A DNA stretch of 64,000 bases, taken from NCBI GenBank assembly GCA_905182715.1, contig CAJJCP010000020.1, positions 319 to 64,318 on the forward strand, given 5' to 3'. The stretch is from an uncultured Candidatus Poseidoniales archaeon (GTDB lineage Archaea > Thermoplasmatota > Poseidoniia > Poseidoniales > Poseidoniaceae). The notes below the pieces were generated by a model. It searched no databases and was not told where the DNA came from. It worked only from the letters and a program-made list of their open reading frames with translations. Numbering within the stretch: the stretch's first letter is position 1; each line of letters opens with the position of its first letter. The position numbers and the translations under genes are program-made. Below, in pieces: positions 1 to 64,000 of the stretch.

Positions 1-519
1 TCGAACTCTTTCTCTGACGAGCGTGAAACTGCGCCCAATCATTTCTTTTGCTATTGAATTTGATACATTCTCTTGATTGTTATCATGTAATACCATTTTT
101 GTTCCATCCCTTGGCAAAAGCCCTTCTCGATCAACAACTTGCATGATAGTTTCTCCCGGTTTAGGGATGAGTTTATGCAATTCTTGATCAAGAGTACGGA
201 CGGTGAGATGTGCAATCATAGGTATCTCATCAAGATCGATTCCTTCGTCCCAATCGTCATCAAATTCAATACCTGCTCCACCAGCTACTTTCGCAACCCC
301 GACGTAAATCGTTGAATCACGATGGCCGGCAGCGTTACTATCTGAGATCACTGAACCCGTCGCATCATAGATGTCGAACTGACCTTTCGGTGCGAGTTTT
401 AGATCTTGAACCGCTTGCTTCAGAATGGCATTTTGAGGTACTTCGACCCGTTGTTTCTGGGATTGATCGAGGGTATTGGCTACAGTCAGTGGTATCATTT
501 TGTTTTGCATATTTTTCAT
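1..519 (-). CDS. Ubiquitin-like (beta-grasp-like) candidate with internal Gly-Gly; 3' end leaves the window
   Basis: Minus-strand open frame absent from the ORF track because it runs off the left edge. ATG at 519 (in-frame ATG at 510) follows a GGAG. The first 81 aa (MKNMQNKMIPLTV..DSTIYVGVAKVAGG) have Ub/ThiS/SAMP-like length and end in GG (nt 277-282). An acidic linker (AGIEFDDDWDEGIDLDE) and a further domain follow. Confidence 0.4.
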   Translation of the reverse strand, partial: MKNMQNKMIPLTVANTLDQSQKQRVEVPQNAILKQAVQDLKLAPKGQFDIYDATGSVISDSNAAGHRDSTIYVGVAKVAGGAGIEFDDDWDEGIDLDEIPMIAHLTVRTLDQELHKLIPKPGETIMQVVDREGLLPRDGTKMVLHDNNQENVSNSIAKEMIGRSFTLVRERVR

Positions 520-596
520 CTCCGTTTTGTCTTCAAACTATACTTTTGTCAAGGTGTCTTATTTCTGTTAAATTTGGTAAGGGTTCAATATAATAC

Positions 597-728
597 TCAC
601 TCTTTCTTATCTTTCAAAGCGGTGTTCATGATCCCGAACCCAGGAATGATTTCCGTGGGTCCGTCTTTACTGTATGAGTTAGCAAATGCTTCTCTCATAC
701 TCTGTGCAAATGTTATTTCTTTACTCAT
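597..728 (-). CDS. 43-aa mini-protein, repeat copy 1
   Basis: ATG at 728 after the repeated GGAG leader. Sequence MSKEITFAQSMREAFANSYSKDGPTEIIPGFGIMNTALKDKKE, stop TGA at 597-599. Below the ORF-track size cutoff. Confidence 0.35.
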   Translation of the reverse strand: MSKEITFAQSMREAFANSYSKDGPTEIIPGFGIMNTALKDKKE

Positions 729-815
729 ATCTTTTCATCTCCGTTTTGTCTTCAAACTATACTTTTGTCAAGGTGTCTTATTTCTGTTAAATTTGGTAAG
801 GGTTCAATATAATAC

Positions 816-947
816 TCACTCTTTCTTATCTTTCAAAGCGGTGTTCATGATCCCGAACCCAGGAATGATTTCCGTGGGTCCGTCTTTACTGTATGAGTTA
901 GCAAATTGCGTTCTCATACTCTGTGCGAATGATTTATCTTTACTCAT
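816..947 (-). CDS. 43-aa mini-protein, repeat copy 2
   Basis: Paralog of 597-728: MSKDKSFAQSMRTQFANSYSKDGPTEIIPGFGIMNTALKDKKE. It has the same leader. All amino-acid differences lie in residues 4-14. Confidence 0.35.
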   Translation of the reverse strand: MSKDKSFAQSMRTQFANSYSKDGPTEIIPGFGIMNTALKDKKE

Positions 948-1022
948 ATCTTTTCATCTCCGTTTTGTCTTCAAACTATACTTTTGTCAAGGTGTCTTAT
1001 TTCTGTTAAATTTGGTAAGGGT

Positions 1023-1445
1023 TCAATATAATTCAGAGTCGATGCTTTCTCCTGTTTGTGAACAAAACAGTTTGTATGAATCTGATTGTCTATCACGGTG
1101 TGCAAAAATCAGCTTTCCATATTTTTGATGCTGATGAACGAGAATTCGAGTTCTCCAAGAAATGTATAATGCTTGTACTAAAATTGTCAATCCAGTAAGG
1201 TACACAATGCAATACGTAATTGGTTTCAGTGATTGAAACACTTTATCCGCCACAGAGATATGATTCTCGAGGTTCATCACCTCGTCGACGGTATGCGGAA
1301 AAATACTCTGTGAAACAACTTCTGAAGTAAATTCAGATTTAATTTCATGTCGATGTGCAGTTAAAGTAAATTCTATGATTTTTATTCCCTCTTTGCACTC
1401 AACTTGAATTGGGTTAGGGATTACTCGATTATCATAAATCATCAA
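1023..1445 (-). CDS. Hypothetical protein with one predicted TM helix
   Basis: 140-aa ORF co-oriented with the cassette. Hydrophobic stretch ITYCIVYLTGLTILVQALYISW. Its start overlaps the end of the 60-aa ORF. Confidence 0.35.
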   Translation of the reverse strand: MMIYDNRVIPNPIQVECKEGIKIIEFTLTAHRHEIKSEFTSEVVSQSIFPHTVDEVMNLENHISVADKVFQSLKPITYCIVYLTGLTILVQALYISWRTRILVHQHQKYGKLIFAHRDRQSDSYKLFCSQTGESIDSELY

Positions 1446-1614
1446 ACATGCACCTTTCCTGTATGTTTCGTAAGTCCCCTGGTCGTTTGAACATGATTTT
1501 CCTCTTCACAGAATGCTCTCCATGCGATTTTATTCTTTTTACGTTTATTTCTAAGAGTAGGATTGATCCATTGTTTCGTTCTAATTCTACGGGATGTGCG
1601 CGACATTGTATCAC
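1432..1614 (-). CDS. Hypothetical small basic protein
   Basis: 60-aa ORF preceded by an AT-rich intergenic region (1615-1720). A competing plus-strand ORF (1448-1675) exists. Confidence 0.2.
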   Translation of the reverse strand: MIQCRAHPVELERNNGSILLLEINVKRIKSHGEHSVKRKIMFKRPGDLRNIQERCMFDDL

Positions 1615-1720
1615 TCTCTATCTTTTATCCTTCCCAAGAGAATATAAATTTAACAAATTTAATAATATGTTATGAACAAGTAAGATTGTTATATTTCTTT
1701 ATCTACTTTCAATACTAAAT

Positions 1721-2473
1721 TTACTTCCAAAGTTGCTCAAGAACCTCAAACGGAACAAAAAACCAAAAAACCAAAATAACTCCTGCGGTGAAAAAGAGGT
1801 ATACGGATAGAAATTCTAGTAAAGTCGCGATCAATTTAAATAAAAGCGCCATTGCTAAAAATAGAATGCATATACCGATTATTGGAAAAACAGTAACATA
1901 AATTATCCAAACTACACCCTCAGTTATCGACGACGAATAATGCAGCTGCTCCAACAACCATCCGCAAAAAAAGATTAATCCGGTGAAGAGATAGGATGCA
2001 AGAACTAAGGGGCCGTCCGACCAGTCATACAACCAGTCCTCCAAAAAACAAACAACCAGATGAAAGACTATCAACGTACCACCATAGATCACTATATCCA
2101 TTGTAAGGGAAGGGCCAAGAATGTAGTTTACTCCCAAAAAGAGTAAATAGATTACTCCCAAAAAGAGTACAATGGACTTACATCGCCATAAAAAAGAAAT
2201 GATGCTTTTTCTTATTGTTATGGGCAATAGAATATCGTTTCTTGAAACTGATTGGCGGTTATAATCTCTCAAATGGATTTGAGCACGTTTATGGTGCTCA
2301 CAAGACCAATGATCATGGTTAGATGAAAAACAGATACTACATCTTTTCCTTTTTTCCACTTGAATGTGAGGTTTATCTTTCACTTGAATGTGAGGTTTGA
2401 CAGGAAAGGACTGAAGTGGTCCACTTCCTTGATAGTCATTAACAAGATCTAAAATATTTATTCCTTCGTCCAT
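1721..2473 (-). CDS. CCHC zinc-knuckle protein fused to a polytopic membrane domain
   Basis: CSICFSSNHDHWSC fits CX2CX4HX4C exactly (aa 45-58, nt 2300-2341). It is followed by about 5-6 hydrophobic helices. Two internal 24-bp tandem duplications are present (KPHIQVKD/KPHIQVEK and LLFLGVIY/LLFLGVNY). Confidence 0.6.
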   Translation of the reverse strand: MDEGINILDLVNDYQGSGPLQSFPVKPHIQVKDKPHIQVEKRKRCSICFSSNHDHWSCEHHKRAQIHLRDYNRQSVSRNDILLPITIRKSIISFLWRCKSIVLFLGVIYLLFLGVNYILGPSLTMDIVIYGGTLIVFHLVVCFLEDWLYDWSDGPLVLASYLFTGLIFFCGWLLEQLHYSSSITEGVVWIIYVTVFPIIGICILFLAMALLFKLIATLLEFLSVYLFFTAGVILVFWFFVPFEVLEQLWK

Positions 2474-2546
2474 AATTTCACTTCACAATGCTTCTGCAGT
2501 TCCTCAATCGATAAGAACGAAGAGAATTTGTTAAATTTAAGAAAAT

Positions 2547-2735
2547 CTAAGCAGGTGGATGGGAATATGAAAGAAGGTAATGTCCACATTCACACTGGGG
2601 CAAGGAAACTCCAGTGAACACAAAACGTGCACGATAAGCACTGACGTCCACGGGAACTTTCCGGCCGCATCTGCAAATTATTATGGAAATCCATTTTCCT
2701 TGAGATTCGACTTCATCATCAATCCAGAGCCTCAT
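2547..2735 (-). CDS. Small Zn-ribbon-like protein
   Basis: 62 aa with CRCG..(24 aa)..CECG. Its ATG overlaps the stop of the upstream E1-like gene in an ATGA (2732-2735), suggesting translational coupling. Confidence 0.5.
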   Translation of the reverse strand: MRLWIDDEVESQGKWISIIICRCGRKVPVDVSAYRARFVFTGVSLPQCECGHYLLSYSHPPA

Positions 2736-4288
2736 TCAATACCCTCCGATGTGGAATCAAGTTGAACGTCCGAATCGGTGGGTTTCGGCGACCAAAGAGC
2801 TTTTTCAAGTTGTTGAACTCCGCTTTTCCGATTCAACTCTCCGTCCGAAAGATTGCAGTATACTTCATTATAGCGTGCATTCCAATTCACTGAACCAATA
2901 CTGGAATACTTCTGACCAGTCAAGCGTTGAAGGGCTGAAATAGCTTGGAGTGAGCCAACAAATGCGTTGGTAATCGCAAGTGAGGAAAGGGGGACTTCTC
3001 CATCTTCTTGACATGAATATACGACCTGATCACGTGCGACTGAAGGGCCGTAGAATTCGACAAGGTTGGTCGTTGAAAACTCTGTATACTGCGCGAATAA
3101 CCCCGTGATTCCGCCATTGACATATGGCTGGTTTTTTCGTGCAGCAATTAAATCTGCAAGAACGCGAGGACGCATAGCATCAAGGCACCCAAGTATTGCA
3201 TCTGTTTGTTCGAGTTGAGTGCGGATTTCATCATCCTTCAACACTTTATACTGTCGAAGGATGATATCTTCAGAGTCTGAAAGTAAATCGTCAAGAGTGA
3301 ATCCTTCGCTACTACTGGTTTCGAGCGAGGGCTGCGGAGGTTGGAGAAGGCCGTCATGAAGTTCATAAGCGATAGAAATTTTGGCATCTGGAAGGTTTCG
3401 ATTCAACCAGTCTTTAGCGGCTTCAATTTTCGGCCTTCCAATATCTGATTCAGAAAAAATAACTTGTCGATTGAGATTATGACGTTCAACTTCCATGTCT
3501 TTATCAAAAACAAGAAGTTGTATGTCGTTAAAATCCGAATTTTTTAATCCATTGACAATGGAATGAAGTGCCCACGTACCGAGACCTCCCGCACCAACGA
3601 CGGTTAGATGGCCTGAGGGGGGGGTTTTTGGTTCTGGGAGCGTAAATCGCATGATTGGAAATTTGGGATGTATATTTTCATCTCCCCCAGATACCTGAAG
3701 TTTCTTGAGAAGTTCTTGCACCAAAGGAGTTTCATCATCCAAACGCATCAATACTCGCTTATGCCCGGTTCCATCGTTTACTGGACGGATGTTAATGTGA
3801 GAATCGATTCCTTCAAGTTGAAAGTCAAGATGATTGATACTACCTTTCATCGAAGGTTCGTTCACACGAACATTCACTGAAACCGATACCTTTGGTACAT
3901 CTACTGGAGTGTAACAATTTGCTCGACGGAAAATTTCGCTCCATATCAAGCACGCAGAAATAGTTGCCAGCGAAGGTTCAAACATCGGATGTGCAGATTT
4001 CTGACAAGGTGTTCCATCGAGAAATACGCCTTCTTGGCCATAGGATACAAAAAGCTTGGAAGCATCATTTTTAAATCCACCAGCAAGTGGTTTCTTGACC
4101 CAGGCAATTGTAAAATCAGGATCTGCAGAGGAGTATGGGAACGATTGAATTCCGAGTTGTTGAGCAATTTGTATCATTGCATCCTTAAACAGTGAAGGAC
4201 TTGAATCGGCATCCTCGAACGTTACTTTAAGAGATTCTAAAATATCCTGATGAACAAGACCTCGTTGACGGCTAAATATATCGCTCAT
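2732..4288 (-). CDS. E1-like (ThiF/MoeB/Uba-type) adenylating enzyme, paralog 2; degenerate N-terminal ThiF-like half plus active C-terminal half
   Basis: C-terminal half has VVGAGGLGTW (nucleotide loop), FDKDMEVERHNLNRQ, GRPKIEAA, CLDAMRPRV and a candidate Cys in YSCQEDG. The N-terminus starts with the ThiF-like FSRQRGLV but has no G-loop. The ATG at 4288 forms an ATGA overlap with the upstream AAA gene stop. Confidence 0.8.
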   Translation of the reverse strand: MSDIFSRQRGLVHQDILESLKVTFEDADSSPSLFKDAMIQIAQQLGIQSFPYSSADPDFTIAWVKKPLAGGFKNDASKLFVSYGQEGVFLDGTPCQKSAHPMFEPSLATISACLIWSEIFRRANCYTPVDVPKVSVSVNVRVNEPSMKGSINHLDFQLEGIDSHINIRPVNDGTGHKRVLMRLDDETPLVQELLKKLQVSGGDENIHPKFPIMRFTLPEPKTPPSGHLTVVGAGGLGTWALHSIVNGLKNSDFNDIQLLVFDKDMEVERHNLNRQVIFSESDIGRPKIEAAKDWLNRNLPDAKISIAYELHDGLLQPPQPSLETSSSEGFTLDDLLSDSEDIILRQYKVLKDDEIRTQLEQTDAILGCLDAMRPRVLADLIAARKNQPYVNGGITGLFAQYTEFSTTNLVEFYGPSVARDQVVYSCQEDGEVPLSSLAITNAFVGSLQAISALQRLTGQKYSSIGSVNWNARYNEVYCNLSDGELNRKSGVQQLEKALWSPKPTDSDVQLDSTSEGIE

Positions 4289-5412
4289 AGTATCACCCAA
4301 TCGTCTTCATCATCCTGTTCTTCGGACCATTCTTCGAGTTTTTCTTCATTTACATGAACGGGTGCAACGGTCCGAAAAAGATGCCTTGACGCTTGGAGGC
4401 CGTGTTCCAAGTCTTCAGTTTTCAAACACACTTCTGTTTTTTCTTCAATGCATCGTCGAGCTGAACAGTGTTTGATTTGGTCAACGAACCCTTTCAATTC
4501 GGCTCCAGTGACCTTATCCCTAAGTCGGTTTGAAGCAGCAATCCATTCTTGATTGGATATCGTCGATGGAATAGTACCGATTTGCATCTGAAAAAATTCA
4601 TAGAAGAGATCATTTGTAAGGGCACCAACCTCAATGCTCTGATTAAAACGCCCTGGACGAAGAAAAGCATCGTCAATTAATTCGGCTTTATTGGTTGAGG
4701 CCATGAGGTAGATGCCATCGGAAGGCTTCAATCCATCCATCATTGTCAAGAGTTGGGCAACGACAGAACTTGAGTGTTGACTTCCCTCTGAACTATCGCG
4801 GTTTCGCCCTATTGCATCGAATTCGTCAAAAAAGAGAACGACTGGTGCAAGTTCTTCCGCCCGCTGAAACATTTCACGAACAGCGCGTTCACTTTCTCCG
4901 ACCCACTTTGACAAGAAATCTGGGCCCGATACTGCCATAAATTGTACATTGGCTAAACTTGCAGCAGCCCTTCCCAACATGGTTTTCCCTGTCCCAGGTG
5001 GGCCGTGAAGTAGAACTCCACCTGAACAAGAAAGGCCCAATGAATCATAGATTTCGGGATTGTTAATTGGATGTACAAGATGATCGATTAACTCCTTTTT
5101 GGCATCTTGGTGGCCAATAACAGAATCCATTTCGATTCGCCCCATTGTTGCAGGACGTCGTGCTTGTGACGCCCATGGAGTAAATTTGAGAAATGCTTCT
5201 TCAAAATCTTCGGTACAAATACGCAAATCTTCAAGTTCATCTTCAGTGTCCTTACCGGGCTCTTTGGCTTGGCCGCCAAGATCGGCGAAGTCCTTCGCCA
5301 CTCGCATGTCGGCACAAATTCGCAATATCTGCTCCCGTGCATCCAACGGTTTTCTTCGACCAATCAGAAAGAGAAACTTCTTCCAATGGCATGTTTTTTG
5401 AATGGATTTCAA
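4285..5412 (-). CDS. Cdc48/VCP-like AAA+ ATPase, D1 lid/linker plus D2 fragment
   Basis: D2 Walker A LLHGPPGTGKTML and Walker B VLFFDEFDAIG. From residue 36 (MRVAKDF..DLRICTEDFEEAF..) it reads as the D1-D2 linker that continues ORF 5252-6481 in another frame. Confidence 0.75.
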   Translation of the reverse strand: MKSIQKTCHWKKFLFLIGRRKPLDAREQILRICADMRVAKDFADLGGQAKEPGKDTEDELEDLRICTEDFEEAFLKFTPWASQARRPATMGRIEMDSVIGHQDAKKELIDHLVHPINNPEIYDSLGLSCSGGVLLHGPPGTGKTMLGRAAASLANVQFMAVSGPDFLSKWVGESERAVREMFQRAEELAPVVLFFDEFDAIGRNRDSSEGSQHSSSVVAQLLTMMDGLKPSDGIYLMASTNKAELIDDAFLRPGRFNQSIEVGALTNDLFYEFFQMQIGTIPSTISNQEWIAASNRLRDKVTGAELKGFVDQIKHCSARRCIEEKTEVCLKTEDLEHGLQASRHLFRTVAPVHVNEEKLEEWSEEQDDEDDWVIL

Positions 5413-6481
5413 GAATACGCTCTCGGCCTTTTACATCTGGATACGGTACGTGAATGCGCCGGTCAAAACGTCCGGCACGAAGCAGTGCAGGATCAATTGT
5501 TTCGAGTAAATTTGTTGAACCAACAACGAGAACTTGGCCTCGATCTTCAAATCCATCCATTTGAATGAGGAGTTCCGTGAGTATTCGCTTTTCCAACTCC
5601 CCACTGCTGTTTTTCCGATCACCCGCAATGGCATCGATTTCGTCGATATAGATGACCGATGGGGCTTGTCGCTTTGCCTCCGCAAATTTTTCACGGAGTG
5701 CTGATTCGGAAGCGCCGTAATGAGCGCTTACAATTTCTGGTCCGCTGATACAAATGAAATTGCATTGTGCCTCACGTGCAAGAGCGCGTGCAAGGAGAGT
5801 TTTTCCAACTCCTGGAGGCCCATAAAGGAGAATTCCTCGCGGTGGTTCTTGACCTGATTTGACATAAATTTCAGGATGGATCAGAGGTACAACTGCAATT
5901 TCCTTAATCGCTTCAATCGTCTCATCAAGACCACCAATATCGTCAAAAGATACGGCGGGAACCTCAATAATTGAACGACGTGACTTTTTCCCAAGGATTT
6001 CAATTTCCGTGTTTGGAGTGAGCCAGCCGTGTTGAGGGCGGCATCGAGTTACTTGAAGTTCGAGTGGTTCTCCGAGTACAGAGACGGTGAAATGGTCATC
6101 TTTTGAAAGATAGATGTCGCGGATGGCTGCTTGAACATGTGGGATCTCCTCTGGCTGAAGTGGACGAGCAGTTGGTTGGAGCCGTACTTTGACAAAGGCT
6201 TGGGCATCAATTTGAGCAAGTTCTACCTTTTCTCCTAGTTGAATTTGAACATTGATTCGGGTAGTGGAACCGATACCGATAGAATCGTATGGGATATTGG
6301 GATCGAGTCTTAGGAATGCCACTGTCGAATTCTTCTCGCCAATAATTCGAAGAGGGGAGCGGCTTTGGAAACCGTTCTCATCAGCTGCTTGTGTATTCAT
6401 ATACACGTCATTTCCAACGCCACCTCGGTGGGTCTCATGGTCAAGTGGGGCAATACAGGTAAATTCAGTCATCGTAATCAT
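5252..6481 (-). CDS. Cdc48/VCP-like AAA+ ATPase, N-domain plus D1 fragment
   Basis: N-terminal Cdc48-N-like region (STTRINVQIQLGEKVEL..VSFDDIGGLDE). D1 Walker A LLYGPPGVGKTLLA and Walker B VIYIDEIDAI. The frame ends just after GADIANLCRHA, where D1 should continue. Confidence 0.8.
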   Translation of the reverse strand: MITMTEFTCIAPLDHETHRGGVGNDVYMNTQAADENGFQSRSPLRIIGEKNSTVAFLRLDPNIPYDSIGIGSTTRINVQIQLGEKVELAQIDAQAFVKVRLQPTARPLQPEEIPHVQAAIRDIYLSKDDHFTVSVLGEPLELQVTRCRPQHGWLTPNTEIEILGKKSRRSIIEVPAVSFDDIGGLDETIEAIKEIAVVPLIHPEIYVKSGQEPPRGILLYGPPGVGKTLLARALAREAQCNFICISGPEIVSAHYGASESALREKFAEAKRQAPSVIYIDEIDAIAGDRKNSSGELEKRILTELLIQMDGFEDRGQVLVVGSTNLLETIDPALLRAGRFDRRIHVPYPDVKGRERILEIHSKNMPLEEVSLSDWSKKTVGCTGADIANLCRHASGEGLRRSWRPSQRAR

Positions 6482-6517
6482 TCCATCTAATAATTTAGTC
6501 GAGTAAGTGTTTTTTTG

Positions 6518-8065
6518 TTAAATATGATATTTACAAGGTTCATCAAACCATGGGGGCTGAGTCGGTGAAGACTTCTCCAGTTCTCCTTCATACCATGTGG
6601 CTCGGAAATTTGGAAGATTCGTATCTGGGTGGAGGTTGATAATCGCCATGAGAGCCATCATCGCTCCAACCCAAGCTGTTGAAGTGACGATTGAAGCGAT
6701 GGGGCGAATTCCTTCTTCGGTACAAGAAATCACTTCGGTAGAACGTGCGCTTTCCCTCCCATAACGACAAACCATGCAACCGTTTTGATCGAAAGTTTCA
6801 ACCACGCCATGATACGCTTCAGTGGCTCCATTAATCATGAGACTACCGTTGTTAATCGCCGCTTCATTCAATATTGTTCGAGCGATCATATTGTCAAGGC
6901 ATGCAAGATAGACTCGACTGCTTTTCAATGCATCACCTAACGGTGAAGGCTCAAGGCCTAAGTCGTCAAAATCATCATTTTCATCTGTAAGACTTTCCGA
7001 AATTAAATGGTGCGGGTTCAGATATTCAAAATAAGACTTTACTTGATTCAGCGGGTTCAATTCTCGGAGTCGTTCGGAGGCTGTTGAAGCTTTTACACAA
7101 CCGAGGTGTTGTTCATTGTAGAGCACTTGCCGGTTCAGATTGTGAAGTTCAATTTCGGGGTCCCCGTCTACAATATGGAACGTTCCTTCCTTCATCTGTT
7201 CGAAAAGAAGCGGTGCACTCCAACTACCGAGCCCACCTGCGCCTAAAATCACAAGTTCATGCCCGACAAGTTCCCACGAGGAATCGAGGGGATGGTTTGG
7301 TTCATGCCATGCAATAAGTCCGATGTCTTCTGAAACTGAGAGGCCTGTTTGAGAAGGTTGCATGGTTCGTGAAAGAAAGTCAAAAACATTCTGATCCGGC
7401 TGTTGGGATGGGCGGTATCGAGCAAGGGTCGCATTTCCGTCACTGGTTAATTGTACGTCAACAAGTGTCCCATCGATGCCAAAGATGTGGCTCCGAACCT
7501 CTTCCAAATCCGTTGATTCCACTCGGCAGGTGACTGTAAACCAGGCATCGCTGATTTTCATTTGAGCCATACAATCTACATCGCGAAGCAGTTGTTGCAG
7601 CATTGTAGCAGCAACAGTAACCCGCATTGAAGGGGTGAGAATGTGCCCTGATGATACCGTTTTTTGAACAAGGAATTCTCGAGAAATCATTGCCCGGGGA
7701 CCATGAGCGAAACCATAGAGGTTTACTTTTTCAGTTTGTTCTGATGGATTTAAGCAGAGGTGATAATCATAATTGTCCCCTTCTACTTCAGTTGTTGATG
7801 AAAACACCTTCCGATGTATTGGACTCAATCGCTCCCAATCACTCCACAACTTTGCATCTGGATAAGCAAGTTTCCAAAACACAGAGTTCGGTGGATGCTG
7901 CGGCTTTACGATTCCAATACATCCGGATTGTTGGCCAATGCCCAATTGAGAAAGGAGAACAACAAGGTCGCTGACACCTCCGGAGCTCCCTGAAACAAGA
8001 ATTTTCAGTTCGGAGAGCCGGTTCTGATTGACGAGGCCTCGTTGTCGAAGAAATATATCATTCAT
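6518..8065 (-). CDS. E1-like (ThiF/MoeB/Uba-type) adenylating enzyme, paralog 1; degenerate N-terminal ThiF-like half plus active C-terminal half
   Basis: ILGAGGLGSW, VDGDPEIELHNLNRQ, GCVKASTA, CLDNMIART, CMVCRYG and SCTEEG. N-terminal half: FLRQRGLVNQ..ILVSGSSGGV (degenerate G-loop). Likely ATG at 8065 (MNDIF); the ORF track starts at a GTG at 8074. Confidence 0.8.
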   Translation of the reverse strand: MNDIFLRQRGLVNQNRLSELKILVSGSSGGVSDLVVLLSQLGIGQQSGCIGIVKPQHPPNSVFWKLAYPDAKLWSDWERLSPIHRKVFSSTTEVEGDNYDYHLCLNPSEQTEKVNLYGFAHGPRAMISREFLVQKTVSSGHILTPSMRVTVAATMLQQLLRDVDCMAQMKISDAWFTVTCRVESTDLEEVRSHIFGIDGTLVDVQLTSDGNATLARYRPSQQPDQNVFDFLSRTMQPSQTGLSVSEDIGLIAWHEPNHPLDSSWELVGHELVILGAGGLGSWSAPLLFEQMKEGTFHIVDGDPEIELHNLNRQVLYNEQHLGCVKASTASERLRELNPLNQVKSYFEYLNPHHLISESLTDENDDFDDLGLEPSPLGDALKSSRVYLACLDNMIARTILNEAAINNGSLMINGATEAYHGVVETFDQNGCMVCRYGRESARSTEVISCTEEGIRPIASIVTSTAWVGAMMALMAIINLHPDTNLPNFRATWYEGELEKSSPTQPPWFDEPCKYHI

Positions 8066-8076
8066 CACAATCACCG

Positions 8077-8608
8077 TTAACGAGCTTCATCCAATGGATT
8101 CGGATTCTTCAACACATCTTCGACATGATGCAATAGAAAACCTAACTTTTCTTTCTCTGTTCGACAGCCGATAAAACTCTCGCTGAAACCAGCCCTGTAC
8201 AAAGGCACAAATCTCCATTTCAGGCAAGATACTGTATCTCCCTTTTCGAAAGATATTTTCATGCTCAATATTTTCACACTTGGGCGATAGCACAAACACC
8301 TGTGGAGTTTCTGCAAAGGAACGGGAATCAATGAGAAGCTGGTAGTTCACTACGCTTTGATCACGACTCGAAACAACACCTTGAAGGTTTACAACAAAAG
8401 CGCCAATTGTATTTTTTGTACTGTGTTTACTGCTAAAGTTCAGCGAAGGGTACATCGTCATTTTGAAACGGTTAAACACTGCTTTGGACAAACTTGAACC
8501 CGAGCACACTCGAAGAGGCACTTTGTATTCACCTGGCTTGCAGTCATTAATTTGTTCAACTCCAGCCGACATGCGGAGGAAGTCCCCATTGTCCATCATA
8601 AATCCCAT
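8077..8608 (-). pseudogene. E2/UBC-like protein, duplicate copy A, frame-disrupted
   Basis: The core (GEYKV..EHENIF..EMEIC) has the same amino-acid sequence as copy B. Two 1-nt deletions just after the candidate catalytic Cys move the conserved tail (GFSESF..VLKNPNPLDEAR) into ORF 8077-8331. The N-terminus is remodelled by indels. Confidence 0.55.
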
Positions 8609-9360
8609 ATTTTTTCTCGTTCATTTTGCTCACTCATCTTTTGAATCTATCAAGTCGTTCGGATTTTATTAAATTTGACATGAAGAGTGGCTTTTTGGCG
8701 TACCCTCAGCACCGATTAAGACGAGCTTCATCCAATGGATTCGGATTCTTCAACACATCTTCGACATGATGCAATAGAAAACCTAACTTTTCTTTCTCTG
8801 TTCGACAGCCGATAAAACTCTCGCTGAAACCAGGCCCTGTACTAAGGCCACAAATCTCCATTTCAGGCAAGATACTGTATCTCCCTTTTCGAAAGATATT
8901 TTCATGCTCAATATTTTCACACTTGGGCGATAGCACAAACACCTGTGGAGTTTCTGCAAAGGAACGGGAATCAATGAGAAGCTGGTAGTTCACTACGCTT
9001 TGATCACGACTCGAAACAACACCTTGAAGGTTTACAACAAAAGCGCCAATTGTATTTTTTGTACTGTGTTTACTGCTAAAGTTCAGCGAAGGGTACATCG
9101 TCATTTTGAAACGGTTAAACACTGCTTTGGACAAACTTGAACCCGAGCACACTCGAAGAGGCACTTTGTATTCACCCGGCATTCCCTGGCCGGAATTTGT
9201 TCGTCTCCAGCCGACGATGCGGAGGAGGTCCCCATTTCCATCATAAATCCCGTATGTTTCTCTCGTTGCATTTGTGCTCACTTCATCGTTTGAATCTTTC
9301 GAGTCGTAATCGGATTTTCATTAAATTTGACATGAAGGAGTGGCTTTTTGCCGTACCCTC
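8081..9360. repeat. Tandem duplication of about 630-640 bp (E2-like gene plus the 3' end of the gene upstream of it)
   Basis: 8081-8707 is homologous to 8722-9360. The central coding core encodes the same amino acids in both copies. The flanks carry substitutions and indels. Confidence 0.85.
8706..9281 (-). CDS. E2/UBC-like protein, copy B (intact)
   Basis: FAETPQVFVLSP..IEHENIF(x13)EICG..LLHHVEDVLKNPNPLDEA resembles the E2 pattern PPxVxF..HPN..C..LLxxPNPxxP. The HxN-to-Cys loop is longer than in canonical E2s (15 intervening residues). Confidence 0.6.
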   Translation of the reverse strand: MSTNATRETYGIYDGNGDLLRIVGWRRTNSGQGMPGEYKVPLRVCSGSSLSKAVFNRFKMTMYPSLNFSSKHSTKNTIGAFVVNLQGVVSSRDQSVVNYQLLIDSRSFAETPQVFVLSPKCENIEHENIFRKGRYSILPEMEICGLSTGPGFSESFIGCRTEKEKLGFLLHHVEDVLKNPNPLDEARLNRC

Positions 9361-10252
9361 GACGATAATCAAGATACGCTTCTTTGCCAGCAGGTGTTGC
9401 GAGCGAAATTGGAGCAACGACCCACCGGCCTTTTACAGTCACCGTGGAAAGGCCTGGTTGAACGATGACGAAAGTGCATCCGAATAGGCGATTCTCGGAT
9501 GCTGGATGTTGTACAGTTCAGCCGATTCTCCCGCTCTCTGGAAGTTTGCAATGAAGAGATGTTGTCCATCACGATAATGCGGGAGGTTCACCAACGCTGG
9601 TGAATTCTTCGACCTGCGTCGCGAACCCGAACTCCCATCCCATGTTGGCCCCTTCTTTGGCAGGCGATTACCCGTGCAATGAGATGCACGTTGCCACCAC
9701 TCCAGCTGGGCTGGCGTCACACTTCCTTTGAAGATACTCTGGCCGACTTTAAGCGTAGAAGGGGTTTTCAAGGCTACATTGGGCTAGTTTGTTATTTTTC
9801 GCGCTGTTGCTGCTCTGTGGCTTGCTCTGTGGCTTGCTCTGTGGCTTGCTCTGTGGCTTGAAATTTATTTGGGACTGGGCTGAGGTCTGGGCGGAAAACT
9901 GCGACTCCCCTGTTACCAGCCACAGTTTGTATCGTACTGCACAGCATCCCCAAAAACCTCGAATCAAGATCGAAGGGTCGGATGATTGGTAGGGCACCCG
10001 GATGTCATTCTTGTCCAGTCTTGGGAGTCAAAGAGAGAGACTGTCGTTACCTTCGAGAGGCGCGCGGGCGAACACAAGGTCGCCATCTCATATATGGCTT
10101 ATTGCCCGTGCGAAAGCGGTACGCGTACGAAAGAACGATTCTTGCTGTTTTCGTTGAGTGACGAATACATTCGCATATTCGCCGACTTCAATCCCGGGAA
10201 TGAGTAGTTTGGTACCCTCCGCTTAGGCGCTCAGAACCCACAAAGGGTCTCG
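9290..10252 (-). pseudogene. Degraded or ambiguous coding remnant
   Basis: No long clean ORF. One minus-strand frame is open from about 10215 to 9749 except for two in-frame TGAs (10088-10090, 10028-10030) and has no canonical start. At least one further frame change near 9490 leads into ..VTVKGRWVVAPISLATPAGKEAYLDYRRGYGKKPLLHVKFNENP.., which ends at about 9285. Confidence 0.3.
9811..9858. repeat. 12-bp perfect tandem repeat x4 (tgctctgtggct)
   Basis: Read directly from the sequence. It encodes (LLCG)n on the plus strand or (KPQS)n on the minus strand. Confidence 0.9.
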
Positions 10253-10510
10253 TTAGCCGTTTGCTTCACCCCATACCGATTCGACCTGTTTCAGCATCCC
10301 CATGCGGATCTTTATGAGGGGCAGTCTCCTATTGTTTGGTGATTCAGTGCATTTCCGTGGGCATCCATTGCATATCGCAAACTCCCATCGCGCGGGTAGA
10401 AGCCCCGATCGAGTCATGGCTTCAAGTACAGTAGAACTTTCATCCACAAGAACGCGTGTTGAAATGGTCTCGTTTGAACCGAGAATAAATTCAACTTCTC
10501 GGAGACCCAT
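10253..10510 (-). CDS. Small protein ending in Gly; beta-grasp-like N-terminus plus a Cys cluster (tentative)
   Basis: 85 aa: VEFILGSNETISTRVLVDESSTVLEAMTRSGL, then CNGCPRKC, with C-terminus ..WGEANG. It is the first gene of the minus-strand cassette. Confidence 0.35.
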   Translation of the reverse strand: MGLREVEFILGSNETISTRVLVDESSTVLEAMTRSGLLPARWEFAICNGCPRKCTESPNNRRLPLIKIRMGMLKQVESVWGEANG

Positions 10511-10616
10511 GGTTTGTGAGATTTTTTGACCGAGATATCATCTGATTTGTGCTAGATTTAATCAAATATTCCGTTGCGCGCAGTGACTAAATATCATAGT
10601 GAAGGGTGGTCTTAGC
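10511..10616. promoter_or_regulatory. Divergent intergenic region between the two accessory gene blocks
   Basis: AT-rich with TATA-like elements (tttaatcaaatatt, taaatatcat). GGTGG lies 8 nt before the ATG at 10617. Confidence 0.25.
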
Positions 10617-11918
10617 ATGCAATTATGTCTCGTAGAATTTACTCGCAAATGCACGACGGGAGTTTTTTTCACGAAGTTCATCGATGCAGTATCAAAGCAC
10701 GAGATTGAAGAAATTGTTCTTTTCCAACCTACAGACCAAGTTTGCCTTCCTCTTCGCGAAGAATTGGAAGCTAAATTCCCAAAAGCAACTCTCCGCTCTG
10801 AGCAACTTGAACCAATCTCAACTGACATGGTTATCCATGAGATGATGCAGCAACCATGGAACTTATTGCGGCAGATCCTTTCTAAACTTGACGAAGGGCA
10901 GGAGTCGCTGTTTGTTCTTGGTCGTGGCGCAAGTCTGCTTCAGCACATGATGTGGCTTAGCGCGGAAATCCGGGGATGTAAAACGATTTCAATCGACGCA
11001 CCAGATGTCGAACTCTTTCATATCGGCACTTCAGAAGTAAATACAGAGATTGCAAGCACGACCCTCGGGGCATTTGTCAGCCTTCATGCACAGGAAATTA
11101 ATGAAAACATTACGGGTAAAAACGGCTGGTTCAGTGCGAATGATATTTCTCAGTTACCTGGAGCTGTTGCTTCGGGAATAAATGCTGCAACACAACTCCC
11201 TTTGAAAAAAGGATATTTGCTCAAAGAAGAGACACAATCCGGCAATACAGTGTATAAATTAACTCCAAAGGGTTGGCACTCCTGCTCTAAAAGCTTCACA
11301 GAAGCGAGAGGGGTTGAAGATGAAGATTTGAAAGAATTATTGATTTCGTTTTCCCGTCAAATTCCAAGTATTCAGATTGGCAATGGTCAAACTGCGGAAA
11401 CCCCTCTGCTAACTTCGCAAATTTCAGGCGCAGGCATTCACGATGGATTGCTTGTCGTTCTCCAAAGAATAGACGATTCGATTGAAGGGAATCATGTGAT
11501 GACACTTGATGATGCGTGTGATTTTTTCACGGAACCGGGTCTTTTAGGAGATTTACGAGCCGCAAAGGAAATATTACGCCAAAGGTGTGAGTACGATTCT
11601 GTTGATGTGAAAAATCATCTCGTCGTCATCAATCCAGTTTACGATGAAGAGTTTCAATTGCTCTTCTCAAACAACCTTTTCGCTGCTCTTGCTGATTTTG
11701 AAAAGGAATATGGGCGACATAACTGGAATTTTGACATCACCAGTCCGCTGAATCAAATCAAAGCCACTGTGTCTTCTTTTTCAAACGCAAGTAACGCTTC
11801 AACATACTTTATCCTCAAACCGAGAGGAGAAAAAGGAGTTGTTTTTGAGAAAGTCGAACGTTCTCGGCACCCCCGCTATGCTCACAAACTCTCTGTTCCA
11901 AACTCGGAGTGCTCTTGA
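10617..11918 (+). CDS. Hypothetical regulator/sensor with Rossmann-like modules and a winged-helix motif
   Basis: LFVLGRGASLLQHMMWLSAEIRGCKTISID (CARF/Rossmann-like, tentative) and GNTVYKLTPKGW (wHTH wing). The reading appears to continue in other frames up to 12286. Confidence 0.4.
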   Translation: MQLCLVEFTRKCTTGVFFTKFIDAVSKHEIEEIVLFQPTDQVCLPLREELEAKFPKATLRSEQLEPISTDMVIHEMMQQPWNLLRQILSKLDEGQESLFVLGRGASLLQHMMWLSAEIRGCKTISIDAPDVELFHIGTSEVNTEIASTTLGAFVSLHAQEINENITGKNGWFSANDISQLPGAVASGINAATQLPLKKGYLLKEETQSGNTVYKLTPKGWHSCSKSFTEARGVEDEDLKELLISFSRQIPSIQIGNGQTAETPLLTSQISGAGIHDGLLVVLQRIDDSIEGNHVMTLDDACDFFTEPGLLGDLRAAKEILRQRCEYDSVDVKNHLVVINPVYDEEFQLLFSNNLFAALADFEKEYGRHNWNFDITSPLNQIKATVSSFSNASNASTYFILKPRGEKGVVFEKVERSRHPRYAHKLSVPNSECS

Positions 11919-12019
11919 GGTCTTGAAAAAGAAACCCGCTGATGGGTATGGCAACATTCTTGTTGCACTCATGCTCCTTGAAAATGTAAAATCTAAGAAA
12001 GAATTGAAGAATCTTCCGT

Positions 12020-12286
12020 TTGATGATGTCGAAGAAGATGATTTGGATGGTGTCGAATGGACTGAGGTCGTTACTTTTGTGCAAGGATCTGAAATGCCCA
12101 TATGACCTCAGCAAAGGTATTATTTCCGGCAGCCAAACTCGGATGAAAGAGCTCATTCAATCAAAACTTGTACGCCGTCATGTCTCTGATGAAGGCTCAT
12201 CGAAAATGCGTTTCGCCCTCACCAATGAAGGCTACCTTGTTGCAAGTCAGTTGTATGACGTTCTTAAGCAGGAGGGGATGGCATGA
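12020..12286 (+). CDS. Winged-helix DNA-binding segment, possibly the C-terminus of the 10617 gene after frame breaks
   Basis: SGSQTRMKELIQSKLVRRHV..MRFALTNEGYLVA is wHTH-like. The ATGA overlap at 12283 couples it to the next gene. Confidence 0.4.
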   Translation: MMMSKKMIWMVSNGLRSLLLCKDLKCPYDLSKGIISGSQTRMKELIQSKLVRRHVSDEGSSKMRFALTNEGYLVASQLYDVLKQEGMA

Positions 12287-12609
12287 CTGAGTTTACTGTT
12301 GACGATTTGCGTAAATTTCACGAACGCGAGGGCGAGGATGCAAATCTCGTCTGCCCCCATTGTGGCCCCGTTTTTACTCTAGTCGATGGAGAGGCAGAAC
12401 TACGTTTGAGGGGTTTTATTAAACATCAGTCATCTCAATCAGACGAAATGTACCTTCTCGCAAAATTTGGAATATGTGTTGGATACCATACTGGCATAGA
12501 GAATATTTCGCCCTATGGAGTTCCAGTCATTCGAGAGGATGACTATTCCCCTAAGCTCGAACGCGCCCCACTCACCCCCGAAGAACTTGCTATTTTCGAT
12601 GAAAAATAG
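12283..12609 (+). CDS. Hypothetical protein
   Basis: 108-aa ORF, start coupled to the preceding gene (ATGA). One CPHCG motif only. Confidence 0.45.
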   Translation: MTEFTVDDLRKFHEREGEDANLVCPHCGPVFTLVDGEAELRLRGFIKHQSSQSDEMYLLAKFGICVGYHTGIENISPYGVPVIREDDYSPKLERAPLTPEELAIFDEK

Positions 12610-12680
12610 ACGCTCCTGCGCGAGTCACACAACCAAGCCCTGAGAAGAAAAATCTTGTCAAAACGAGTGCAACTGCTGCT

Positions 12681-13466
12681 TTGGGAGATTATTTGTATGA
12701 ATTGGATCCACCCTATGTTTTTGAACAATTCATGTCGACTTGGCAGGAAGAAGATGATAACGAAAATCTCGAAAAACTGAATGCACCCAATGAATGGTTT
12801 GATTGTCTATGGCCGTTCATTAAGGATACGTTGGACGTCAAGAAAGAGGCCACAATTAAAGAAAACCTACTCATCACAATTTACCTTCACAAAACTACTG
12901 AAATGAGGCACATAGAGCCACTATGGCTGTTCTGGAAACGGTTTGGAATGGGGAAAAGAGCTCTTGAAAGGGCTATAGCCTCATTCCCCGCTGGATTACC
13001 GAGCCACTTTCAAGACCTTTTCACGAAAATTGAACGTGATTATGAACCTGACCGCTCAACCATCGAATCACTCGTCAATACCCTCGTACTGGATAAAATA
13101 TGCCCGCCAATGAATGGCTCAGAAATGCAAGGGTTCATTCAAAATGCGACGGATTTCCTTGGGAAAATGAAAAGAGCACCTTACGGGAATTTGAGTTGTT
13201 ATGAATTTTTAATTTCGGAGCCCCTTATCGCTGATTCAATGGCAATTGGCGGTCAGACTCTGCCTCATGCAGGAATTATCGAACTCGTTTGCATCTATGC
13301 AACCATGAGACAAAAAACCAGTTCCGCGGATGAGTTTCTAAGAACGGTATTCCCGAGTGAGGCGGGGCCGTTGTGGGAAAATGTACTTTCAAAACATGGG
13401 AAAAAAATCGGAATCGCCAAAACCATCAATTCCCTAATAACTCATATCGAAAAGAACGCGCAATGA
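12681..13466 (+). CDS. Hypothetical protein
   Basis: 261-aa ORF within the co-oriented island. No motif recognised. Confidence 0.5.
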   Translation: MGDYLYELDPPYVFEQFMSTWQEEDDNENLEKLNAPNEWFDCLWPFIKDTLDVKKEATIKENLLITIYLHKTTEMRHIEPLWLFWKRFGMGKRALERAIASFPAGLPSHFQDLFTKIERDYEPDRSTIESLVNTLVLDKICPPMNGSEMQGFIQNATDFLGKMKRAPYGNLSCYEFLISEPLIADSMAIGGQTLPHAGIIELVCIYATMRQKTSSADEFLRTVFPSEAGPLWENVLSKHGKKIGIAKTINSLITHIEKNAQ

Positions 13467-14836
13467 ATAATACAAATGGAAGTGAGATTGTGGACGAGGG
13501 GATTGTTGAAAATACTCGAAAATACATATTCGACCCTAGAAACAATTTACCCCCTCATGAAATTGAAAACTTGACCCCTTACATGCAAAAGCAAAAAACC
13601 ATAGAAACACTGGAAGAAAAAGGTCACTTTCGAGAGATTGAAGGTGAGATAGGTCCACTGCAAAATATTATCCGATCACCGCCTCATGGTTTATCCAGCA
13701 AAACTAAATTGTGTAGGAGATTATATCTTTTTCTAGATGTGAATTTCAGTATAGCAAAGGGAGATGAGCCAATAAAATCATATGAAAGTTCGTTTAAGGA
13801 CCTCGTTCAAGACAGAATCCAACGGGCCTCATGGAATACAGATGAATCAGATTACGATATCGAGTTGCGAACTCTAAGCGAAGACGCTGATGTCAGCAGT
13901 GAACAATGGAGATCGATCACAATGAGATTAGCCGATCTAACCCCCGGTTCACGATTGTTCGTGTTTGACAATAAAGAAGAGATAAACGATGTTAATGATG
14001 TTGAGGATTTACTTTTATCAAATCATATAAAACTTAGAGAACTCAATGATAAAATTGGAGTGAAGCATGGACCTCTCGAAATGCTGGGCCTCTTCTCAAA
14101 TTCGTTACAACAGGCCTTTAGCAATCCTGAAATGTTTAGAGAGTTTAAGGAAAAAGTAGAAGGAAAAACCGAAGTTATAATCCTCCCCACTTCTTTGAAA
14201 CCAATGAATACAAAACTCCATTTTGAGCGTGCTGGCATTATTGAAGCATTAGTTGCCTCCCACAAAATCGGCGGCGAATATGTCGAATGGATTGATTCAT
14301 GTCTCGAAAAGGTGTTCAAACGAATCAACTCGCATGAAAAACCATTCACTAAGAAGCATGTGGCCATATCCACGAGTACCTTTGTCTCGAAAATTTTTTC
14401 ATCGCCTAGCCGAGAAAAAAAACCTGTAAACCTGGATTCTGAACCGCTAGGTAAAAATAGAATTCAGTGCAGTATTTCAAAAATTAATTCAGTCATCATG
14501 GCTGAAGGTCATGAGAGATTAAATTATTCATGCTGCTCAGATATTCAAAAAGCAATTACGGAGCTGGTTCACCGATCTATGACTTACATTAACACATTGT
14601 TTGAAAAAGAAAGTCAATTCCGCGCAATTATCTTTGCATCTGTAATTAACATGAACGAGGAGATTCGTGGTAGTCTCCATAAAGGCCCAGAAAATGAATT
14701 AACATCTGAAAGCAAAAATACAACAGTCGAAAGTCGAATTAAACAAATGTGGAGCAATTTATCCTCGCTGGATTCAAAGAACATTTGTGGAATACAAACC
14801 ATGACTGCCAAACGTGGACAAGTGGCAAACCCGTGA
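13463..14836 (+). CDS. Hypothetical protein
   Basis: Likely start MNNTNGS at 13463, forming an ATGA overlap with the upstream stop. The ORF track extends to 13373. Confidence 0.5.
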   Translation: MNNTNGSEIVDEGIVENTRKYIFDPRNNLPPHEIENLTPYMQKQKTIETLEEKGHFREIEGEIGPLQNIIRSPPHGLSSKTKLCRRLYLFLDVNFSIAKGDEPIKSYESSFKDLVQDRIQRASWNTDESDYDIELRTLSEDADVSSEQWRSITMRLADLTPGSRLFVFDNKEEINDVNDVEDLLLSNHIKLRELNDKIGVKHGPLEMLGLFSNSLQQAFSNPEMFREFKEKVEGKTEVIILPTSLKPMNTKLHFERAGIIEALVASHKIGGEYVEWIDSCLEKVFKRINSHEKPFTKKHVAISTSTFVSKIFSSPSREKKPVNLDSEPLGKNRIQCSISKINSVIMAEGHERLNYSCCSDIQKAITELVHRSMTYINTLFEKESQFRAIIFASVINMNEEIRGSLHKGPENELTSESKNTTVESRIKQMWSNLSSLDSKNICGIQTMTAKRGQVANP

Positions 14837-15356
14837 GGGAGCAATACTGAACGGGTGGAAGGAGACCTGCAAGTCTTGGGAGTTTAAGGCAAGGAGTAAA
14901 AGTTCGAGGCAAATTAAACAAATTCTTGGAATGATTCTCGAAGATGATGCAGATATCGAACAAATCATAAAGGATTGGAAAGGTTTTCTTGAACAGTTCA
15001 AGAAGAGTGAAGTGAGGGAAAAGAAATACGGATATGGAGCGCTCAGTGAAGTGCCCAAATACGGTTTGTTTTTACTTTCCCAAGGCGTATGTGAACCTCT
15101 TCGTGAGTTATTTGCTGAAACCAAAAAGGTGACGCATGGCGATTTATTTTTATTGAATAAAATTCCCGGAATGGATCTTAATTTTAGACGACTTTACATT
15201 GATATCAAAGATAAGAGGTATATACCTGCAAGTAAGGCTTACGAGATTATAAAGAAGTTAAATGACGCGCTAATCGATTGTAATTGGGAAAATGACGAAT
15301 CGGAAGAAATTTCTATTGACCCAAGTACAGAACCTCTCGAATGGTGGAGTGATTAA
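14814..15356 (+). CDS. Hypothetical protein
   Basis: 180-aa ORF. It overlaps the upstream gene by 23 nt. Confidence 0.45.
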   Translation: MDKWQTREGAILNGWKETCKSWEFKARSKSSRQIKQILGMILEDDADIEQIIKDWKGFLEQFKKSEVREKKYGYGALSEVPKYGLFLLSQGVCEPLRELFAETKKVTHGDLFLLNKIPGMDLNFRRLYIDIKDKRYIPASKAYEIIKKLNDALIDCNWENDESEEISIDPSTEPLEWWSD

Positions 15357-15357
15357 T

Positions 15358-18300
15358 GTGGAAATAGATTGGGATGATGCGCGCAAATTAGCGCACGAAG
15401 GAATCCAAAAAAACCACTTGAGTCATAGTTTAATTCAGCGAATACCGATGGATTCCAAGGTCGTGGAACAATTAGATGGAATCTGGATTAGGAAAAGAAA
15501 AAAGCAGCGGAGTAATCGCGACTCGAATGATAAAGAAATTTTCCCATTTGCTGAAACTATAGCTAAGATTCTCAACCATACATCTGACGGAACCTCTAGG
15601 AATTTCATATTAACTGGGGCCCCATCTGCAGGAAAAACAACTGAACTCAATGTGATAGCAGGAGAATTGATTAAACAGTGGAGTGAAGATTCTCGAAAAA
15701 TAATTCACTTTTGTTCAATTCAGAATACTTCAATATCACACGCTAAAATAAATTCGAAACAAGAATTGTGGAACCTCATAATGGAAAGTCATTCATCGAA
15801 GTATTGGGCTCGGAATGATCTAACCATTTCTGAATTCCTTAAGTGGCATAGCATTAACGATTTACAGCCAGTTCTGTTTGTCGATACGATAGATTTACTC
15901 ACCTATGGTTCGAACCAGTTCGGTTCTGATGGAGAGGGGGGTATTGCACAGTATTGGAATTCGATAATGGATGAACTCGATGCTGAAGAATTTGTGAAAC
16001 CGACAATTATCTGGAGTTCACGCACTGTCGAATGGGGTATATTACAGAAACAAATTAGGAATCCAAATTCAGTAAAGGAAATAAAACTACAACCCATAAG
16101 TCCCGATGAACTACGGAGTAAAGGGCTTGTAGAAAGGGTTGCAGAAGAAAAGAAAGCCGAACAAAATCTCTATTTTTTGAGGCACATACAGCAGTCATTT
16201 CCTATTTTAGCAGGGTATGCGATTCAAAAACTTCTTCATGAAAATACAATTGAAGAACTAAATAAGATGCTTAACAAAGTTATAGCTGAAGAAGATATTC
16301 ACCCGGCTAAGAAACAAAGTCCAATCCCATGGATTATGGCTGCAGTTAATCGAGAATTTGCAACCGATGTTCTCTATCGGTGTCTCGTCTCGTCTCTCTG
16401 CGAAAAAGTTGAACGTAGATTTGACAAAAAAAGGTATAGCCAAGAATATATTAAGTCCATTTGGGAAGGTTTTGTAGAGATCGAATTTTATGAAGCAGCC
16501 CTTCCGCGGTTCAATGTCGGTAGGCGAATTCAAGTTCAATTCGACTTAACCGATTTCGAAGAGCCACATGTGAAAGATATCGTAAATGAATTGCTATTTT
16601 TAGCAATTCGAACTGGAATCTTAAAGAAAAGTGCGAACGATGTTTATGAGATGGGGCACCAATTATTTGCAGAATACTGCGTATATAAAATTGGGACGAA
16701 TAATGATAATATAAATGATGCAGATACACAAAATACATTACGTGGTTTTCCTTCAATATGGCTGAGGCTCTTTGACCAACAAGATTCACAAGTGCTGGAA
16801 GATGATGAAGACTTGAAAGAAAGACTTTTGGAAGCCAAAAATTGGCTTTATCCTTTTGCAGTATTCAATAGAGCTTTACCAATGTTCCAGGACGAAACCA
16901 ATCTCCCCGATGAATGGATGAACCTCATTGAAATGGCAACTTACTATTCACAAACACGTAAACACGATGAAATACCGGATTATGATGTTGATTCGTTTCA
17001 TTGGTTAAATGAAGAAAAAACTAATCTATTAAATGACAATAGATTTTCAGAAAAACCACTTCTCATCAATGGACCACCCGGTGTTGGGAAATCACATATT
17101 TCTTTTATTTGGGCTGACCAAAGGGCTTTCAAAAATGCAGGAGCAAAATGGATTCCGGTTCAAGATGGAGAGGGAGGGAAAAATGATTTTATTCGAAAGG
17201 ACGTGAGAGATAAAAATCCTGTAAAAGCCATGTTCATGACATTGAATCGAAATTTAATCGAGCAACAAAATAAAAGAATAAAGCAATATTATCAAGGAAG
17301 CATCAATCCATTGAATTGGCAAACTGTCGATATTGAAACATATCTTCAAGATATGTGCAAAATTATAGGTATTAAATGGAAAAAACTCGAGTATTCAAAG
17401 TTTGAAGAAGCATTTCATGAAAACCGAATTAAACAGCGGAATAATAGCTTACTGAATGAGGTCCGGAAAAAATCTATTCCTGCGCTATGGCTTGAATATC
17501 AAGTGAATTTCATAGATCCTGATGGAGTCAAAAAAGAGACGGACTCATACAGAGGGGGGCGTTCTGATTTGTTTACTACAAATGAAAAAGATCATATGGA
17601 AGCGTTTGCTAAATACTGTCAAAGTGAATTCACCAAATATCTATCTATTCCTGAAATCGCAGGAGTTATTTCCAATCGAATTCTAGAAATTGAAAACTCC
17701 GATTCTCGAAGGGATAAGGAAAGAATTCTAACAATGAAATCTGATATTCTTGTTCTTGATGAAGTGCAAGATCTCACGTCCCCTATGCTCTCATTGCTAC
17801 TTCTAATGCACAAAGGTGAATTAGGAAGTATTTTCATGTGCGGCGATGATGAGCAAACACTTCTGTTTTCTCCATTTGACTGGAAAAATACCTTCCAAAA
17901 AATCAACGCTTTCTTCCATAAAAAGTCTCAAATATACCCGTCATCATGGCAACTTAAGAGGTTACTAGCGCCTAAGTGGAAATCTGCTGCATCAGATGAT
18001 TTAAACAATTTACTCGTTGTAGAAAGAAATGTTGAACCGATTGTAGATTTTATTGCAGATTCATGGAACACAAGTATTTCACAATTGGTTCGGCCTGATT
18101 CTGAACCTACGACAGGAGCAGGTGCCGTTAAAGCTGGCAAAAAAGCAAAAAACAAAGGGGAAGTTCTTGATAAGACTGGACAGATGTATGGAGTTTATCA
18201 ACGGAAAATTGATCCCACAAGTTTGATACAACTCTGTAAAGATATTTCGGGTTCTACACAAGATGCGGCAGTGGTGTTTCCAGATGAAATTCTTCGTGAT

Positions 18301-19131
18301 TACTTTTATGTAGAACTGGCAAAAGAAGGGATTGATCTCCCGCTTTACACTACTTCCGATGTCAAAGGATTAGAGTATCCGATGGTATTACCAATTTCTC
18401 CATGGTCAATGAATCTCGAAAAAATAAACAGCCATCTGCCTTCATCAATGAATACACTGAGTGAAATAGAAGACTATATGCAAAAATCAGACTCAAACAT
18501 TAACCGCAAAGAAATTATCAAACACATTGCAAAACAACGAAAACGCTTTGCAAACATCATTATTTCTCGTGCAGAGAATTTGTTAGTAGTTCTAAATCTA
18601 GACGATGAATCACTCTCTAAAGAACATAAAATTTTGGATTTCAAAACTCCTGAATCATTCCCTCAGAAGGAAAAGATGGAAATTAATTTTTCCGCTTGGA
18701 CCGATGACCTTGACACAAGAATGGACTCTCAAAAACAAGAATCAGGTCCAAAAACTATCAAATTAAAGTCAGCAGATTCGCTTATTTACCGGCTCTGTAC
18801 AATGATTGACTCTGCAAATCAACAAGGCAATATGAAGCAGATCTCGATGCAAGCAAGACACATTGTAAACGCTCTCACACAGCAGTTGGGGGCAGAGGAA
18901 AAATTCAACCAGTCTGAAATAAAAAATTACACTCTTCCATTTGTTTTAATTGGAAGGTTGGCAAGCAGAAATCTAACAAAAAGCCAGGTAAAGTATCTGC
19001 TCACCATGATTCACGAACATTGGGGTGAAGGAAACTCAATTCAAACTTGGATTAAAGATAAACAAAAAGAAGTTCATATATCAAAGAATGAATATTTAAA
19101 GATTCCATTTGGTGTCTATGATACATTATAG
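15358..19131 (+). CDS. Large two-P-loop protein: N-terminal STAND/AAA-like NTPase plus C-terminal UvrD/Rep-like SF1 helicase
   Basis: P-loop 1 LTGAPSAGKTT with VLFVDTIDLL. P-loop 2 INGPPGVGKSH with ILVLDEVQDL, MCGDDEQT, DVKGLEYPMV and ISRAENLLVV (SF1 motifs I, II, III, V, VI). Probable GTG start at 15358, 2 nt after the upstream stop. Confidence 0.7.
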   Translation: MEIDWDDARKLAHEGIQKNHLSHSLIQRIPMDSKVVEQLDGIWIRKRKKQRSNRDSNDKEIFPFAETIAKILNHTSDGTSRNFILTGAPSAGKTTELNVIAGELIKQWSEDSRKIIHFCSIQNTSISHAKINSKQELWNLIMESHSSKYWARNDLTISEFLKWHSINDLQPVLFVDTIDLLTYGSNQFGSDGEGGIAQYWNSIMDELDAEEFVKPTIIWSSRTVEWGILQKQIRNPNSVKEIKLQPISPDELRSKGLVERVAEEKKAEQNLYFLRHIQQSFPILAGYAIQKLLHENTIEELNKMLNKVIAEEDIHPAKKQSPIPWIMAAVNREFATDVLYRCLVSSLCEKVERRFDKKRYSQEYIKSIWEGFVEIEFYEAALPRFNVGRRIQVQFDLTDFEEPHVKDIVNELLFLAIRTGILKKSANDVYEMGHQLFAEYCVYKIGTNNDNINDADTQNTLRGFPSIWLRLFDQQDSQVLEDDEDLKERLLEAKNWLYPFAVFNRALPMFQDETNLPDEWMNLIEMATYYSQTRKHDEIPDYDVDSFHWLNEEKTNLLNDNRFSEKPLLINGPPGVGKSHISFIWADQRAFKNAGAKWIPVQDGEGGKNDFIRKDVRDKNPVKAMFMTLNRNLIEQQNKRIKQYYQGSINPLNWQTVDIETYLQDMCKIIGIKWKKLEYSKFEEAFHENRIKQRNNSLLNEVRKKSIPALWLEYQVNFIDPDGVKKETDSYRGGRSDLFTTNEKDHMEAFAKYCQSEFTKYLSIPEIAGVISNRILEIENSDSRRDKERILTMKSDILVLDEVQDLTSPMLSLLLLMHKGELGSIFMCGDDEQTLLFSPFDWKNTFQKINAFFHKKSQIYPSSWQLKRLLAPKWKSAASDDLNNLLVVERNVEPIVDFIADSWNTSISQLVRPDSEPTTGAGAVKAGKKAKNKGEVLDKTGQMYGVYQRKIDPTSLIQLCKDISGSTQDAAVVFPDEILRDYFYVELAKEGIDLPLYTTSDVKGLEYPMVLPISPWSMNLEKINSHLPSSMNTLSEIEDYMQKSDSNINRKEIIKHIAKQRKRFANIIISRAENLLVVLNLDDESLSKEHKILDFKTPESFPQKEKMEINFSAWTDDLDTRMDSQKQESGPKTIKLKSADSLIYRLCTMIDSANQQGNMKQISMQARHIVNALTQQLGAEEKFNQSEIKNYTLPFVLIGRLASRNLTKSQVKYLLTMIHEHWGEGNSIQTWIKDKQKEVHISKNEYLKIPFGVYDTL

Positions 19132-19143
19132 CAGCATTCACCA

Positions 19144-20493
19144 GTGGACATATGGTTCATTAATAGTGAATACTATTTCTTAGAAAATCTAGAAGATATT
19201 TCACCGGCTCAGAGAACAATTCAATGGTTTCTTCAAGACATATTCTTAGAGAACTTATCTGATAAAGAAGATGGTGTGAAGGAATGGATTTTAACATTCG
19301 AAAAACTTAATTTACAGGATTTTACGGTTAGTTTACTACTATCGGATGATGATGCAGAATTAAGAGTGATGAACCCGGATTTCTCGTCATTTGACCTCTT
19401 AATTGATAAAGAAAGAAAGAAGGAAAAGCAGTCGGCAAAGGAGTTCTCAGTAAATTCCGAAGGGCGTTCTCGTTTCTGGAAAAAAGGAATTGAACTTCTT
19501 GAAGAGCCGATTATGGATTATGATTCGAAGGAGAAAACAGGGTTTAATCATAAAGAGAGAAGAGAATTTTTGAAGCAGATGATTAGAGAATCCAAGGCAT
19601 TGCCAAATTCTAACAAATCCTTCCTCAAATTCTTTCATAAGCTCAGCATGAATGTTCTCGAATTCACCATTGACTCTTTGCAAGATAAGAAAGCCGAGTC
19701 TGGTGAAGAGGATGCTGTCAAGGAGTTGAATGGCGACATAAAAACTATACTCCAGGGATACTTGAAGTTTGATGGGTTGGGAGACAATAAACCACTCGCC
19801 TTGAAGCGGAAGTCGTATGAGGTAATAGCGAAAGTGTTGTTGTCGAATCCTTCTCTGTTTCACGATGTAGTTTCAAGGAATCCTCTCGATCTCTTTCATA
19901 AAATAGATCACGCCAAAACCTTTGAAGCGCCCTTTATTCTTCAAAGTCAACTCACTATGTACAAGTTGGTCAATATTCTGGAATTTGAGCATTCTCAAAA
20001 AAGATTAATCGTTGGGAATAAGTTGGACAGTGACAATTTCCTGGCAAAATACGTTCTCGACCTCATCTCCAAACTCGTATCAAAAGAGGTATCTGAAAAG
20101 GGTGAATTTACGGTTGAAACATACTTTTCGAATCAAATATTTAAAAACGATTTGACCACAGGTACGACTTCAAAGAACCTGTTTGATGCGAGAGGTTTTC
20201 CGAGGAGTTTCGCAGATGTATTTTCCAACTTAACATCACAGGAGAGTAACTCTAAATCACCGGGAGTGCGAAAATATGCCCCTCTCAAAGAAATAATTAT
20301 CGATTCAATGGGCCTCTCCCAAATACAGAAAATAGTTTTCACATTTTACCGAAATATATATGAGAACTTTCACAATAAGGAGATAGAGTATCACTATACA
20401 CCGAATGCAGCGAAAAAAGGCCATGATTGCAAATTTCGAGATTCTAAAAAAGGAACTTGCAGATTTAAAATTGGGAAAACTAAAATCAAATGA
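19144..20493 (+). CDS. Hypothetical protein
   Basis: 449-aa ORF. The last ~27 aa (KKGHDCKFRDSKKGTCRFKIGKTKIK) look non-native and follow an A6 run at 20413-20418. Confidence 0.5.
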   Translation: MDIWFINSEYYFLENLEDISPAQRTIQWFLQDIFLENLSDKEDGVKEWILTFEKLNLQDFTVSLLLSDDDAELRVMNPDFSSFDLLIDKERKKEKQSAKEFSVNSEGRSRFWKKGIELLEEPIMDYDSKEKTGFNHKERREFLKQMIRESKALPNSNKSFLKFFHKLSMNVLEFTIDSLQDKKAESGEEDAVKELNGDIKTILQGYLKFDGLGDNKPLALKRKSYEVIAKVLLSNPSLFHDVVSRNPLDLFHKIDHAKTFEAPFILQSQLTMYKLVNILEFEHSQKRLIVGNKLDSDNFLAKYVLDLISKLVSKEVSEKGEFTVETYFSNQIFKNDLTTGTTSKNLFDARGFPRSFADVFSNLTSQESNSKSPGVRKYAPLKEIIIDSMGLSQIQKIVFTFYRNIYENFHNKEIEYHYTPNAAKKGHDCKFRDSKKGTCRFKIGKTKIK

Positions 20494-20512
20494 AAATATA
20501 TTCACAAAAGAG

Positions 20513-21475
20513 ATGGTGTTCAAAATACTCAATATTCCAAAATTCAAATCTAATGTTGGCGATATAATGTTTCAAAGAACAATAGAAGAAGATCCAGCAT
20601 TCACTTGGCTTGAAGCATTTGGAGGAGACTTAGGAATCAGCAGGTTACTCGGTTCGTTTAAAGACGATTATAGCAAATATGATTTCAAAGAAGAGGTATT
20701 AAGCGAAATGCAGAACATAAAACTGGATTGTTATCACTTTGATAGAATACATGCATTAAAGGGACTCAATACTGAAGTAGTCAAGAAATTAAGAAAAGAT
20801 CATATCCTCGGAAACATTTCTAATAGTGATTGGCGAAAAATGACTGTTAAAGAAAGTGTAAACGTTAACAAAGGTTGGCGTATTAACAGTATGGATATAT
20901 CTTGCTTTAAGTATGGAGAGTTCAATTTACAAAGTTTAGTGATGTTATATTCGTCGTTAAACGAAATCAGAGGGAATTGGTTGGAAGGTATTACTAAACT
21001 ACAGCAAAACCCAAGAAAAATCTTGACTAAATCTGAACATTTGAGTTCACACATACCCGGGAATTTTGGTGAAACGCAGAGCGATTGGCACTCGCCTGAA
21101 CTCAAACGCTTGGCGGATAAGTTCGATGATGAAAATAAGAAAGAACAACTGATTGAATCACTAAAGCTTGTTGTAAATAAAATGACTGAACCACGTTATT
21201 TCCTCTCGATGATTTTACAAAATTTCACCACCTTAACGAGGAATACCAAAACAGCCACAGGATGGTCAACCCTCAGCAACCATTTCTTTTCAGAGGCCAG
21301 CGCGAATCCCAAATGGTTCTCTTCGTTACCATCGGACATCAAAAAAGGAGTTCATTACTACACTTTCCAAAAATGTGTACTTGAACAATGCTCGAAGAAA
21401 TATATTGGAAAAGAAAGGGATTTTTTACAGGTAGAACTGATAAAATCGATGAATCAGGTAAGAAATGGTCAGTGA
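20513..21475 (+). CDS. Hypothetical protein, possibly fused to the 19144 gene
   Basis: ATG at 20513. The ORF-track frame is open from 20405 and reads plausibly (AMIANFEILKKELADLKLGKL) immediately after the A6 run. Confidence 0.45.
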   Translation: MVFKILNIPKFKSNVGDIMFQRTIEEDPAFTWLEAFGGDLGISRLLGSFKDDYSKYDFKEEVLSEMQNIKLDCYHFDRIHALKGLNTEVVKKLRKDHILGNISNSDWRKMTVKESVNVNKGWRINSMDISCFKYGEFNLQSLVMLYSSLNEIRGNWLEGITKLQQNPRKILTKSEHLSSHIPGNFGETQSDWHSPELKRLADKFDDENKKEQLIESLKLVVNKMTEPRYFLSMILQNFTTLTRNTKTATGWSTLSNHFFSEASANPKWFSSLPSDIKKGVHYYTFQKCVLEQCSKKYIGKERDFLQVELIKSMNQVRNGQ

Positions 21476-21740
21476 TGGAGACCATCTTCTGGTGTTTGGT
21501 GGAAACGGTGTTTCGATTATAGAAGCTCGAACAAATTCACATCAAAACCTCAAGATGATTTCAATGCCACTTCTTACTGGTGGAACCATTTCTCCAGATT
21601 ATATATGGCTCACTACAGATGGCGAAGGAGTGTATGGATACGAAAATAATCCTCAATATACTGAAATTGAACGCGTATCCATTCGATATGCAGACTCAAC
21701 CGCTGTGCATGAACCATCCAGTTCGGAGTCCTCTTGCTAA
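21465..21740 (+). CDS. Hypothetical small protein or fragment
   Basis: 91 aa. Start overlaps the upstream stop. DGDHLLVFGGNG and IWLTTDGEGVYGY resemble beta-propeller blade motifs. It overlaps the start of the aminotransferase. Confidence 0.25.
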   Translation: MVSDGDHLLVFGGNGVSIIEARTNSHQNLKMISMPLLTGGTISPDYIWLTTDGEGVYGYENNPQYTEIERVSIRYADSTAVHEPSSSESSC

Positions 21741-22906
21741 ACACTGGGGCCTTGATTCACAATGTGTCTTTCTCAACCACGGCTCATTCGGTGCTACACC
21801 ATTTGCAATACGAGAAGAACAACGCAAGTGGCAAGATCTGCTTGAAGAAGAACCTGTACGGTTTTACGAAGATTTGGCCATGGGACTTCATGGAGAACTC
21901 TCGCAAAGCACTCGCCGAAATGCTGCATTGCGATGCCGAAGACTTGGCAATAATTGAAAATGCAACAACCGGCGTGAACACAATTTTACGTTCCCTCGTC
22001 TTCAATGAAGGTGATGAAATTCTGGTCCCTGACCATGCCTATCAGGCTTGTCGAAACACGGTTGACTTCGTTGCGAACGCTGGGGTGCGAAAGTCGTCAC
22101 AGTCGAGATTCCATTCCCAATAGAAGGGCCTCAAGTGGCGCTTGAAGCCATCATGGCCGGTGTCAGTGACCGTACCGTTTTGGCCATGATCGATACCGTC
22201 ACAAGTCCAACAGGTCTTGTGATGCCGTTTGAAGAATTGGTGCACCAACTCGAATCAAAGGGGGTCGCCGTGATGCTCGATGCTGCACATGGCATCGGGA
22301 TGGTCCCGCTCTCTCTCGATGAATTAGGCGCATCGTACACAACCAGTAATTGCCACAAATGGCTGTGTGCTCCAAAGGGTTCTGCATTCCTCCATGTTCG
22401 CAAAGATCTGCAACACCTCATCCATCCACTTACCATCAGTCACGGTATGTCGTTTCCGTTAGGCGATACTACGCGCTTCCGGCACGAATTTGATTGGACC
22501 GGAACCAGAGATATTTCTGCAGCTTGTTCGATTCCAGCAACCATTGAGTACATGGCCAATATGGTTGAGGGAGGCTGGCCAGCCATTATGAAACAGAATC
22601 ACGATTTGGTCATTGAAGGCCGTAGAATCCTCTGTGAGCGACTTGGCATTGAAGTGCCGTGCCCAGAAGATATGATTGCGTGTATTGCCACCTTAGCGCT
22701 CCCTGATGGAGGCAAGTGGCGGCATTCCATTGCATGAGCCTGACCCGTTACACAAGGTCTTGCAAGACAAGTATGGCATCCAAGTTCCTGTCTGGTCGTG
22801 GGAATCACCCAAAGGCCGCTACATCCGCATCTCTGCCCAGTTGTACAACCACGTCGATGAGTATCACTATCTCGCTGATGCGCTTGCTTCCGAATTAAAT
22901 CTCTAA
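21709..22906 (+). pseudogene. PLP-dependent aminotransferase class V (isopenicillin-N-epimerase/cysteine-desulfurase-like) with three frame breaks
   Basis: LNHGSFGATP, ENATTGVN, VTSPTG and SNCHKWLCAPKGSAFL (PLP Lys) are spread over four ORFs in alternating frames. The breaks lie near 21875, 22075 and 22705. Confidence 0.7.
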
Positions 22907-23261
22907 TCAAAAGGTGAGAACTTTTTCACTGTCTTGCACCCATGCTGAACATTCAGCCATGGTCGAGAATTGCGCGCCTTCGTAGTATGGCTGGCCCTTG
23001 AGTACGCCGCAACGGCTCTGACAGGTCCCACAGACCTTGACTGGAACGCCTTTGGCAATCAGTTCCTTGGTCATCGCCACCATGTCCTCAATACCTTCAG
23101 GAGGTTCGATTCCATCACGCGCTAAGTCCACGCTATCGTTCATCAAAAAGATTCGGACTTCTGCTCCGTCACTCATTCAGTTGCCGAGCCAATCGCAATG
23201 CATTCCACGTCACATCCGTTCCGTCGTAGGGCTGTTGATTCAAGATGAGCATAATCGCCAT
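22907..23261 (-). CDS. DsrE/DsrF-like sulfur-relay family protein, interrupted by one frame break
   Basis: N-terminal fragment MAIMLILNQQPYDGTDVTWNALRLARQLN (23169-23261) and C-terminal fragment GAEVRIFLMNDSVDLAR..VKVCGTCQSRCG (22907-23176) together give the family pattern. The frame change is near 23170-23176. Confidence 0.5.
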
Positions 23262-23360
23262 AGAACTTCCAATACAAGCCGGTGTTTGAAGGCAACGATG
23301 ATGTGAAAATGGGAGAAAAGGAAAACATGAGTTGAAAAGGAGGAGTTGGGACCAGCAATC

Positions 23361-26300
23361 ATGAAGGTCACCTTTGCAGATTTTGCTCGGTGGCTCATCC
23401 CTCATCGGAAAAAGGTACACGTTGCCGTTTTTCTTCTTACTATCTTGATGATTCCAGGTGTCTTAACCGCACTCCAACCCATTGACATGGAATCCTATGA
23501 AATGGATTCACCTGAACTTGAAGCACAAGCGATTATCGATGATGAGTTTGCAAATTCCGAAATTATTCTTGGTTTTTTGGTTTCAGCACGTGATCCCGCC
23601 AAAGTTCCAGCACTCGAAGATTGGACACCTGTGGCTCGAATGAGTGACGGTGCACCGGATTATTCATCTCTGCCTAGTGCAACTGAAATGCTTGACGCTG
23701 GAGAGCCTTGGGAAGGAATCTATGCTCCAACTGCAGGCATCATGAATCTCACATTACTCAGAGAGATCGATGCTAAAGTGAATATGGTGCAAGACCATCC
23801 AATGGGTAAAGCAATGATACCACTGGTCAACGACGTGACTGGTAACCAAGCTCCTGGGGCCATTTCGCTTTCTGACCACTTCCGTGGGTTCATGAACGGC
23901 ACTTCCATTCTCACACAACCTGGCCTTACCACGCTAGGTGTGGTCACAGAACCACCGACAAATTGGACCGACTGTGGCGTATTGGACTGTCTTGAATTCG
24001 ATGATGAGAACATCACACAACAACACATCGACATGGCTGCGTCTCGTATGGCTGATGCTTCGAACAATAACTTCCTTCGCTGGCTTTCGATTGACCGCGG
24101 ATTTGTAGCTGACATGAATGCCTTGCAAACCGGACCGGTTGGTGGCTCGTTGAACGGCGATGGGACATGGGAGAATGCCTTCTATGCAAATGGACGCTGG
24201 TCCGCTTCCTCGACCTGGTTACTTGTTCAATTTGACCGAGGCGTTCTCGAAGATATGGGTTGGGAAATGATTTGGAAAGATGCTTTGCAAGAAAGGAGTA
24301 TCGACTTCTCAGAGGATGGTGTCAAAATAGGCGGATATCGAATTGCCGATGGCTCGCTTGTACTCCATCCACCTCAGTACACAGAAGAATACTGTCTTGA
24401 AATGAAGAAAGAAGGGACGGGCTGTTCCACAGAATGGTCCTACATGGATTTGGAAGGGCATCTTCGTTCAAACGATCGAACCACCATCACCTTACTGCTT
24501 GGACAAGGCGTCAATGTTGAAGTCAATCGTGAGTTGCAAGCGAGCTCTGGATTGGTCTTGTTGATGGGAATCGCCATTATCGGACTGCTCTATGTGAGTT
24601 TGCGCAGAGTTTCTGATGTTCTCATCGTCATGTTTGCTCTTGGAACCGCCTTGATATGGATGCAGGGAATGATTGGGCATTTCTCAAGCCTCACCTCTCT
24701 GTTTGGGTTTTCACTCATCTCTCGTTCTCAATTCTCAAATCTTCTTCCGATTCTTGTTCTCGCGCTTGGAATTGATGACTCCCTTCACGCGCTGCATCGT
24801 TACAAAGAGGAACGTATCAACGGTCGTGAACCTCGAATTGCCGCTGAAATCACATTACAACGTGTTGGACGGGCCATCCTTCTCACAACACTGACAACTA
24901 TGGCTGCATTTGCAGCGAATATCTTCAGCGATATTGCAGTACTTCGCTCGTTTGGAATTGAAGCGGGATTAGGTATTCTGGCTGCGTTTATGCTCACCGG
25001 TTTATGGGTTCCATTGATTCGTTTATCAGTTGATGAATGGCTTGTAAAGCGTAATAAGAGCATTGAAGAAAGAAAAAATATAACTCACCTCGTTCCGAAA
25101 GAATGGCTCGAATCGGTTGCCTTGAATTCGGGGACTTTCCGTAAATCAGTGCTCATTGCTGGCGTGGCTTTCTTGCTCACCATCCCCGCTGCATGGGGTA
25201 TGGCTCAATTAGAAGGTGACTTTGCGATCGAAGACTTCTTGGATGAACGTTCTGATTTTGCCATTGGAGTCTCTGAAATATCTCAACGGTTTGCCAATGA
25301 AGGAGAACCTGCAAATCTGTTAATCGAAGGAGATGTGCTCGACCCTGAAGTGTTTGCGGCCATCGATATATTCCGTCAAAACATGGATGAACTCCCCGAA
25401 GGTGTTCCTGATAAAATCACTCGCCAACCCGATGGGACAATCGATATTTTGGCTCTGGATGAAATGGTTCTTGCTGCCCAAGGTTCAATGGTTCTGGACC
25501 CTACTCCATTCGAAGAGGCTGGTTGGATTGTCAATGAAACTGGCCATGGCATGAACTGTTCAACGGCTGGCAATGGTCCTTTAATGGACCTCACCGACCG
25601 AGATTGTCTTGCCTTCTTTTTCGGATTCCTTTCACTCAACGGCGTGCCTGGAATTGGTCCGATTCCAGACATCCCTCCAAGCATTGTTGGGCTTTACATT
25701 TCACCAGAGGTCGAACTGGACCCGAGTCAACCTTGGCTCGATGTCACCGGTGAACCTGCTGAGTACGACCGAATGCTCATTCGATTTGGAATGACCGCCC
25801 CTGAAGATTTCCCCGGGATGGCGAAAGGAATGAAAGAGGTATGGCGAGACCTCACTCCATTTACCAATCTCTCAACCGGTGACCAGTATGATGAAGGTAA
25901 GGAAAGTGACGATAAACCCCTGACTTGGGTGATGCCAACCGGTCGCCCAGTGACCCGCTACGTAGCCTCAACGACAATGCAAGGTGAAATGCAATCTTCA
26001 CTAGGACTCGGATCTCTGTTTGTCTTCATCACACTCTCTCTTGGCTTCCGTTCCTTCAAGCAAGCTACTGTTACCTTGGTCCCTATTCTCTTGGTTGTGG
26101 TTTGGCTGTATGGCCTGATGTATATGGCTGGCTCGTCGCTCAACATTGTTACCGTCACCATTGCAACCATTTCGTTAGGTGTCGGTATCGATTACTGTAT
26201 CCACGTTACTGAGAGGTATAGGGAAGGTCGGGAGTCGGGCGAAACTCACGAGGAAGCTTTGATTGGAATCGGTGGCGCCTGCGGATTGGCTCTCATCGGA

Positions 26301-26477
26301 AGTGCTGCTTCTGACATTGCTGGATTTAGCGTCATCGCACTCTCTCCAATGGGCTTATTCACCAACTTTGGAATCTTCTCGGCGGCTATGATTGCGTTCT
26401 CACTGGTTGCAAGCCTTGTCTTAACAACCGCAGCATTAGGGCTCATTTCAAAACCTCCGCCCAAAGAGGTCGCGTAA
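23361..26477 (+). CDS. RND-superfamily exporter (MMPL/HpnN-like, two 6-TM bundles)
   Basis: LALGIDDSLHALHRYKEER and LGVGIDYCIHVTERYREG are the MMPL/SSD-type repeat motifs. The protein has large extracytoplasmic loops and about 1040 aa. Confidence 0.75.
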   Translation: MKVTFADFARWLIPHRKKVHVAVFLLTILMIPGVLTALQPIDMESYEMDSPELEAQAIIDDEFANSEIILGFLVSARDPAKVPALEDWTPVARMSDGAPDYSSLPSATEMLDAGEPWEGIYAPTAGIMNLTLLREIDAKVNMVQDHPMGKAMIPLVNDVTGNQAPGAISLSDHFRGFMNGTSILTQPGLTTLGVVTEPPTNWTDCGVLDCLEFDDENITQQHIDMAASRMADASNNNFLRWLSIDRGFVADMNALQTGPVGGSLNGDGTWENAFYANGRWSASSTWLLVQFDRGVLEDMGWEMIWKDALQERSIDFSEDGVKIGGYRIADGSLVLHPPQYTEEYCLEMKKEGTGCSTEWSYMDLEGHLRSNDRTTITLLLGQGVNVEVNRELQASSGLVLLMGIAIIGLLYVSLRRVSDVLIVMFALGTALIWMQGMIGHFSSLTSLFGFSLISRSQFSNLLPILVLALGIDDSLHALHRYKEERINGREPRIAAEITLQRVGRAILLTTLTTMAAFAANIFSDIAVLRSFGIEAGLGILAAFMLTGLWVPLIRLSVDEWLVKRNKSIEERKNITHLVPKEWLESVALNSGTFRKSVLIAGVAFLLTIPAAWGMAQLEGDFAIEDFLDERSDFAIGVSEISQRFANEGEPANLLIEGDVLDPEVFAAIDIFRQNMDELPEGVPDKITRQPDGTIDILALDEMVLAAQGSMVLDPTPFEEAGWIVNETGHGMNCSTAGNGPLMDLTDRDCLAFFFGFLSLNGVPGIGPIPDIPPSIVGLYISPEVELDPSQPWLDVTGEPAEYDRMLIRFGMTAPEDFPGMAKGMKEVWRDLTPFTNLSTGDQYDEGKESDDKPLTWVMPTGRPVTRYVASTTMQGEMQSSLGLGSLFVFITLSLGFRSFKQATVTLVPILLVVVWLYGLMYMAGSSLNIVTVTIATISLGVGIDYCIHVTERYREGRESGETHEEALIGIGGACGLALIGSAASDIAGFSVIALSPMGLFTNFGIFSAAMIAFSLVASLVLTTAALGLISKPPPKEVA

Positions 26478-26956
26478 TGGACATTCGCCGGCTCGAGTCG
26501 AAAGATGTGACTGCAGCCTGGCAAATCAACGAACAAGGCCTACCTGGGACCGGACAAATATCTCCTGGGGAAATGGCTGACCTTTTTTCTCTTTCAGAAC
26601 TCCCAATTGGAGTATTTGATGGTGACGAAATGCTTGGTTTCGTACTCTGCCTCACTCCTCGAACACGATATGCAAGCCTCAACTATGCATGGTTCAACCA
26701 GCGATATCAAGAATTTCTGTACGTCGATCGTATTGCTGTAGCCCTCGAACATAGAGGCAGAGGTATTGGTTCACTCCTGTATGGGCAAGTGATTGAACAT
26801 GGGGTAAACCTCCAGTTCCCCGTTACGGCTGAAGTCAACCTCACGCCTCCAAACCCCGGGTCAATTCGGTTTCATGAACGGCATAGATTCTCAGAAGTCG
26901 GCGTCTTTCATCAAGGAAAGAAGTCTGTGACGATGATGTTGCGCCCAGTGGAATAA
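26477..26956 (+). CDS. GNAT family N-acetyltransferase
   Basis: YVDRIAVALEHRGRGIGSLLY is the acetyl-CoA binding motif A. ATGA-type overlap with the upstream stop. Confidence 0.7.
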   Translation: MDIRRLESKDVTAAWQINEQGLPGTGQISPGEMADLFSLSELPIGVFDGDEMLGFVLCLTPRTRYASLNYAWFNQRYQEFLYVDRIAVALEHRGRGIGSLLYGQVIEHGVNLQFPVTAEVNLTPPNPGSIRFHERHRFSEVGVFHQGKKSVTMMLRPVE

Positions 26957-27012
26957 AACCCTTTAGCAATAAACTCAGTATTGTTTAAGACCAAAGGTCT
27001 CAACCGAGTCTT

Positions 27013-27462
27013 GTGGATGAAAAAGTAGACGCTCCGAAAGTGTCTCCGCCCCAGAGTATTATCATCCAATCTTCGAACTCTGACAATGTAAACGATACGA
27101 GCACTTTCAGCACTTTCCCTGGCGCTGAAGAGCAGTATGGCAACAATAAGATCATTGTTCCAGTCGACGAGAAACCCCCCAAAGAACTCCTTGGGAGTTC
27201 ATTGCTCTTGATTATCATCTCGACGGTCGGGTTCTTTTTCATAGATTCAGGATTCATTGATGATGATTTCTTGTGCTGCCTTGTGTGTAATGGCAACTCC
27301 ATCGGCCTCGTATTATTAGGCACATACAGTGCCCAATATGGAAAATGGGAACGGACTGTTGGGGCAAAATTCTCCTCAGTTGTTTCTGTTACTGGGGCTG
27401 TATTGATGTACATTGTTGCAGCTATATTGTTCGCATTATGGCTGCTCTTCGCAACATATTGA
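27013..27462 (+). CDS. Hypothetical membrane protein
   Basis: 149 aa with 3 hydrophobic helices. A competing antisense ORF (27000-27413) looks less protein-like. Confidence 0.35.
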   Translation: MDEKVDAPKVSPPQSIIIQSSNSDNVNDTSTFSTFPGAEEQYGNNKIIVPVDEKPPKELLGSSLLLIIISTVGFFFIDSGFIDDDFLCCLVCNGNSIGLVLLGTYSAQYGKWERTVGAKFSSVVSVTGAVLMYIVAAILFALWLLFATY

Positions 27463-27562
27463 GGATGAGGAAGCGCTTTTCAAGCACCGGTGTATTCATC
27501 AATGAGCGAGCATACGGAGCAACTGCAGTCTTAGGGGTTGGCCCCGAGAAAGTGGTGATTGG

Positions 27563-29314
27563 ATGTCGAATGAAAACCCCGATGAAAACGAAACTGAAGA
27601 AGATTGGATGAAATATGCCAATGCTGGATTTGGACAAACTGATTATTCGCTTTGGGACGAGAACAGTGCTGTTGAACAGCCAAAAGATGAGGTTGAAGAA
27701 GACGGTTCATTGGATTCACCCGACCAACTTGGCACCCACATGGAAGAGATTCCTCGAGCACCATCTCCTGCAGGTCACAAGCACCTGGTCCGAATGGGTA
27801 CATGCGACCATTGCATCGGGCGCTTGGGTGGGAAGAAGCGGTTTGAACAAAGCATCGAAGAATCTGGAATTGAAATTCGTTCAGCAGTTCTTGGACGCGA
27901 CTCGCACTTAGCAAGTGCACGTGAAGAAGAACCACTGTGCCCGTTTTGTGAAAATTTATATGAAGAATCCGAATTACTTGCTGATATCATTTATGACTCG
28001 ATATCTCCTTACGAACTCTCACGCCTACAACTCGGTGCGCGAATTCCTAAAGATCAAATCGAAGAAGAGGAAGAGATGAGAAAACGACACGGCGCCGGTG
28101 GCTCTGATGCACTCAAAAGTGGACTTGTCAATGCCATTGCTCAACACCTAAACAAGCGATTAGAAGGGGTACTCTTGGTGAATGATAAGCCCCAGGTATT
28201 AGCACTCATCGATGTGCTCACACTCACGGTTGAACTCGATATTCGGGCACATTATCTCTACGGACGCTACATAAAACTCGAACGAGGAATCCCCCAAACT
28301 CGCTGGCCATGCCGAGCGTGCAAAGGACGCGGCTGTGAACGCTGTGACCAAACCGGACTTCAATACAAAAAGAGTGTTCAAGACCTCATCGGCAATCCTT
28401 TGCTCGGAATATTTCAATCCAAAGAACACGCCTTTCACGGCATGGGTCGCGAAGATATCGATGTTCGTTGTATGGGCCGAGGACGGCCTTTTGTTATCGA
28501 AATGAAAGAACCAATGACTCGTTCTGTCGATGTGATTGAAGCGATGAAAACAATCAACGATGCGGCCGATGGTAGCATCATCATTACTGGACTGCGGGAT
28601 TCGAATCGAAGTGAAGTTGTCCGCGTCAAGGATACGCCGGCAGAAAAATCCTACACCATTCGTTTCCGCCTGATGCCTTTGAGTGAAGCCGAATTGGCTG
28701 TTCTAACTGCTCCAGTTGACTTAACACATATTGATGTCCAGGAACGTGGCGGAAAAGGAAAGAAGCAATCGTCAAAACGAAAGCGACGAGGTGACAGAAA
28801 GAACGACCACACCAAACCTCTTCCAACCGTTATCGACGTCCCTGAAGCGCCGGATGAAGCAACACTGAAGGCAATGAAGAAACCGGAATTAGTGGCGATG
28901 GCTGAAGAGTTGAAACTCGTCAAAACAGGAACGAAACCTGTGTTAATTGAACGCATCCTTGCCTCTGGACCTCCTGCACCAACCTATCTTGATTTACCAG
29001 AGAACGATTCGATTTTGGAAACGATTGCTAAACTCGCCGGTGTAAAATTGGCTCAACGCACCCCTGAACGTGTCGCTCATCGACGAGCTGATTTGATTCG
29101 TCGAAGAACGGTCTTTGAAACTTCGAAACCAATCATCGATACGATGGAAGACGGAGTCCGTGAAATTGAGTTTACACTTCGATGTGAATCTGGGACATAC
29201 GTCAAAGAAACTGTCCATGGCGATGGAGGTCGGACACAACCAAGTTTGTCTTCACTGATCCAAGCCAAATGTGATGTTCTTTGGCTCGATGTTGGCGACA
29301 TTCATGCGGATTAA
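27563..29314 (+). CDS. pus10: tRNA pseudouridine synthase Pus10 with a basic/SAP-like insertion
   Basis: N-terminal Zn module CDHCIGR..CPFCEN, GREDIDVRCMGRGRPFV, QRTPERVAHRRADL and GTYVKE..HGD. At 583 aa it is longer than the roughly 430 aa I recall for archaeal Pus10. Confidence 0.75.
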   Translation: MSNENPDENETEEDWMKYANAGFGQTDYSLWDENSAVEQPKDEVEEDGSLDSPDQLGTHMEEIPRAPSPAGHKHLVRMGTCDHCIGRLGGKKRFEQSIEESGIEIRSAVLGRDSHLASAREEEPLCPFCENLYEESELLADIIYDSISPYELSRLQLGARIPKDQIEEEEEMRKRHGAGGSDALKSGLVNAIAQHLNKRLEGVLLVNDKPQVLALIDVLTLTVELDIRAHYLYGRYIKLERGIPQTRWPCRACKGRGCERCDQTGLQYKKSVQDLIGNPLLGIFQSKEHAFHGMGREDIDVRCMGRGRPFVIEMKEPMTRSVDVIEAMKTINDAADGSIIITGLRDSNRSEVVRVKDTPAEKSYTIRFRLMPLSEAELAVLTAPVDLTHIDVQERGGKGKKQSSKRKRRGDRKNDHTKPLPTVIDVPEAPDEATLKAMKKPELVAMAEELKLVKTGTKPVLIERILASGPPAPTYLDLPENDSILETIAKLAGVKLAQRTPERVAHRRADLIRRRTVFETSKPIIDTMEDGVREIEFTLRCESGTYVKETVHGDGGRTQPSLSSLIQAKCDVLWLDVGDIHAD

Positions 29315-29457
29315 GGCTGGATTTGGCCTCTTCACTTTGCTTTTTTGATATTTTTTCCGGTCCAAACTCCGTCGCGGTGCTTATATGGGAAGGGTAGGTC
29401 GCCAAAATGCTCGGAAGTTGCGTTTCTGCACACTCGGGCAAAGAGGAGGCGACCAAC

Positions 29458-29748
29458 ATGAAACGATCCAAGGGACTGCGAGTCGGAACACGAAGTATTC
29501 TACGTCGCCGTAAGAATGAACGCAGCCGAATTAACATCAGCCGCGTCATGCATGAATATCAAGAAGGCGACCGTGTTGCTATCGTTTTAGACGGTGGACA
29601 GCAAATGGGTATGCCTCACCGCCGTTTCAACGGACGAACTGGATTCATCGAAAAGCGACAAGGTGTGGCTTGGGTTGTTGCTGTCAAAGACGGTAACATG
29701 GCAAAAACGGTCATTGCTCGTCCTGAGCATCTTCGACCACTTGAATGA
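29458..29748 (+). CDS. rpl21e: 50S ribosomal protein L21e
   Basis: MKRSKGLRVGTRS..FQEGD-type..HRRFNGRTG. GGAGG lies upstream of the ATG at 29458. Conserved archaeal L21e-RpoF-DUF655-KsgA neighbourhood. Confidence 0.8.
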   Translation: MKRSKGLRVGTRSILRRRKNERSRINISRVMHEYQEGDRVAIVLDGGQQMGMPHRRFNGRTGFIEKRQGVAWVVAVKDGNMAKTVIARPEHLRPLE

Positions 29749-29757
29749 GGAATTACT

Positions 29758-30123
29758 ATGACTGAAGAAGAGCGTTTCGTAGACTTTGCTACTGTTCGAA
29801 CCTTGTTGTTGGATGCTGAAAAGCGCCGCAAGAACCTCACCTATGAGCAAAAGGCTGCTCTTCAACACGCTGAATGGGCTGCAAGTGATGCTCGTAATGG
29901 ATACAAGACCGATCCTAAAGTGTTCCAAGAAATGAAAGACGCTCTCAGTGAAGTTGAATGTCTTTCTAGTCACCATGATTTGGCTGCAAAGTTGGCTGAA
30001 TTGATGCCATTCTATCCAAACGATGTCAAGGCTGTTTTCGCTTCAAAAAGAATCACGAATGTAAGTGATGAAGATGTTACAACAATTCTAGAACTCGTTC
30101 GTCAACATGTTGGCGTCGAATGA
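29758..30123 (+). CDS. rpoF: DNA-directed RNA polymerase subunit Rpo4/F
   Basis: 121 aa and position in the conserved archaeal cluster. The helical HRDC-like sequence is consistent with Rpo4. Confidence 0.6.
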   Translation: MTEEERFVDFATVRTLLLDAEKRRKNLTYEQKAALQHAEWAASDARNGYKTDPKVFQEMKDALSEVECLSSHHDLAAKLAELMPFYPNDVKAVFASKRITNVSDEDVTTILELVRQHVGVE

Positions 30124-30150
30124 GACTTCCCCCCCCTGAGGTGATTTGAT

Positions 30151-30936
30151 ATGACCGGTGCTCAACGTGACCGTAACATTAAGATTGGTTCTGGTAAGAA
30201 AAAATCTACATCTTCGAATGAATCGACTGGCTGGTCCAGACCTGCTGAAGGACGACGTGAAAGTGCTCCTGTGCAGAAAAGGTCACCACCCCCAAGCGCA
30301 TCGCCACGTCGAAACAATGACAACCGCCGAGGCAATTCTAACAAGCAAGGTGCTCGCCAAGGTAATCGCTCACCTCGGCCACAGCAAGATTCTCCATTGA
30401 TGGAAGAACAGTGGGCTCGAGTCATTGACCACGACCTGACCAACAATGTTGTTGTCGCAGTCAGTGAATCAAAATTATTGCTGTGCCGCTTGAAACCAAA
30501 GGCAGGTATCGACCAATTGTTGGTAACTGCACGCGTTTACATCGGAGACGATTCATCCAAGCGAGCACACATCGCACAGGTACTCGGAATGACCAATCTT
30601 GGCCGTTTAGCAAACCACATTCGAGCTGATCTTCCCTTGGTTGTCCAAATCTTTATCGAAGAAAATGAAAAGCATTTCATTGCTGCTTTCTTTAACGTGG
30701 CTGGAAACATGTCGCTCAAGCAACATGCCTTCGAACTGCTCCAGGGTGTTGGAAACAAAAAGGCCATGCAAATGGTAGAAGCCCGTGGTTCAAGCGGGTT
30801 TGAATCTCTTGCTGGACTCAATGAAGCGTGCAATATCGATGCTGGTGAATTACTAGCAAAGCGATTCTTATCTGAGCTGGATGACCGAAATATCCAACCA
30901 CGATTGCTTGACCTGCTCTTGCCGGTGAAGGCATGA
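30151..30936 (+). CDS. DUF655-type nucleic-acid-binding protein (OB + HhH) with an R/S/P-rich N-terminal extension
   Basis: Position between rpoF and ksgA. HAFELLQGVGNKKAMQMVEAR is HhH-like. Confidence 0.55.
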   Translation: MTGAQRDRNIKIGSGKKKSTSSNESTGWSRPAEGRRESAPVQKRSPPPSASPRRNNDNRRGNSNKQGARQGNRSPRPQQDSPLMEEQWARVIDHDLTNNVVVAVSESKLLLCRLKPKAGIDQLLVTARVYIGDDSSKRAHIAQVLGMTNLGRLANHIRADLPLVVQIFIEENEKHFIAAFFNVAGNMSLKQHAFELLQGVGNKKAMQMVEARGSSGFESLAGLNEACNIDAGELLAKRFLSELDDRNIQPRLLDLLLPVKA

Positions 30937-31808
30937 GGGGCGCCCGTTGGTTGATTGATAGCCTACGCGATAAGTTGCCTTTCGACAAATCATTAGGCCA
31001 GCATTTCTTAGTGAATGATGAACTCATTGCTCGGGCAATAGAATTGGGCGGCGTTACCTCCGAAGATCATGTTTTAGAAATTGGCCCAGGTCCTGGAGTA
31101 CTTACTGAAGCATTATTGTCAACAGGTTGCAAAGTAACTGCAATTGAAATCGATAGTGTTGCAGTGATTCACTTGAATGAAGCCTTTGGCCCGGAACAAC
31201 AGACTGAGCAATTCACATTAATCGAAGGAGACGCATTAAAGGTAAAATGGCCTGATTCTATCACGAAAGTTGTCGCCAATATACCCTATCAAATCTCGTC
31301 TCCACTGGTTGACGAACTTACTCGGTACCTCCGCAATCCAAGAACCAGTGTCTTGGAAAAGGTCGTGTTATTGGTACAGGAAGAGTTTGCTGAACGCTTG
31401 GTAATGGAATATGAAAGTGATGTTGGTTCACTTGGCATGACGGTTGCATTGGACTGGGACAGTGAAATTGAAGAAAAAATTGCACCGCATAATTTCAGCC
31501 CAATGCCAAAGGTCAATTCGTGCTATATCTCCATGGAGCCACATGATGAAGAATGGGCTTGTGATGCCCGATTGGTTCGCCAAATGATTCACCTTGCCTT
31601 TGATCAACGCAGGAAAAAATTACGCTCGACACTGAAGAATGTGCCGCGGCGTTTAGGTCGAGTAAAGGGGTGGCATGCTGGACGGTGGAAACAAGCTTTT
31701 GCCGCACATCTTGAAGATGACCGAATGGACCTTCGCCCCGATGAACTCGAACTTGATGACTGGGTTGAACTGTGCACCTCCTTCAGTGATTTCGCTTTCG
31801 AATCATAA
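30933..31808 (+). CDS. rsmA: 16S rRNA (adenine-N6,N6)-dimethyltransferase KsgA/Dim1
   Basis: LGQHFL, VLEIGPGPGVLT (SAM motif I) and ANIPYQISSP. ATGA overlap with the upstream gene. Confidence 0.85.
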   Translation: MRGARWLIDSLRDKLPFDKSLGQHFLVNDELIARAIELGGVTSEDHVLEIGPGPGVLTEALLSTGCKVTAIEIDSVAVIHLNEAFGPEQQTEQFTLIEGDALKVKWPDSITKVVANIPYQISSPLVDELTRYLRNPRTSVLEKVVLLVQEEFAERLVMEYESDVGSLGMTVALDWDSEIEEKIAPHNFSPMPKVNSCYISMEPHDEEWACDARLVRQMIHLAFDQRRKKLRSTLKNVPRRLGRVKGWHAGRWKQAFAAHLEDDRMDLRPDELELDDWVELCTSFSDFAFES

Positions 31809-31905
31809 GTTCATAAGGGGTCAAATGTAGATATTATCCTACACCGAGTGGGGAGAGCCTTTTCTTAGGAGGGTCTCCTCGCATAGACTCGTCGGAGGGG
31901 ATGCT

Positions 31906-32997
31906 ATGGCCAAGAAGGACACATATCTTGCTTTATTACGTCGTGGTATCGACGAAACAACTGCCCAGCAGTTAGCCGATTCAGGGCTAAAAATTGGCGA
32001 TTTGAAGAAAATCGACAAAGACATGCTGATTGAAAACTATGGCTTGAAAGCAGATATTGCTGATGGTGTTATTTCTATTATCTCCGCCGGACCACAAAGT
32101 CACGGAAAAGAACGTTATCTCTCAAAGATTCTTGCACCTGAAAAGAAGCAAGAGTCCAAAATTGAAGAAATAAAATTCCAACGCAAGCAAAAGGATGTTC
32201 TGACTGAACTTGCAGAACAAAAAGAACGACTAAAGATTGCTAAAGTTGAGTCATTCCGTGCAAAGAAACTCATCATGAATCGACTTGGTAAAACGGTTGA
32301 ATTGATTGTCAAACTCGAAAACAACCTTCATGATGAAGGCAAAGACGACCAGAAAGTGAAGATTCGAGACCAACTGGAAACCCGTGGCCTTGAAGCAGCA
32401 CGTGACCACGAAATGTTGGATCTTGAAGGAACTCCTCAAGACATCGTTGATTTCCGCCGTAACCACGTCCCTGCCCTCATTTTCCATGCATGCCCTACAT
32501 GTGGCGATGAGTTGGACCCGCGTCAATCACGAGACAAAGACCGCCCTCAAGATTGGGCTTTTATCTGCTGGGAATGTGAAAACAGTTTCACTCCTGTGCT
32601 TTCCGACCTCGTTGAAGAGCGCCTATCCAACGGTACACGAATCATGATTGAGGAAGATAAGCGACCTCGTAACCCTGTGCCTCCAAAGCCGGCTTCGATG
32701 GACTTCTCAAGTGTCAATGAATTGATCCGCAAGGATTTGGAAGCCACTGGCGCAACTGCTGATGAGATGGTAAAGGCCGTCGAAGAAGGTGGACTCACTG
32801 GTGGACTCACCGACATTAACGACTGGATTGACCAGATACTTGCTGCAAAGAATTACATCCAAGCTCAAGAAGACCGAGAAGACTTCATTCTCCGAACGGG
32901 TGCTGGAGCAACGAAATTCAACAAGTGGATGAAGAAGGCTGGATTATACTTCAACAAACAAACCGGCCGCTGGACGCGCCACAAGGATATGCGCTGA
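31906..32997 (+). CDS. Hypothetical protein with HhH-like N-terminus and a Zn ribbon
   Basis: CPTCGDEL..CWECEN, plus a central coiled-coil K/E-rich region. Confidence 0.45.
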   Translation: MAKKDTYLALLRRGIDETTAQQLADSGLKIGDLKKIDKDMLIENYGLKADIADGVISIISAGPQSHGKERYLSKILAPEKKQESKIEEIKFQRKQKDVLTELAEQKERLKIAKVESFRAKKLIMNRLGKTVELIVKLENNLHDEGKDDQKVKIRDQLETRGLEAARDHEMLDLEGTPQDIVDFRRNHVPALIFHACPTCGDELDPRQSRDKDRPQDWAFICWECENSFTPVLSDLVEERLSNGTRIMIEEDKRPRNPVPPKPASMDFSSVNELIRKDLEATGATADEMVKAVEEGGLTGGLTDINDWIDQILAAKNYIQAQEDREDFILRTGAGATKFNKWMKKAGLYFNKQTGRWTRHKDMR

Positions 32998-33006
32998 GGT
33001 GGTACC

Positions 33007-33345
33007 ATGTCCGCCCATGCGGTAACTGCCGAAGAAATCCCAAAAACCGAATCTGTCCGCAAGGTTGTACGATTCTTAAAAGGAGCAAACCTCCTTGGAC
33101 AAGCGCCGTATGTTCCTGGAAATACACTGGTAGAGCATGCTGAAGATGCTGATGTTACAATTCCAACAAATTGTACTTCTGGCACCTGTGGTACGTGCAT
33201 GGTCACCCTCCTCTATGGTGAAATCCCGTTACCTGAAATCCTACCACCTGGACTTGATGATTACTTAGTCGGCGAATGTGCACGTCTTGCTTGTATCGGC
33301 GTGCCTCATGGAGATGTTGATGTCGATATTCGACCACCGTTGTAG
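33007..33345 (+). CDS. 2Fe-2S ferredoxin (plant-type fold)
   Basis: CTSGTCGTCMV plus a distal CARLAC. 112 aa. Confidence 0.65.
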   Translation: MSAHAVTAEEIPKTESVRKVVRFLKGANLLGQAPYVPGNTLVEHAEDADVTIPTNCTSGTCGTCMVTLLYGEIPLPEILPPGLDDYLVGECARLACIGVPHGDVDVDIRPPL

Positions 33346-33356
33346 GATGGGGACGC

Positions 33357-33548
33357 ATGATGTTCAATTGGCAAACCAGCGATTGGATTATTTTTTTCGT
33401 TGATATTATCGCAATCTTGATTGTCATACGATTCCTATCTTGGAAGGTAAATCACAAATTGGAAGAAGTCGAACAGCGGCAAAAATTCGAGATACGGCAA
33501 AGGAAGTTGAACCGTGCAAACCGGCCTTCTACCTCGGAAGAAGAATGA
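33357..33548 (+). CDS. Small membrane protein
   Basis: 63 aa with one TM (IIFFVDIIAILIVIRFL) and a basic tail. Confidence 0.35.
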   Translation: MMFNWQTSDWIIFFVDIIAILIVIRFLSWKVNHKLEEVEQRQKFEIRQRKLNRANRPSTSEEE

Positions 33549-33581
33549 AAACATCAACAAAGATGAGCGGCACGGGCAGTC

Positions 33582-34583
33582 ATGGCCGAATTACGTTTAC
33601 AAACTGCGAAGTCCGGCTTGATAGAACGTGATAAATACCAATTAAACAGCGTACAGAAGACCATTCAAGACGAAGGTTTAGCATGGCTCGATATTCTTCG
33701 CCCAGATGATGAAGTTCGTCAATTTTTACTCGAAAGAATGGACTTTGACGAATTGGCTGTTGAAGACGTATTCGGGCCTGCGGATACAACTGCTCAGAAG
33801 TTCAAAAACCACCGATTTATCGTCATCAATGCCCGTGATGCAGACAATCAATTGGATACTGAACCTGTTGCAATCTTCATCAAAGAGAATTTGATTATTA
33901 CGGTTCGGCACTACAGCATTCCTGCATTGAAGAAATTCCGTTTCCGATTTAAGAAGGCTGATGAAGAAGATTTGGCATTGGGTATTGATTTCTTGCTTTA
34001 TGAGTTGCTCGATGCGATTGCTGACGATTGGACGCCGATTTTGAACTCCTATTCACGGCAATTAGACCTCCTGGAATTCCAAGTGTTTGATCCAAGTAAA
34101 AAGTACGACAATGTCCTTGAAAGTATACACGATTTGAAACGGCATCTTCGCGAATCAAGCAAATCAATTGAATCCTTGAATACGGTAACTGTGCGATTAC
34201 TCAAACCCAACGAGCGGTTAATTGGCTCTGGTGCTGAACGCTATTTCTCTGACTTAAACCAACTCTCTGTTGCTCTTGTAAAGCGTGCTAAGAACTATTC
34301 TTCTGGTGCAACTTCAGCCCGAGATTCGTATCTCAGTAACATCAGTATGCAACTCGCTGAATCAAATGCACAACTGACCGAAGTCATGACTACATTGACG
34401 ATCATTGGTGCGATTATGCTGCCGTTGACTCTTATTGCCGGCATCTTTGGAATGAATAATGAAGATTTGCCACTCGAACAGGTGGGTGGTTTTTGGGGAA
34501 TCATTACCATCATGGTGGTCTTTGCTTGCTTAATGCTGACGTTCTTTTGGCGCCGTGGCTGGTTAAAGACCTATGAAGAATAA
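33582..34583 (+). CDS. corA: CorA family Mg2+/Co2+ transporter
   Basis: GIFGMNNEDLP (GMN motif) between two C-terminal TM helices. 333 aa. Confidence 0.85.
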   Translation: MAELRLQTAKSGLIERDKYQLNSVQKTIQDEGLAWLDILRPDDEVRQFLLERMDFDELAVEDVFGPADTTAQKFKNHRFIVINARDADNQLDTEPVAIFIKENLIITVRHYSIPALKKFRFRFKKADEEDLALGIDFLLYELLDAIADDWTPILNSYSRQLDLLEFQVFDPSKKYDNVLESIHDLKRHLRESSKSIESLNTVTVRLLKPNERLIGSGAERYFSDLNQLSVALVKRAKNYSSGATSARDSYLSNISMQLAESNAQLTEVMTTLTIIGAIMLPLTLIAGIFGMNNEDLPLEQVGGFWGIITIMVVFACLMLTFFWRRGWLKTYEE

Positions 34584-34623
34584 TCGCACAGTGTTCAAGA
34601 ACCGTGGACTCTCCTTTTGATAC

Positions 34624-35886
34624 ATGACCGGTCGAGGTGAAGTCACAACAGGACCTCTCCCCATTGGGCAATTTGTACAACTGGTCAAGCAAACGGTGGT
34701 TCGAGACCCTCTCTTCAATAATCAAGCTTTGAAGGGAGAAGTCACTCAGTGGAAGCAGTATGCAAGCGGTCACACCTATTTCTCTCTACGAGACCAGGAT
34801 GGGCAAATGCGAGCCGTCATTTGGAAAGGACGGTGTGCCATTGACCCGAGTATCAAAGAAGGCAGTGAAGTCGTCATCATAGCCAGTATTGACTTGTATG
34901 TTCGACGAGGTGAGATTCAACTCAATGTCGAACGTATCGAACCTGTCAGTGTGCTCGGAGAACTTGAAAAAACCAAACGATTACTCGTCGAACAATTGAG
35001 AAAGGAAGGGGAACTTGACAGATTAAGACAACCAATTCCAGCCCTCCCAAGACATATTGCCATCATTACTGGAGCCGGCTCCGCAGCACTCGCTGACATG
35101 CAGCGATTGATTGAGAACCGGTGGCCAGGATTACGTCGTACGGTGATTGGCGTATTGGTACAAGGGCCTCGAGCAACTGAAGAAATTGTACGAGGCCTTG
35201 CTGCTGCCCGTCGACTTTCTAATCCAGAGGTTGCCAAAAGACGAGGTGAACCTCCTGTCGACTTGGTGATTGTTGGTCGGGGCGGTGGGTCTCCAGAAGA
35301 TTTGTGGGCCTTCAATCTCGAACCTGTGGCTCGAGCAATTATTGCCAGCCCCGTACCAATCGTTTCTGCAGTTGGCCATGAATCAGATGTATTGGTCTCT
35401 GATTTAGTTGCTGACTTACGTGCATCGACGCCCTCCGACGCCATAGAGCGCGTTGTACCCGTCTTACCTGAACTGCATTATTTGCTGGATGAATACGAAG
35501 AGCGATTGGGTGTTGCCTCTCGTCGTCAGATCCATGACAGTAGACAACGCTTGAGTATTCTTCACGCCCGTTTGCGGGTTGCACCGATGGCAGGATTAAA
35601 TCGAGCTAAAGCGAATGTTTTGACCCTTTCATCACGAATCAAAGTCTCAACACAACGGATTCTCGGTCTTCAATCAACCCGATTAGCACATTTTGAGGCT
35701 TCACTTTCCGCCATACATCCACAACGGGTCCTCGAACGAGGTTATTCGATGACGCAAACTTCCGATGGAACTGTTCTGAGTAGCGTCGATGGGCTGAACA
35801 TTGGACAGAACATTATACTCAATTTCGCAGATGGTTCTGCTGATGCAGAAATTAAGAAAACACAACTCAATGAGGGGACGAAATGA
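34624..35886 (+). CDS. xseA: Exodeoxyribonuclease VII large subunit
   Basis: N-terminal OB (GEVTQWKQYASGHTYFSLRD), IAIITGAGSAALAD, RGGGSPEDLW and SAVGHESD. Confidence 0.85.
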   Translation: MTGRGEVTTGPLPIGQFVQLVKQTVVRDPLFNNQALKGEVTQWKQYASGHTYFSLRDQDGQMRAVIWKGRCAIDPSIKEGSEVVIIASIDLYVRRGEIQLNVERIEPVSVLGELEKTKRLLVEQLRKEGELDRLRQPIPALPRHIAIITGAGSAALADMQRLIENRWPGLRRTVIGVLVQGPRATEEIVRGLAAARRLSNPEVAKRRGEPPVDLVIVGRGGGSPEDLWAFNLEPVARAIIASPVPIVSAVGHESDVLVSDLVADLRASTPSDAIERVVPVLPELHYLLDEYEERLGVASRRQIHDSRQRLSILHARLRVAPMAGLNRAKANVLTLSSRIKVSTQRILGLQSTRLAHFEASLSAIHPQRVLERGYSMTQTSDGTVLSSVDGLNIGQNIILNFADGSADAEIKKTQLNEGTK

Positions 35887-36107
35887 CTGATAAAATACCG
35901 ACATATACTGAAGCAACACAACGATTAGAAGCAATTGTAGCAATGCTCGAACGCGGTGGAATGGGCCTTGATGAAACATTGAAACTCTATGAAGAAGGAG
36001 CCGATTTACTCCGTCTCTGTAAAACAGAATTGGCCACTGCTGAAGGGAAACTCAATGAATTGCAATTGGATGAAATTGAAACGCAGCTCCAGACAGAAGA
36101 ACAGTAA
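35883..36107 (+). CDS. xseB: Exodeoxyribonuclease VII small subunit
   Basis: 74 aa with LE.IV..LE.G...LDE.L.LYEEG. ATGA-coupled to xseA. Confidence 0.8.
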   Translation: MTDKIPTYTEATQRLEAIVAMLERGGMGLDETLKLYEEGADLLRLCKTELATAEGKLNELQLDEIETQLQTEEQ

Positions 36108-36140
36108 AGCAAAGCAACCAGAGCCACATGAGGTGCGACG

Positions 36141-36443
36141 ATGAATGAGAAGCAAGTCCAATCGGTTCAACGCCGTATCTTTCGAACATTCAAGTCATGG
36201 AAAGACCCACATACCGATGTTGCTTTAGCAGACACTCAACAAATCCAAGGAATTGAGATATCACCCAATGGAGAAGTTCAACTCGCCATCACACCTCAAC
36301 GCCCACATTGCCCGTGTTGTTTATTCGATTTGAGAGATTTACGAGAAAAAATCGCCGCTACCAAAGGCGTAACTGCTGTGAGGCTACGCGTCATTGGCGT
36401 TCCTGCGGCAGAGCGTTGGACTCGCGTACTCAATCCGCAGTGA
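36141..36443 (+). CDS. DUF59/MIP18-like metal-sulfur cluster assembly family protein (tentative)
   Basis: 100 aa, DPHTDVALADTQQIQGIEI..V.L..TPQRPHCP pattern. Confidence 0.45.
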   Translation: MNEKQVQSVQRRIFRTFKSWKDPHTDVALADTQQIQGIEISPNGEVQLAITPQRPHCPCCLFDLRDLREKIAATKGVTAVRLRVIGVPAAERWTRVLNPQ

Positions 36444-37269
36444 CGCGCTTTCGCAAGAGAAGAAAGGCTGGTAAAGACCAGCCAAAGACCGCGATGAACC
36501 AAGCGGCAAGTGAACCAAGAACCACGCCCCAAGCCGGGAGTGAATACATGGCAACCAGTGCATAGATGGCAACACTGGCTCCACCCATTGCCATTGGACC
36601 TGCAGCGCCCTGGGGCACTGTAGGGCCTTGTGCAAGCCACAAAGCGACCATACTGGTCAAGAAGATTGCAGGGAATACAGCAGCCAGGCCCGCTACAAAC
36701 GGCTGCCCTTGTGCAGACAGCCAAACCGCCGCTCCAATCGCACATGCAGCAGCGCTGCCCCTGAGAACTAAGACTGTGCGAGCAACAGGTTGCTTTCCCT
36801 TTGGCGTCGGTTGAACTTTCCAATTCATAGCGATGGCGAGGAGAATGAGAAGGGCAAGTCCGAGGAAACCGAGTTGCCAAGTCGTCATACCATTATCCAA
36901 AGAATATTCGACACCTTCGAGCATCAACAGTCCGAATACGAACCAAACAAACAAAGCTGTAATCGTTGTGAGAAGCAAAGGATGTTTTTGGTGTTCCAGT
37001 TTTACCGGAAGATAGACCCATACTGCAAGGAAGATTCCATTGATGAGCATTCCAAGCGGGATAATGGATAAACTCTGATTCAACAGTTCTTGATCACCTG
37101 CAAGAGAGATACCTGCAGCGGCTGGAACAATGGTTGAGGGCATGGTCCCAAGTAATCCTCCAGTAAGGCCGCCCCAGCGTTCTATTGCCAGTGTAACGAG
37201 TACAGCGATAATACCTGCGACAAGCGCTGAAACAATCACGGAGGATGATAGCATAGTTCGACCTCCCAC
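36430..37269 (-). CDS. Polytopic membrane protein
   Basis: 279 aa, about 8 hydrophobic helices, Gly/Ala-rich. No specific motif recognised. Confidence 0.55.
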   Translation of the reverse strand: MGGRTMLSSSVIVSALVAGIIAVLVTLAIERWGGLTGGLLGTMPSTIVPAAAGISLAGDQELLNQSLSIIPLGMLINGIFLAVWVYLPVKLEHQKHPLLLTTITALFVWFVFGLLMLEGVEYSLDNGMTTWQLGFLGLALLILLAIAMNWKVQPTPKGKQPVARTVLVLRGSAAACAIGAAVWLSAQGQPFVAGLAAVFPAIFLTSMVALWLAQGPTVPQGAAGPMAMGGASVAIYALVAMYSLPAWGVVLGSLAAWFIAVFGWSLPAFLLLRKRVTAD

Positions 37270-37327
37270 TTTCTGTACCTATCATTACCGTATCACTGAA
37301 AGAACTGCTCTTCCAGTGGAATCATGG

Positions 37328-38116
37328 TCAAGCAAACGGGTCGAGGTGAACAATTTGTTCAACATCAATTCGCTTGTAGCCTCGCTCTCGTGCATTTTCT
37401 GCTGCTTTACTCAGCATTGCTCTCATCCAACCCAGTGACATCAGCGTTTTCATTTTACTAATCGATTCGATAAAGTGAACTGGATTGCCACCGAATTGAG
37501 CATTGCTTCGGATATCTGATTCCAATTGCTCAACGACCATGTAATAGGTTTCGAGTAACTCTTCGACTGCATCCTTCGTCACTGGCATTTTAGCATGCGT
37601 TTTTGCAAGCGAAAGAAGTGCTGACTCTGTCAAAATACCGCCGCCTTGGCTCACAACAAAGTCCTCGGTTTGTGCAACTTCTTGATGCCCTTCATCTTCT
37701 TCATCGAGTACAATATTCATGCCCGTAATGGCAATCTCCAAATGCCGAGGTTTGATTGTGGCTACCCTGTCTTTTTCAGCAGCGACTTCTGCGTGCTTAA
37801 TCACGGTCGAGAGATGCTTTTCAATATGAGATATACCTGCTTGAACGGCTGCAGAACCAACCGACTCTACTGCATCGATTTCATCGATCATCAATTCGCG
37901 AGTACGGTTGTAATTGAGGCGGGTTCGGAACGGATCATCGAGCGTCTTTCGCTCAGGGTCTTGCGAAAGGGTAGCGGCTTCCATTTCAGGCACAAAGCGA
38001 GCAAGTTCTTTGCAGACTAAATCTACTAATTGCTCTTTTACAGCCCCTGCAAGGCGCATTTCAGTAAAATTTGATGCAACTGCACCAATGTGACCGGTCG
38101 AGTAAGGCTTTGCCAT
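37328..38116 (-). CDS. Protein with two histone-fold-like segments (DUF1931-like, tentative)
   Basis: HIEKHLSTVIKHAEVAAEKDRVATIKPRHLEIAI and AMLSKAAENARERGYKRIDVEQIV resemble histone-fold alpha2-L2-alpha3 ends. Likely ATG at 38116. Confidence 0.35.
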   Translation of the reverse strand: MAKPYSTGHIGAVASNFTEMRLAGAVKEQLVDLVCKELARFVPEMEAATLSQDPERKTLDDPFRTRLNYNRTRELMIDEIDAVESVGSAAVQAGISHIEKHLSTVIKHAEVAAEKDRVATIKPRHLEIAITGMNIVLDEEDEGHQEVAQTEDFVVSQGGGILTESALLSLAKTHAKMPVTKDAVEELLETYYMVVEQLESDIRSNAQFGGNPVHFIESISKMKTLMSLGWMRAMLSKAAENARERGYKRIDVEQIVHLDPFA

Positions 38117-38167
38117 ACAAACATCACAACGCTGACATATCTTGAACACTATGGTTGAAAAATTTGC

Positions 38168-38431
38168 TTATTCAACCAAACCATCGCCACGACTCATCGC
38201 TTGCGACATCTCCCATGCATGCAAGCACTCATGGCCGCCTAAGAAGCCACCAGCCTCTCGACTTGGGCCGATGAATTCTGATGCACAAAATTGGCAAAAC
38301 ACTGAGACAATTGGCTCATTGTAATAGGTTCCCTTCGGAGTTTTTCTTTCCGGGATCCTCTTGCCCACATCTTCATGGGTCCAGCCTTCCATCTTTTCAC
38401 AAATATTTTCTTCTGTTTGTTCTTGTGTCAT
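38168..38431 (-). CDS. Hypothetical small Cys/His-containing protein
   Basis: Likely start MTQEQ at 38431, 2 nt after the upstream stop. FCQFCASEF..GGHECLHAW. Confidence 0.4.
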   Translation of the reverse strand: MTQEQTEENICEKMEGWTHEDVGKRIPERKTPKGTYYNEPIVSVFCQFCASEFIGPSREAGGFLGGHECLHAWEMSQAMSRGDGLVE

Positions 38432-38433
38432 CC

Positions 38434-39690
38434 TTACCACTCCGTTAGCCAAGGCCAAGCGCCATCAGCAGTCACTGGGCGCATTCCCTCTTCGTCTCGA
38501 ATCCAAGTATCTTCACTTCCAATGCTGCCTTCCGAATAAACCACTTTGGGCTCAATGGCCATTGTTCCTCCAACCGGCAATGGCCGGTCAAATCCTGCTG
38601 CAACAACTGGAGATTCATCCAACTGAAGTCCAACTGAATGGCCGAGGAATCGACTTTGGTCGGGGCTCATCCCCATCAGATTATCTTGATACCCAAGTTC
38701 GACAGCGAGTGCATATGCTTCATTCCAAGCATCTTCGCAGGTATCACCTCGGTCAAGTACATCGACGACGGTATCCTTGACGGCCAACATATCTTCGAGC
38801 CGTTGGTGCCATTGTTCAGATAAGGTACCTGCAACAAACATCCGGGTCATATCAACAATGTAACCACGATGGGCATGGACCAAGTCGACTAAAACCGGTT
38901 CGTTGGATTTGATTCGGCGGAAACCTGAACCCATGCCTGAAAGAGGGTGGGCGCCGGTTCCACCTACAGCAGAATCGAAGAAAGAAGGAATGCCACCTGC
39001 CCGACCAGAAACGATCACGCCACGGTCGCATTGAAGTGGGAATCGGCGCATGTGTACATTTCCTCCAAAGCCTTCTGAACGGCTGACTGCTTCGGCTGCG
39101 GCAACTAATTCGAGTTCGCTAATACCCTCTCCTCCAACAGCTTCAACTGCTTCGAACATTCGAATTTGAATTTCTGCTGCTGCGTCCATTTGCTCCATCT
39201 CCCAAGGAGACTTTATTTCTCGTTGGAGGTGAATGAGAGGGGTCGCATCTGGGCATGTCCCCATTTCACTGAAGACTTTGACAAAGCGTTCTGAATAGGT
39301 CGCTGGTATTTCTCCAAATTGAAGGCCTGGTGCTGAAGTCACGCCACGTTGACGGAGTGTTTCAACCAAGTGCGCCATACGTGGAAAGGCAAGAATCTCA
39401 TGAGGGGCATCATCGCCCCCTCCTTCGAATTGAGCACGCTGTAAAGACCGCCGTACAAATAACACGGCTTGGTTATTTTCAGAACCGTGAGCAGGAATGA
39501 ACATTGAAGCATTTTGCCGACCGCCCGCGTAGTAGTAAAGGTCCACTGGGTGTTGAATGAAAGCGCCTGAGAGTCCTGCATCTGCTAAGTATTCTCCTAA
39601 GCGATGTTGACGATTGGCCAATTCGGAAACTGGAACTCTCCAGTCTTCGCCATCGGGACCAGCGAGGTCAGCCTCATTCCAACCGCTCAT
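38434..39690 (-). CDS. M24 family Xaa-Pro aminopeptidase/creatinase-like
   Basis: VDLVHAHRGYIVDMTR, GHSVGLQLDESP and MAIEPKV (pita-bread metal ligand pattern). Start taken at the ATG at 39690; the TTG at 39756 would overlap the methyltransferase. Confidence 0.7.
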   Translation of the reverse strand: MSGWNEADLAGPDGEDWRVPVSELANRQHRLGEYLADAGLSGAFIQHPVDLYYYAGGRQNASMFIPAHGSENNQAVLFVRRSLQRAQFEGGGDDAPHEILAFPRMAHLVETLRQRGVTSAPGLQFGEIPATYSERFVKVFSEMGTCPDATPLIHLQREIKSPWEMEQMDAAAEIQIRMFEAVEAVGGEGISELELVAAAEAVSRSEGFGGNVHMRRFPLQCDRGVIVSGRAGGIPSFFDSAVGGTGAHPLSGMGSGFRRIKSNEPVLVDLVHAHRGYIVDMTRMFVAGTLSEQWHQRLEDMLAVKDTVVDVLDRGDTCEDAWNEAYALAVELGYQDNLMGMSPDQSRFLGHSVGLQLDESPVVAAGFDRPLPVGGTMAIEPKVVYSEGSIGSEDTWIRDEEGMRPVTADGAWPWLTEW

Positions 39691-39728
39691 GATTGAAGGG
39701 TAATGGCGGTCGTTCAAAACGACTCCGC

Positions 39729-40685
39729 TTAAACTTCGATAATCGGTGCAGTCCAAGCCTCAGTATCGTCAAGGCGTTTTTGAGCTATTTCGCAGTACTC
39801 CTCGGAAAGATCGACACCGATGTATGTTCGGCCAGTCATCTTTGCAGCCACACAAGTCGAGCCTGAACCATTGAAAGGGTCAAGTACGATATCGCCGGCA
39901 AAAGAATACATCTCTATGCAGCGTTTTGGCAGTTCAACTGGGAACGGTGCAGGGTGATTGACACGTGAAGCACGCTCGGTTGGGAATGACCAAATCGATT
40001 TGGTATGATGGATGAAATCATCACGAGGGATGGTATCGATTCGGCCTTCTGCGCGTTCGGATTTATCACGCATGAGTTTGTAATTTCCTTTCGAGAACAC
40101 AAGGAGATATTCATGCACATCTCGGAGACAAGGATTACTCGCACTTTGGAATGAACCCCAAGCGCATGAGGAACCAGCACTTGCTGATTTATCCCAAATG
40201 ATTTCTCCTCGCATCAAAAAGCCGAGTTGATTCATCATGATGTTGATGTGGCTGGAGAGTGGAATGTACGGTTTGCGACCGAGGTTTGCCACATTGATGA
40301 TCATACGGCCACCGGGTGCAAGAACTCGATAGCACTCCGCAAAAACATCATACAATAATTCGAGATATTCGCTCAGAGAAAGGTCTTCATCGTAGGCTTT
40401 ACTGGCATTGTAGGGCGGTGAAGTCACCACCAGTTGAACACAGTTATCGGGTAAATCTAAGTTTCTTGAATCGCCTGCAATCAACGTATTAGCAAGCGTT
40501 GGTGGCAATTCTTGCTGAGGTCCAACTTCACGGCTTGAGACAATTCCGTCGTAGAGTCGACTTCCGTAGTATACCGACGCATCATGACCTTCTCTCTTCG
40601 ATACGCCGAAGGAAGAAGTGCTGGTACCAGCACGCCTGCGAGGCCCCTTGAGGGATTCATCCTCTACGGGTTCCTCTTGCGCCAT
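39729..40685 (-). CDS. DNA methyltransferase, beta class (N6-adenine or N4-cytosine)
   Basis: Motif [10 protein letters not shown] lies N-terminal to motif [16 protein letters not shown] (order IV..I). No restriction-enzyme partner is recognisable nearby. Confidence 0.8.
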
Positions 40686-40825
40686 CCTTTGAGAGCGAAC
40701 TTTACGGCTTTATCACCTTTCGCGCCATCGACATGTGTGAGACGCGCGATTGGTGACTTTCAGAAAAAAACCACAGGTGCTTTAGAACCGTTGGAATCAA
40801 AAACCGAAAGCATCTGGTATGTTCA

Positions 40826-42085
40826 ATGCCGAGTGTCTTGACCCTCGACAATGTCAATGTTGACAACATGACTGTTTTGGTTCGTGTCGACATCAATTGT
40901 CCCCTCCTGCCTGGCACCAAATCATTCCTCGACATCACACGTATTCGGGCTATTGTGCCTACATTGAATCGTTTGACCGGTGCTAAAGTTGTGCTTCTTG
41001 CACACCAATCTCGGCCTGGAAAAAACGATTTCACTTCCACGCTTGGCCACTCTCGTGAACTTGGGCGACTTCTTGGACGGCCAGTCCAATGGGTCGATGA
41101 CCTTGCAGGTGAAAAGGCGATGAAGGCCATTGAAGCATTAGAGTGTGGAGAAGTCTTGATGTTGAACAACGTGCGAATGTACGATGAAGAGATCAAAACC
41201 AAAGGCGATTTCAATACACATTCTGAAACAGTAATGGTTCAGAACCTCGCAAGTGTAGCGGATGTATTCGTCTACGATGCCTTTGCATGTGCTCATCGCA
41301 GTACACCTTCCGGCGTTGGTTTTACTTACTTGATTCCATGTGTTGCAGGTGAATTAATGAAAAACGAAATGAATCAACTCGACCGAGCATTGGAAAATCC
41401 TACTCGCCCCTGTATTGCCGTGTTAGGAGGAATCAAAGTGGATGATTCTATTCTCGTGGCAGACAATATGCTTCGAAACAACATATGCGATGAATTCTGG
41501 CCAACTGGTGGCGTCGCTAACTTACTCTTGGAACTCTCCGGCGTGGAGATTGGAGCAACGAACCATGACTTCTTGGTCAATGAATTAGGAAAAATGTGGC
41601 ACCAAACCGTTGAAACTGCTAAATCATTGCTGAGTGACTTTGGCGAGAAAATACGCCTACCGGTCGATGTTGCGGCAAACATAGAAGATAACCGAGTCGA
41701 CCTAAAAGTCTCCGAACTTCCAATTGATGCACCGATTTTTGACCTTGGTATTCAATCGATTCGAAACCTTTCCGCAGCGATTAAATCTGCTGGAACGGTT
41801 CACCTCAATGGCCCAGCAGGTGTATTTGAACTACCTGATTTTGCTTTTGGGACCGTCGAGATGTTGAATGCATGCGCTGAAACTGAAGGATATGTGGTGG
41901 TTGGCGGAGGCCATACTGCTACACTCATCGCCAAGCATGGACTCGCTAAGAAAATGGGTCACCTTTCAACTGGTGGAGGTGCATGCTTGGATTATATTGC
42001 TGGTAAAACACTCCCTGCTGTAGCGAGTCTTGAGGCCAGTGCAGAAGCATTTACGCTCAATATCGCCCGAAGTGTCGACCAGTAA
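40826..42085 (+). CDS. pgk: Phosphoglycerate kinase (archaeal type)
   Basis: VRVDINCP, LLAHQSRPG, YDAFACAHR, VLGGIKVDD and STGGGA. Confidence 0.85.
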   Translation: MPSVLTLDNVNVDNMTVLVRVDINCPLLPGTKSFLDITRIRAIVPTLNRLTGAKVVLLAHQSRPGKNDFTSTLGHSRELGRLLGRPVQWVDDLAGEKAMKAIEALECGEVLMLNNVRMYDEEIKTKGDFNTHSETVMVQNLASVADVFVYDAFACAHRSTPSGVGFTYLIPCVAGELMKNEMNQLDRALENPTRPCIAVLGGIKVDDSILVADNMLRNNICDEFWPTGGVANLLLELSGVEIGATNHDFLVNELGKMWHQTVETAKSLLSDFGEKIRLPVDVAANIEDNRVDLKVSELPIDAPIFDLGIQSIRNLSAAIKSAGTVHLNGPAGVFELPDFAFGTVEMLNACAETEGYVVVGGGHTATLIAKHGLAKKMGHLSTGGGACLDYIAGKTLPAVASLEASAEAFTLNIARSVDQ

Positions 42086-42087
42086 AG

Positions 42088-42160
42088 AGCCACTGGGGAG
42101 ATTCGAACTCCCGACCTCCTGATTACGAATCAGGTGCTATACCAGCTAAGCCACAGTGGC
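42088..42160 (-). tRNA. tRNA-Thr (anticodon CGU)
   Basis: Hand-folded cloverleaf. Acceptor GCCACTG/CAGTGGC, anticodon stem CCTGA/TCAGG with loop TTCGTAA, T-loop GGGAGTTCGAATCTCCC. No encoded CCA. It starts 3 nt after the pgk stop. Confidence 0.85.
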
Positions 42161-42238
42161 GCAATTCTTGCGCCGCATCGAATGGACATAAGTGAAACGG
42201 TTGAAAGTCTTCATGAGGGTTGAGCCTAACCGAAGTTC

Positions 42239-43498
42239 ATGGCCGATGACTTGAGTGTACGGTATCGCAACGCGATACTGTATGATGAAAGCGGTCACAA
42301 GCATGTCGGAGATGTACTTCTGCACGACGATGGGCAATGGTCCGCGTCAAAAGGAGACGAAGATGTTCAACACGATCTTGACGGTTCAGGGAGACTCATT
42401 ACTCGGAGTTTACAAAATTGGCATACTCATTTGGCAATGCAACTGAACGCTCGAGATTTTAGTGATGGTTTTCCATTACATCGTTGGTTAAACGAAGCGG
42501 TTTTCCCAACTGAAGCGCGATTGAACCCTGAATATGTTCGAGTCGGCGCACAAGCCGCTGCTGCAGAAATGATTCGAACAGGTTCCTCGTTTGCTGCTGA
42601 TATGTACTTCTATCCTGCAGTTACTGGAAAAGTACTCGCAGATGCTGGACTACGTGGCTTAGTCGGCGGCCCTGTCAGTGATGCGGCACTCCCATCACAT
42701 CCGGATGCTGCATCTGCTTTGGATGAACTCGATTCAATGCTCCAACAACAAAAAGTTGAGGATAAAATTCAATATGCAATTGCGACCCATTCGGTCTATC
42801 TTTGCAGTGAAGAAACGTTGCGAAGAGCGTCAGAACTCGCTGAAAAAAGAAATGCTCGCCTTCACATTCATGTGAGCGAAACTCGAAAAGAAATTGCTGA
42901 TTGTCATGAAAAAACAGGACTCTATCCCGTAGAATACCTCGACAGTCTCGACTTTTTCAAACCAGGAACGGTGTGTGCTCACGCTTCTTGGGTCAAGAAA
43001 AATGAAATTCGAATGTTAGCAGAACATGAAGTTACTGCAGTTCATTGCCCTTCATCCAACATGAAAATTGCTTGTGGAGGTACGATGTCCTTACCTGCAT
43101 ACAATGATGCTGGTGTCGATGTCCGAATTGGCACCGATGGTGCTGCTTCTTCAGGGAGTGGCTTGGATATGCTTGCAGAAGCACGTCTTGCTGCATTGGT
43201 TCAACGCCATGACCACTGGGATGCAACTCTGCTTCCAGCGGCAGATGTCTTTTCCATGGCCACCAAAGGCAGTTCGGATTGGGCAGTATGGAATCTCGAT
43301 GATATTCGAATGAGGCCGTTAGGACGGTCTGGAAATCGCCATCTTGCGAACCTCATTTTCAACGGAGCTGATTGTATGGACTTGTGGGTTGACGGTCAAG
43401 CACTCAGAATGAACGGTAGTACACAAACCATCGATGAGGAATCGGCTTGGAAAGAATTGGACCAAGCAGTCAATACCTATTACGAAGGCGTCGAATGA
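42239..43498 (+). CDS. Amidohydrolase, MTA/SAH deaminase (MtaD)-like
   Basis: NWHTHLAM (HxH), HIHVSET, HCP and GTDGAAS are metal and catalytic motifs of the chlorohydrolase/deaminase family. Confidence 0.7.
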   Translation: MADDLSVRYRNAILYDESGHKHVGDVLLHDDGQWSASKGDEDVQHDLDGSGRLITRSLQNWHTHLAMQLNARDFSDGFPLHRWLNEAVFPTEARLNPEYVRVGAQAAAAEMIRTGSSFAADMYFYPAVTGKVLADAGLRGLVGGPVSDAALPSHPDAASALDELDSMLQQQKVEDKIQYAIATHSVYLCSEETLRRASELAEKRNARLHIHVSETRKEIADCHEKTGLYPVEYLDSLDFFKPGTVCAHASWVKKNEIRMLAEHEVTAVHCPSSNMKIACGGTMSLPAYNDAGVDVRIGTDGAASSGSGLDMLAEARLAALVQRHDHWDATLLPAADVFSMATKGSSDWAVWNLDDIRMRPLGRSGNRHLANLIFNGADCMDLWVDGQALRMNGSTQTIDEESAWKELDQAVNTYYEGVE

Positions 43499-44047
43499 TT
43501 ACTTCATTCGGGATAAGGCCAAACCGCCGATCCCAAATAAGAAGCTAAACAAATACATCGGGAATGAAGCGGAGAGTTTGACTTCATACTCAATATTCAA
43601 TTCCGTTCCAGCCGGAAGAGTTCCCGATTTCGTTCCGATTCCAGTGTAGTAATCGCCAGAAACGACATGCCATTGTGCGCCGGTTGAACCGTCGATAGAA
43701 GTTGTTTCATATCCTGAATCACCGTATTGGCACGTTTGGCTACCTGAACCCGATTGGAGGAAAGCGCCTCCATTTGCCCGGATGCCATCGCATTGATCTT
43801 TCTTTGATTCGTTTGCAATCACCAAAAAGATGTCATCTCGGTCCCAGGTGATGGAAGTATCTGCGCTGACAAAAAGCCCTACAGGGTTTTGTGGTAATGC
43901 CTCCTCTGAAAAGAACACATAACCTTCGATATTTGGGGTTGGAATATCTTCAACTTGACCTTCGATTGTATACCCTATCGTCCCGAACACGATGATGAAA
44001 AGGGCGAAGCACGCCATTACATATCCAACTGCTTTTCTTTGAGCCAA
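43499..44047 (-). CDS. Hypothetical extracytoplasmic protein with N- and C-terminal TM anchors
   Basis: 182 aa with hydrophobic N-terminus (CFALFIIVFGTIG) and C-terminus (MYLFSFLFGIGGLAL). Confidence 0.45.
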   Translation of the reverse strand: MAQRKAVGYVMACFALFIIVFGTIGYTIEGQVEDIPTPNIEGYVFFSEEALPQNPVGLFVSADTSITWDRDDIFLVIANESKKDQCDGIRANGGAFLQSGSGSQTCQYGDSGYETTSIDGSTGAQWHVVSGDYYTGIGTKSGTLPAGTELNIEYEVKLSASFPMYLFSFLFGIGGLALSRMK

Positions 44048-44058
44048 CTTGAATCACC

Positions 44059-45219
44059 TCACATTTGATAGAACGCGAGGGCGAGTATCACATAACATGC
44101 GAGTAACATCGCGCCTTCAAGCCAATTTGATTTACCATCGCTCATGATCGAATTAGCGACCAGAACTGAAATGAATGTAGCAGCCGTTTCAAGAAGTCCG
44201 AATTCTAATGTAAGTCCCACGCCAAGGAACCAAGCAAACAAAACCATGACAGGAGCGACAAACAAAGCGATTTGTACACTGCTGCCGATGGCAATAGCGA
44301 TTGAAAGGTCCATCTTATCTTTACCAGCAACAATAACGGCTGTGAAATGTTCAGCAGCATTACCGAAGAAAGGCAGTAGGATAACCCCGATGAAAAGTTC
44401 TGGCAAATGCCACTTGTCAACGGCAACTTCGAGACTATGAACCAAAATGTGAGCCATCCATCCAACGAGAATCGTCGAGAGGAGCAGCAGAACCCATGCA
44501 TCTTTAATGGTCATGTGCGGATCTTCGTGGGCACCATGTCCTGCTTCAGTTGCAAAAACATCGATGTGGGTTTTAAGTTGGAACAAAAGTGCCAAACCGT
44601 AGATAATTAACAAAACAATGGCAGTATAATGAGAAAGTTTTGCCACATCGCCAATTGAACCACCCGAATGATGAACTGCGCTTGGAATAATCAAAGCCAC
44701 AATCGCAAGTAACAACAGCGATCCATTCATTTGCCCTGCATCTTGGCTGAACAACTGAACTTTGTGGTTTAATCCACCCCAGACCATTGCAAGTCCAAGA
44801 ACCAACAAGAGATTTCCAAGGATCGAGCCAATCAAAGATGCCTGCGTTACCGTAATCATGGTTTCTGCAATCTCTGGATTTTGAGATGCGGTGTACAAAG
44901 CGAGGCCAGCAATAATCATTTCAACAGCATTTCCAAACGTGGCATTGAGAAGACCACCAACGGCCTCACCGGTTCGTAAAGCAATCTCTTCAGTGGCTTT
45001 ACCCATGAGGAAAGCCAAAGGCATAATTGCAATCATTGAGAACACAAAGGCAAGTGCGCCCTGATGCGTAAAATTTGCGTAGAGAGCGACTGGAATGGCC
45101 AAAAGGAGGAGGTTCAATTTGTTCTTCCTTGGGTCAAAAGATGCCAGCAGATGATCCATTGCTTCTTCAATATCTTCGGTCAAATTATCTGAACTGTCAA
45201 CGGCATTCGATTCCGACAT
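44059..45219 (-). CDS. Ca2+/H+ antiporter (CaCA/CAX family)
   Basis: Alpha-repeat motifs GNAVEMI and GNAAEHF. About 11 TM helices. Confidence 0.8.
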   Translation of the reverse strand: MSESNAVDSSDNLTEDIEEAMDHLLASFDPRKNKLNLLLLAIPVALYANFTHQGALAFVFSMIAIMPLAFLMGKATEEIALRTGEAVGGLLNATFGNAVEMIIAGLALYTASQNPEIAETMITVTQASLIGSILGNLLLVLGLAMVWGGLNHKVQLFSQDAGQMNGSLLLLAIVALIIPSAVHHSGGSIGDVAKLSHYTAIVLLIIYGLALLFQLKTHIDVFATEAGHGAHEDPHMTIKDAWVLLLLSTILVGWMAHILVHSLEVAVDKWHLPELFIGVILLPFFGNAAEHFTAVIVAGKDKMDLSIAIAIGSSVQIALFVAPVMVLFAWFLGVGLTLEFGLLETAATFISVLVANSIMSDGKSNWLEGAMLLACYVILALAFYQM

Positions 45220-45268
45220 GTTTTGGTCGAGGGAGGTTCACCCCTTGACTTCACCGCTTCGATGAACT

Positions 45269-48200
45269 TCAATCGTCGCTCTTTTTACGACCAACTGCAC
45301 GTCGCTTAGGCGCCTTTCGAGGGGCTGCACGACGACCAACTGCACGCTTCTTAGTAACAGGCTTTTCTTCCTCTTCCTCTTCTTCGTCATCGTCATCGTA
45401 TTCGCCCCAATCAATGCCGTCATCATCATCATCTTCTTCGATGACGATTTCAGGGACGTCCTTCTTTCGGCGTGTTTTGCGAGAAACAGTATTCACTGCA
45501 AAGGGATCTTCTTCTTCCTCCGGTTCTTTTTCTTCTTGCGGTTCTTTGACTTCTTCCTCTGCAGGCTTTTCATCCGATTTACCACTGGTATCCGTTACGC
45601 CAGCCATATCCAGGTCTTGCGAAGTGCCGATGAACTCTGACATCCAATCTTCATCTTCGTCTTCATCATCGCCACCCTTCTTCTTCTTTGGACCACTCAT
45701 GCTGGTTTGTATAACCATCAACATAACAATTAATGTGAGGACGAAAATTCCTGAAAGAATCCATACAAGGATGTAAGGTGGGTCGGTCATTGAAGGATTG
45801 ACGACCACCGGTTCTGGCTCAGGTTGGAGAGATTCTACATAGTTGCATGAGGTTGTGCCATCAAGTCGGTTTCTACATTCATCGACAACAAAAATCACAC
45901 TAGCAGAGCGTTCGTTTCCTGCTGAATCGATTGCGCGGACAAAGACTGCATGTTGGCCAGGTAAGAAGTTACCAGCCGAGAAGTCAAGGTCGAGAACAAC
46001 TGAACTGTTATCGCCATTTAGATTGGTGACGGATGTCGCTTCAGTCCATGGCGTTGATACCGATTGGCCAGTTCCGTAATTATAGGTGAATTTGTATTGG
46101 AATGAATCAATTCGAACATCGTCGACGGCACCGGCAAGAACTTGCACGTCGCTACCATAGAGATATTTCGAGTTCGCATCGGAACTTGATGAAGGTGAAT
46201 AGATGGTCACTTGGGGTGGTACGGCGTCAACAGCTCGGTCAGTCCAAATTTGGGTGACTTGATTGTTTGCCAAATCTTCCATTTGAACTTCAAAAGTCAT
46301 GTCACCAGCGATCGTTGAAGTTGTGATGAAGAAGTCAAGTTGGTAGACTGGCCCTCTATCTGGGTTTCCAGCGTTCTCTTGAACCAAAGCCATTTCTTTA
46401 GAACCACTTGAGATGTCACCACCATTTACGGTCGTGATGTTGATCATTGGACTTATGTCGAGGTATTCATCAAACTCAATTTGGACTTTGTAATCGCCTG
46501 CAACCAGAGAAGGGCTGGTGAACGCCTCATTGTTTTCATTGATGAGAAGCAGAGTTCCTTGAGGGGCTCGTGTATCCTCTGTTACTTTGATTGCATTAGA
46601 GTTGATTCCGGAGTAGGTTTCAGGATTACTGTTCCCCCACTTATCGGTAATAATCACTGCATACCAGACCTCTCGGTCGACATCCTCAGGGACATCAAGT
46701 TGGCGGAAAAATGTATTTTGCTCGGAAGCTCCTGCATTGATATTGTCAATAGCCAGTTCCCAACCTTCAGCATGAATGGAACTTATCTCGCTTTCATCTT
46801 CGCCAAATGGTTCGCCATAGTGGCGCCAAACTTGGTAGATCTCGCCAGTTTCTTCACCAGCGTTAAACCATTCTAATCTGACTTTATTGAGGTGGCCTAT
46901 TGATTCAACAACTTTCATTCGTGCTGGAAGAGGTGAAGTAGTGTCTTCTTTGTTATCTTCGGTTATTTGGAAGACATTTTGATTCAAACGCTTGTCCATG
47001 TAGGTTCCAGTAATATGGCCATAGAGAGCTTCAGTGGTTACAAAGTAAAACGGTTGTTGGCCGGTCAAACCTTCAGGTAATTGGACGTCGAAATATCCAA
47101 CACCGTCACTTGCGGAGCCAATCCAATTGAGAGACCCGTTGAAACTGGCCCATTCTCCGCCAGTAACTCGGTATCCAGCGGACCAAATGTGATAGCGCTC
47201 ACCTTCAACTCCAAGTTGATCGGTCCACGTGACTCGTGTAGTTTGATTGCCAATAAATTCTGCATAGACATCAGAGGGTTCTGCAATCCATGGAGAGAAG
47301 GCGTCTTCTTGCACTGCATCAGAACAAGCGTTCAGCGAGATGTCGGTATTGAATACATCGTACAAATCAACGGTGACGATACAATAGTATGCAAAGCCCA
47401 TACGTCCAGTAGGCACTTCATAGGAAAAGGACTCAACACCTTCTGAGATCGTTGCGAGATATTGAACATCAGAACGAAGCGTAGAATTAAACGCTGTACC
47501 AGACATGTAGATTCGATACGATTCGCCATTTTCACCAGGTACATCATTCCATGAAACGGTTGTTGTTCCACCACCATCATTTGGTTCTGCGTCAAACATT
47601 GCATACATGGAGTTCACTTGCGCTGGAGGCATGTTATCTTCAAAAATTGGAGAAGTCATTGCATTGTTTGAAAGGAAACGGACATCTTTGTAGTCAGCGC
47701 CTGGAGCGATCCAATTTGGAAGTAAGTAGGTGACTGAATAATACGCATCGCGGTCTGTTTGGTCTGGTACCGTCTCAATATGAGTCGAATCACCAGCATC
47801 AAGTATAGCCACCGGAATTTCAGACAGCATCATGTTCGCCCCATTTGCACGGGTGACGGGGTATGATGTTCTGTAAAGATGGATTTGGTATGCATCGTCT
47901 CCTGTTTCTGGGAGGATAGGGAACAAATCGTTATAATTGACCCACTGTAATGTTGTTTCACTTGTTTCAGGGTCATATGAACCAATGATGTTGTAAGGTG
48001 TACGAATAGGTGTTGTTTGTTCAAGCACTGGGTCTTCAATCAGAGAAGCACCGGCATCCAAGTTGAATAATTCAGTTCCATTTCCAAGCGTTGTAGTTAC
48101 TGCATAGTAGAAACTGTCGTTTTCGCCAGGCGAAACGAGAAAGGAGGTGGTGTGTGGGGCGACTGTACCATTCAGTCCTCGGCATTTGAATGCATCATTA

Positions 48201-48559
48201 AGAACCTCAGCAGAGGAACATGCTGTGATTCCAGTTTCGAAAGGCGTCAAACTTGTGATGCTTGTGGAATTGATGGTATCGCTTGATCGATACACATTGT
48301 AGGTCGCTGAAAAGAGCCCTTGAATTTCTGAGCCATCGATATCGATGTTTCTCCACGACACCGAAGTGGTCTCGGAGATTGGGTCAAAAAAAGCAGTGAT
48401 ATCTTGAGCCTGTAAATCAACAGCATCTCCGATATCTTCGGCAGATACCGGCGTGAGTGGCGCCAATGCTAGAAGCATACAAAACACAAGGAAAAGTGCT
48501 TTTCTCTTGCCGTCATTACCGAGCAAATTGTCTGTCATCAATTCACTTGTCACATGCAA
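45269..48559 (-). CDS. Giant secreted surface protein with repeated beta-sandwich (FN3/Ig-like) modules, a C-terminal TM and a highly charged cytoplasmic tail
   Basis: Signal-like N-terminus, recurring W..V..E..Y.IY/W modules, TM YILVWILSGIFVLTLIVMLMVI, and a tail rich in D/E and K/R runs. Confidence 0.65.
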   Translation of the reverse strand: MHVTSELMTDNLLGNDGKRKALFLVFCMLLALAPLTPVSAEDIGDAVDLQAQDITAFFDPISETTSVSWRNIDIDGSEIQGLFSATYNVYRSSDTINSTSITSLTPFETGITACSSAEVLNDAFKCRGLNGTVAPHTTSFLVSPGENDSFYYAVTTTLGNGTELFNLDAGASLIEDPVLEQTTPIRTPYNIIGSYDPETSETTLQWVNYNDLFPILPETGDDAYQIHLYRTSYPVTRANGANMMLSEIPVAILDAGDSTHIETVPDQTDRDAYYSVTYLLPNWIAPGADYKDVRFLSNNAMTSPIFEDNMPPAQVNSMYAMFDAEPNDGGGTTTVSWNDVPGENGESYRIYMSGTAFNSTLRSDVQYLATISEGVESFSYEVPTGRMGFAYYCIVTVDLYDVFNTDISLNACSDAVQEDAFSPWIAEPSDVYAEFIGNQTTRVTWTDQLGVEGERYHIWSAGYRVTGGEWASFNGSLNWIGSASDGVGYFDVQLPEGLTGQQPFYFVTTEALYGHITGTYMDKRLNQNVFQITEDNKEDTTSPLPARMKVVESIGHLNKVRLEWFNAGEETGEIYQVWRHYGEPFGEDESEISSIHAEGWELAIDNINAGASEQNTFFRQLDVPEDVDREVWYAVIITDKWGNSNPETYSGINSNAIKVTEDTRAPQGTLLLINENNEAFTSPSLVAGDYKVQIEFDEYLDISPMINITTVNGGDISSGSKEMALVQENAGNPDRGPVYQLDFFITTSTIAGDMTFEVQMEDLANNQVTQIWTDRAVDAVPPQVTIYSPSSSSDANSKYLYGSDVQVLAGAVDDVRIDSFQYKFTYNYGTGQSVSTPWTEATSVTNLNGDNSSVVLDLDFSAGNFLPGQHAVFVRAIDSAGNERSASVIFVVDECRNRLDGTTSCNYVESLQPEPEPVVVNPSMTDPPYILVWILSGIFVLTLIVMLMVIQTSMSGPKKKKGGDDEDEDEDWMSEFIGTSQDLDMAGVTDTSGKSDEKPAEEEVKEPQEEKEPEEEEDPFAVNTVSRKTRRKKDVPEIVIEEDDDDDGIDWGEYDDDDEEEEEEEKPVTKKRAVGRRAAPRKAPKRRAVGRKKSDD

Positions 48560-48637
48560 CGGTTATGAGCATGTCGCATATTCATTCGCTAAACAAGGGT
48601 TTCAACACACCCCTACGGGGTGACCACAAGGCCGAGA

Positions 48638-49354
48638 TTACTCGTCTTCAGAAGCCTGATTTGGTTGAGGTAACGGGTCTTCAGAATCAATACGGGAAAT
48701 CTCGCTTTTAGCCTGTTGAAAACGGACAAGGAAAGTCCACAGACCGCCAAATGCAGAAATCAATACAATCACGCTCATCGGGTTGATAGGGATGTGATCA
48801 AGAATTCCGGGGAACATGCCAAAATCTTCAACACCAGTGTGGATGAAAATACCTGTGAGGAAAATAGCCACAATCGAAAGAATTGTTCGGTCTGCTCTGG
48901 AAAAACCGCGGTAGTTGCGGGAGCCTGCGACTGCTTGGGCTTGAGTACCCATATATGAGCCAAGTAAAGTGAGCCAAGCAGCAACGAAACCAAGCGTAAA
49001 ATCACCAACGAAAACTGAACCGGAGATACAAAGAATCCAAACAGCATCCAATAAACGGTCAAAGGTGTGATCAAGATAGTCTCCCCATCGAGTCACGTTA
49101 CCGTATTTTCGTGCCAAAGGACCGTCTAAACCGTCCAAAACCATGGCCATGATGATCAAGAGGCCCCCTCCAAACAACATGTTTGCCCCGTACGCTGAAT
49201 CATCTGCGGTCAAAACGGCGAGTCCGCCGAGTATTCCAATCGGGAGCGCTACCCATGTTACTGTGGATGGTTTCACGTTTGAAAGCGAACCCAGAATTGG
49301 ATCTAAAATGTCTTCCCACGCACTCCGTAGTTTCTCTAAAGCCATGATTCTCAA
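48638..49354 (-). CDS. CDP-alcohol phosphatidyltransferase (archaeal polar-lipid headgroup synthase)
   Basis: DGLDGPLARKYGNVTRWGDYLDHTFDRLLD matches D(x)2DG(x)2AR..G(x)3D(x)3D. Confidence 0.8.
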   Translation of the reverse strand: MRIMALEKLRSAWEDILDPILGSLSNVKPSTVTWVALPIGILGGLAVLTADDSAYGANMLFGGGLLIIMAMVLDGLDGPLARKYGNVTRWGDYLDHTFDRLLDAVWILCISGSVFVGDFTLGFVAAWLTLLGSYMGTQAQAVAGSRNYRGFSRADRTILSIVAIFLTGIFIHTGVEDFGMFPGILDHIPINPMSVIVLISAFGGLWTFLVRFQQAKSEISRIDSEDPLPQPNQASEDE

Positions 49355-49414
49355 ACTCCTGCCGTGACCGAGGGGTGTTTGTTGTTGCGGTTGTCAGTGA
49401 GCAAAATGAGGGGT

Positions 49415-49948
49415 TTACATCCATCCAATCGCTTGCGAACTCGCCTCTGCAAGTGGGAGAGAGGGGCACTTCTTTTCTAGCCATTCAACAATCTGAGATT
49501 GCATTTCTTCAATTGATAATGAAGTGCTATCAAGTTCTAAAAGAGGGGCTTCTATTTCAAATTCTAAAAGTTCAGACCAGGTTCCAGAAAGTAATTCCCA
49601 TTCAACATTAGCTGCTATTTTCGATTGTGAATAGGCCCTTGACTCTAATCGTTGTTTCAATTGAACCGGATTACAACGTAAAACGACGATAGCGTCGACT
49701 TCAAGGAGATGAGATAAATGACCATCGATAAAAGTCACGCCATCTGCTTCATTCTGCCATTTTTCGGCCAAAAGGTGAATGTCGAGAGGGGCCGAATCAT
49801 CGGTCGTATCAACTGCATCCAAACACCCGTATTGCTCTGCTAATTCTTGCAAAGAGAGTACTGTAAAGGACGCTCCTAACGCTTCGCAAAGCGTTGTCTT
49901 ACCTGTGCCTGGCGTCCCCGTGATTGCGATGCTAACTCGTTGGTCCAT
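49415..49948 (-). CDS. Fap7/AK6-type adenylate kinase/NTPase
   Basis: IAITGTPGTGKTTLCEAL P-loop, about 177 aa. ATG at 49948; the ORF track begins at a TTG at 49981. Confidence 0.6.
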   Translation of the reverse strand: MDQRVSIAITGTPGTGKTTLCEALGASFTVLSLQELAEQYGCLDAVDTTDDSAPLDIHLLAEKWQNEADGVTFIDGHLSHLLEVDAIVVLRCNPVQLKQRLESRAYSQSKIAANVEWELLSGTWSELLEFEIEAPLLELDSTSLSIEEMQSQIVEWLEKKCPSLPLAEASSQAIGWM

Positions 49949-50085
49949 GTATCCCCATGAACTCAGCCAAATAAACGCCAAGGCTTAATTTTTGAACAGA
50001 GGAATGATTCGTAAAGGGTTTTATCTTAGCCGAAGCGAACTTACAAAGGCATGATAGGTCATCACTCACAGCAGTGAATGTCGCC

Positions 50086-50835
50086 ATGTTTGGAATGAAT
50101 GACCCCGCTCAAACTCTGCTTCAATTGGAGCGGTATATCGAGGACGGGCGAATGGAAATGTCAGAGGTCATGGCAACTCAATTCACCGAGATGTTCCTTT
50201 CACAGAAAAAGAGAACTGCAGATGCCCAAATTATGTTGGTGAAAGGTTTACGAATTCTTTGTGATGTTTTTTTGGCCCGAGGTAAACTTCAACGAGCGAT
50301 AGCAAGCGTGAAGACACTTCATCGAGAACGAAAGAAATTGATTCGCCTCCTCACGAAATCGGCTCCACATTTGCTCGAAAAGATGACTGCTCCGGCCGAA
50401 GATTATCGCCGTGCTGGTAAAATTTATGCCACCGCCGGAAAAAATGGAGCTGCTATGAAGGCCTTTTCCAAATGTGAAAAACTGTCACCCGGCCATGTTG
50501 CCAGTGCAATGGAGGCGTGTACGCTGCTCGGATTCGATAAAAAGCGTGTCAATCGATTCTTGAATACCATTCAAGCAGCCGGGCCAGTGATTTTGTCAAG
50601 TGGTCACTTTCAATTACAACCGCCGCATTTGCCTGAAGCCGACGCTCACGAAGTAATGGCAATCTTACAATCTGCAGTTGAGGCTGGAATCGGCTCAACC
50701 GATGTTTGTCAAAGAGAGGTCTCTCGTATCTCCGAAGAAATCGGTGCAATAGAACGCGGAGAAGCAGCGGCAAACGCTCGATTGCAAGCAGCAATGGATC
50801 TGTTAAAACCTCAACACGACTACTACAAGTATTGA
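50086..50835 (+). CDS. Hypothetical helical protein
   Basis: About 249-aa ORF. No motif recognised. Confidence 0.45.
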   Translation: MFGMNDPAQTLLQLERYIEDGRMEMSEVMATQFTEMFLSQKKRTADAQIMLVKGLRILCDVFLARGKLQRAIASVKTLHRERKKLIRLLTKSAPHLLEKMTAPAEDYRRAGKIYATAGKNGAAMKAFSKCEKLSPGHVASAMEACTLLGFDKKRVNRFLNTIQAAGPVILSSGHFQLQPPHLPEADAHEVMAILQSAVEAGIGSTDVCQREVSRISEEIGAIERGEAAANARLQAAMDLLKPQHDYYKY

Positions 50836-50838
50836 GCA

Positions 50839-50916
50839 TGGTAACGAGAGATGGATTTGAACCATCGATCTCCGGGTTATGAGCCCGACGGGATATCCAG
50901 ACTACCCCACCTCGTT
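50839..50916 (-). tRNA. Initiator tRNA-Met (anticodon CAU), CCA encoded
   Basis: Hand-folded. A1:U72 pair, three G:C pairs closing the anticodon stem (GGG/CCC), loop CTCATAA, T-arm GATGGTTCAAATCCATC, and 3' ACCA present in the DNA. Confidence 0.8.
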
Positions 50917-51030
50917 ATATCCTTGGCTGAACTCATCCCGTTCTTCAATGCACCGATGGCACTCGCAAGCAATATGAAGGAGAAACATGGCTGTTTTTCT
51001 CATTAAAGAATGAATATCGGCATTGGATTG

Positions 51031-51888
51031 ATGAAGAAGAAGCGCGTGTCTCAACATATGCGGGCACGCTTCTCAATCCCGACCTTACTGTGCACACTGC
51101 TGATTTGTGCATCTTTTGCAGGTTGCATAGGTGATGAAGAAGAGAGTGGCAAAGACAGTGCAATCGATTTCGTCGTATACTATGAAACAACCTCTGGAGT
51201 AATTGAGGAAGTCATGCAAAATGATCAACAGGTATCTGAAACTGGAGTTGAAGTTAAGTTTGATTTTTCTTACACAAAATCCTCGGCCGGTGAAATGGTC
51301 ACGTTCTACTACATTCCTGGTGATGGCTCCAGTATGATTGAAAATAATGCGGCAGAAAACGGTGAAATAACCTACACCTATCTTACCCACGGCTTGTTCT
51401 CTGCCGCCATTGGTGCCATCGATGACCAAGAAAATGAATACTTCGAAAACATCACCATCCGTATCGACAAAAGAATCACATGGTCTCAAACAAATACAGC
51501 CAGCCCGGATTCGATGAATATTGAAACAACTCCGGACTGTGATTGTGGGGCACCAGAGCAAATCAAAATCGATTCAACAGTGGCGAATCCTGAAAACGGA
51601 CAGTTCAGTCCTTTTCAAGGCCAAACGGTTACAGTGACCTGGAGATTACTCAATTCAACTGATGCCGTTGCTACAGAATCTGCACCGGAACAAATTGGCG
51701 ATGGCCAAGATGCGAATTGGATGTATAATCAATACTTCATCGAACCCGGAACTTGGAAACTTGAAGTCGATGTCACGGCTGAAGGAGACCGTGATGAACA
51801 AGTCAGCGTCGACCACACTGTAACCATCGCTTATGTCGCTGATGAAAGCATCCCTAATCCGATGACTGCGCCTGAAGCAGAAGAGTGA
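51031..51888 (+). CDS. Secreted lipobox-type acidic protein
   Basis: MKKKRVSQHMRARFSIPTLLCTLLICASFAGC is a signal/lipobox-like sequence. The mature part is Asp/Glu/Thr-rich and looks beta-rich. Confidence 0.5.
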   Translation: MKKKRVSQHMRARFSIPTLLCTLLICASFAGCIGDEEESGKDSAIDFVVYYETTSGVIEEVMQNDQQVSETGVEVKFDFSYTKSSAGEMVTFYYIPGDGSSMIENNAAENGEITYTYLTHGLFSAAIGAIDDQENEYFENITIRIDKRITWSQTNTASPDSMNIETTPDCDCGAPEQIKIDSTVANPENGQFSPFQGQTVTVTWRLLNSTDAVATESAPEQIGDGQDANWMYNQYFIEPGTWKLEVDVTAEGDRDEQVSVDHTVTIAYVADESIPNPMTAPEAEE

Positions 51889-52068
51889 AAAGCGACTCGG
51901 AATCTTCACTTTCCGTTTTGCGAAAAGTGAACTTGAAGTGAATTGAAACTATTCAGTAAGGCGTTTAGAAGTCATGGTATACTCCTTGTTGAGGCGATAT
52001 TTTTTCGCGCCCTCATTCTGTCTTTGATATACCCTTGGCATACCAGGATGGGTTGGAAGTGAACAAAT

Positions 52069-53106
52069 ATGGCAGCCAAATCGAAGAAAGCAGCAAAACT
52101 GAAAATTGAAAACAATGAAGACCCTAAGGAAGAAGCACCTGTATTGATGCCACCTGAAGAGGATGTACCCGAGCCCCTCATTGAAGACCTCCCAGGCGTT
52201 GGTCCAGCAACAGCAGAGAAACTCCGTGAAGCTGGATTTGACGATCTACTTGCACTTGCAGTCATGTCTCCAGGAGACCTCGCAGACCAAGCTGAACTTG
52301 GTGAAGCAGTTGCAACAAAAATTATTGGTGGAGCCAAGAAGATGGCAAACATTGGCGGTTTCCTCTCTGGTGGCGCTCTCTTAGAGCGACGACGAGAAGT
52401 TCTCAAACTCTCGGCAAAGGTTCAATCGATTGATGACTTACTCGGTGGCGGTTTTGAAACCCAAGCACTTGTTGAAGTCTACGGAGCATTTGGTAGTGGA
52501 AAAACCCAAATCGGTCATCAGTTGGCTGTGAATTGTACGCTTCCTTTAGAAGAAGGTGGCTTTGATGGCGACATTTTCTACATTGATACCGAGGATACAT
52601 TCCGTCCGGAGCGCATCACCCAGATGGCGCGTGGACACGGACTCGACCCTGAACAAGTTCTCAGTCGAATCCACGTTGCCCGTGCATACAACTCCGCTCA
52701 CCAGATGCTCTTGGTCGATGAAATCAAGAGAATGAGTAAAGGCCTCAATGTCAAGATGATCATTGTTGATTCTCTTACAAGCCACTTCCGAGCTGAATAT
52801 ATCGGTCGTGGAATGCTTGCAAACCGCCAACAAAAACTCAATCGGCATCTCAAGGATTTGAAGCAACTTGCAGATATTAACAACGCCCTTGTCCTTGTCA
52901 CCAACCAAGTTCATTCGAAGCCTGACGCAATGTGGGGCGACCCGACAAAGCCGATCGGTGGCCACATTCTTGCTCACGCATCAACCTTCAGACTTTACCT
53001 GCGTAAAGCAAAGGGTGGACGACGAATTGCTCGATTGGTCGATTCTCCAAACTTGCCTGATGGCGAGTGTGTGTATCAAGTCACTGAAGAAGGTCTTCGA
53101 GACTGA
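52069..53106 (+). CDS. radA: DNA repair and recombination protein RadA
   Basis: Hh[18 protein letters not shown], Walker [10 protein letters not shown] and Walker [17 protein letters not shown]-rich N-terminal extension. Confidence 0.9.
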
Positions 53107-53114
53107 GCGGTGTG

Positions 53115-54326
53115 ATGAAAAAACCCCTAAAAACCGCTTGTTTAGCCGTCGAGAGCGGCGGCACATTCAAGGTCACTTGGGTAAGCATGACGCTCATGCG
53201 ACACTTGATTGAACGTGTATTGGAACTCACAGAAGCTGAAACATCAAGTCCAGCACCTACTGCTCCACCTCTTGGTGAAGGCAGTGAAGTCGAACTACAG
53301 GCGTTATTGGAATCTCTCCAACCTCGCATTCGTGTCTACGGCGTTGGCGGGGCAGGTTGCAATGCAATCGGTCGACTTTCCGAAGAAGGTTTGTTTGAAA
53401 ATTCCTATGTTACAGGGTATGCCATTAATACGGATGCTCAAGCCTTACTCATGTCACCAATTGAAGAAAAAGTCTTGATTGGAAGAACTGCACGTGGACG
53501 AGGTGCTGGTGGAGATCCTACCAAAGGTGAAGCAGCGGCGCTTGAATCCGAGTTGGCACTACGGCGAATAACAAATGATACTCAACTTGCAATTATCACT
53601 GCAGGAATGGGTGGAGGTTCAGGAACCGGTGCTGCTGGCCAAATCGCTCGACTCGCAAAACAACAAGGTGCGATGACGATTGCTGTCGTGACTTACCCCT
53701 TCCAATCCGAAGGTGCCCTAAGGAAGCAAAATGCCGAATGGGGCCTTGAACGATTGCGAGAACATTGTGATACAATTCTAGTGATTCCTAACGAACGTTT
53801 GTTAGAAATTGAAGGTGTCAAGGATTTGCCTATTTCCAGTGCATTTAGAGTCGGAGATGAATTACTTGTTCGCTCAATTACCGGTGTAGCAGAATTGCTC
53901 ACCATCGATGGCATGGTAAACCTCGACTTTGAAGATCTTCGTTCGGTCATCAACTTCGGAAGTGGAGTTGCAATGATTGGATTAGGCGCTGCTTCTGGGC
54001 CTGGACGTGCTGAAGCCGCAACTATGGAGGCGTTACATTCACCACTCCTCGACATCGATACTTCAGATGCGCGTGGTGCGCTCATCAATGTGGTTGGTGG
54101 AGCGAATCTGACCCTTGGGGAGGCGGAACGTTGTGCTAAAATCATCAAAGACCAAATTTCACCTCATGCTCAAATCATTTGGGGCGCTGCGGTAAAAGAA
54201 GAACTCGAAGAAGAAATCCGAGTCATGCTCGTCTTAACCGGCGTGAAAAGTGAACAAATTCATGGTGCCAGTGAAAATAGACAACTGCGTGCCTTGCGCA
54301 ATCAGCAAATCGAATTCGTAAACTGA
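53115..54326 (+). CDS. ftsZ: Cell division GTPase FtsZ
   Basis: GVGGAGCNAI and the tubulin signature AGMGGGSGTGAAGQIA. The exact start is uncertain. Confidence 0.85.
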   Translation: MKKPLKTACLAVESGGTFKVTWVSMTLMRHLIERVLELTEAETSSPAPTAPPLGEGSEVELQALLESLQPRIRVYGVGGAGCNAIGRLSEEGLFENSYVTGYAINTDAQALLMSPIEEKVLIGRTARGRGAGGDPTKGEAAALESELALRRITNDTQLAIITAGMGGGSGTGAAGQIARLAKQQGAMTIAVVTYPFQSEGALRKQNAEWGLERLREHCDTILVIPNERLLEIEGVKDLPISSAFRVGDELLVRSITGVAELLTIDGMVNLDFEDLRSVINFGSGVAMIGLGAASGPGRAEAATMEALHSPLLDIDTSDARGALINVVGGANLTLGEAERCAKIIKDQISPHAQIIWGAAVKEELEEEIRVMLVLTGVKSEQIHGASENRQLRALRNQQIEFVN

Positions 54327-54945
54327 TTACTTTACCACAACATAAAGGCAAACCAGGATGGCGATTAGCCCTCCGAGAATGAGTGAAAAGTCAGTGAGTG
54401 AATAGGATTGGTCAACATCAGGTTGGATCAAAGTTCCTTCAAAACTCGAGCCTGGGATTGTGACTCCATATGAGTTCCAAGCATCCCCCATGGAATTTCC
54501 ATTCCCGTTAACTGCGTTTCCAAAAACTATGAATTCAACGCTTGAAGTATTGTCTTGAGGAGAAATCCAAGTGAAATTCCAAGCCCGTTGAGCATTTCCT
54601 TCACCCGTATGTGTCCAGCCGTCTTCGAGTTCTTGGGTATGATTTACGTTGACAAACTCAATTTCACCCGCACTCACCAAGAGGCGAAAGCCACCTTGTG
54701 AAGAGTTCGTTTGAATGGCAACATCGCTTTCAACAACGAGTGTGAGTGTGGAAGGTTTCATTGCTTTCAAAAGATGTTGGAAGGCCAACGAGGTAGGAGT
54801 TCGTACTGTTTGAGGCACCCCCGTGACACAGACATCCATCGTTGGCGCTTTCTCCAACTCCGGTTGGAAAGCTTTGGCTTGAAGAGAAGCCAAGAGACGA
54901 TACCAGAAGTAAAAGTAAAACGTAATGCAGCCGACTGAACCTCAT
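54327..54945 (-). CDS. Secreted, C-terminally anchored beta-sandwich-like protein, interrupted by one frame break
   Basis: The signal peptide (MRFSRLHYVLLLLLVSSLG) and GCLCHGG lie in ORF 54730-54999. The remainder and the C-terminal TM lie in ORF 54327-54893. Removing one c near 54750 gives ..NETFTLTLVVESD.. Confidence 0.45.
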
Positions 54946-55106
54946 GTTTACCCAAAGAGAAGCCATGGTAGGGCTCATATGACTTTTTCCATACACCATA
55001 CACTTATTGTTTGATAATCTATCGGCTTATTGAGTGGTTTTTACGTATAAGAAAAAAACATTCTTTCATGTAGTAGGACTGGCAAGTTCATGTTGGAAGT
55101 GGAACT

Positions 55107-55781
55107 GTGCAATCATGGGATACTGTTGAAGAAGTCGAAGAAGAAATGGATATTTTTGCTGAACTTGGTGCTGTTCAAACAGTGGCATCTCCCGTACAAT
55201 CAATCAATGCTACGAACAGTTTGACATTGGGCGACGATCCACTTGCAGCCTTTATGGAAGATGAAGAGGAAGGCACCTTGATTGCTGACTCTCTTTTTGG
55301 ACTTGAAGATGAACCTGAAGGTGCGTTTGAATTCATTTCAGAGCCTGAAGTTCCTGTTGAGAACACATCTGGCCCATTGATCGAAGAAGCAGTACATGCT
55401 ACGCCTCAAAACCTCTCCAACGAAGTCATCACTGAATTGCTCGAAGTTCTGGTCAAAACTGAACTCAATTCTCGAAATGAACGTGGAGAAAACTGGTTGT
55501 CGGGACTCTCTGCAGATGCTGTCGCTAAGATTGAATCTGCGAAAGTGGTCAAACAACAAGAAGCGTACCATCTCTCTCTCGTCATCGATATGGTAGGCAC
55601 CGGTCAAGTTCGGCCGTTTGCAACTGTACTTTCTACCGGCGAAGGTGTTTTGCCAGTATCCCCCCCATCGCACCTCTCTCAATCGTGGCATCCGTTGTAC
55701 AACGCACTACGTGACTTGTTGCTTCAAGCGATGAATTCACTTTCAAAAGTGAATGTTGTTGTAGGAAAAGCAGCGATTTAA
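55107..55781 (+). CDS. Hypothetical acidic protein
   Basis: 224-aa ORF with a very acidic N-terminal half. Confidence 0.4.
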   Translation: MQSWDTVEEVEEEMDIFAELGAVQTVASPVQSINATNSLTLGDDPLAAFMEDEEEGTLIADSLFGLEDEPEGAFEFISEPEVPVENTSGPLIEEAVHATPQNLSNEVITELLEVLVKTELNSRNERGENWLSGLSADAVAKIESAKVVKQQEAYHLSLVIDMVGTGQVRPFATVLSTGEGVLPVSPPSHLSQSWHPLYNALRDLLLQAMNSLSKVNVVVGKAAI

Positions 55782-56161
55782 TTGCTGTGAACAACTACGC
55801 TCGAAGTCATCTTGACTTCGGTAAACATGTTTGAAACACTGCAGTATTTCTCGTGACTTTTTGCTACGATTCGCTCGAGAAGTTTTTCTGGAATATCTCC
55901 CTCAACGTGGTAGATCATTTCCACTGTTTCAAAAACGCGTGGAGTCGTTTCCGCTCGGGTACTGTCGAGTTCGACCCAGGCTTTGGTAAATTGACGATCT
56001 TTGAGGCCGACAATAACATCGACGAGAGAGCAGGCTCCTATCATTTGAAGGGTGACTTGCATTGGTGAAGGCCCGTCTTCCCAGTCCATTTCCAAGCTCT
56101 GCTGATTAGAATTTGTGCATAAAAGCCCGTTTCCTCCGGTCCACTCCACTCGCCCTTGCAT
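55778..56161 (-). CDS. OsmC/Ohr family peroxiredoxin-like protein
   Basis: 127 aa with two conserved-position Cys (IGACSLVD, KYCSVSN). Confidence 0.65.
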   Translation of the reverse strand: MQGRVEWTGGNGLLCTNSNQQSLEMDWEDGPSPMQVTLQMIGACSLVDVIVGLKDRQFTKAWVELDSTRAETTPRVFETVEMIYHVEGDIPEKLLERIVAKSHEKYCSVSNMFTEVKMTSSVVVHSN

Positions 56162-56219
56162 GGAGGTCCGTGGGGCGGTTCATTCTTGAAGGGGATGCAT
56201 CTGCGTCAGTTTGATTGCC

Positions 56220-57446
56220 ATGGCAGGAACCCCAGTAACATTAGACAACGGTAAACTCATAGTTCCAAATGACCCAATAATTCACTTCATCGAAGGAGAT
56301 GGAATTGGAATTGATATTTCTCCTGTCATGATGAAAGTCGTTGATGCTGCTGTTTCAAAATCATATAGTGGAAACAAAGGTATTGTCTGGTCTGAAGTTC
56401 TTGCCGGTGAAAAAGCATTCAATGCAACTGGTGAATGGCTACCTCAAGCAACATTAGATGCAATCCGTTCTGGTCTCATCTCGATTAAAGGGCCTTTAAC
56501 AACACCTGTAGGTGGAGGAATTCGTTCATTGAATGTTGCTCTACGACAAAAACTCGACTTGTACGCTTGTGTTCGACCTGTGCGCTGGTATGAAGGAACT
56601 CCTTCCCCAGTCAAATCTCCTGGTGATGTTGACATGATTATTTTCAGAGAAAACAGCGAAGACGTGTATGCCGGTATTGAATGGGAAGCAGGGAGTGCTG
56701 AAGTCAAGAAAGTGATCGATTTCTTACAGAATGAGATGGGCGTCGATAAAATTCGATTCCCAAACACTTCAGGAATTGGTATCAAACCGATTTCGCAAGA
56801 AGGAACTGCACGTATTGTAAGAGCAGCTCTTCAACACGCCGTCGATACCGATAAGGAAAGTGTAACCATTGTTCACAAAGGCAATATCATGAAGTTCACC
56901 GAAGGTGGATTCCGCGATTGGGGTTATTCAATTGCTAAGGATGAATTTGGAGCAACTGAACTCGATGGTGGACCATGGTGCACCTTTGAAAATCCAAACA
57001 CTGGCAAGACTATTCTCGTAAAGGACGTCATTGCGGACGCAATGTTACAGCAAATCATTACTCGACCTGCTGAATATTCGGTCTTGACAACCATGAACCT
57101 GAACGGCGATTACATCTCGGATGCATTGGCTGCACAAGTTGGTGGAATTGGTATTGCGCCAGGTGCGAACCTCAACTACGAAACTGGAATTTCTATCTTT
57201 GAAGCGACCCACGGTACTGCTCCAAAATACACAGGACAAAACAAAGTGAATCCAGGTTCACTTATTCTCTCTGCAGAAATGATGCTCCGCCACATGGGCT
57301 GGATTGAAGCCGCAGATTTGATTGTCAAGGGTATGGAAGGAGCAATCTCTGCAAAAACTGTCACCTACGACTTTGAGCGTTTGATGGACGATGCAATACT
57401 TCTCTCATGCAGCGCCTTTGGCGATGCAATGATTGCTCATATGTGA
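56220..57446 (+). CDS. icd: Isocitrate dehydrogenase (NADP-type)
   Basis: [19 protein letters not shown] and the [25 protein letters not shown] signature. Confidence 0.85.
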
Positions 57447-57450
57447 GTAC

Positions 57451-59409
57451 TCACTTGAGCCAAGCGTTGAGTGACCGACTATTTTTGGCAATTCCAAAGC
57501 CAAATTGTTCTTCGAAAGCACGGGCAACGAGTGTGAAATCACCATCTCGGGTTGCAATCAATACTGTCCCGAGGTCTTGCAGGGACTGGTTAGCAAGTTG
57601 TGAGGCAATACGCATCAATGTTCGATCCGGTGCTTCTGGATAGATATCACGGCCTTCGAGTACAGTACGAATTGGTTCTCCACGGGTCCGCTTCATAGCA
57701 GTAATTTCTTCGTAAATCTCAGTTGATTCAAGTAAGAACTTTTCAATCATATCTTTCGTATCTTCCGAGCCTGTTTCGGATTCAATTTCCAAGTCAAGAG
57801 GACTCCAAGTGTTGTAATCCTTGAGGACATCATTAACCAACTTCGTGATGGTCTTAGCGCTGAAAATGTCATCAAGTAATTCTGGCGAAACTAAAGCATC
57901 GTCGAATCGGCCCTTAAGTTGATTAATTCCGGAAGCGATACCGGTTAATTCTTGCTTAACGATATCGGGCAACCACAGTTGTAACTTCTTATCTTTCGCC
58001 TTACTGAGGAGGATTTTATGGAAACTTCCTTGGCCTTGAATGTCGAGACTAATTTCACCAACGAGGTGTAATTTTTCGGAGATTCGTCCGATTAAAGCAT
58101 CGACGAGAATATTGGTATCAACAATAACCAATGGAACAAGAGAGAGATTACGGAGATAACGACGAGAGGCGTTTGGAATTTGAGATTTATTAACAGAGAA
58201 AAGAGAAAGTTCAGCCTGTTGTAAACTTCGAATTTCAGTCTCGTTGAAATATGCACTGTTTTGGGCACGTTCAAGGAACATTAAACCGTCAACAGGACGA
58301 ACTTTTGCGGCTTCACTTGCGAGCGAGTAGACTTCATCTGTTGATGGAGAGCCGAATTGCATCAACTGGTTAAATCGCGTATCGAACGTATTCTTTTGTC
58401 GACGGCGGTTCTTATGCAACGAGTTTGTTGCAGCGGTAACTCTTCCACAAAATGGATCTGTTGGAAGTGGTCGTGGGTGCTCGTGCGGATAGGTTTTGAG
58501 CATGTCTAAATCGTCTTCTGCATGGTAGACTCTCATGACTTCAACCATTTCGCCTTGCTCATTTTCTTCCATTTCCATTTTAGTTCGTTTGACAAACTCT
58601 TTCAATAAACGGGTTGCTGAATTGGTATCTTTCGATTTGGCGGTGTGTGAAACCCGTAGATACAATTGGAACCGTTGGGTAATCGCACTCTTGAGAGCTG
58701 GTTGTGCATCGAGGAGTTCAACTGCTTCTCGCCATTGCTCAGCGAATGCCAAATGAATGAGGGCTTTACGATACAAGGTGAGTGAATGTTCGTAATCAAA
58801 TTCTTCATGATCTCCTGCTTTACGATAGTCACGGGCTGCGTTCAACTCTTCTTGGTTTGATGCGTAAACTGCCGCTCGAGCAAGTGTGTGCCATGGAGAT
58901 AAAGCGTCATGATTTTGATACCAGCGAACGAGTGATGGTAGTCCGATATCATGTTCTAAAACCAAATGACGTACACTGTGAATCATGCCCGTTGGAATGA
59001 GAGGATTGCCCAGCAATGAGTTGAGCGTCTCGATATGCTCTGCATCCGAATTCCCATGTTGAAGCATTAAAGCCACATGATTGAGTCGCAATGTTGCAAT
59101 AACAGCATTGAACAGAACACGTTCCATAACGGTGAGTTCTGCTGACGCAATACTTTGTTCAAGATTTGAAAGGTGGGTTGATGATGCGATTCCACTGCCG
59201 CCATCTCTGAGTGCTTGTCGAATCGGTCCAAAAGCTAGAAGCCCTTGTTTATCGAGTACTGTGGTAAGACGGTCGTCTTCGATATTTTCACCTTCGAACA
59301 GCATAAGCAGTGCTTCGGATGTGGACGAGAAAGAGTCAGGTGCATCGATGCTATGAACTTCCGATAGAGCAGATCTTCGGGCTGCTCGGACTTTCGATCC
59401 AAAGTTCAT
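57451..59409 (-). CDS. Large helical-repeat protein with a C-terminal PIN-domain nuclease
   Basis: LVIVDTNILVDAL .. VLIATRDGDF are the PIN acidic motifs. About 450 aa of helical (TPR-like) sequence lie upstream. The start is uncertain (59409 or 59442). Confidence 0.6.
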   Translation of the reverse strand: MNFGSKVRAARRSALSEVHSIDAPDSFSSTSEALLMLFEGENIEDDRLTTVLDKQGLLAFGPIRQALRDGGSGIASSTHLSNLEQSIASAELTVMERVLFNAVIATLRLNHVALMLQHGNSDAEHIETLNSLLGNPLIPTGMIHSVRHLVLEHDIGLPSLVRWYQNHDALSPWHTLARAAVYASNQEELNAARDYRKAGDHEEFDYEHSLTLYRKALIHLAFAEQWREAVELLDAQPALKSAITQRFQLYLRVSHTAKSKDTNSATRLLKEFVKRTKMEMEENEQGEMVEVMRVYHAEDDLDMLKTYPHEHPRPLPTDPFCGRVTAATNSLHKNRRRQKNTFDTRFNQLMQFGSPSTDEVYSLASEAAKVRPVDGLMFLERAQNSAYFNETEIRSLQQAELSLFSVNKSQIPNASRRYLRNLSLVPLVIVDTNILVDALIGRISEKLHLVGEISLDIQGQGSFHKILLSKAKDKKLQLWLPDIVKQELTGIASGINQLKGRFDDALVSPELLDDIFSAKTITKLVNDVLKDYNTWSPLDLEIESETGSEDTKDMIEKFLLESTEIYEEITAMKRTRGEPIRTVLEGRDIYPEAPDRTLMRIASQLANQSLQDLGTVLIATRDGDFTLVARAFEEQFGFGIAKNSRSLNAWLK

Positions 59410-60856
59410 TATTACTTCCTGCATCAAGGAGATGAGATACAAGTAGGGTTTCGTAAGGGTGGGAAATTGGAACTAAATCATTGGATGTAACCATGTGCGC
59501 TAGGAGATTTAGTTCCATACTTTGCGTATAGATGTCAATGAGAAGTGGGAAGACGCTTTCCCAGGCTTCGCTTGATTCATGCGAGAGATTCTTTGCGGCC
59601 ATCGAACGGATATGCAAGGGTAATGATTTCATTTGAATCAATGCCACCAGTGACCCATCATCCAATATTGGGATTTGTTCAAGGAGCCATTGGTCAATTA
59701 CATCACCTGACAGTTCCGAGAGCAAAGGTGCTAATGTTGACAACTCAGTATGGTGGTCGAGCTTCAAACTCGTTAGAAGTTGAATTGTTTCTTCGGACTT
59801 ACCTTCTTTGTGAAGTGCGTTCAACCTCCACCACATAATTTTCTCCATTTGAACAGCATTCGTTGTATGTTCTCGAAGTAATTCGAGTCCTTCAGCGAGT
59901 TGCTTCGAAGAAAGTTTTGCTGCTGCATCAGGAGGATTCTCCCAAGCCAGAAGTTGACGCGCTGCTGCCAATGAATGGTTTCCTTTGGCGGTTCGCGACT
60001 TCTTCCAGTCCAACACTTTACCTTGGCGAAGCATATGGAGGTCATTGAGTTGTTCAGCCAATTCTGCATCGATCTCTTTGAGACGTTCGAGAGATTCTGT
60101 AGGGTCTTTGCCAGATGCTAAAGCTAACAGTACACTCAATGCTGAGGCTTGTCCTTCAAGTTGATAGAGAACTTCTGCAGGATGTAATTGTCTTCCCGAG
60201 GAAAGTTGTGAAACAATATTTCGCAGTGCTACTTGAGATTCTGCATCTGTAACGGTAACTGATATCGCCTCAATAGCCGCAATCAAGTCCTCGGTGTTCA
60301 GGGGATTGATGAATGCCAAATCCAATTTGACCTTCTTACCGGCTTTGGCCTTGGTGACTTTTGCTTTCGGGAAAGCTGCGAATTGACCGAGAACTGCTGT
60401 TCGTTGGGCAAGGTCAAGCCAAACTGGATGAACACCCTTTTCCAAACATGTTTCGCGCAATGATTTCTCAGTGGTTTCCCATTCTTCTTCCCACTCTTCT
60501 TTGTTGAGAAGTTTGTGAACCATCAAAACTGCAAGACGATAAGCAGAACTGTAATCAGAAGGAAGAAGCATTTCTACAGCCGATGGGAGTGAATCCATTG
60601 GACCTGAAGAGCCACGGCCTCCACGACGGTTTCTACCACGCCCACCTGATGGTCGGCGACGAGTTGGTGAATCTGATTCTTCTTCATCAGCCGCAGGAAG
60701 TTCAGTCTCGGCAAGGGCCAAAAGAAGGATTGGGCGCCAAGGTTTCTCGAGGAGTTGCCAATCAGCAGTTTTCACCACTAAAGACTGACGTCGAGGTTTT
60801 GTGACGTTGGTTTTGAAAGCAACTTCAAGACAATTTGACATATGGCTCTCTTGCAA
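59351..60856 (-). CDS. Hypothetical helical protein with an RG-rich segment
   Basis: 501-aa ORF with RRRPSGGRGRNRRGGRGSSG. Its 3' end overlaps the PIN gene by about 59-92 nt. Confidence 0.45.
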   Translation of the reverse strand: MQESHMSNCLEVAFKTNVTKPRRQSLVVKTADWQLLEKPWRPILLLALAETELPAADEEESDSPTRRRPSGGRGRNRRGGRGSSGPMDSLPSAVEMLLPSDYSSAYRLAVLMVHKLLNKEEWEEEWETTEKSLRETCLEKGVHPVWLDLAQRTAVLGQFAAFPKAKVTKAKAGKKVKLDLAFINPLNTEDLIAAIEAISVTVTDAESQVALRNIVSQLSSGRQLHPAEVLYQLEGQASALSVLLALASGKDPTESLERLKEIDAELAEQLNDLHMLRQGKVLDWKKSRTAKGNHSLAAARQLLAWENPPDAAAKLSSKQLAEGLELLREHTTNAVQMEKIMWWRLNALHKEGKSEETIQLLTSLKLDHHTELSTLAPLLSELSGDVIDQWLLEQIPILDDGSLVALIQMKSLPLHIRSMAAKNLSHESSEAWESVFPLLIDIYTQSMELNLLAHMVTSNDLVPISHPYETLLVSHLLDAGSNNELWIESPSSPKICSIGSS

Positions 60857-61000
60857 TGCTCCCCCTCCTCTTCCAATGGCTCAACCTACCCTCCTTCAAT
60901 CCACCGGAAGCGACATCTAGAACTCAAATCGGTTCGATTCCTTCAGAAGTCTGCGAACATCCTTGAACAAAGAACACTTGGAGGCGAATGGAGGAATGAG

Positions 61001-61468
61001 ATGGATATCGTTCGTATCGTAGTTTTATTGCTCCATCCTTTACTTGCAACAGGGTTGCTTGGTTGGATTTGGTGGCAGTATTCTTGGCGCAGAAAAAGCC
61101 ATGAACTCCAAGGAGAGTCTCGGAAAAAAGCACTCTCACAGCATGAAAAATATGGTAACCGATTGATTTGGTCTGCATTCTTCGTCATTTGTGTTGCTTT
61201 TTTGAGCCGTGCATTTATTGGATGGAGGGAAAATGAAAGTATTCTCGCCTCACTCGTCCCCCAAAGTCTCCACGGATTTATGGGTCCAATCGGTTTTGTT
61301 TTGCTCTTTCTACTTGCACGCATGGGTCGTCGAGCCCGTGATGCTCGAAACGAAGGTGAAAAATTTGCTCACCACGCATTGAAACATGGACGGGCTGCCG
61401 ACCTTATTGTGGTCTTGGCCTTCCTGCATGCCTTCTTGGGGTTCTTGTACATTTTCACCGTGCTATGA
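61001..61468 (+). CDS. Membrane protein (4 TM, DUF4079-like, tentative)
   Basis: ATG at 61001 preceded by GGAGG. The region upstream in the ORF-track frame looks non-coding. Confidence 0.45.
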   Translation: MDIVRIVVLLLHPLLATGLLGWIWWQYSWRRKSHELQGESRKKALSQHEKYGNRLIWSAFFVICVAFLSRAFIGWRENESILASLVPQSLHGFMGPIGFVLLFLLARMGRRARDARNEGEKFAHHALKHGRAADLIVVLAFLHAFLGFLYIFTVL

Positions 61469-61470
61469 AC

Positions 61471-62523
61471 TCACTTTATGGCAAGTTCTTCACTTCGGTT
61501 TCTCCACATGTTAAGCCATGTCTCGAGATTTGAATCGACTCCAGGTGCTTGAATACGACAACCGCAGGCATTCGCATGACCTCCACCCGTTGGATCCATT
61601 GCAGTTGCTAATCGTGACAAATCGTATCGACCTTGGCCATTTTCGAGAAATGAATTCGCATAGAAACTTGCCGAAAGCGCAGGACGGTTTGGGGTTTCAA
61701 TCGAACCGTCAGCATAACCGTGAATGATGCAGCATGCGTCTGCTCTCTCTCCAGCCCATGCAGTGACTAAGTAACCGTTTGAACGAACTCCTTTCTCATC
61801 CATACGGCAAACTGCAAGGCGGTCAATGATTTCGGTATGTTGCTCAACAACTGCTTGTGCTGCTTTACGTTCATGCCGGGCCCTCTCAATATGAGGTGAT
61901 ATTTTGGAATCTTGCAACACTTCATTCAAACTCGAACCTTGAGAAAGTAAGGTGAGAACATGGTGCATGTGTTCTGATTCCCGAAGTGAAAGCGAACGGG
62001 CGAGTTGGAGGATTGGGCCATCTTCAATGAATTCCTCACGGGTGATTTGGCCTGAATCAAGTGCATCGACTACCGGCATTATTTCTTCGAGGTGAGAGAG
62101 GTCGATATAGGGGCTCAAGACATCATAGGCAAGGCGTGCAGCAGAGGGTGTTGCTTCCCAATGGCAGGTTCCTCCATTCAGAATAAACTGCGCTTCCTCT
62201 TCTTCATTCGGGCGATTCGTTTGGTGGTGATCTAAATACCAACCGCATTCCGGGTGAAAGGGTAAATCCACCATTGCAGTGGAACGATCAACCAGTGCAT
62301 CGATAGCCCCTGAACGGACCAATGCTGCATGAGCGAAATGAACTTCCGCATCAGGGTTCGCTGCTTTAAGTACTGCTGCAGCACAAAGTCCGTCGAGGTC
62401 TGAATCAGCGATAATTCGACGAAACTCTGGCAATCCTGCTCTTTTCAATGGTGACGGAGAAGGAGGCATAACGCGATGGGGGGGTACGCTCGTCAAGAAG
62501 GTTTTTGGAGAACATTTCGCCAC
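61471..62523 (-). CDS. DHH/DHHA1 family phosphoesterase
   Basis: IADSDLDGLCAA (DHH motif I/II-like) and GGGHANACG (DHHA1 GGGH). Confidence 0.65.
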   Translation of the reverse strand: MAKCSPKTFLTSVPPHRVMPPSPSPLKRAGLPEFRRIIADSDLDGLCAAAVLKAANPDAEVHFAHAALVRSGAIDALVDRSTAMVDLPFHPECGWYLDHHQTNRPNEEEEAQFILNGGTCHWEATPSAARLAYDVLSPYIDLSHLEEIMPVVDALDSGQITREEFIEDGPILQLARSLSLRESEHMHHVLTLLSQGSSLNEVLQDSKISPHIERARHERKAAQAVVEQHTEIIDRLAVCRMDEKGVRSNGYLVTAWAGERADACCIIHGYADGSIETPNRPALSASFYANSFLENGQGRYDLSRLATAMDPTGGGHANACGCRIQAPGVDSNLETWLNMWRNRSEELAIK

Positions 62524-62557
62524 AATTGACTTGACCTATTGTTGTTCTGCTCATAGC

Positions 62558-62968
62558 ATGGAGACCTCGTGTGGCATCGTTTTGGTCAATTATGGGACAA
62601 TTCTTCTCCTCCAATACCCGCAAGGTCACTGGGATTTCCCAAAAGGGCATGTCGAAGAAAGTGATGACGACCATCATGCTACGGCTCGGCGCGAACTTGG
62701 AGAGGAGACTGGAATTAATGAAATTGAATTTGTTCAGGGTTTTGTTGAACGAAGTGAATATTCTTACTGGCATAAGGGTCGTAAACGAACGAAGCAGGTC
62801 TACTGGTATTTGGCAGAGACAGAACGCATTAGTGTCACACTGTCACATGAGCATCAAGGTCACATGTGGCTGGATTGGGAACAAGCGAATGAACAACTCA
62901 CGCATGAAGAAACGCGGAGTATTCTCGAAAACGCACACCGTCATATGATTTCTCTTGGCAAGGAATGA
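62558..62968 (+). CDS. Nudix hydrolase
   Basis: Nudix box GHWDFPKGHVEESDDDHHATARRELGEETGI. Confidence 0.8.
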   Translation: METSCGIVLVNYGTILLLQYPQGHWDFPKGHVEESDDDHHATARRELGEETGINEIEFVQGFVERSEYSYWHKGRKRTKQVYWYLAETERISVTLSHEHQGHMWLDWEQANEQLTHEETRSILENAHRHMISLGKE

Positions 62969-62969
62969 T

Positions 62970-63665
62970 TCAAATTTGCTTGAATTCTTCATCGTTTTGA
63001 TTTAATTTCCGAATCAATGCCCCAACGCCAGTTTCTGGACCTCTATGTCCGAGTGGCATCCAAAGAGATTCATCATTCCCGAGTCCCAAACAAACCCAGC
63101 GTCCGAAAACAAAGAACCAATCTGAGAGACGGTTGATATAGACGAGGACAAGGGGCCGAACTGCATCTTTACCTTCCGATTCTGCAAGACGAAGAACCGT
63201 ACGTTCGAGGCGCCGAGTAACGGTGCGAGTAAGGTGAATCACCGCCTCTGGACCTTCCCCCGAGGGGAGAATGAAACTGGTCAGTGGTTCGAGTTGTTCA
63301 AGCCATGCATCCATTTCATCAACCAAGACCGATGCTTGGTTCTCATTCAAAACAACCATTCCCTCTGGTATTTTTGACGGTGGACATGCCAGTTCAGCGC
63401 CAAGGTCAAAAAGTTCGCTTTGGATTCGAGGAAGGGCTTGATTCGCAATCGATTGAAGGCGTTGAACAGTGGAACGGTTGCCTCCATCCTCGTGTTGTGG
63501 GAGACGTGAAATTTCCATTAGACACATTCCAAGAAGTGCGTTGAGTTCATCGCATGTACCAACTGCTTCAAGACGCGGGTCAGCTTTTGAACGTCGGGAA
63601 CCATCGACGAGTGAAGTTTGACCTTCATCTCCTGTACCTGTGTAAACTCGTGTAATGCGTACCAT
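62970..63665 (-). CDS. ATP:cob(I)alamin adenosyltransferase, PduO type
   Basis: RVYTGTGDEGQTSL .. VGTCDELNALLG are family hallmarks. Confidence 0.75.
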   Translation of the reverse strand: MVRITRVYTGTGDEGQTSLVDGSRRSKADPRLEAVGTCDELNALLGMCLMEISRLPQHEDGGNRSTVQRLQSIANQALPRIQSELFDLGAELACPPSKIPEGMVVLNENQASVLVDEMDAWLEQLEPLTSFILPSGEGPEAVIHLTRTVTRRLERTVLRLAESEGKDAVRPLVLVYINRLSDWFFVFGRWVCLGLGNDESLWMPLGHRGPETGVGALIRKLNQNDEEFKQI

Positions 63666-63689
63666 GACTCTGCCTCAGGCAACCCCAAG

Positions 63690-64000
63690 TCATGCTTCTA
63701 TGAGTGGTTTTCGGGCGAGAAAACTTGCATCGATTGGGTGATACCATTCAATATCTTCTTCACCAAAGCGCCATGAATACAATGCCAGATGCTGATCAAC
63801 AACTCCGTACCATTCTAATCGGCCAGGCTCTAGGCAAGCGATTCGCGTCCCAGTCGCTTCAACTCTTGATGTCACGCTTTGCCAATGGGTAACAAGTTGC
63901 GCCAATTGTTCAGCGACTTCAACAACATGTTCGCTTTCCGCTTCGAGAGATTCAAGTAAGACTTCCAGTTCTTCGGTAAGGTCGTGAGCCTCGTCGCTCA
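63690..64000 (-). CDS. Hypothetical protein, 5' end outside the window
   Basis: The frame stays open from 63690 to the right edge (..SDEAHDLTEELEVLLESLEAESEHVVEVAEQLAQLVTHW..). Confidence 0.4.
   Translation of the reverse strand, partial: SDEAHDLTEELEVLLESLEAESEHVVEVAEQLAQLVTHWQSVTSRVEATGTRIACLEPGRLEWYGVVDQHLALYSWRFGEEDIEWYHPIDASFLARKPLIEA

What the first reader, a model, noticed from the sequence alone, without database searches (positions are those of the whole stretch)
10599..21475. Co-oriented block of about 9 uncharacterised genes around a two-NTPase giant protein, AT-rich from about 12.6 kb
Divergent from the Ubl cassette, a tightly packed plus-strand gene set has several ATGA/overlap junctions. 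It comprises a wHTH/Rossmann-like protein, proteins of 108, 261, 457 and 180 aa, the ~1260-aa STAND-like plus SF1-helicase protein, then proteins of 449 and 356 aa (possibly one ~780-aa protein) and a 91-aa fragment. Apart from the P-loop/helicase and wHTH motifs, I recognise nothing. The composition shift by eye, the lack of housekeeping motifs and the adjacent decayed genes at 21.7-23.3 kb are typical of a horizontally acquired defence or mobile island. No integrase, transposase, capsid or terminase motif was seen.
Basis: partly seen in the sequence, partly recalled or inferred. Interest (0 to 1): 0.65.

Follow-up and report, generated by a model that had tools for sequence, protein, structure and literature searches.

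The report
Swappable giant-helicase gene cassette, Poseidoniales
The "nine unknown genes" are four genes split by frame errors, and the last two, a 600-residue protein and a 2,100-residue double-motor protein, form an AT-rich cassette that marine Poseidoniales archaea exchange as very different alleles at a fixed site, as immune-type genes do.

Summary
The co-oriented plus-strand block and the GC drop are real, but the gene count is wrong. In about 50 related metagenomic loci the same DNA encodes four genes of about 563, 394, 630 and 2,121 aa. Only the window has them broken, by 1-nt indels, one TAG and a replaced 3' end. At least three of the indels look like strain-mixture consensus errors.

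The block has two parts. Genes 1 and 2 (10599-13466) have near-host GC and evolve at the same rate as the divergent E1/Cdc48 operon. Genes 3 and 4 (13463 to about 21.7 kb) are a separate unit. They encode a 590-650-aa "partner" with no detectable homology and a giant protein with a P-loop ATPase, an SF1 UvrD-like helicase and about 1,000 variable helical residues.

This pair is known only from Poseidoniales-type marine archaea. It is always 6-15 GC points below its host. It shows 20-40% identity between strains whose flanks are 80-100% identical. In one pair of strains, identity stops exactly at the partner start codon. Conspecific strains carry other genes at this slot next to DsrE.

No integrase, virus, plasmid or PADLOC system matches. 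The best reading is a new NTP-driven conflict or defence cassette, about 45% likely. The function is inferred, not shown.

The parts
10599..12286 (+). Gene 1. Homologue of a 556-563-aa protein with no family match.
   Evidence: tblastn of the intact L001 protein: residues 1-437 in frame 3, 439-498 in frame 1, 495-563 in frame 2. +1 insertions at 11905 and 12088 relative to all relatives. GC 0.435. It is 57-94% identical between loci, like the E1 operon.
12283..13466 (+). Gene 2. Homologue of a 387-394-aa protein with no family match.
   Evidence: tblastn: residues 1-107 in frame 1 and 96-394 in frame 3. A scrambled patch at 12605-12660 has -1, +1 and -1 indels and creates a TAG at 12607-12609. 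ATGA overlaps occur at both ends, as in intact relatives.
13463..15356 (+). Gene 3, the 'partner' (590-650 aa in relatives).
   Evidence: tblastn: residues 1-453 in frame 2 and 455-630 in frame 3. A +1 at 14819-14821 sits at a switch between two population haplotypes. The gene always lies immediately upstream of the giant in about 50 loci. Partners from all three settings are homologous (hhalign probability 99%, E 1e-17). There are no Pfam, PADLOC, PHROG, NCBIfam or PDB hits. GC 0.383.
15316..21475 (+). Gene 4, the 'giant' (1,967-2,238 aa in relatives).
   Evidence: All homologues are single proteins of about 2,000-2,240 aa. Residues 1-1726 map in frame 1 across a TAG at 19129-19131. Residues 1701-2053 map in frame 2. 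A +1 at 20410 sits at a haplotype switch. GC 0.368.
15493..16950 (+). N-terminal P-loop ATPase module of the giant (AAA/STAND-like). Walker A GAPSAGKT is at 15616-15639, Walker B LFVDTIDLL at 15874-15900, and WSSR at 16012-16023.
   Evidence: The motifs are invariant in 13 family members. Pfam AAA scores 26.6 bits against a cut-off of 21.2. AAA_16, nSTAND3 and NACHT hits are below threshold. PADLOC mad8 gives a local hit in 13 of 13 members, covering 43 of 314 profile positions.
16951..18615 (+). SF1 (UvrD/Rep-like) helicase module of the giant. Motif I is at 17071-17094, II (DEVQD) at 17755-17775, III (GDDEQ) at 17839-17859, IV at 18019-18033, V (KGLEY) at 18361-18381 and VI at 18535-18570.
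   Evidence: Pfam AAA_19 is above threshold in 13 of 13 members. UvrD-helicase PF00580 matches in 4 of 13 (E 7e-9). The motifs are conserved. Weak GajB and MkoA PADLOC hits occur in 4-5 of 13 members.
18616..21466 (+). C-terminal variable, mostly alpha-helical region of the giant (about 1,000 aa).
   Evidence: Identity between alleles falls from 40-54% in the motor modules to 12-32% here. The AF2 model of the 449-aa fragment is all-alpha (pLDDT 59, pTM 0.56). No Foldseek PDB match has E below 0.4.
19128..19185 (+). Window-unique scrambled patch that creates the apparent G|H gene boundary. It holds a TAG at 19129-19131.
   Evidence: 34 of the window's 36 singleton alignment columns in the 8-kb cassette lie here. 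The net length change is -9 nt, so the reading frame is kept.
21467..21732 (+). Right edge of the cassette. About 230 nt are found in no relative and replace the giant's 3' end and the intergenic spacer. This segment holds the artefactual 91-aa ORF J.
   Evidence: All eight close relatives align up to 21466 and resume at 21733. Only a 29-nt match to the giant's stop region lies inside. L025 similarity starts at 21695.
21695..23260 (.). Flank genes. The class-V aminotransferase (+) has window-specific indels at 21884, 22078 and 22716. DsrE (-) has a +1 at 23172. The border of the strain-variable slot is at 22905.
   Evidence: Pfam. Intact 398-aa and 117-aa versions occur in conspecific contigs. 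Five conspecific contigs lose similarity exactly left of 22905.

Best explanation
The block is four genes, not nine, and it has two parts.

Part 1. Genes 1-2 (10599-13466) belong with the divergent E1-like/Cdc48-like operon.

Part 2. Genes 3-4 (13463 to about 21.7 kb) are a self-contained, AT-rich, hypervariable two-gene cassette. It is specific to Poseidoniales-type marine archaea. It encodes a ~600-aa partner and a ~2,100-aa protein made of a P-loop ATPase switch, an SF1 UvrD-like helicase and a ~1,000-aa variable helical region.

Shown:
- The cassette is inherited and exchanged as a unit by recombination in conserved flanks.
- Very divergent alleles coexist in near-identical backgrounds.
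- The slot next to DsrE is variable among conspecific strains.
- The catalytic motifs of both motors are conserved, while the C-terminal region and the partner diverge fastest.

Inferred (about 45%): it is an NTP-driven nucleic-acid surveillance or defence module. In this model the helicase engages foreign DNA or RNA. The N-terminal ATPase acts as an assembly or activation switch. The variable C-terminal region and the partner supply specificity and/or the effector. Balancing or arms-race selection by viruses maintains the allele diversity.

The window's own copy carries at least 7 frame disruptions. These are more likely consensus errors of a strain-mixed assembly (about 65%) than true pseudogenisation (about 35%).
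For: Four genes:
- Giant homologues are all 1,967-2,238 aa.
- Intact 563/394/630/2121-aa gene sets occur in 8 contigs that are 96-99.4% identical to the window.
- All 29 metagenome loci have a single giant ORF preceded by a partner.

Cassette unity: the partner+giant pair occurs in three different syntenic settings. Partners from all settings are homologous.

Hypervariability and swapping:
- Flanks are 60-97% identical where the partner is 31% and the giant 37-41%.
- L038 versus L043: genes 1-2 are 100% identical and the DNA is 99.9% identical over 8,064 nt. The partner is 30% and the giant 39% identical. Identity ends at the partner start codon and resumes after the cassette.
- L043 versus L042 shows the reverse: flanks 80%, cassette 88-90%.

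Composition: the cassette is 6-15 GC points below its flanks in hosts of 33, 42, 46 and 56% GC. GC3 is 0.45 against 0.65-0.71 in the high-GC host. The GC step in the window falls at the cassette edges.

Flexible slot.

Restricted family: only 36 hits among 1.84 billion representatives. Named members are all Poseidoniales, Poseidoniaceae or 'Euryarchaeota archaeon'. The host of the window is Ca. Poseidoniaceae.

Motors. Gradient of divergence along the giant.

Artefact signature:
- The inserted bases at 14819, 20410 and 21884 are the union of two population haplotypes, at the edge of 3-7-nt patches of the other haplotype.
- The changes at 8193 and 8207 are homopolymer -1 deletions.
- There are no indels in 17.7 kb of core flank, against at least 14 in 5.2-23.2 kb.
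- An analogous local error cluster occurs in another public contig.
Against: - There is no direct evidence of defence. PADLOC hits are local to the P-loop (43 residues of mad8) and to helicase motifs. The partner hits nothing.
- No recognisable effector domain (nuclease, protease, TIR and so on) was found anywhere.
- The structure models were too poor to help: partner pLDDT 34, C-terminal fragment pLDDT 59 with no fold match.
- Only one locus has a DNA methyltransferase neighbour, so there is no defence-island context.
- In the window's lineage the cassette is translationally coupled to genes 1-2 and always accompanies the E1/Cdc48 operon. It may therefore serve that pathway rather than act alone.
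- Against the artefact reading: the 19128-19185 patch and the replaced 3' end are unique to the window. The +1 insertions at 11905 and 23172 lie at sites invariant in all relatives.
Confidence: 0.6

Rival explanations
1. The window shows a genuinely decaying locus. After loss of function, the whole 5-23 kb region (Cdc48, the 182-aa and 361-aa genes, genes 1-4, the aminotransferase and DsrE) is accumulating frameshifts, a nonsense codon and a 3' deletion in this strain.
For: All disruptions are window-specific and clustered in 5.2-23.2 kb, with none in the next 17.7 kb. The 19128-19185 patch and the 21467-21695 replacement match no known haplotype. The +1 insertions at 11905 and 23172 are clean and lie at invariant sites. 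Accessory cassettes are often lost.
Against: Outside the patches the cassette is 99.4% identical to intact relatives, so there has been almost no time for neutral decay. Three indels are exact unions of two co-occurring haplotypes, placed at micro-switch points. The 9190-10600 region has about 55 insertions and almost no deletions, which is unlike natural decay. DsrE and the aminotransferase are conserved host genes, yet they are hit too.
Confidence: 0.35
2. The cassette is not autonomous. It is the variable output or target-recognition arm of the adjacent ubiquitin-like (E1/Cdc48) system, together with genes 1-2. It would act, for example, as a regulated effector or substrate adaptor.
For: In the window's lineage the eight genes always occur together. 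Gene junctions overlap by ATGA, and the promoter region is divergent.
Against: The partner+giant pair occurs without any E1/Cdc48 genes in two other conserved settings: SNO-rSAM ... 488-aa/PAP2, and AhpC ... MTase. It is swapped independently of genes 1-2, with a breakpoint at the partner start codon. Its GC and rate differ sharply from genes 1-2 and the E1 operon.
Confidence: 0.15
3. It is a selfish mobile element or integrated replicon. The AAA ATPase plus helicase would be its replication machinery.
For: Foreign composition, patchy distribution, and many 8-9-kb contigs that hold just the two genes.
Against: No integrase, transposase, Rep or primase, capsid or terminase was found. No tRNA or flanking direct repeats are present. 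There are no relatives in 2.9 million viral contigs, 50,697 phage records or 72,556 plasmids. The 8-9-kb contigs carry pieces of chromosomal neighbours at both ends. The chromosomal site is fixed and conserved across deep divergence.
Confidence: 0.05
4. It is a lineage-specific housekeeping DNA repair or replication helicase complex that simply evolves fast.
For: Helicase and ATPase motifs are conserved. The chromosomal position is stable within lineages.
Against: Conspecific strains lack it at this slot. Alleles in identical backgrounds are 30-39% identical. Codon composition is foreign. Only about 16 full-length 50%-identity clusters exist, although Poseidoniales are extremely abundant in the data.
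Confidence: 0.07

Closest known systems
Gabija GajB and other UvrD-like SF1 helicases of defence systems (also Mokosh MkoA)
   Same: The second motor of the giant has SF1 motifs I-VI. It passes the Pfam AAA_19 threshold in all members. It gives weak PADLOC GajB hits (E 2e-4 to 3e-3) and MkoA hits in 4-5 of 13 members.
   Different: There is no GajA-type OLD/Toprim partner and no PLD nuclease. The helicase is embedded in a 2,100-aa protein between another ATPase and a 1,000-aa helical region. No solved helicase reaches E below 0.03 with a family profile.
STAND / AAA_16-type NTPases with variable C-terminal sensors (Avs-, NLR-like)
   Same: An N-terminal P-loop has Walker A and Walker B motifs. 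There are weak AAA_16, NACHT and nSTAND3 similarities. A long, fast-evolving helical C-terminal region is present, and the gene lies in a variable locus.
   Different: All STAND-type Pfam scores are below their thresholds. A complete helicase lies between the ATPase and the putative sensor. No known effector domain or repeat type was recognised.
MADS (methylation-associated defence system) component mad8
   Same: All 13 giants hit the PADLOC mad8 model (best E 7e-8).
   Different: The match covers only about 43 residues around the first Walker A, out of 314 profile positions. None of the other seven mad genes is present. Only one locus (L006) has a neighbouring N6/N4 DNA methyltransferase.
Allelic cassette hotspots in flexible genomic islands (defence hotspots; hypervariable islands of marine microbes)
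   Same: Conserved flanks, sharp recombination borders, coexisting unrelated or very divergent contents in one population, lower GC than the host, and assembly breaks at the borders.
   Different: Here one homologous two-gene architecture is kept while its sequence diverges to 20-40% identity. A typical hotspot holds a mix of unrelated systems. No mobility genes are present.

Membership tests
SF1 (UvrD/Rep-like) helicases | Walker A (motif I) and DExx (motif II) | tested here: met
   GPPGVGKS lies at 17071-17094 and LDEVQDL at 17755-17775. Both are invariant in 13 members.
SF1 (UvrD/Rep-like) helicases | Significant match to a curated SF1 model | tested here: met
   Pfam AAA_19 scores 34.4 bits against a cut-off of 25.1 and matches 13 of 13 members. 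PF00580 UvrD-helicase matches 4 of 13 members (E 7e-9).
SF1 (UvrD/Rep-like) helicases | Motifs III-VI and a C-terminal RecA-like domain (UvrD_C) | tested here: inconclusive
   GDDEQ, VERN, KGLEY and RxxNVxLSR are conserved and were assigned by eye. No UvrD_C Pfam hit was found, and no PDB helicase is matched by the family profile.
SF1 (UvrD/Rep-like) helicases | ATP-dependent unwinding or translocation | not testable with these tools
   This needs biochemistry.
STAND NTPases | Match to NACHT, NB-ARC, AAA_16 or nSTAND models above threshold | tested here: not met
   AAA_16 scores 25.9 against a cut-off of 32.6. nSTAND3 scores 17.3 against 27.2. NACHT hits occur only in 3 of 13 members, at E 1e-5. 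The NPHP3_N hit lies on the helicase P-loop.
STAND NTPases | C-terminal repeat sensor (TPR, WD40 or LRR) and N-terminal effector | tested here: inconclusive
   The C-terminal fragment model is helical, but its pLDDT is 59 and the best Foldseek E is 0.43. No effector domain was found.
Known anti-phage defence systems (PADLOC-DB v2) | Full-length matches to the system's component models, with the expected gene set | tested here: not met
   Only local hits to mad8, IetA, GajB, MkoA and RTasHel were found in the giant. Nine partners and genes 1-2 hit nothing.
Horizontally acquired / flexible genomic island | Deviant composition | tested here: met
   The cassette has GC 0.37 against 0.47 for the core, with steps at 13.4 and 21.4-21.8 kb. 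The same offset occurs in four host GC backgrounds, and GC3 deviates strongly in the high-GC host.
Horizontally acquired / flexible genomic island | Presence/absence or content polymorphism among close strains | tested here: met
   Five conspecific contigs diverge exactly left of 22905. Cassette alleles are swapped in 99.9% identical flanks.
Horizontally acquired / flexible genomic island | Mobility genes, tRNA target, flanking direct repeats | tested here: not met
   No integrase or transposase was found among the window ORFs between 406 and 31.8 kb that were scanned. No tRNA lies within 19 kb. There are no att-like repeats. The left border lies beyond the data, so this test is incomplete.
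Pseudogene array | Frame disruptions relative to intact orthologues | tested here: met
   
Pseudogene array | Disruptions are real in the organism's DNA | tested here: inconclusive
   Haplotype-union indels at 14819, 20410 and 21884 and homopolymer deletions at 8193 and 8207 point to artefact. The unique patch at 19128-19185, the replaced 3' end and the clean +1 insertions point the other way. Reads are not available.

The most novel reading that the evidence does not exclude
Partner+giant is a previously undescribed antiviral (or anti-plasmid) immune system of Poseidoniales, the most abundant planktonic archaea. It would be a dual-motor (ATPase switch plus SF1 helicase) sensor-effector with a dedicated partner. 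It would be maintained as a population-level library of highly divergent alleles that are exchanged by homologous recombination at a fixed chromosomal slot. In Poseidoniaceae it may be functionally wired to a ubiquitin-like E1/Cdc48 pathway.
Probability: 0.35. Interest if true: 0.78.

Novelty: new variant of a known kind. Interest (0 to 1): 0.55.

Why it matters
Poseidoniales (Marine Group II) are uncultured. From my own knowledge, not tested here, they are among the most abundant archaea in the surface ocean, and their viruses (magroviruses) are widespread. How they resist those viruses is little understood.

This two-gene module is lineage-specific. Its alleles differ by 60-80% in strains that are otherwise nearly identical, and it is exchanged with breakpoints at the start codon. 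That marks it as a strong candidate for a population-level immunity or self/non-self locus. It also offers a clean natural system for studying balancing selection and cassette exchange in a wild archaeal population.

There is a practical lesson as well. Reading ORFs in a single MAG-derived window inflated four genes into nine 'uncharacterised genes'. Several of the apparent pseudogene breaks carry the signature of strain-mixture consensus errors.

Tried and rejected
- Family scans. Pfam, PADLOC, NCBIfam and PHROGs were run on all ten window ORFs. Pfam was also run on the intact proteins, and PADLOC on 13 giants and 9 partners. Only the P-loop and helicase parts of the giant hit anything.
- PDB sequence and profile searches. 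These covered the whole giant, its N-domain, its helicase domain, the partner, gene 1 and gene 2. Only Walker-A-level hits appeared, at E above 0.03.
- Partner structure. AF2 had only a 3-sequence alignment available and gave pLDDT 34, so it was not used for fold search.
- Giant C-terminal fragment. AF2 gave pLDDT 59 and Foldseek found nothing significant.
- Partner homologue searches. The word-indexed search returned only 3 clusters, even with a profile.
- The genome-contig scan was swamped by generic helicase patterns and returned only one known locus.
- Viral contigs, phage records and plasmids gave no relatives.
- The exact-sequence look-up of the window's own giant ORF and the MMPL ORF failed.
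- Flanking direct repeats or att sites: none were convincing.
- dN/dS-type codon-position counts between the window and L017 gave too few differences inside the cassette to test for relaxed selection.
- Literature searches for a described Poseidoniales E1/giant-helicase locus or defence system found nothing specific. The MADS paper gave no domain information for mad8.
- Rejected reading: the 449-aa and 356-aa ORFs form one separate ~780-aa protein. They are giant residues ~1285-2053.
- Rejected reading: stop-codon recoding. All relatives have a sense codon at the TAG site, within a different local sequence.

Full report
**1. What is in the window**

ORFs A-J lie head to tail on the plus strand from 10599 to 21740. 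They are divergent from a minus-strand set with two ThiF/E1-like genes, a split Cdc48-like AAA gene and small ORFs. Downstream lie a class-V aminotransferase split over three frames, DsrE and an MMPL transporter. After these come archaeal housekeeping genes such as Pus10, DUF655 and KsgA. Exact-sequence look-ups of these housekeeping proteins return names from Candidatus Poseidoniaceae / Poseidonia MAGs. The host is therefore a Marine Group IIa archaeon. GC is 0.45-0.50 in the core and 0.33-0.40 between about 13.4 and 21.4 kb.

**2. Nine ORFs are four genes**

- The 1,279-aa ORF has only about 14 homologue clusters in 5.8 billion proteins, and every one is 2,000-2,146 aa long.
- Contigs carrying the 99% identical protein, and seven further contigs 96-99.4% identical in DNA, have four plus-strand genes of 563, 394, 630 and 2,121 aa. 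These lie divergent from ThiF-Cdc48-ThiF-182-361.
- Base-level alignment places a window-specific lesion at every boundary:
  - +1 at 11905 and at 12088;
  - a scrambled patch at 12605-12660;
  - +1 at 14819;
  - a 55-nt scrambled, frame-preserving patch at 19128-19185 that contains the TAG;
  - +1 at 20410;
  - replacement of the last ~68 codons by 230 unrelated nucleotides.
- In 29 more metagenome loci the giant is always one ORF of 1,970-2,150 aa, preceded by a 590-650-aa ORF.

**3. Are the breaks real?**

They are confined to 5.2-23.2 kb. From 23173 to 40936 the window has no indel at all against several conspecific contigs at 99.2-99.4% identity.

Evidence for artefact:
- Within the 8-kb cassette the window is 99.4% identical to its relatives. 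34 of its 36 private alignment columns sit in the single patch at 19128-19185.
- The population has two haplotypes here: A (L001, L031) and B (L016-L021). The window is B-type with 1-7-nt islands of A. The +1 insertions at 14819 and 20410 lie exactly at such micro-switches, and the inserted base is the union of both haplotypes. The same holds at 21884 in the aminotransferase.
- The changes at 8193 and 8207 are homopolymer -1 deletions.
- Another public contig (L003) shows nine homopolymer +1 errors confined to 2 kb of the same locus.

Evidence for real decay:
- The unique patch at 19128-19185, the replaced 3' end, and the clean +1 insertions at 11905 and 23172.

I put artefact at about 65% and true decay at about 35%. 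Only reads can decide.

**4. The block is composite**

- Genes 1-2 have GC 0.43-0.44. Between loci they are 57-94% identical, like the E1/Cdc48 genes.
- Genes 3-4 have GC 0.37-0.38. They are 20-46% identical between the same loci.
- The partner+giant pair also occurs without genes 1-2 or any E1/Cdc48 genes in two other conserved settings:
  - between SNO/radical-SAM genes and a 488-aa membrane protein with PAP2/ABC genes, in a host of about 56% GC;
  - between AhpC and an N6/N4 DNA methyltransferase, in a host of about 33% GC.
- Partners from all settings are homologous (hhalign probability 99%, E about 1e-17 over 420-556 columns).

**5. The cassette is hypervariable and swapped**

- L007 versus L008: flanking proteins are 80-97% identical, the partner 31% and the giant 41%.
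- L038 versus L043: genes 1-2 are 100% identical and the DNA is 99.9% identical over 8,064 nt. That identity stops at the partner's start codon. The partner is 30% and the giant 39% identical. Similarity resumes downstream of the cassette, which in L045 holds a third ORF of 1,117 aa.
- L043 versus L042 shows the converse: flanks 80%, cassette 88-90%.
- Along the giant, identity declines from the helicase and ATPase modules (24-54%) to the last 670 residues (12-32%).
- In every host the cassette is 6-15 GC points below its flanks. In the high-GC host its GC3 is 0.45-0.46, against 0.65-0.71 for the flanks.
- Strains with the same DUF655 protein carry a phosphatase and other ORFs left of 22905. 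One strain has the aminotransferase but a different gene upstream of it.
- Many independent assemblies break just outside the two genes, giving contigs of 8-9 kb.

**6. What the proteins are**

The giant has three regions.
- Residues ~60-545 form a P-loop ATPase. It has invariant GxPSAGK[TS], hhhhDTxD and W[ST]xR motifs. Pfam AAA is above its cut-off. AAA_16, NACHT and nSTAND3 are below theirs.
- Residues ~546-1100 form an SF1 helicase with motifs I-VI. Pfam AAA_19 is above its cut-off in 13 of 13 members, and UvrD-helicase matches in 4 of 13.
- About 1,000 further residues are predicted helical, with no fold match.

These assignments rest.

HMMER against 1.84 billion representatives finds only 36 proteins, about 16 of them full length. 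No ordinary helicases appear, so both motors are very divergent.

The partner has an alpha/beta N-terminal half and a helical C-terminal half in a low-confidence model. A few residues are invariant: R19, N68, N125, D169, E255, R287, H558 and W627. It has no homologue in any library or in the PDB.

PADLOC gives only local hits: mad8 P-loop, GajB, MkoA, IetA and RTasHel. There are no viral, phage or plasmid relatives. No tRNA, integrase or att-like repeats were found.

**7. Interpretation**

Shown: a two-gene unit, lineage-restricted, compositionally foreign, hypervariable, recombining as a cassette in a strain-variable slot, with conserved catalytic motifs.

Inferred: an NTP-dependent conflict (defence) module. 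In this model the helicase engages nucleic acid and the N-terminal ATPase acts as a switch. The fastest-evolving parts, the C-terminal region and the partner, would give specificity and/or effector function.

Rivals are listed with probabilities: an arm of the E1/Cdc48 pathway, a mobile replicon, and a housekeeping helicase.

The flexible, foreign-looking character is real, and defence is plausible. The gene inventory, the unity of the block, the recency of acquisition and the reading of the flanking decay are wrong.

**8. Verdict**

The window's copy is fragmented and is possibly an assembly-damaged representation. What it represents is an undescribed, hypervariable dual-motor cassette family of Poseidoniales. 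I rate interest at 0.55. I classify it as a new variant of a known kind: helicase/ATPase-based conflict cassettes in flexible islands.

Noticed in passing
window 513-1032: A 219-nt unit repeated about 2.4 times in tandem (96-100% identical; its first 82 nt occur three times). The repeat lies inside ORF 406-1128, in a low-GC stretch at the left end of the window.
   Followed up: no
window 8080-8720 and 8721-9382: A tandem duplication of about 641 nt covers the 182-aa gene of the E1/Cdc48 operon. The first copy has two homopolymer -1 deletions. The same duplication (182 + 183 aa) exists in TARA contig L017 but not in L001 or L016.
   Followed up: partly
window 9190-10600 (minus strand): The homologue of the 361/375-aa gene next to the divergent promoter region is unreadable. 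It has about 55 small insertions, almost no deletions, and 10-14% mismatches against all close relatives, and it matches in all three frames. This looks like a collapsed mixture of divergent alleles rather than natural decay.
   Followed up: partly
window 9811-9870: A 12-nt unit, TGCTCTGTGGCT, is repeated about 4.5 times in tandem inside the noisy region.
   Followed up: no
window 2732-10510 (minus strand): The operon has two ThiF/E1-like proteins (518-522 aa), a two-domain Cdc48-like AAA ATPase (733 aa in relatives, split in the window at a scrambled patch at 5247-5285), and 182-aa and 361-aa proteins. It is conserved with genes 1-2 in many Poseidoniaceae loci.
   Followed up: partly
L022-L024, L026, L027 (left of the position matching window 22905): Conspecific strains with an identical DUF655 protein carry a 291-aa dual-specificity phosphatase and small ORFs, or other ORFs, in place of the giant locus next to DsrE.
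   Followed up: partly
L045 15984-19334 (also L043 15984-17192): One cassette allele carries a third ORF of 1,117 aa after the giant, with no Pfam hit. Flank similarity resumes only after this ORF.
   Followed up: no
L003 4541-6555 versus L002: Nine homopolymer +1 insertions lie within 2 kb of an otherwise 99.9% identical 16-kb contig. They fragment the homologues of gene 1 and of the 369-aa gene. This is a clear local technical error cluster in a public assembly.
   Followed up: yes
L006 11087-12849: In the low-GC lineage the giant is followed directly by an N6/N4 DNA methyltransferase (256 aa) and a 331-aa membrane-like protein. This is the only hint of a restriction-modification-type neighbour.
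   Followed up: no
L059 127-8859: A giant-like fragment lies at the end of a sugar-nucleotide and glycosyltransferase gene cluster, which is another typical flexible island.
   Followed up: no
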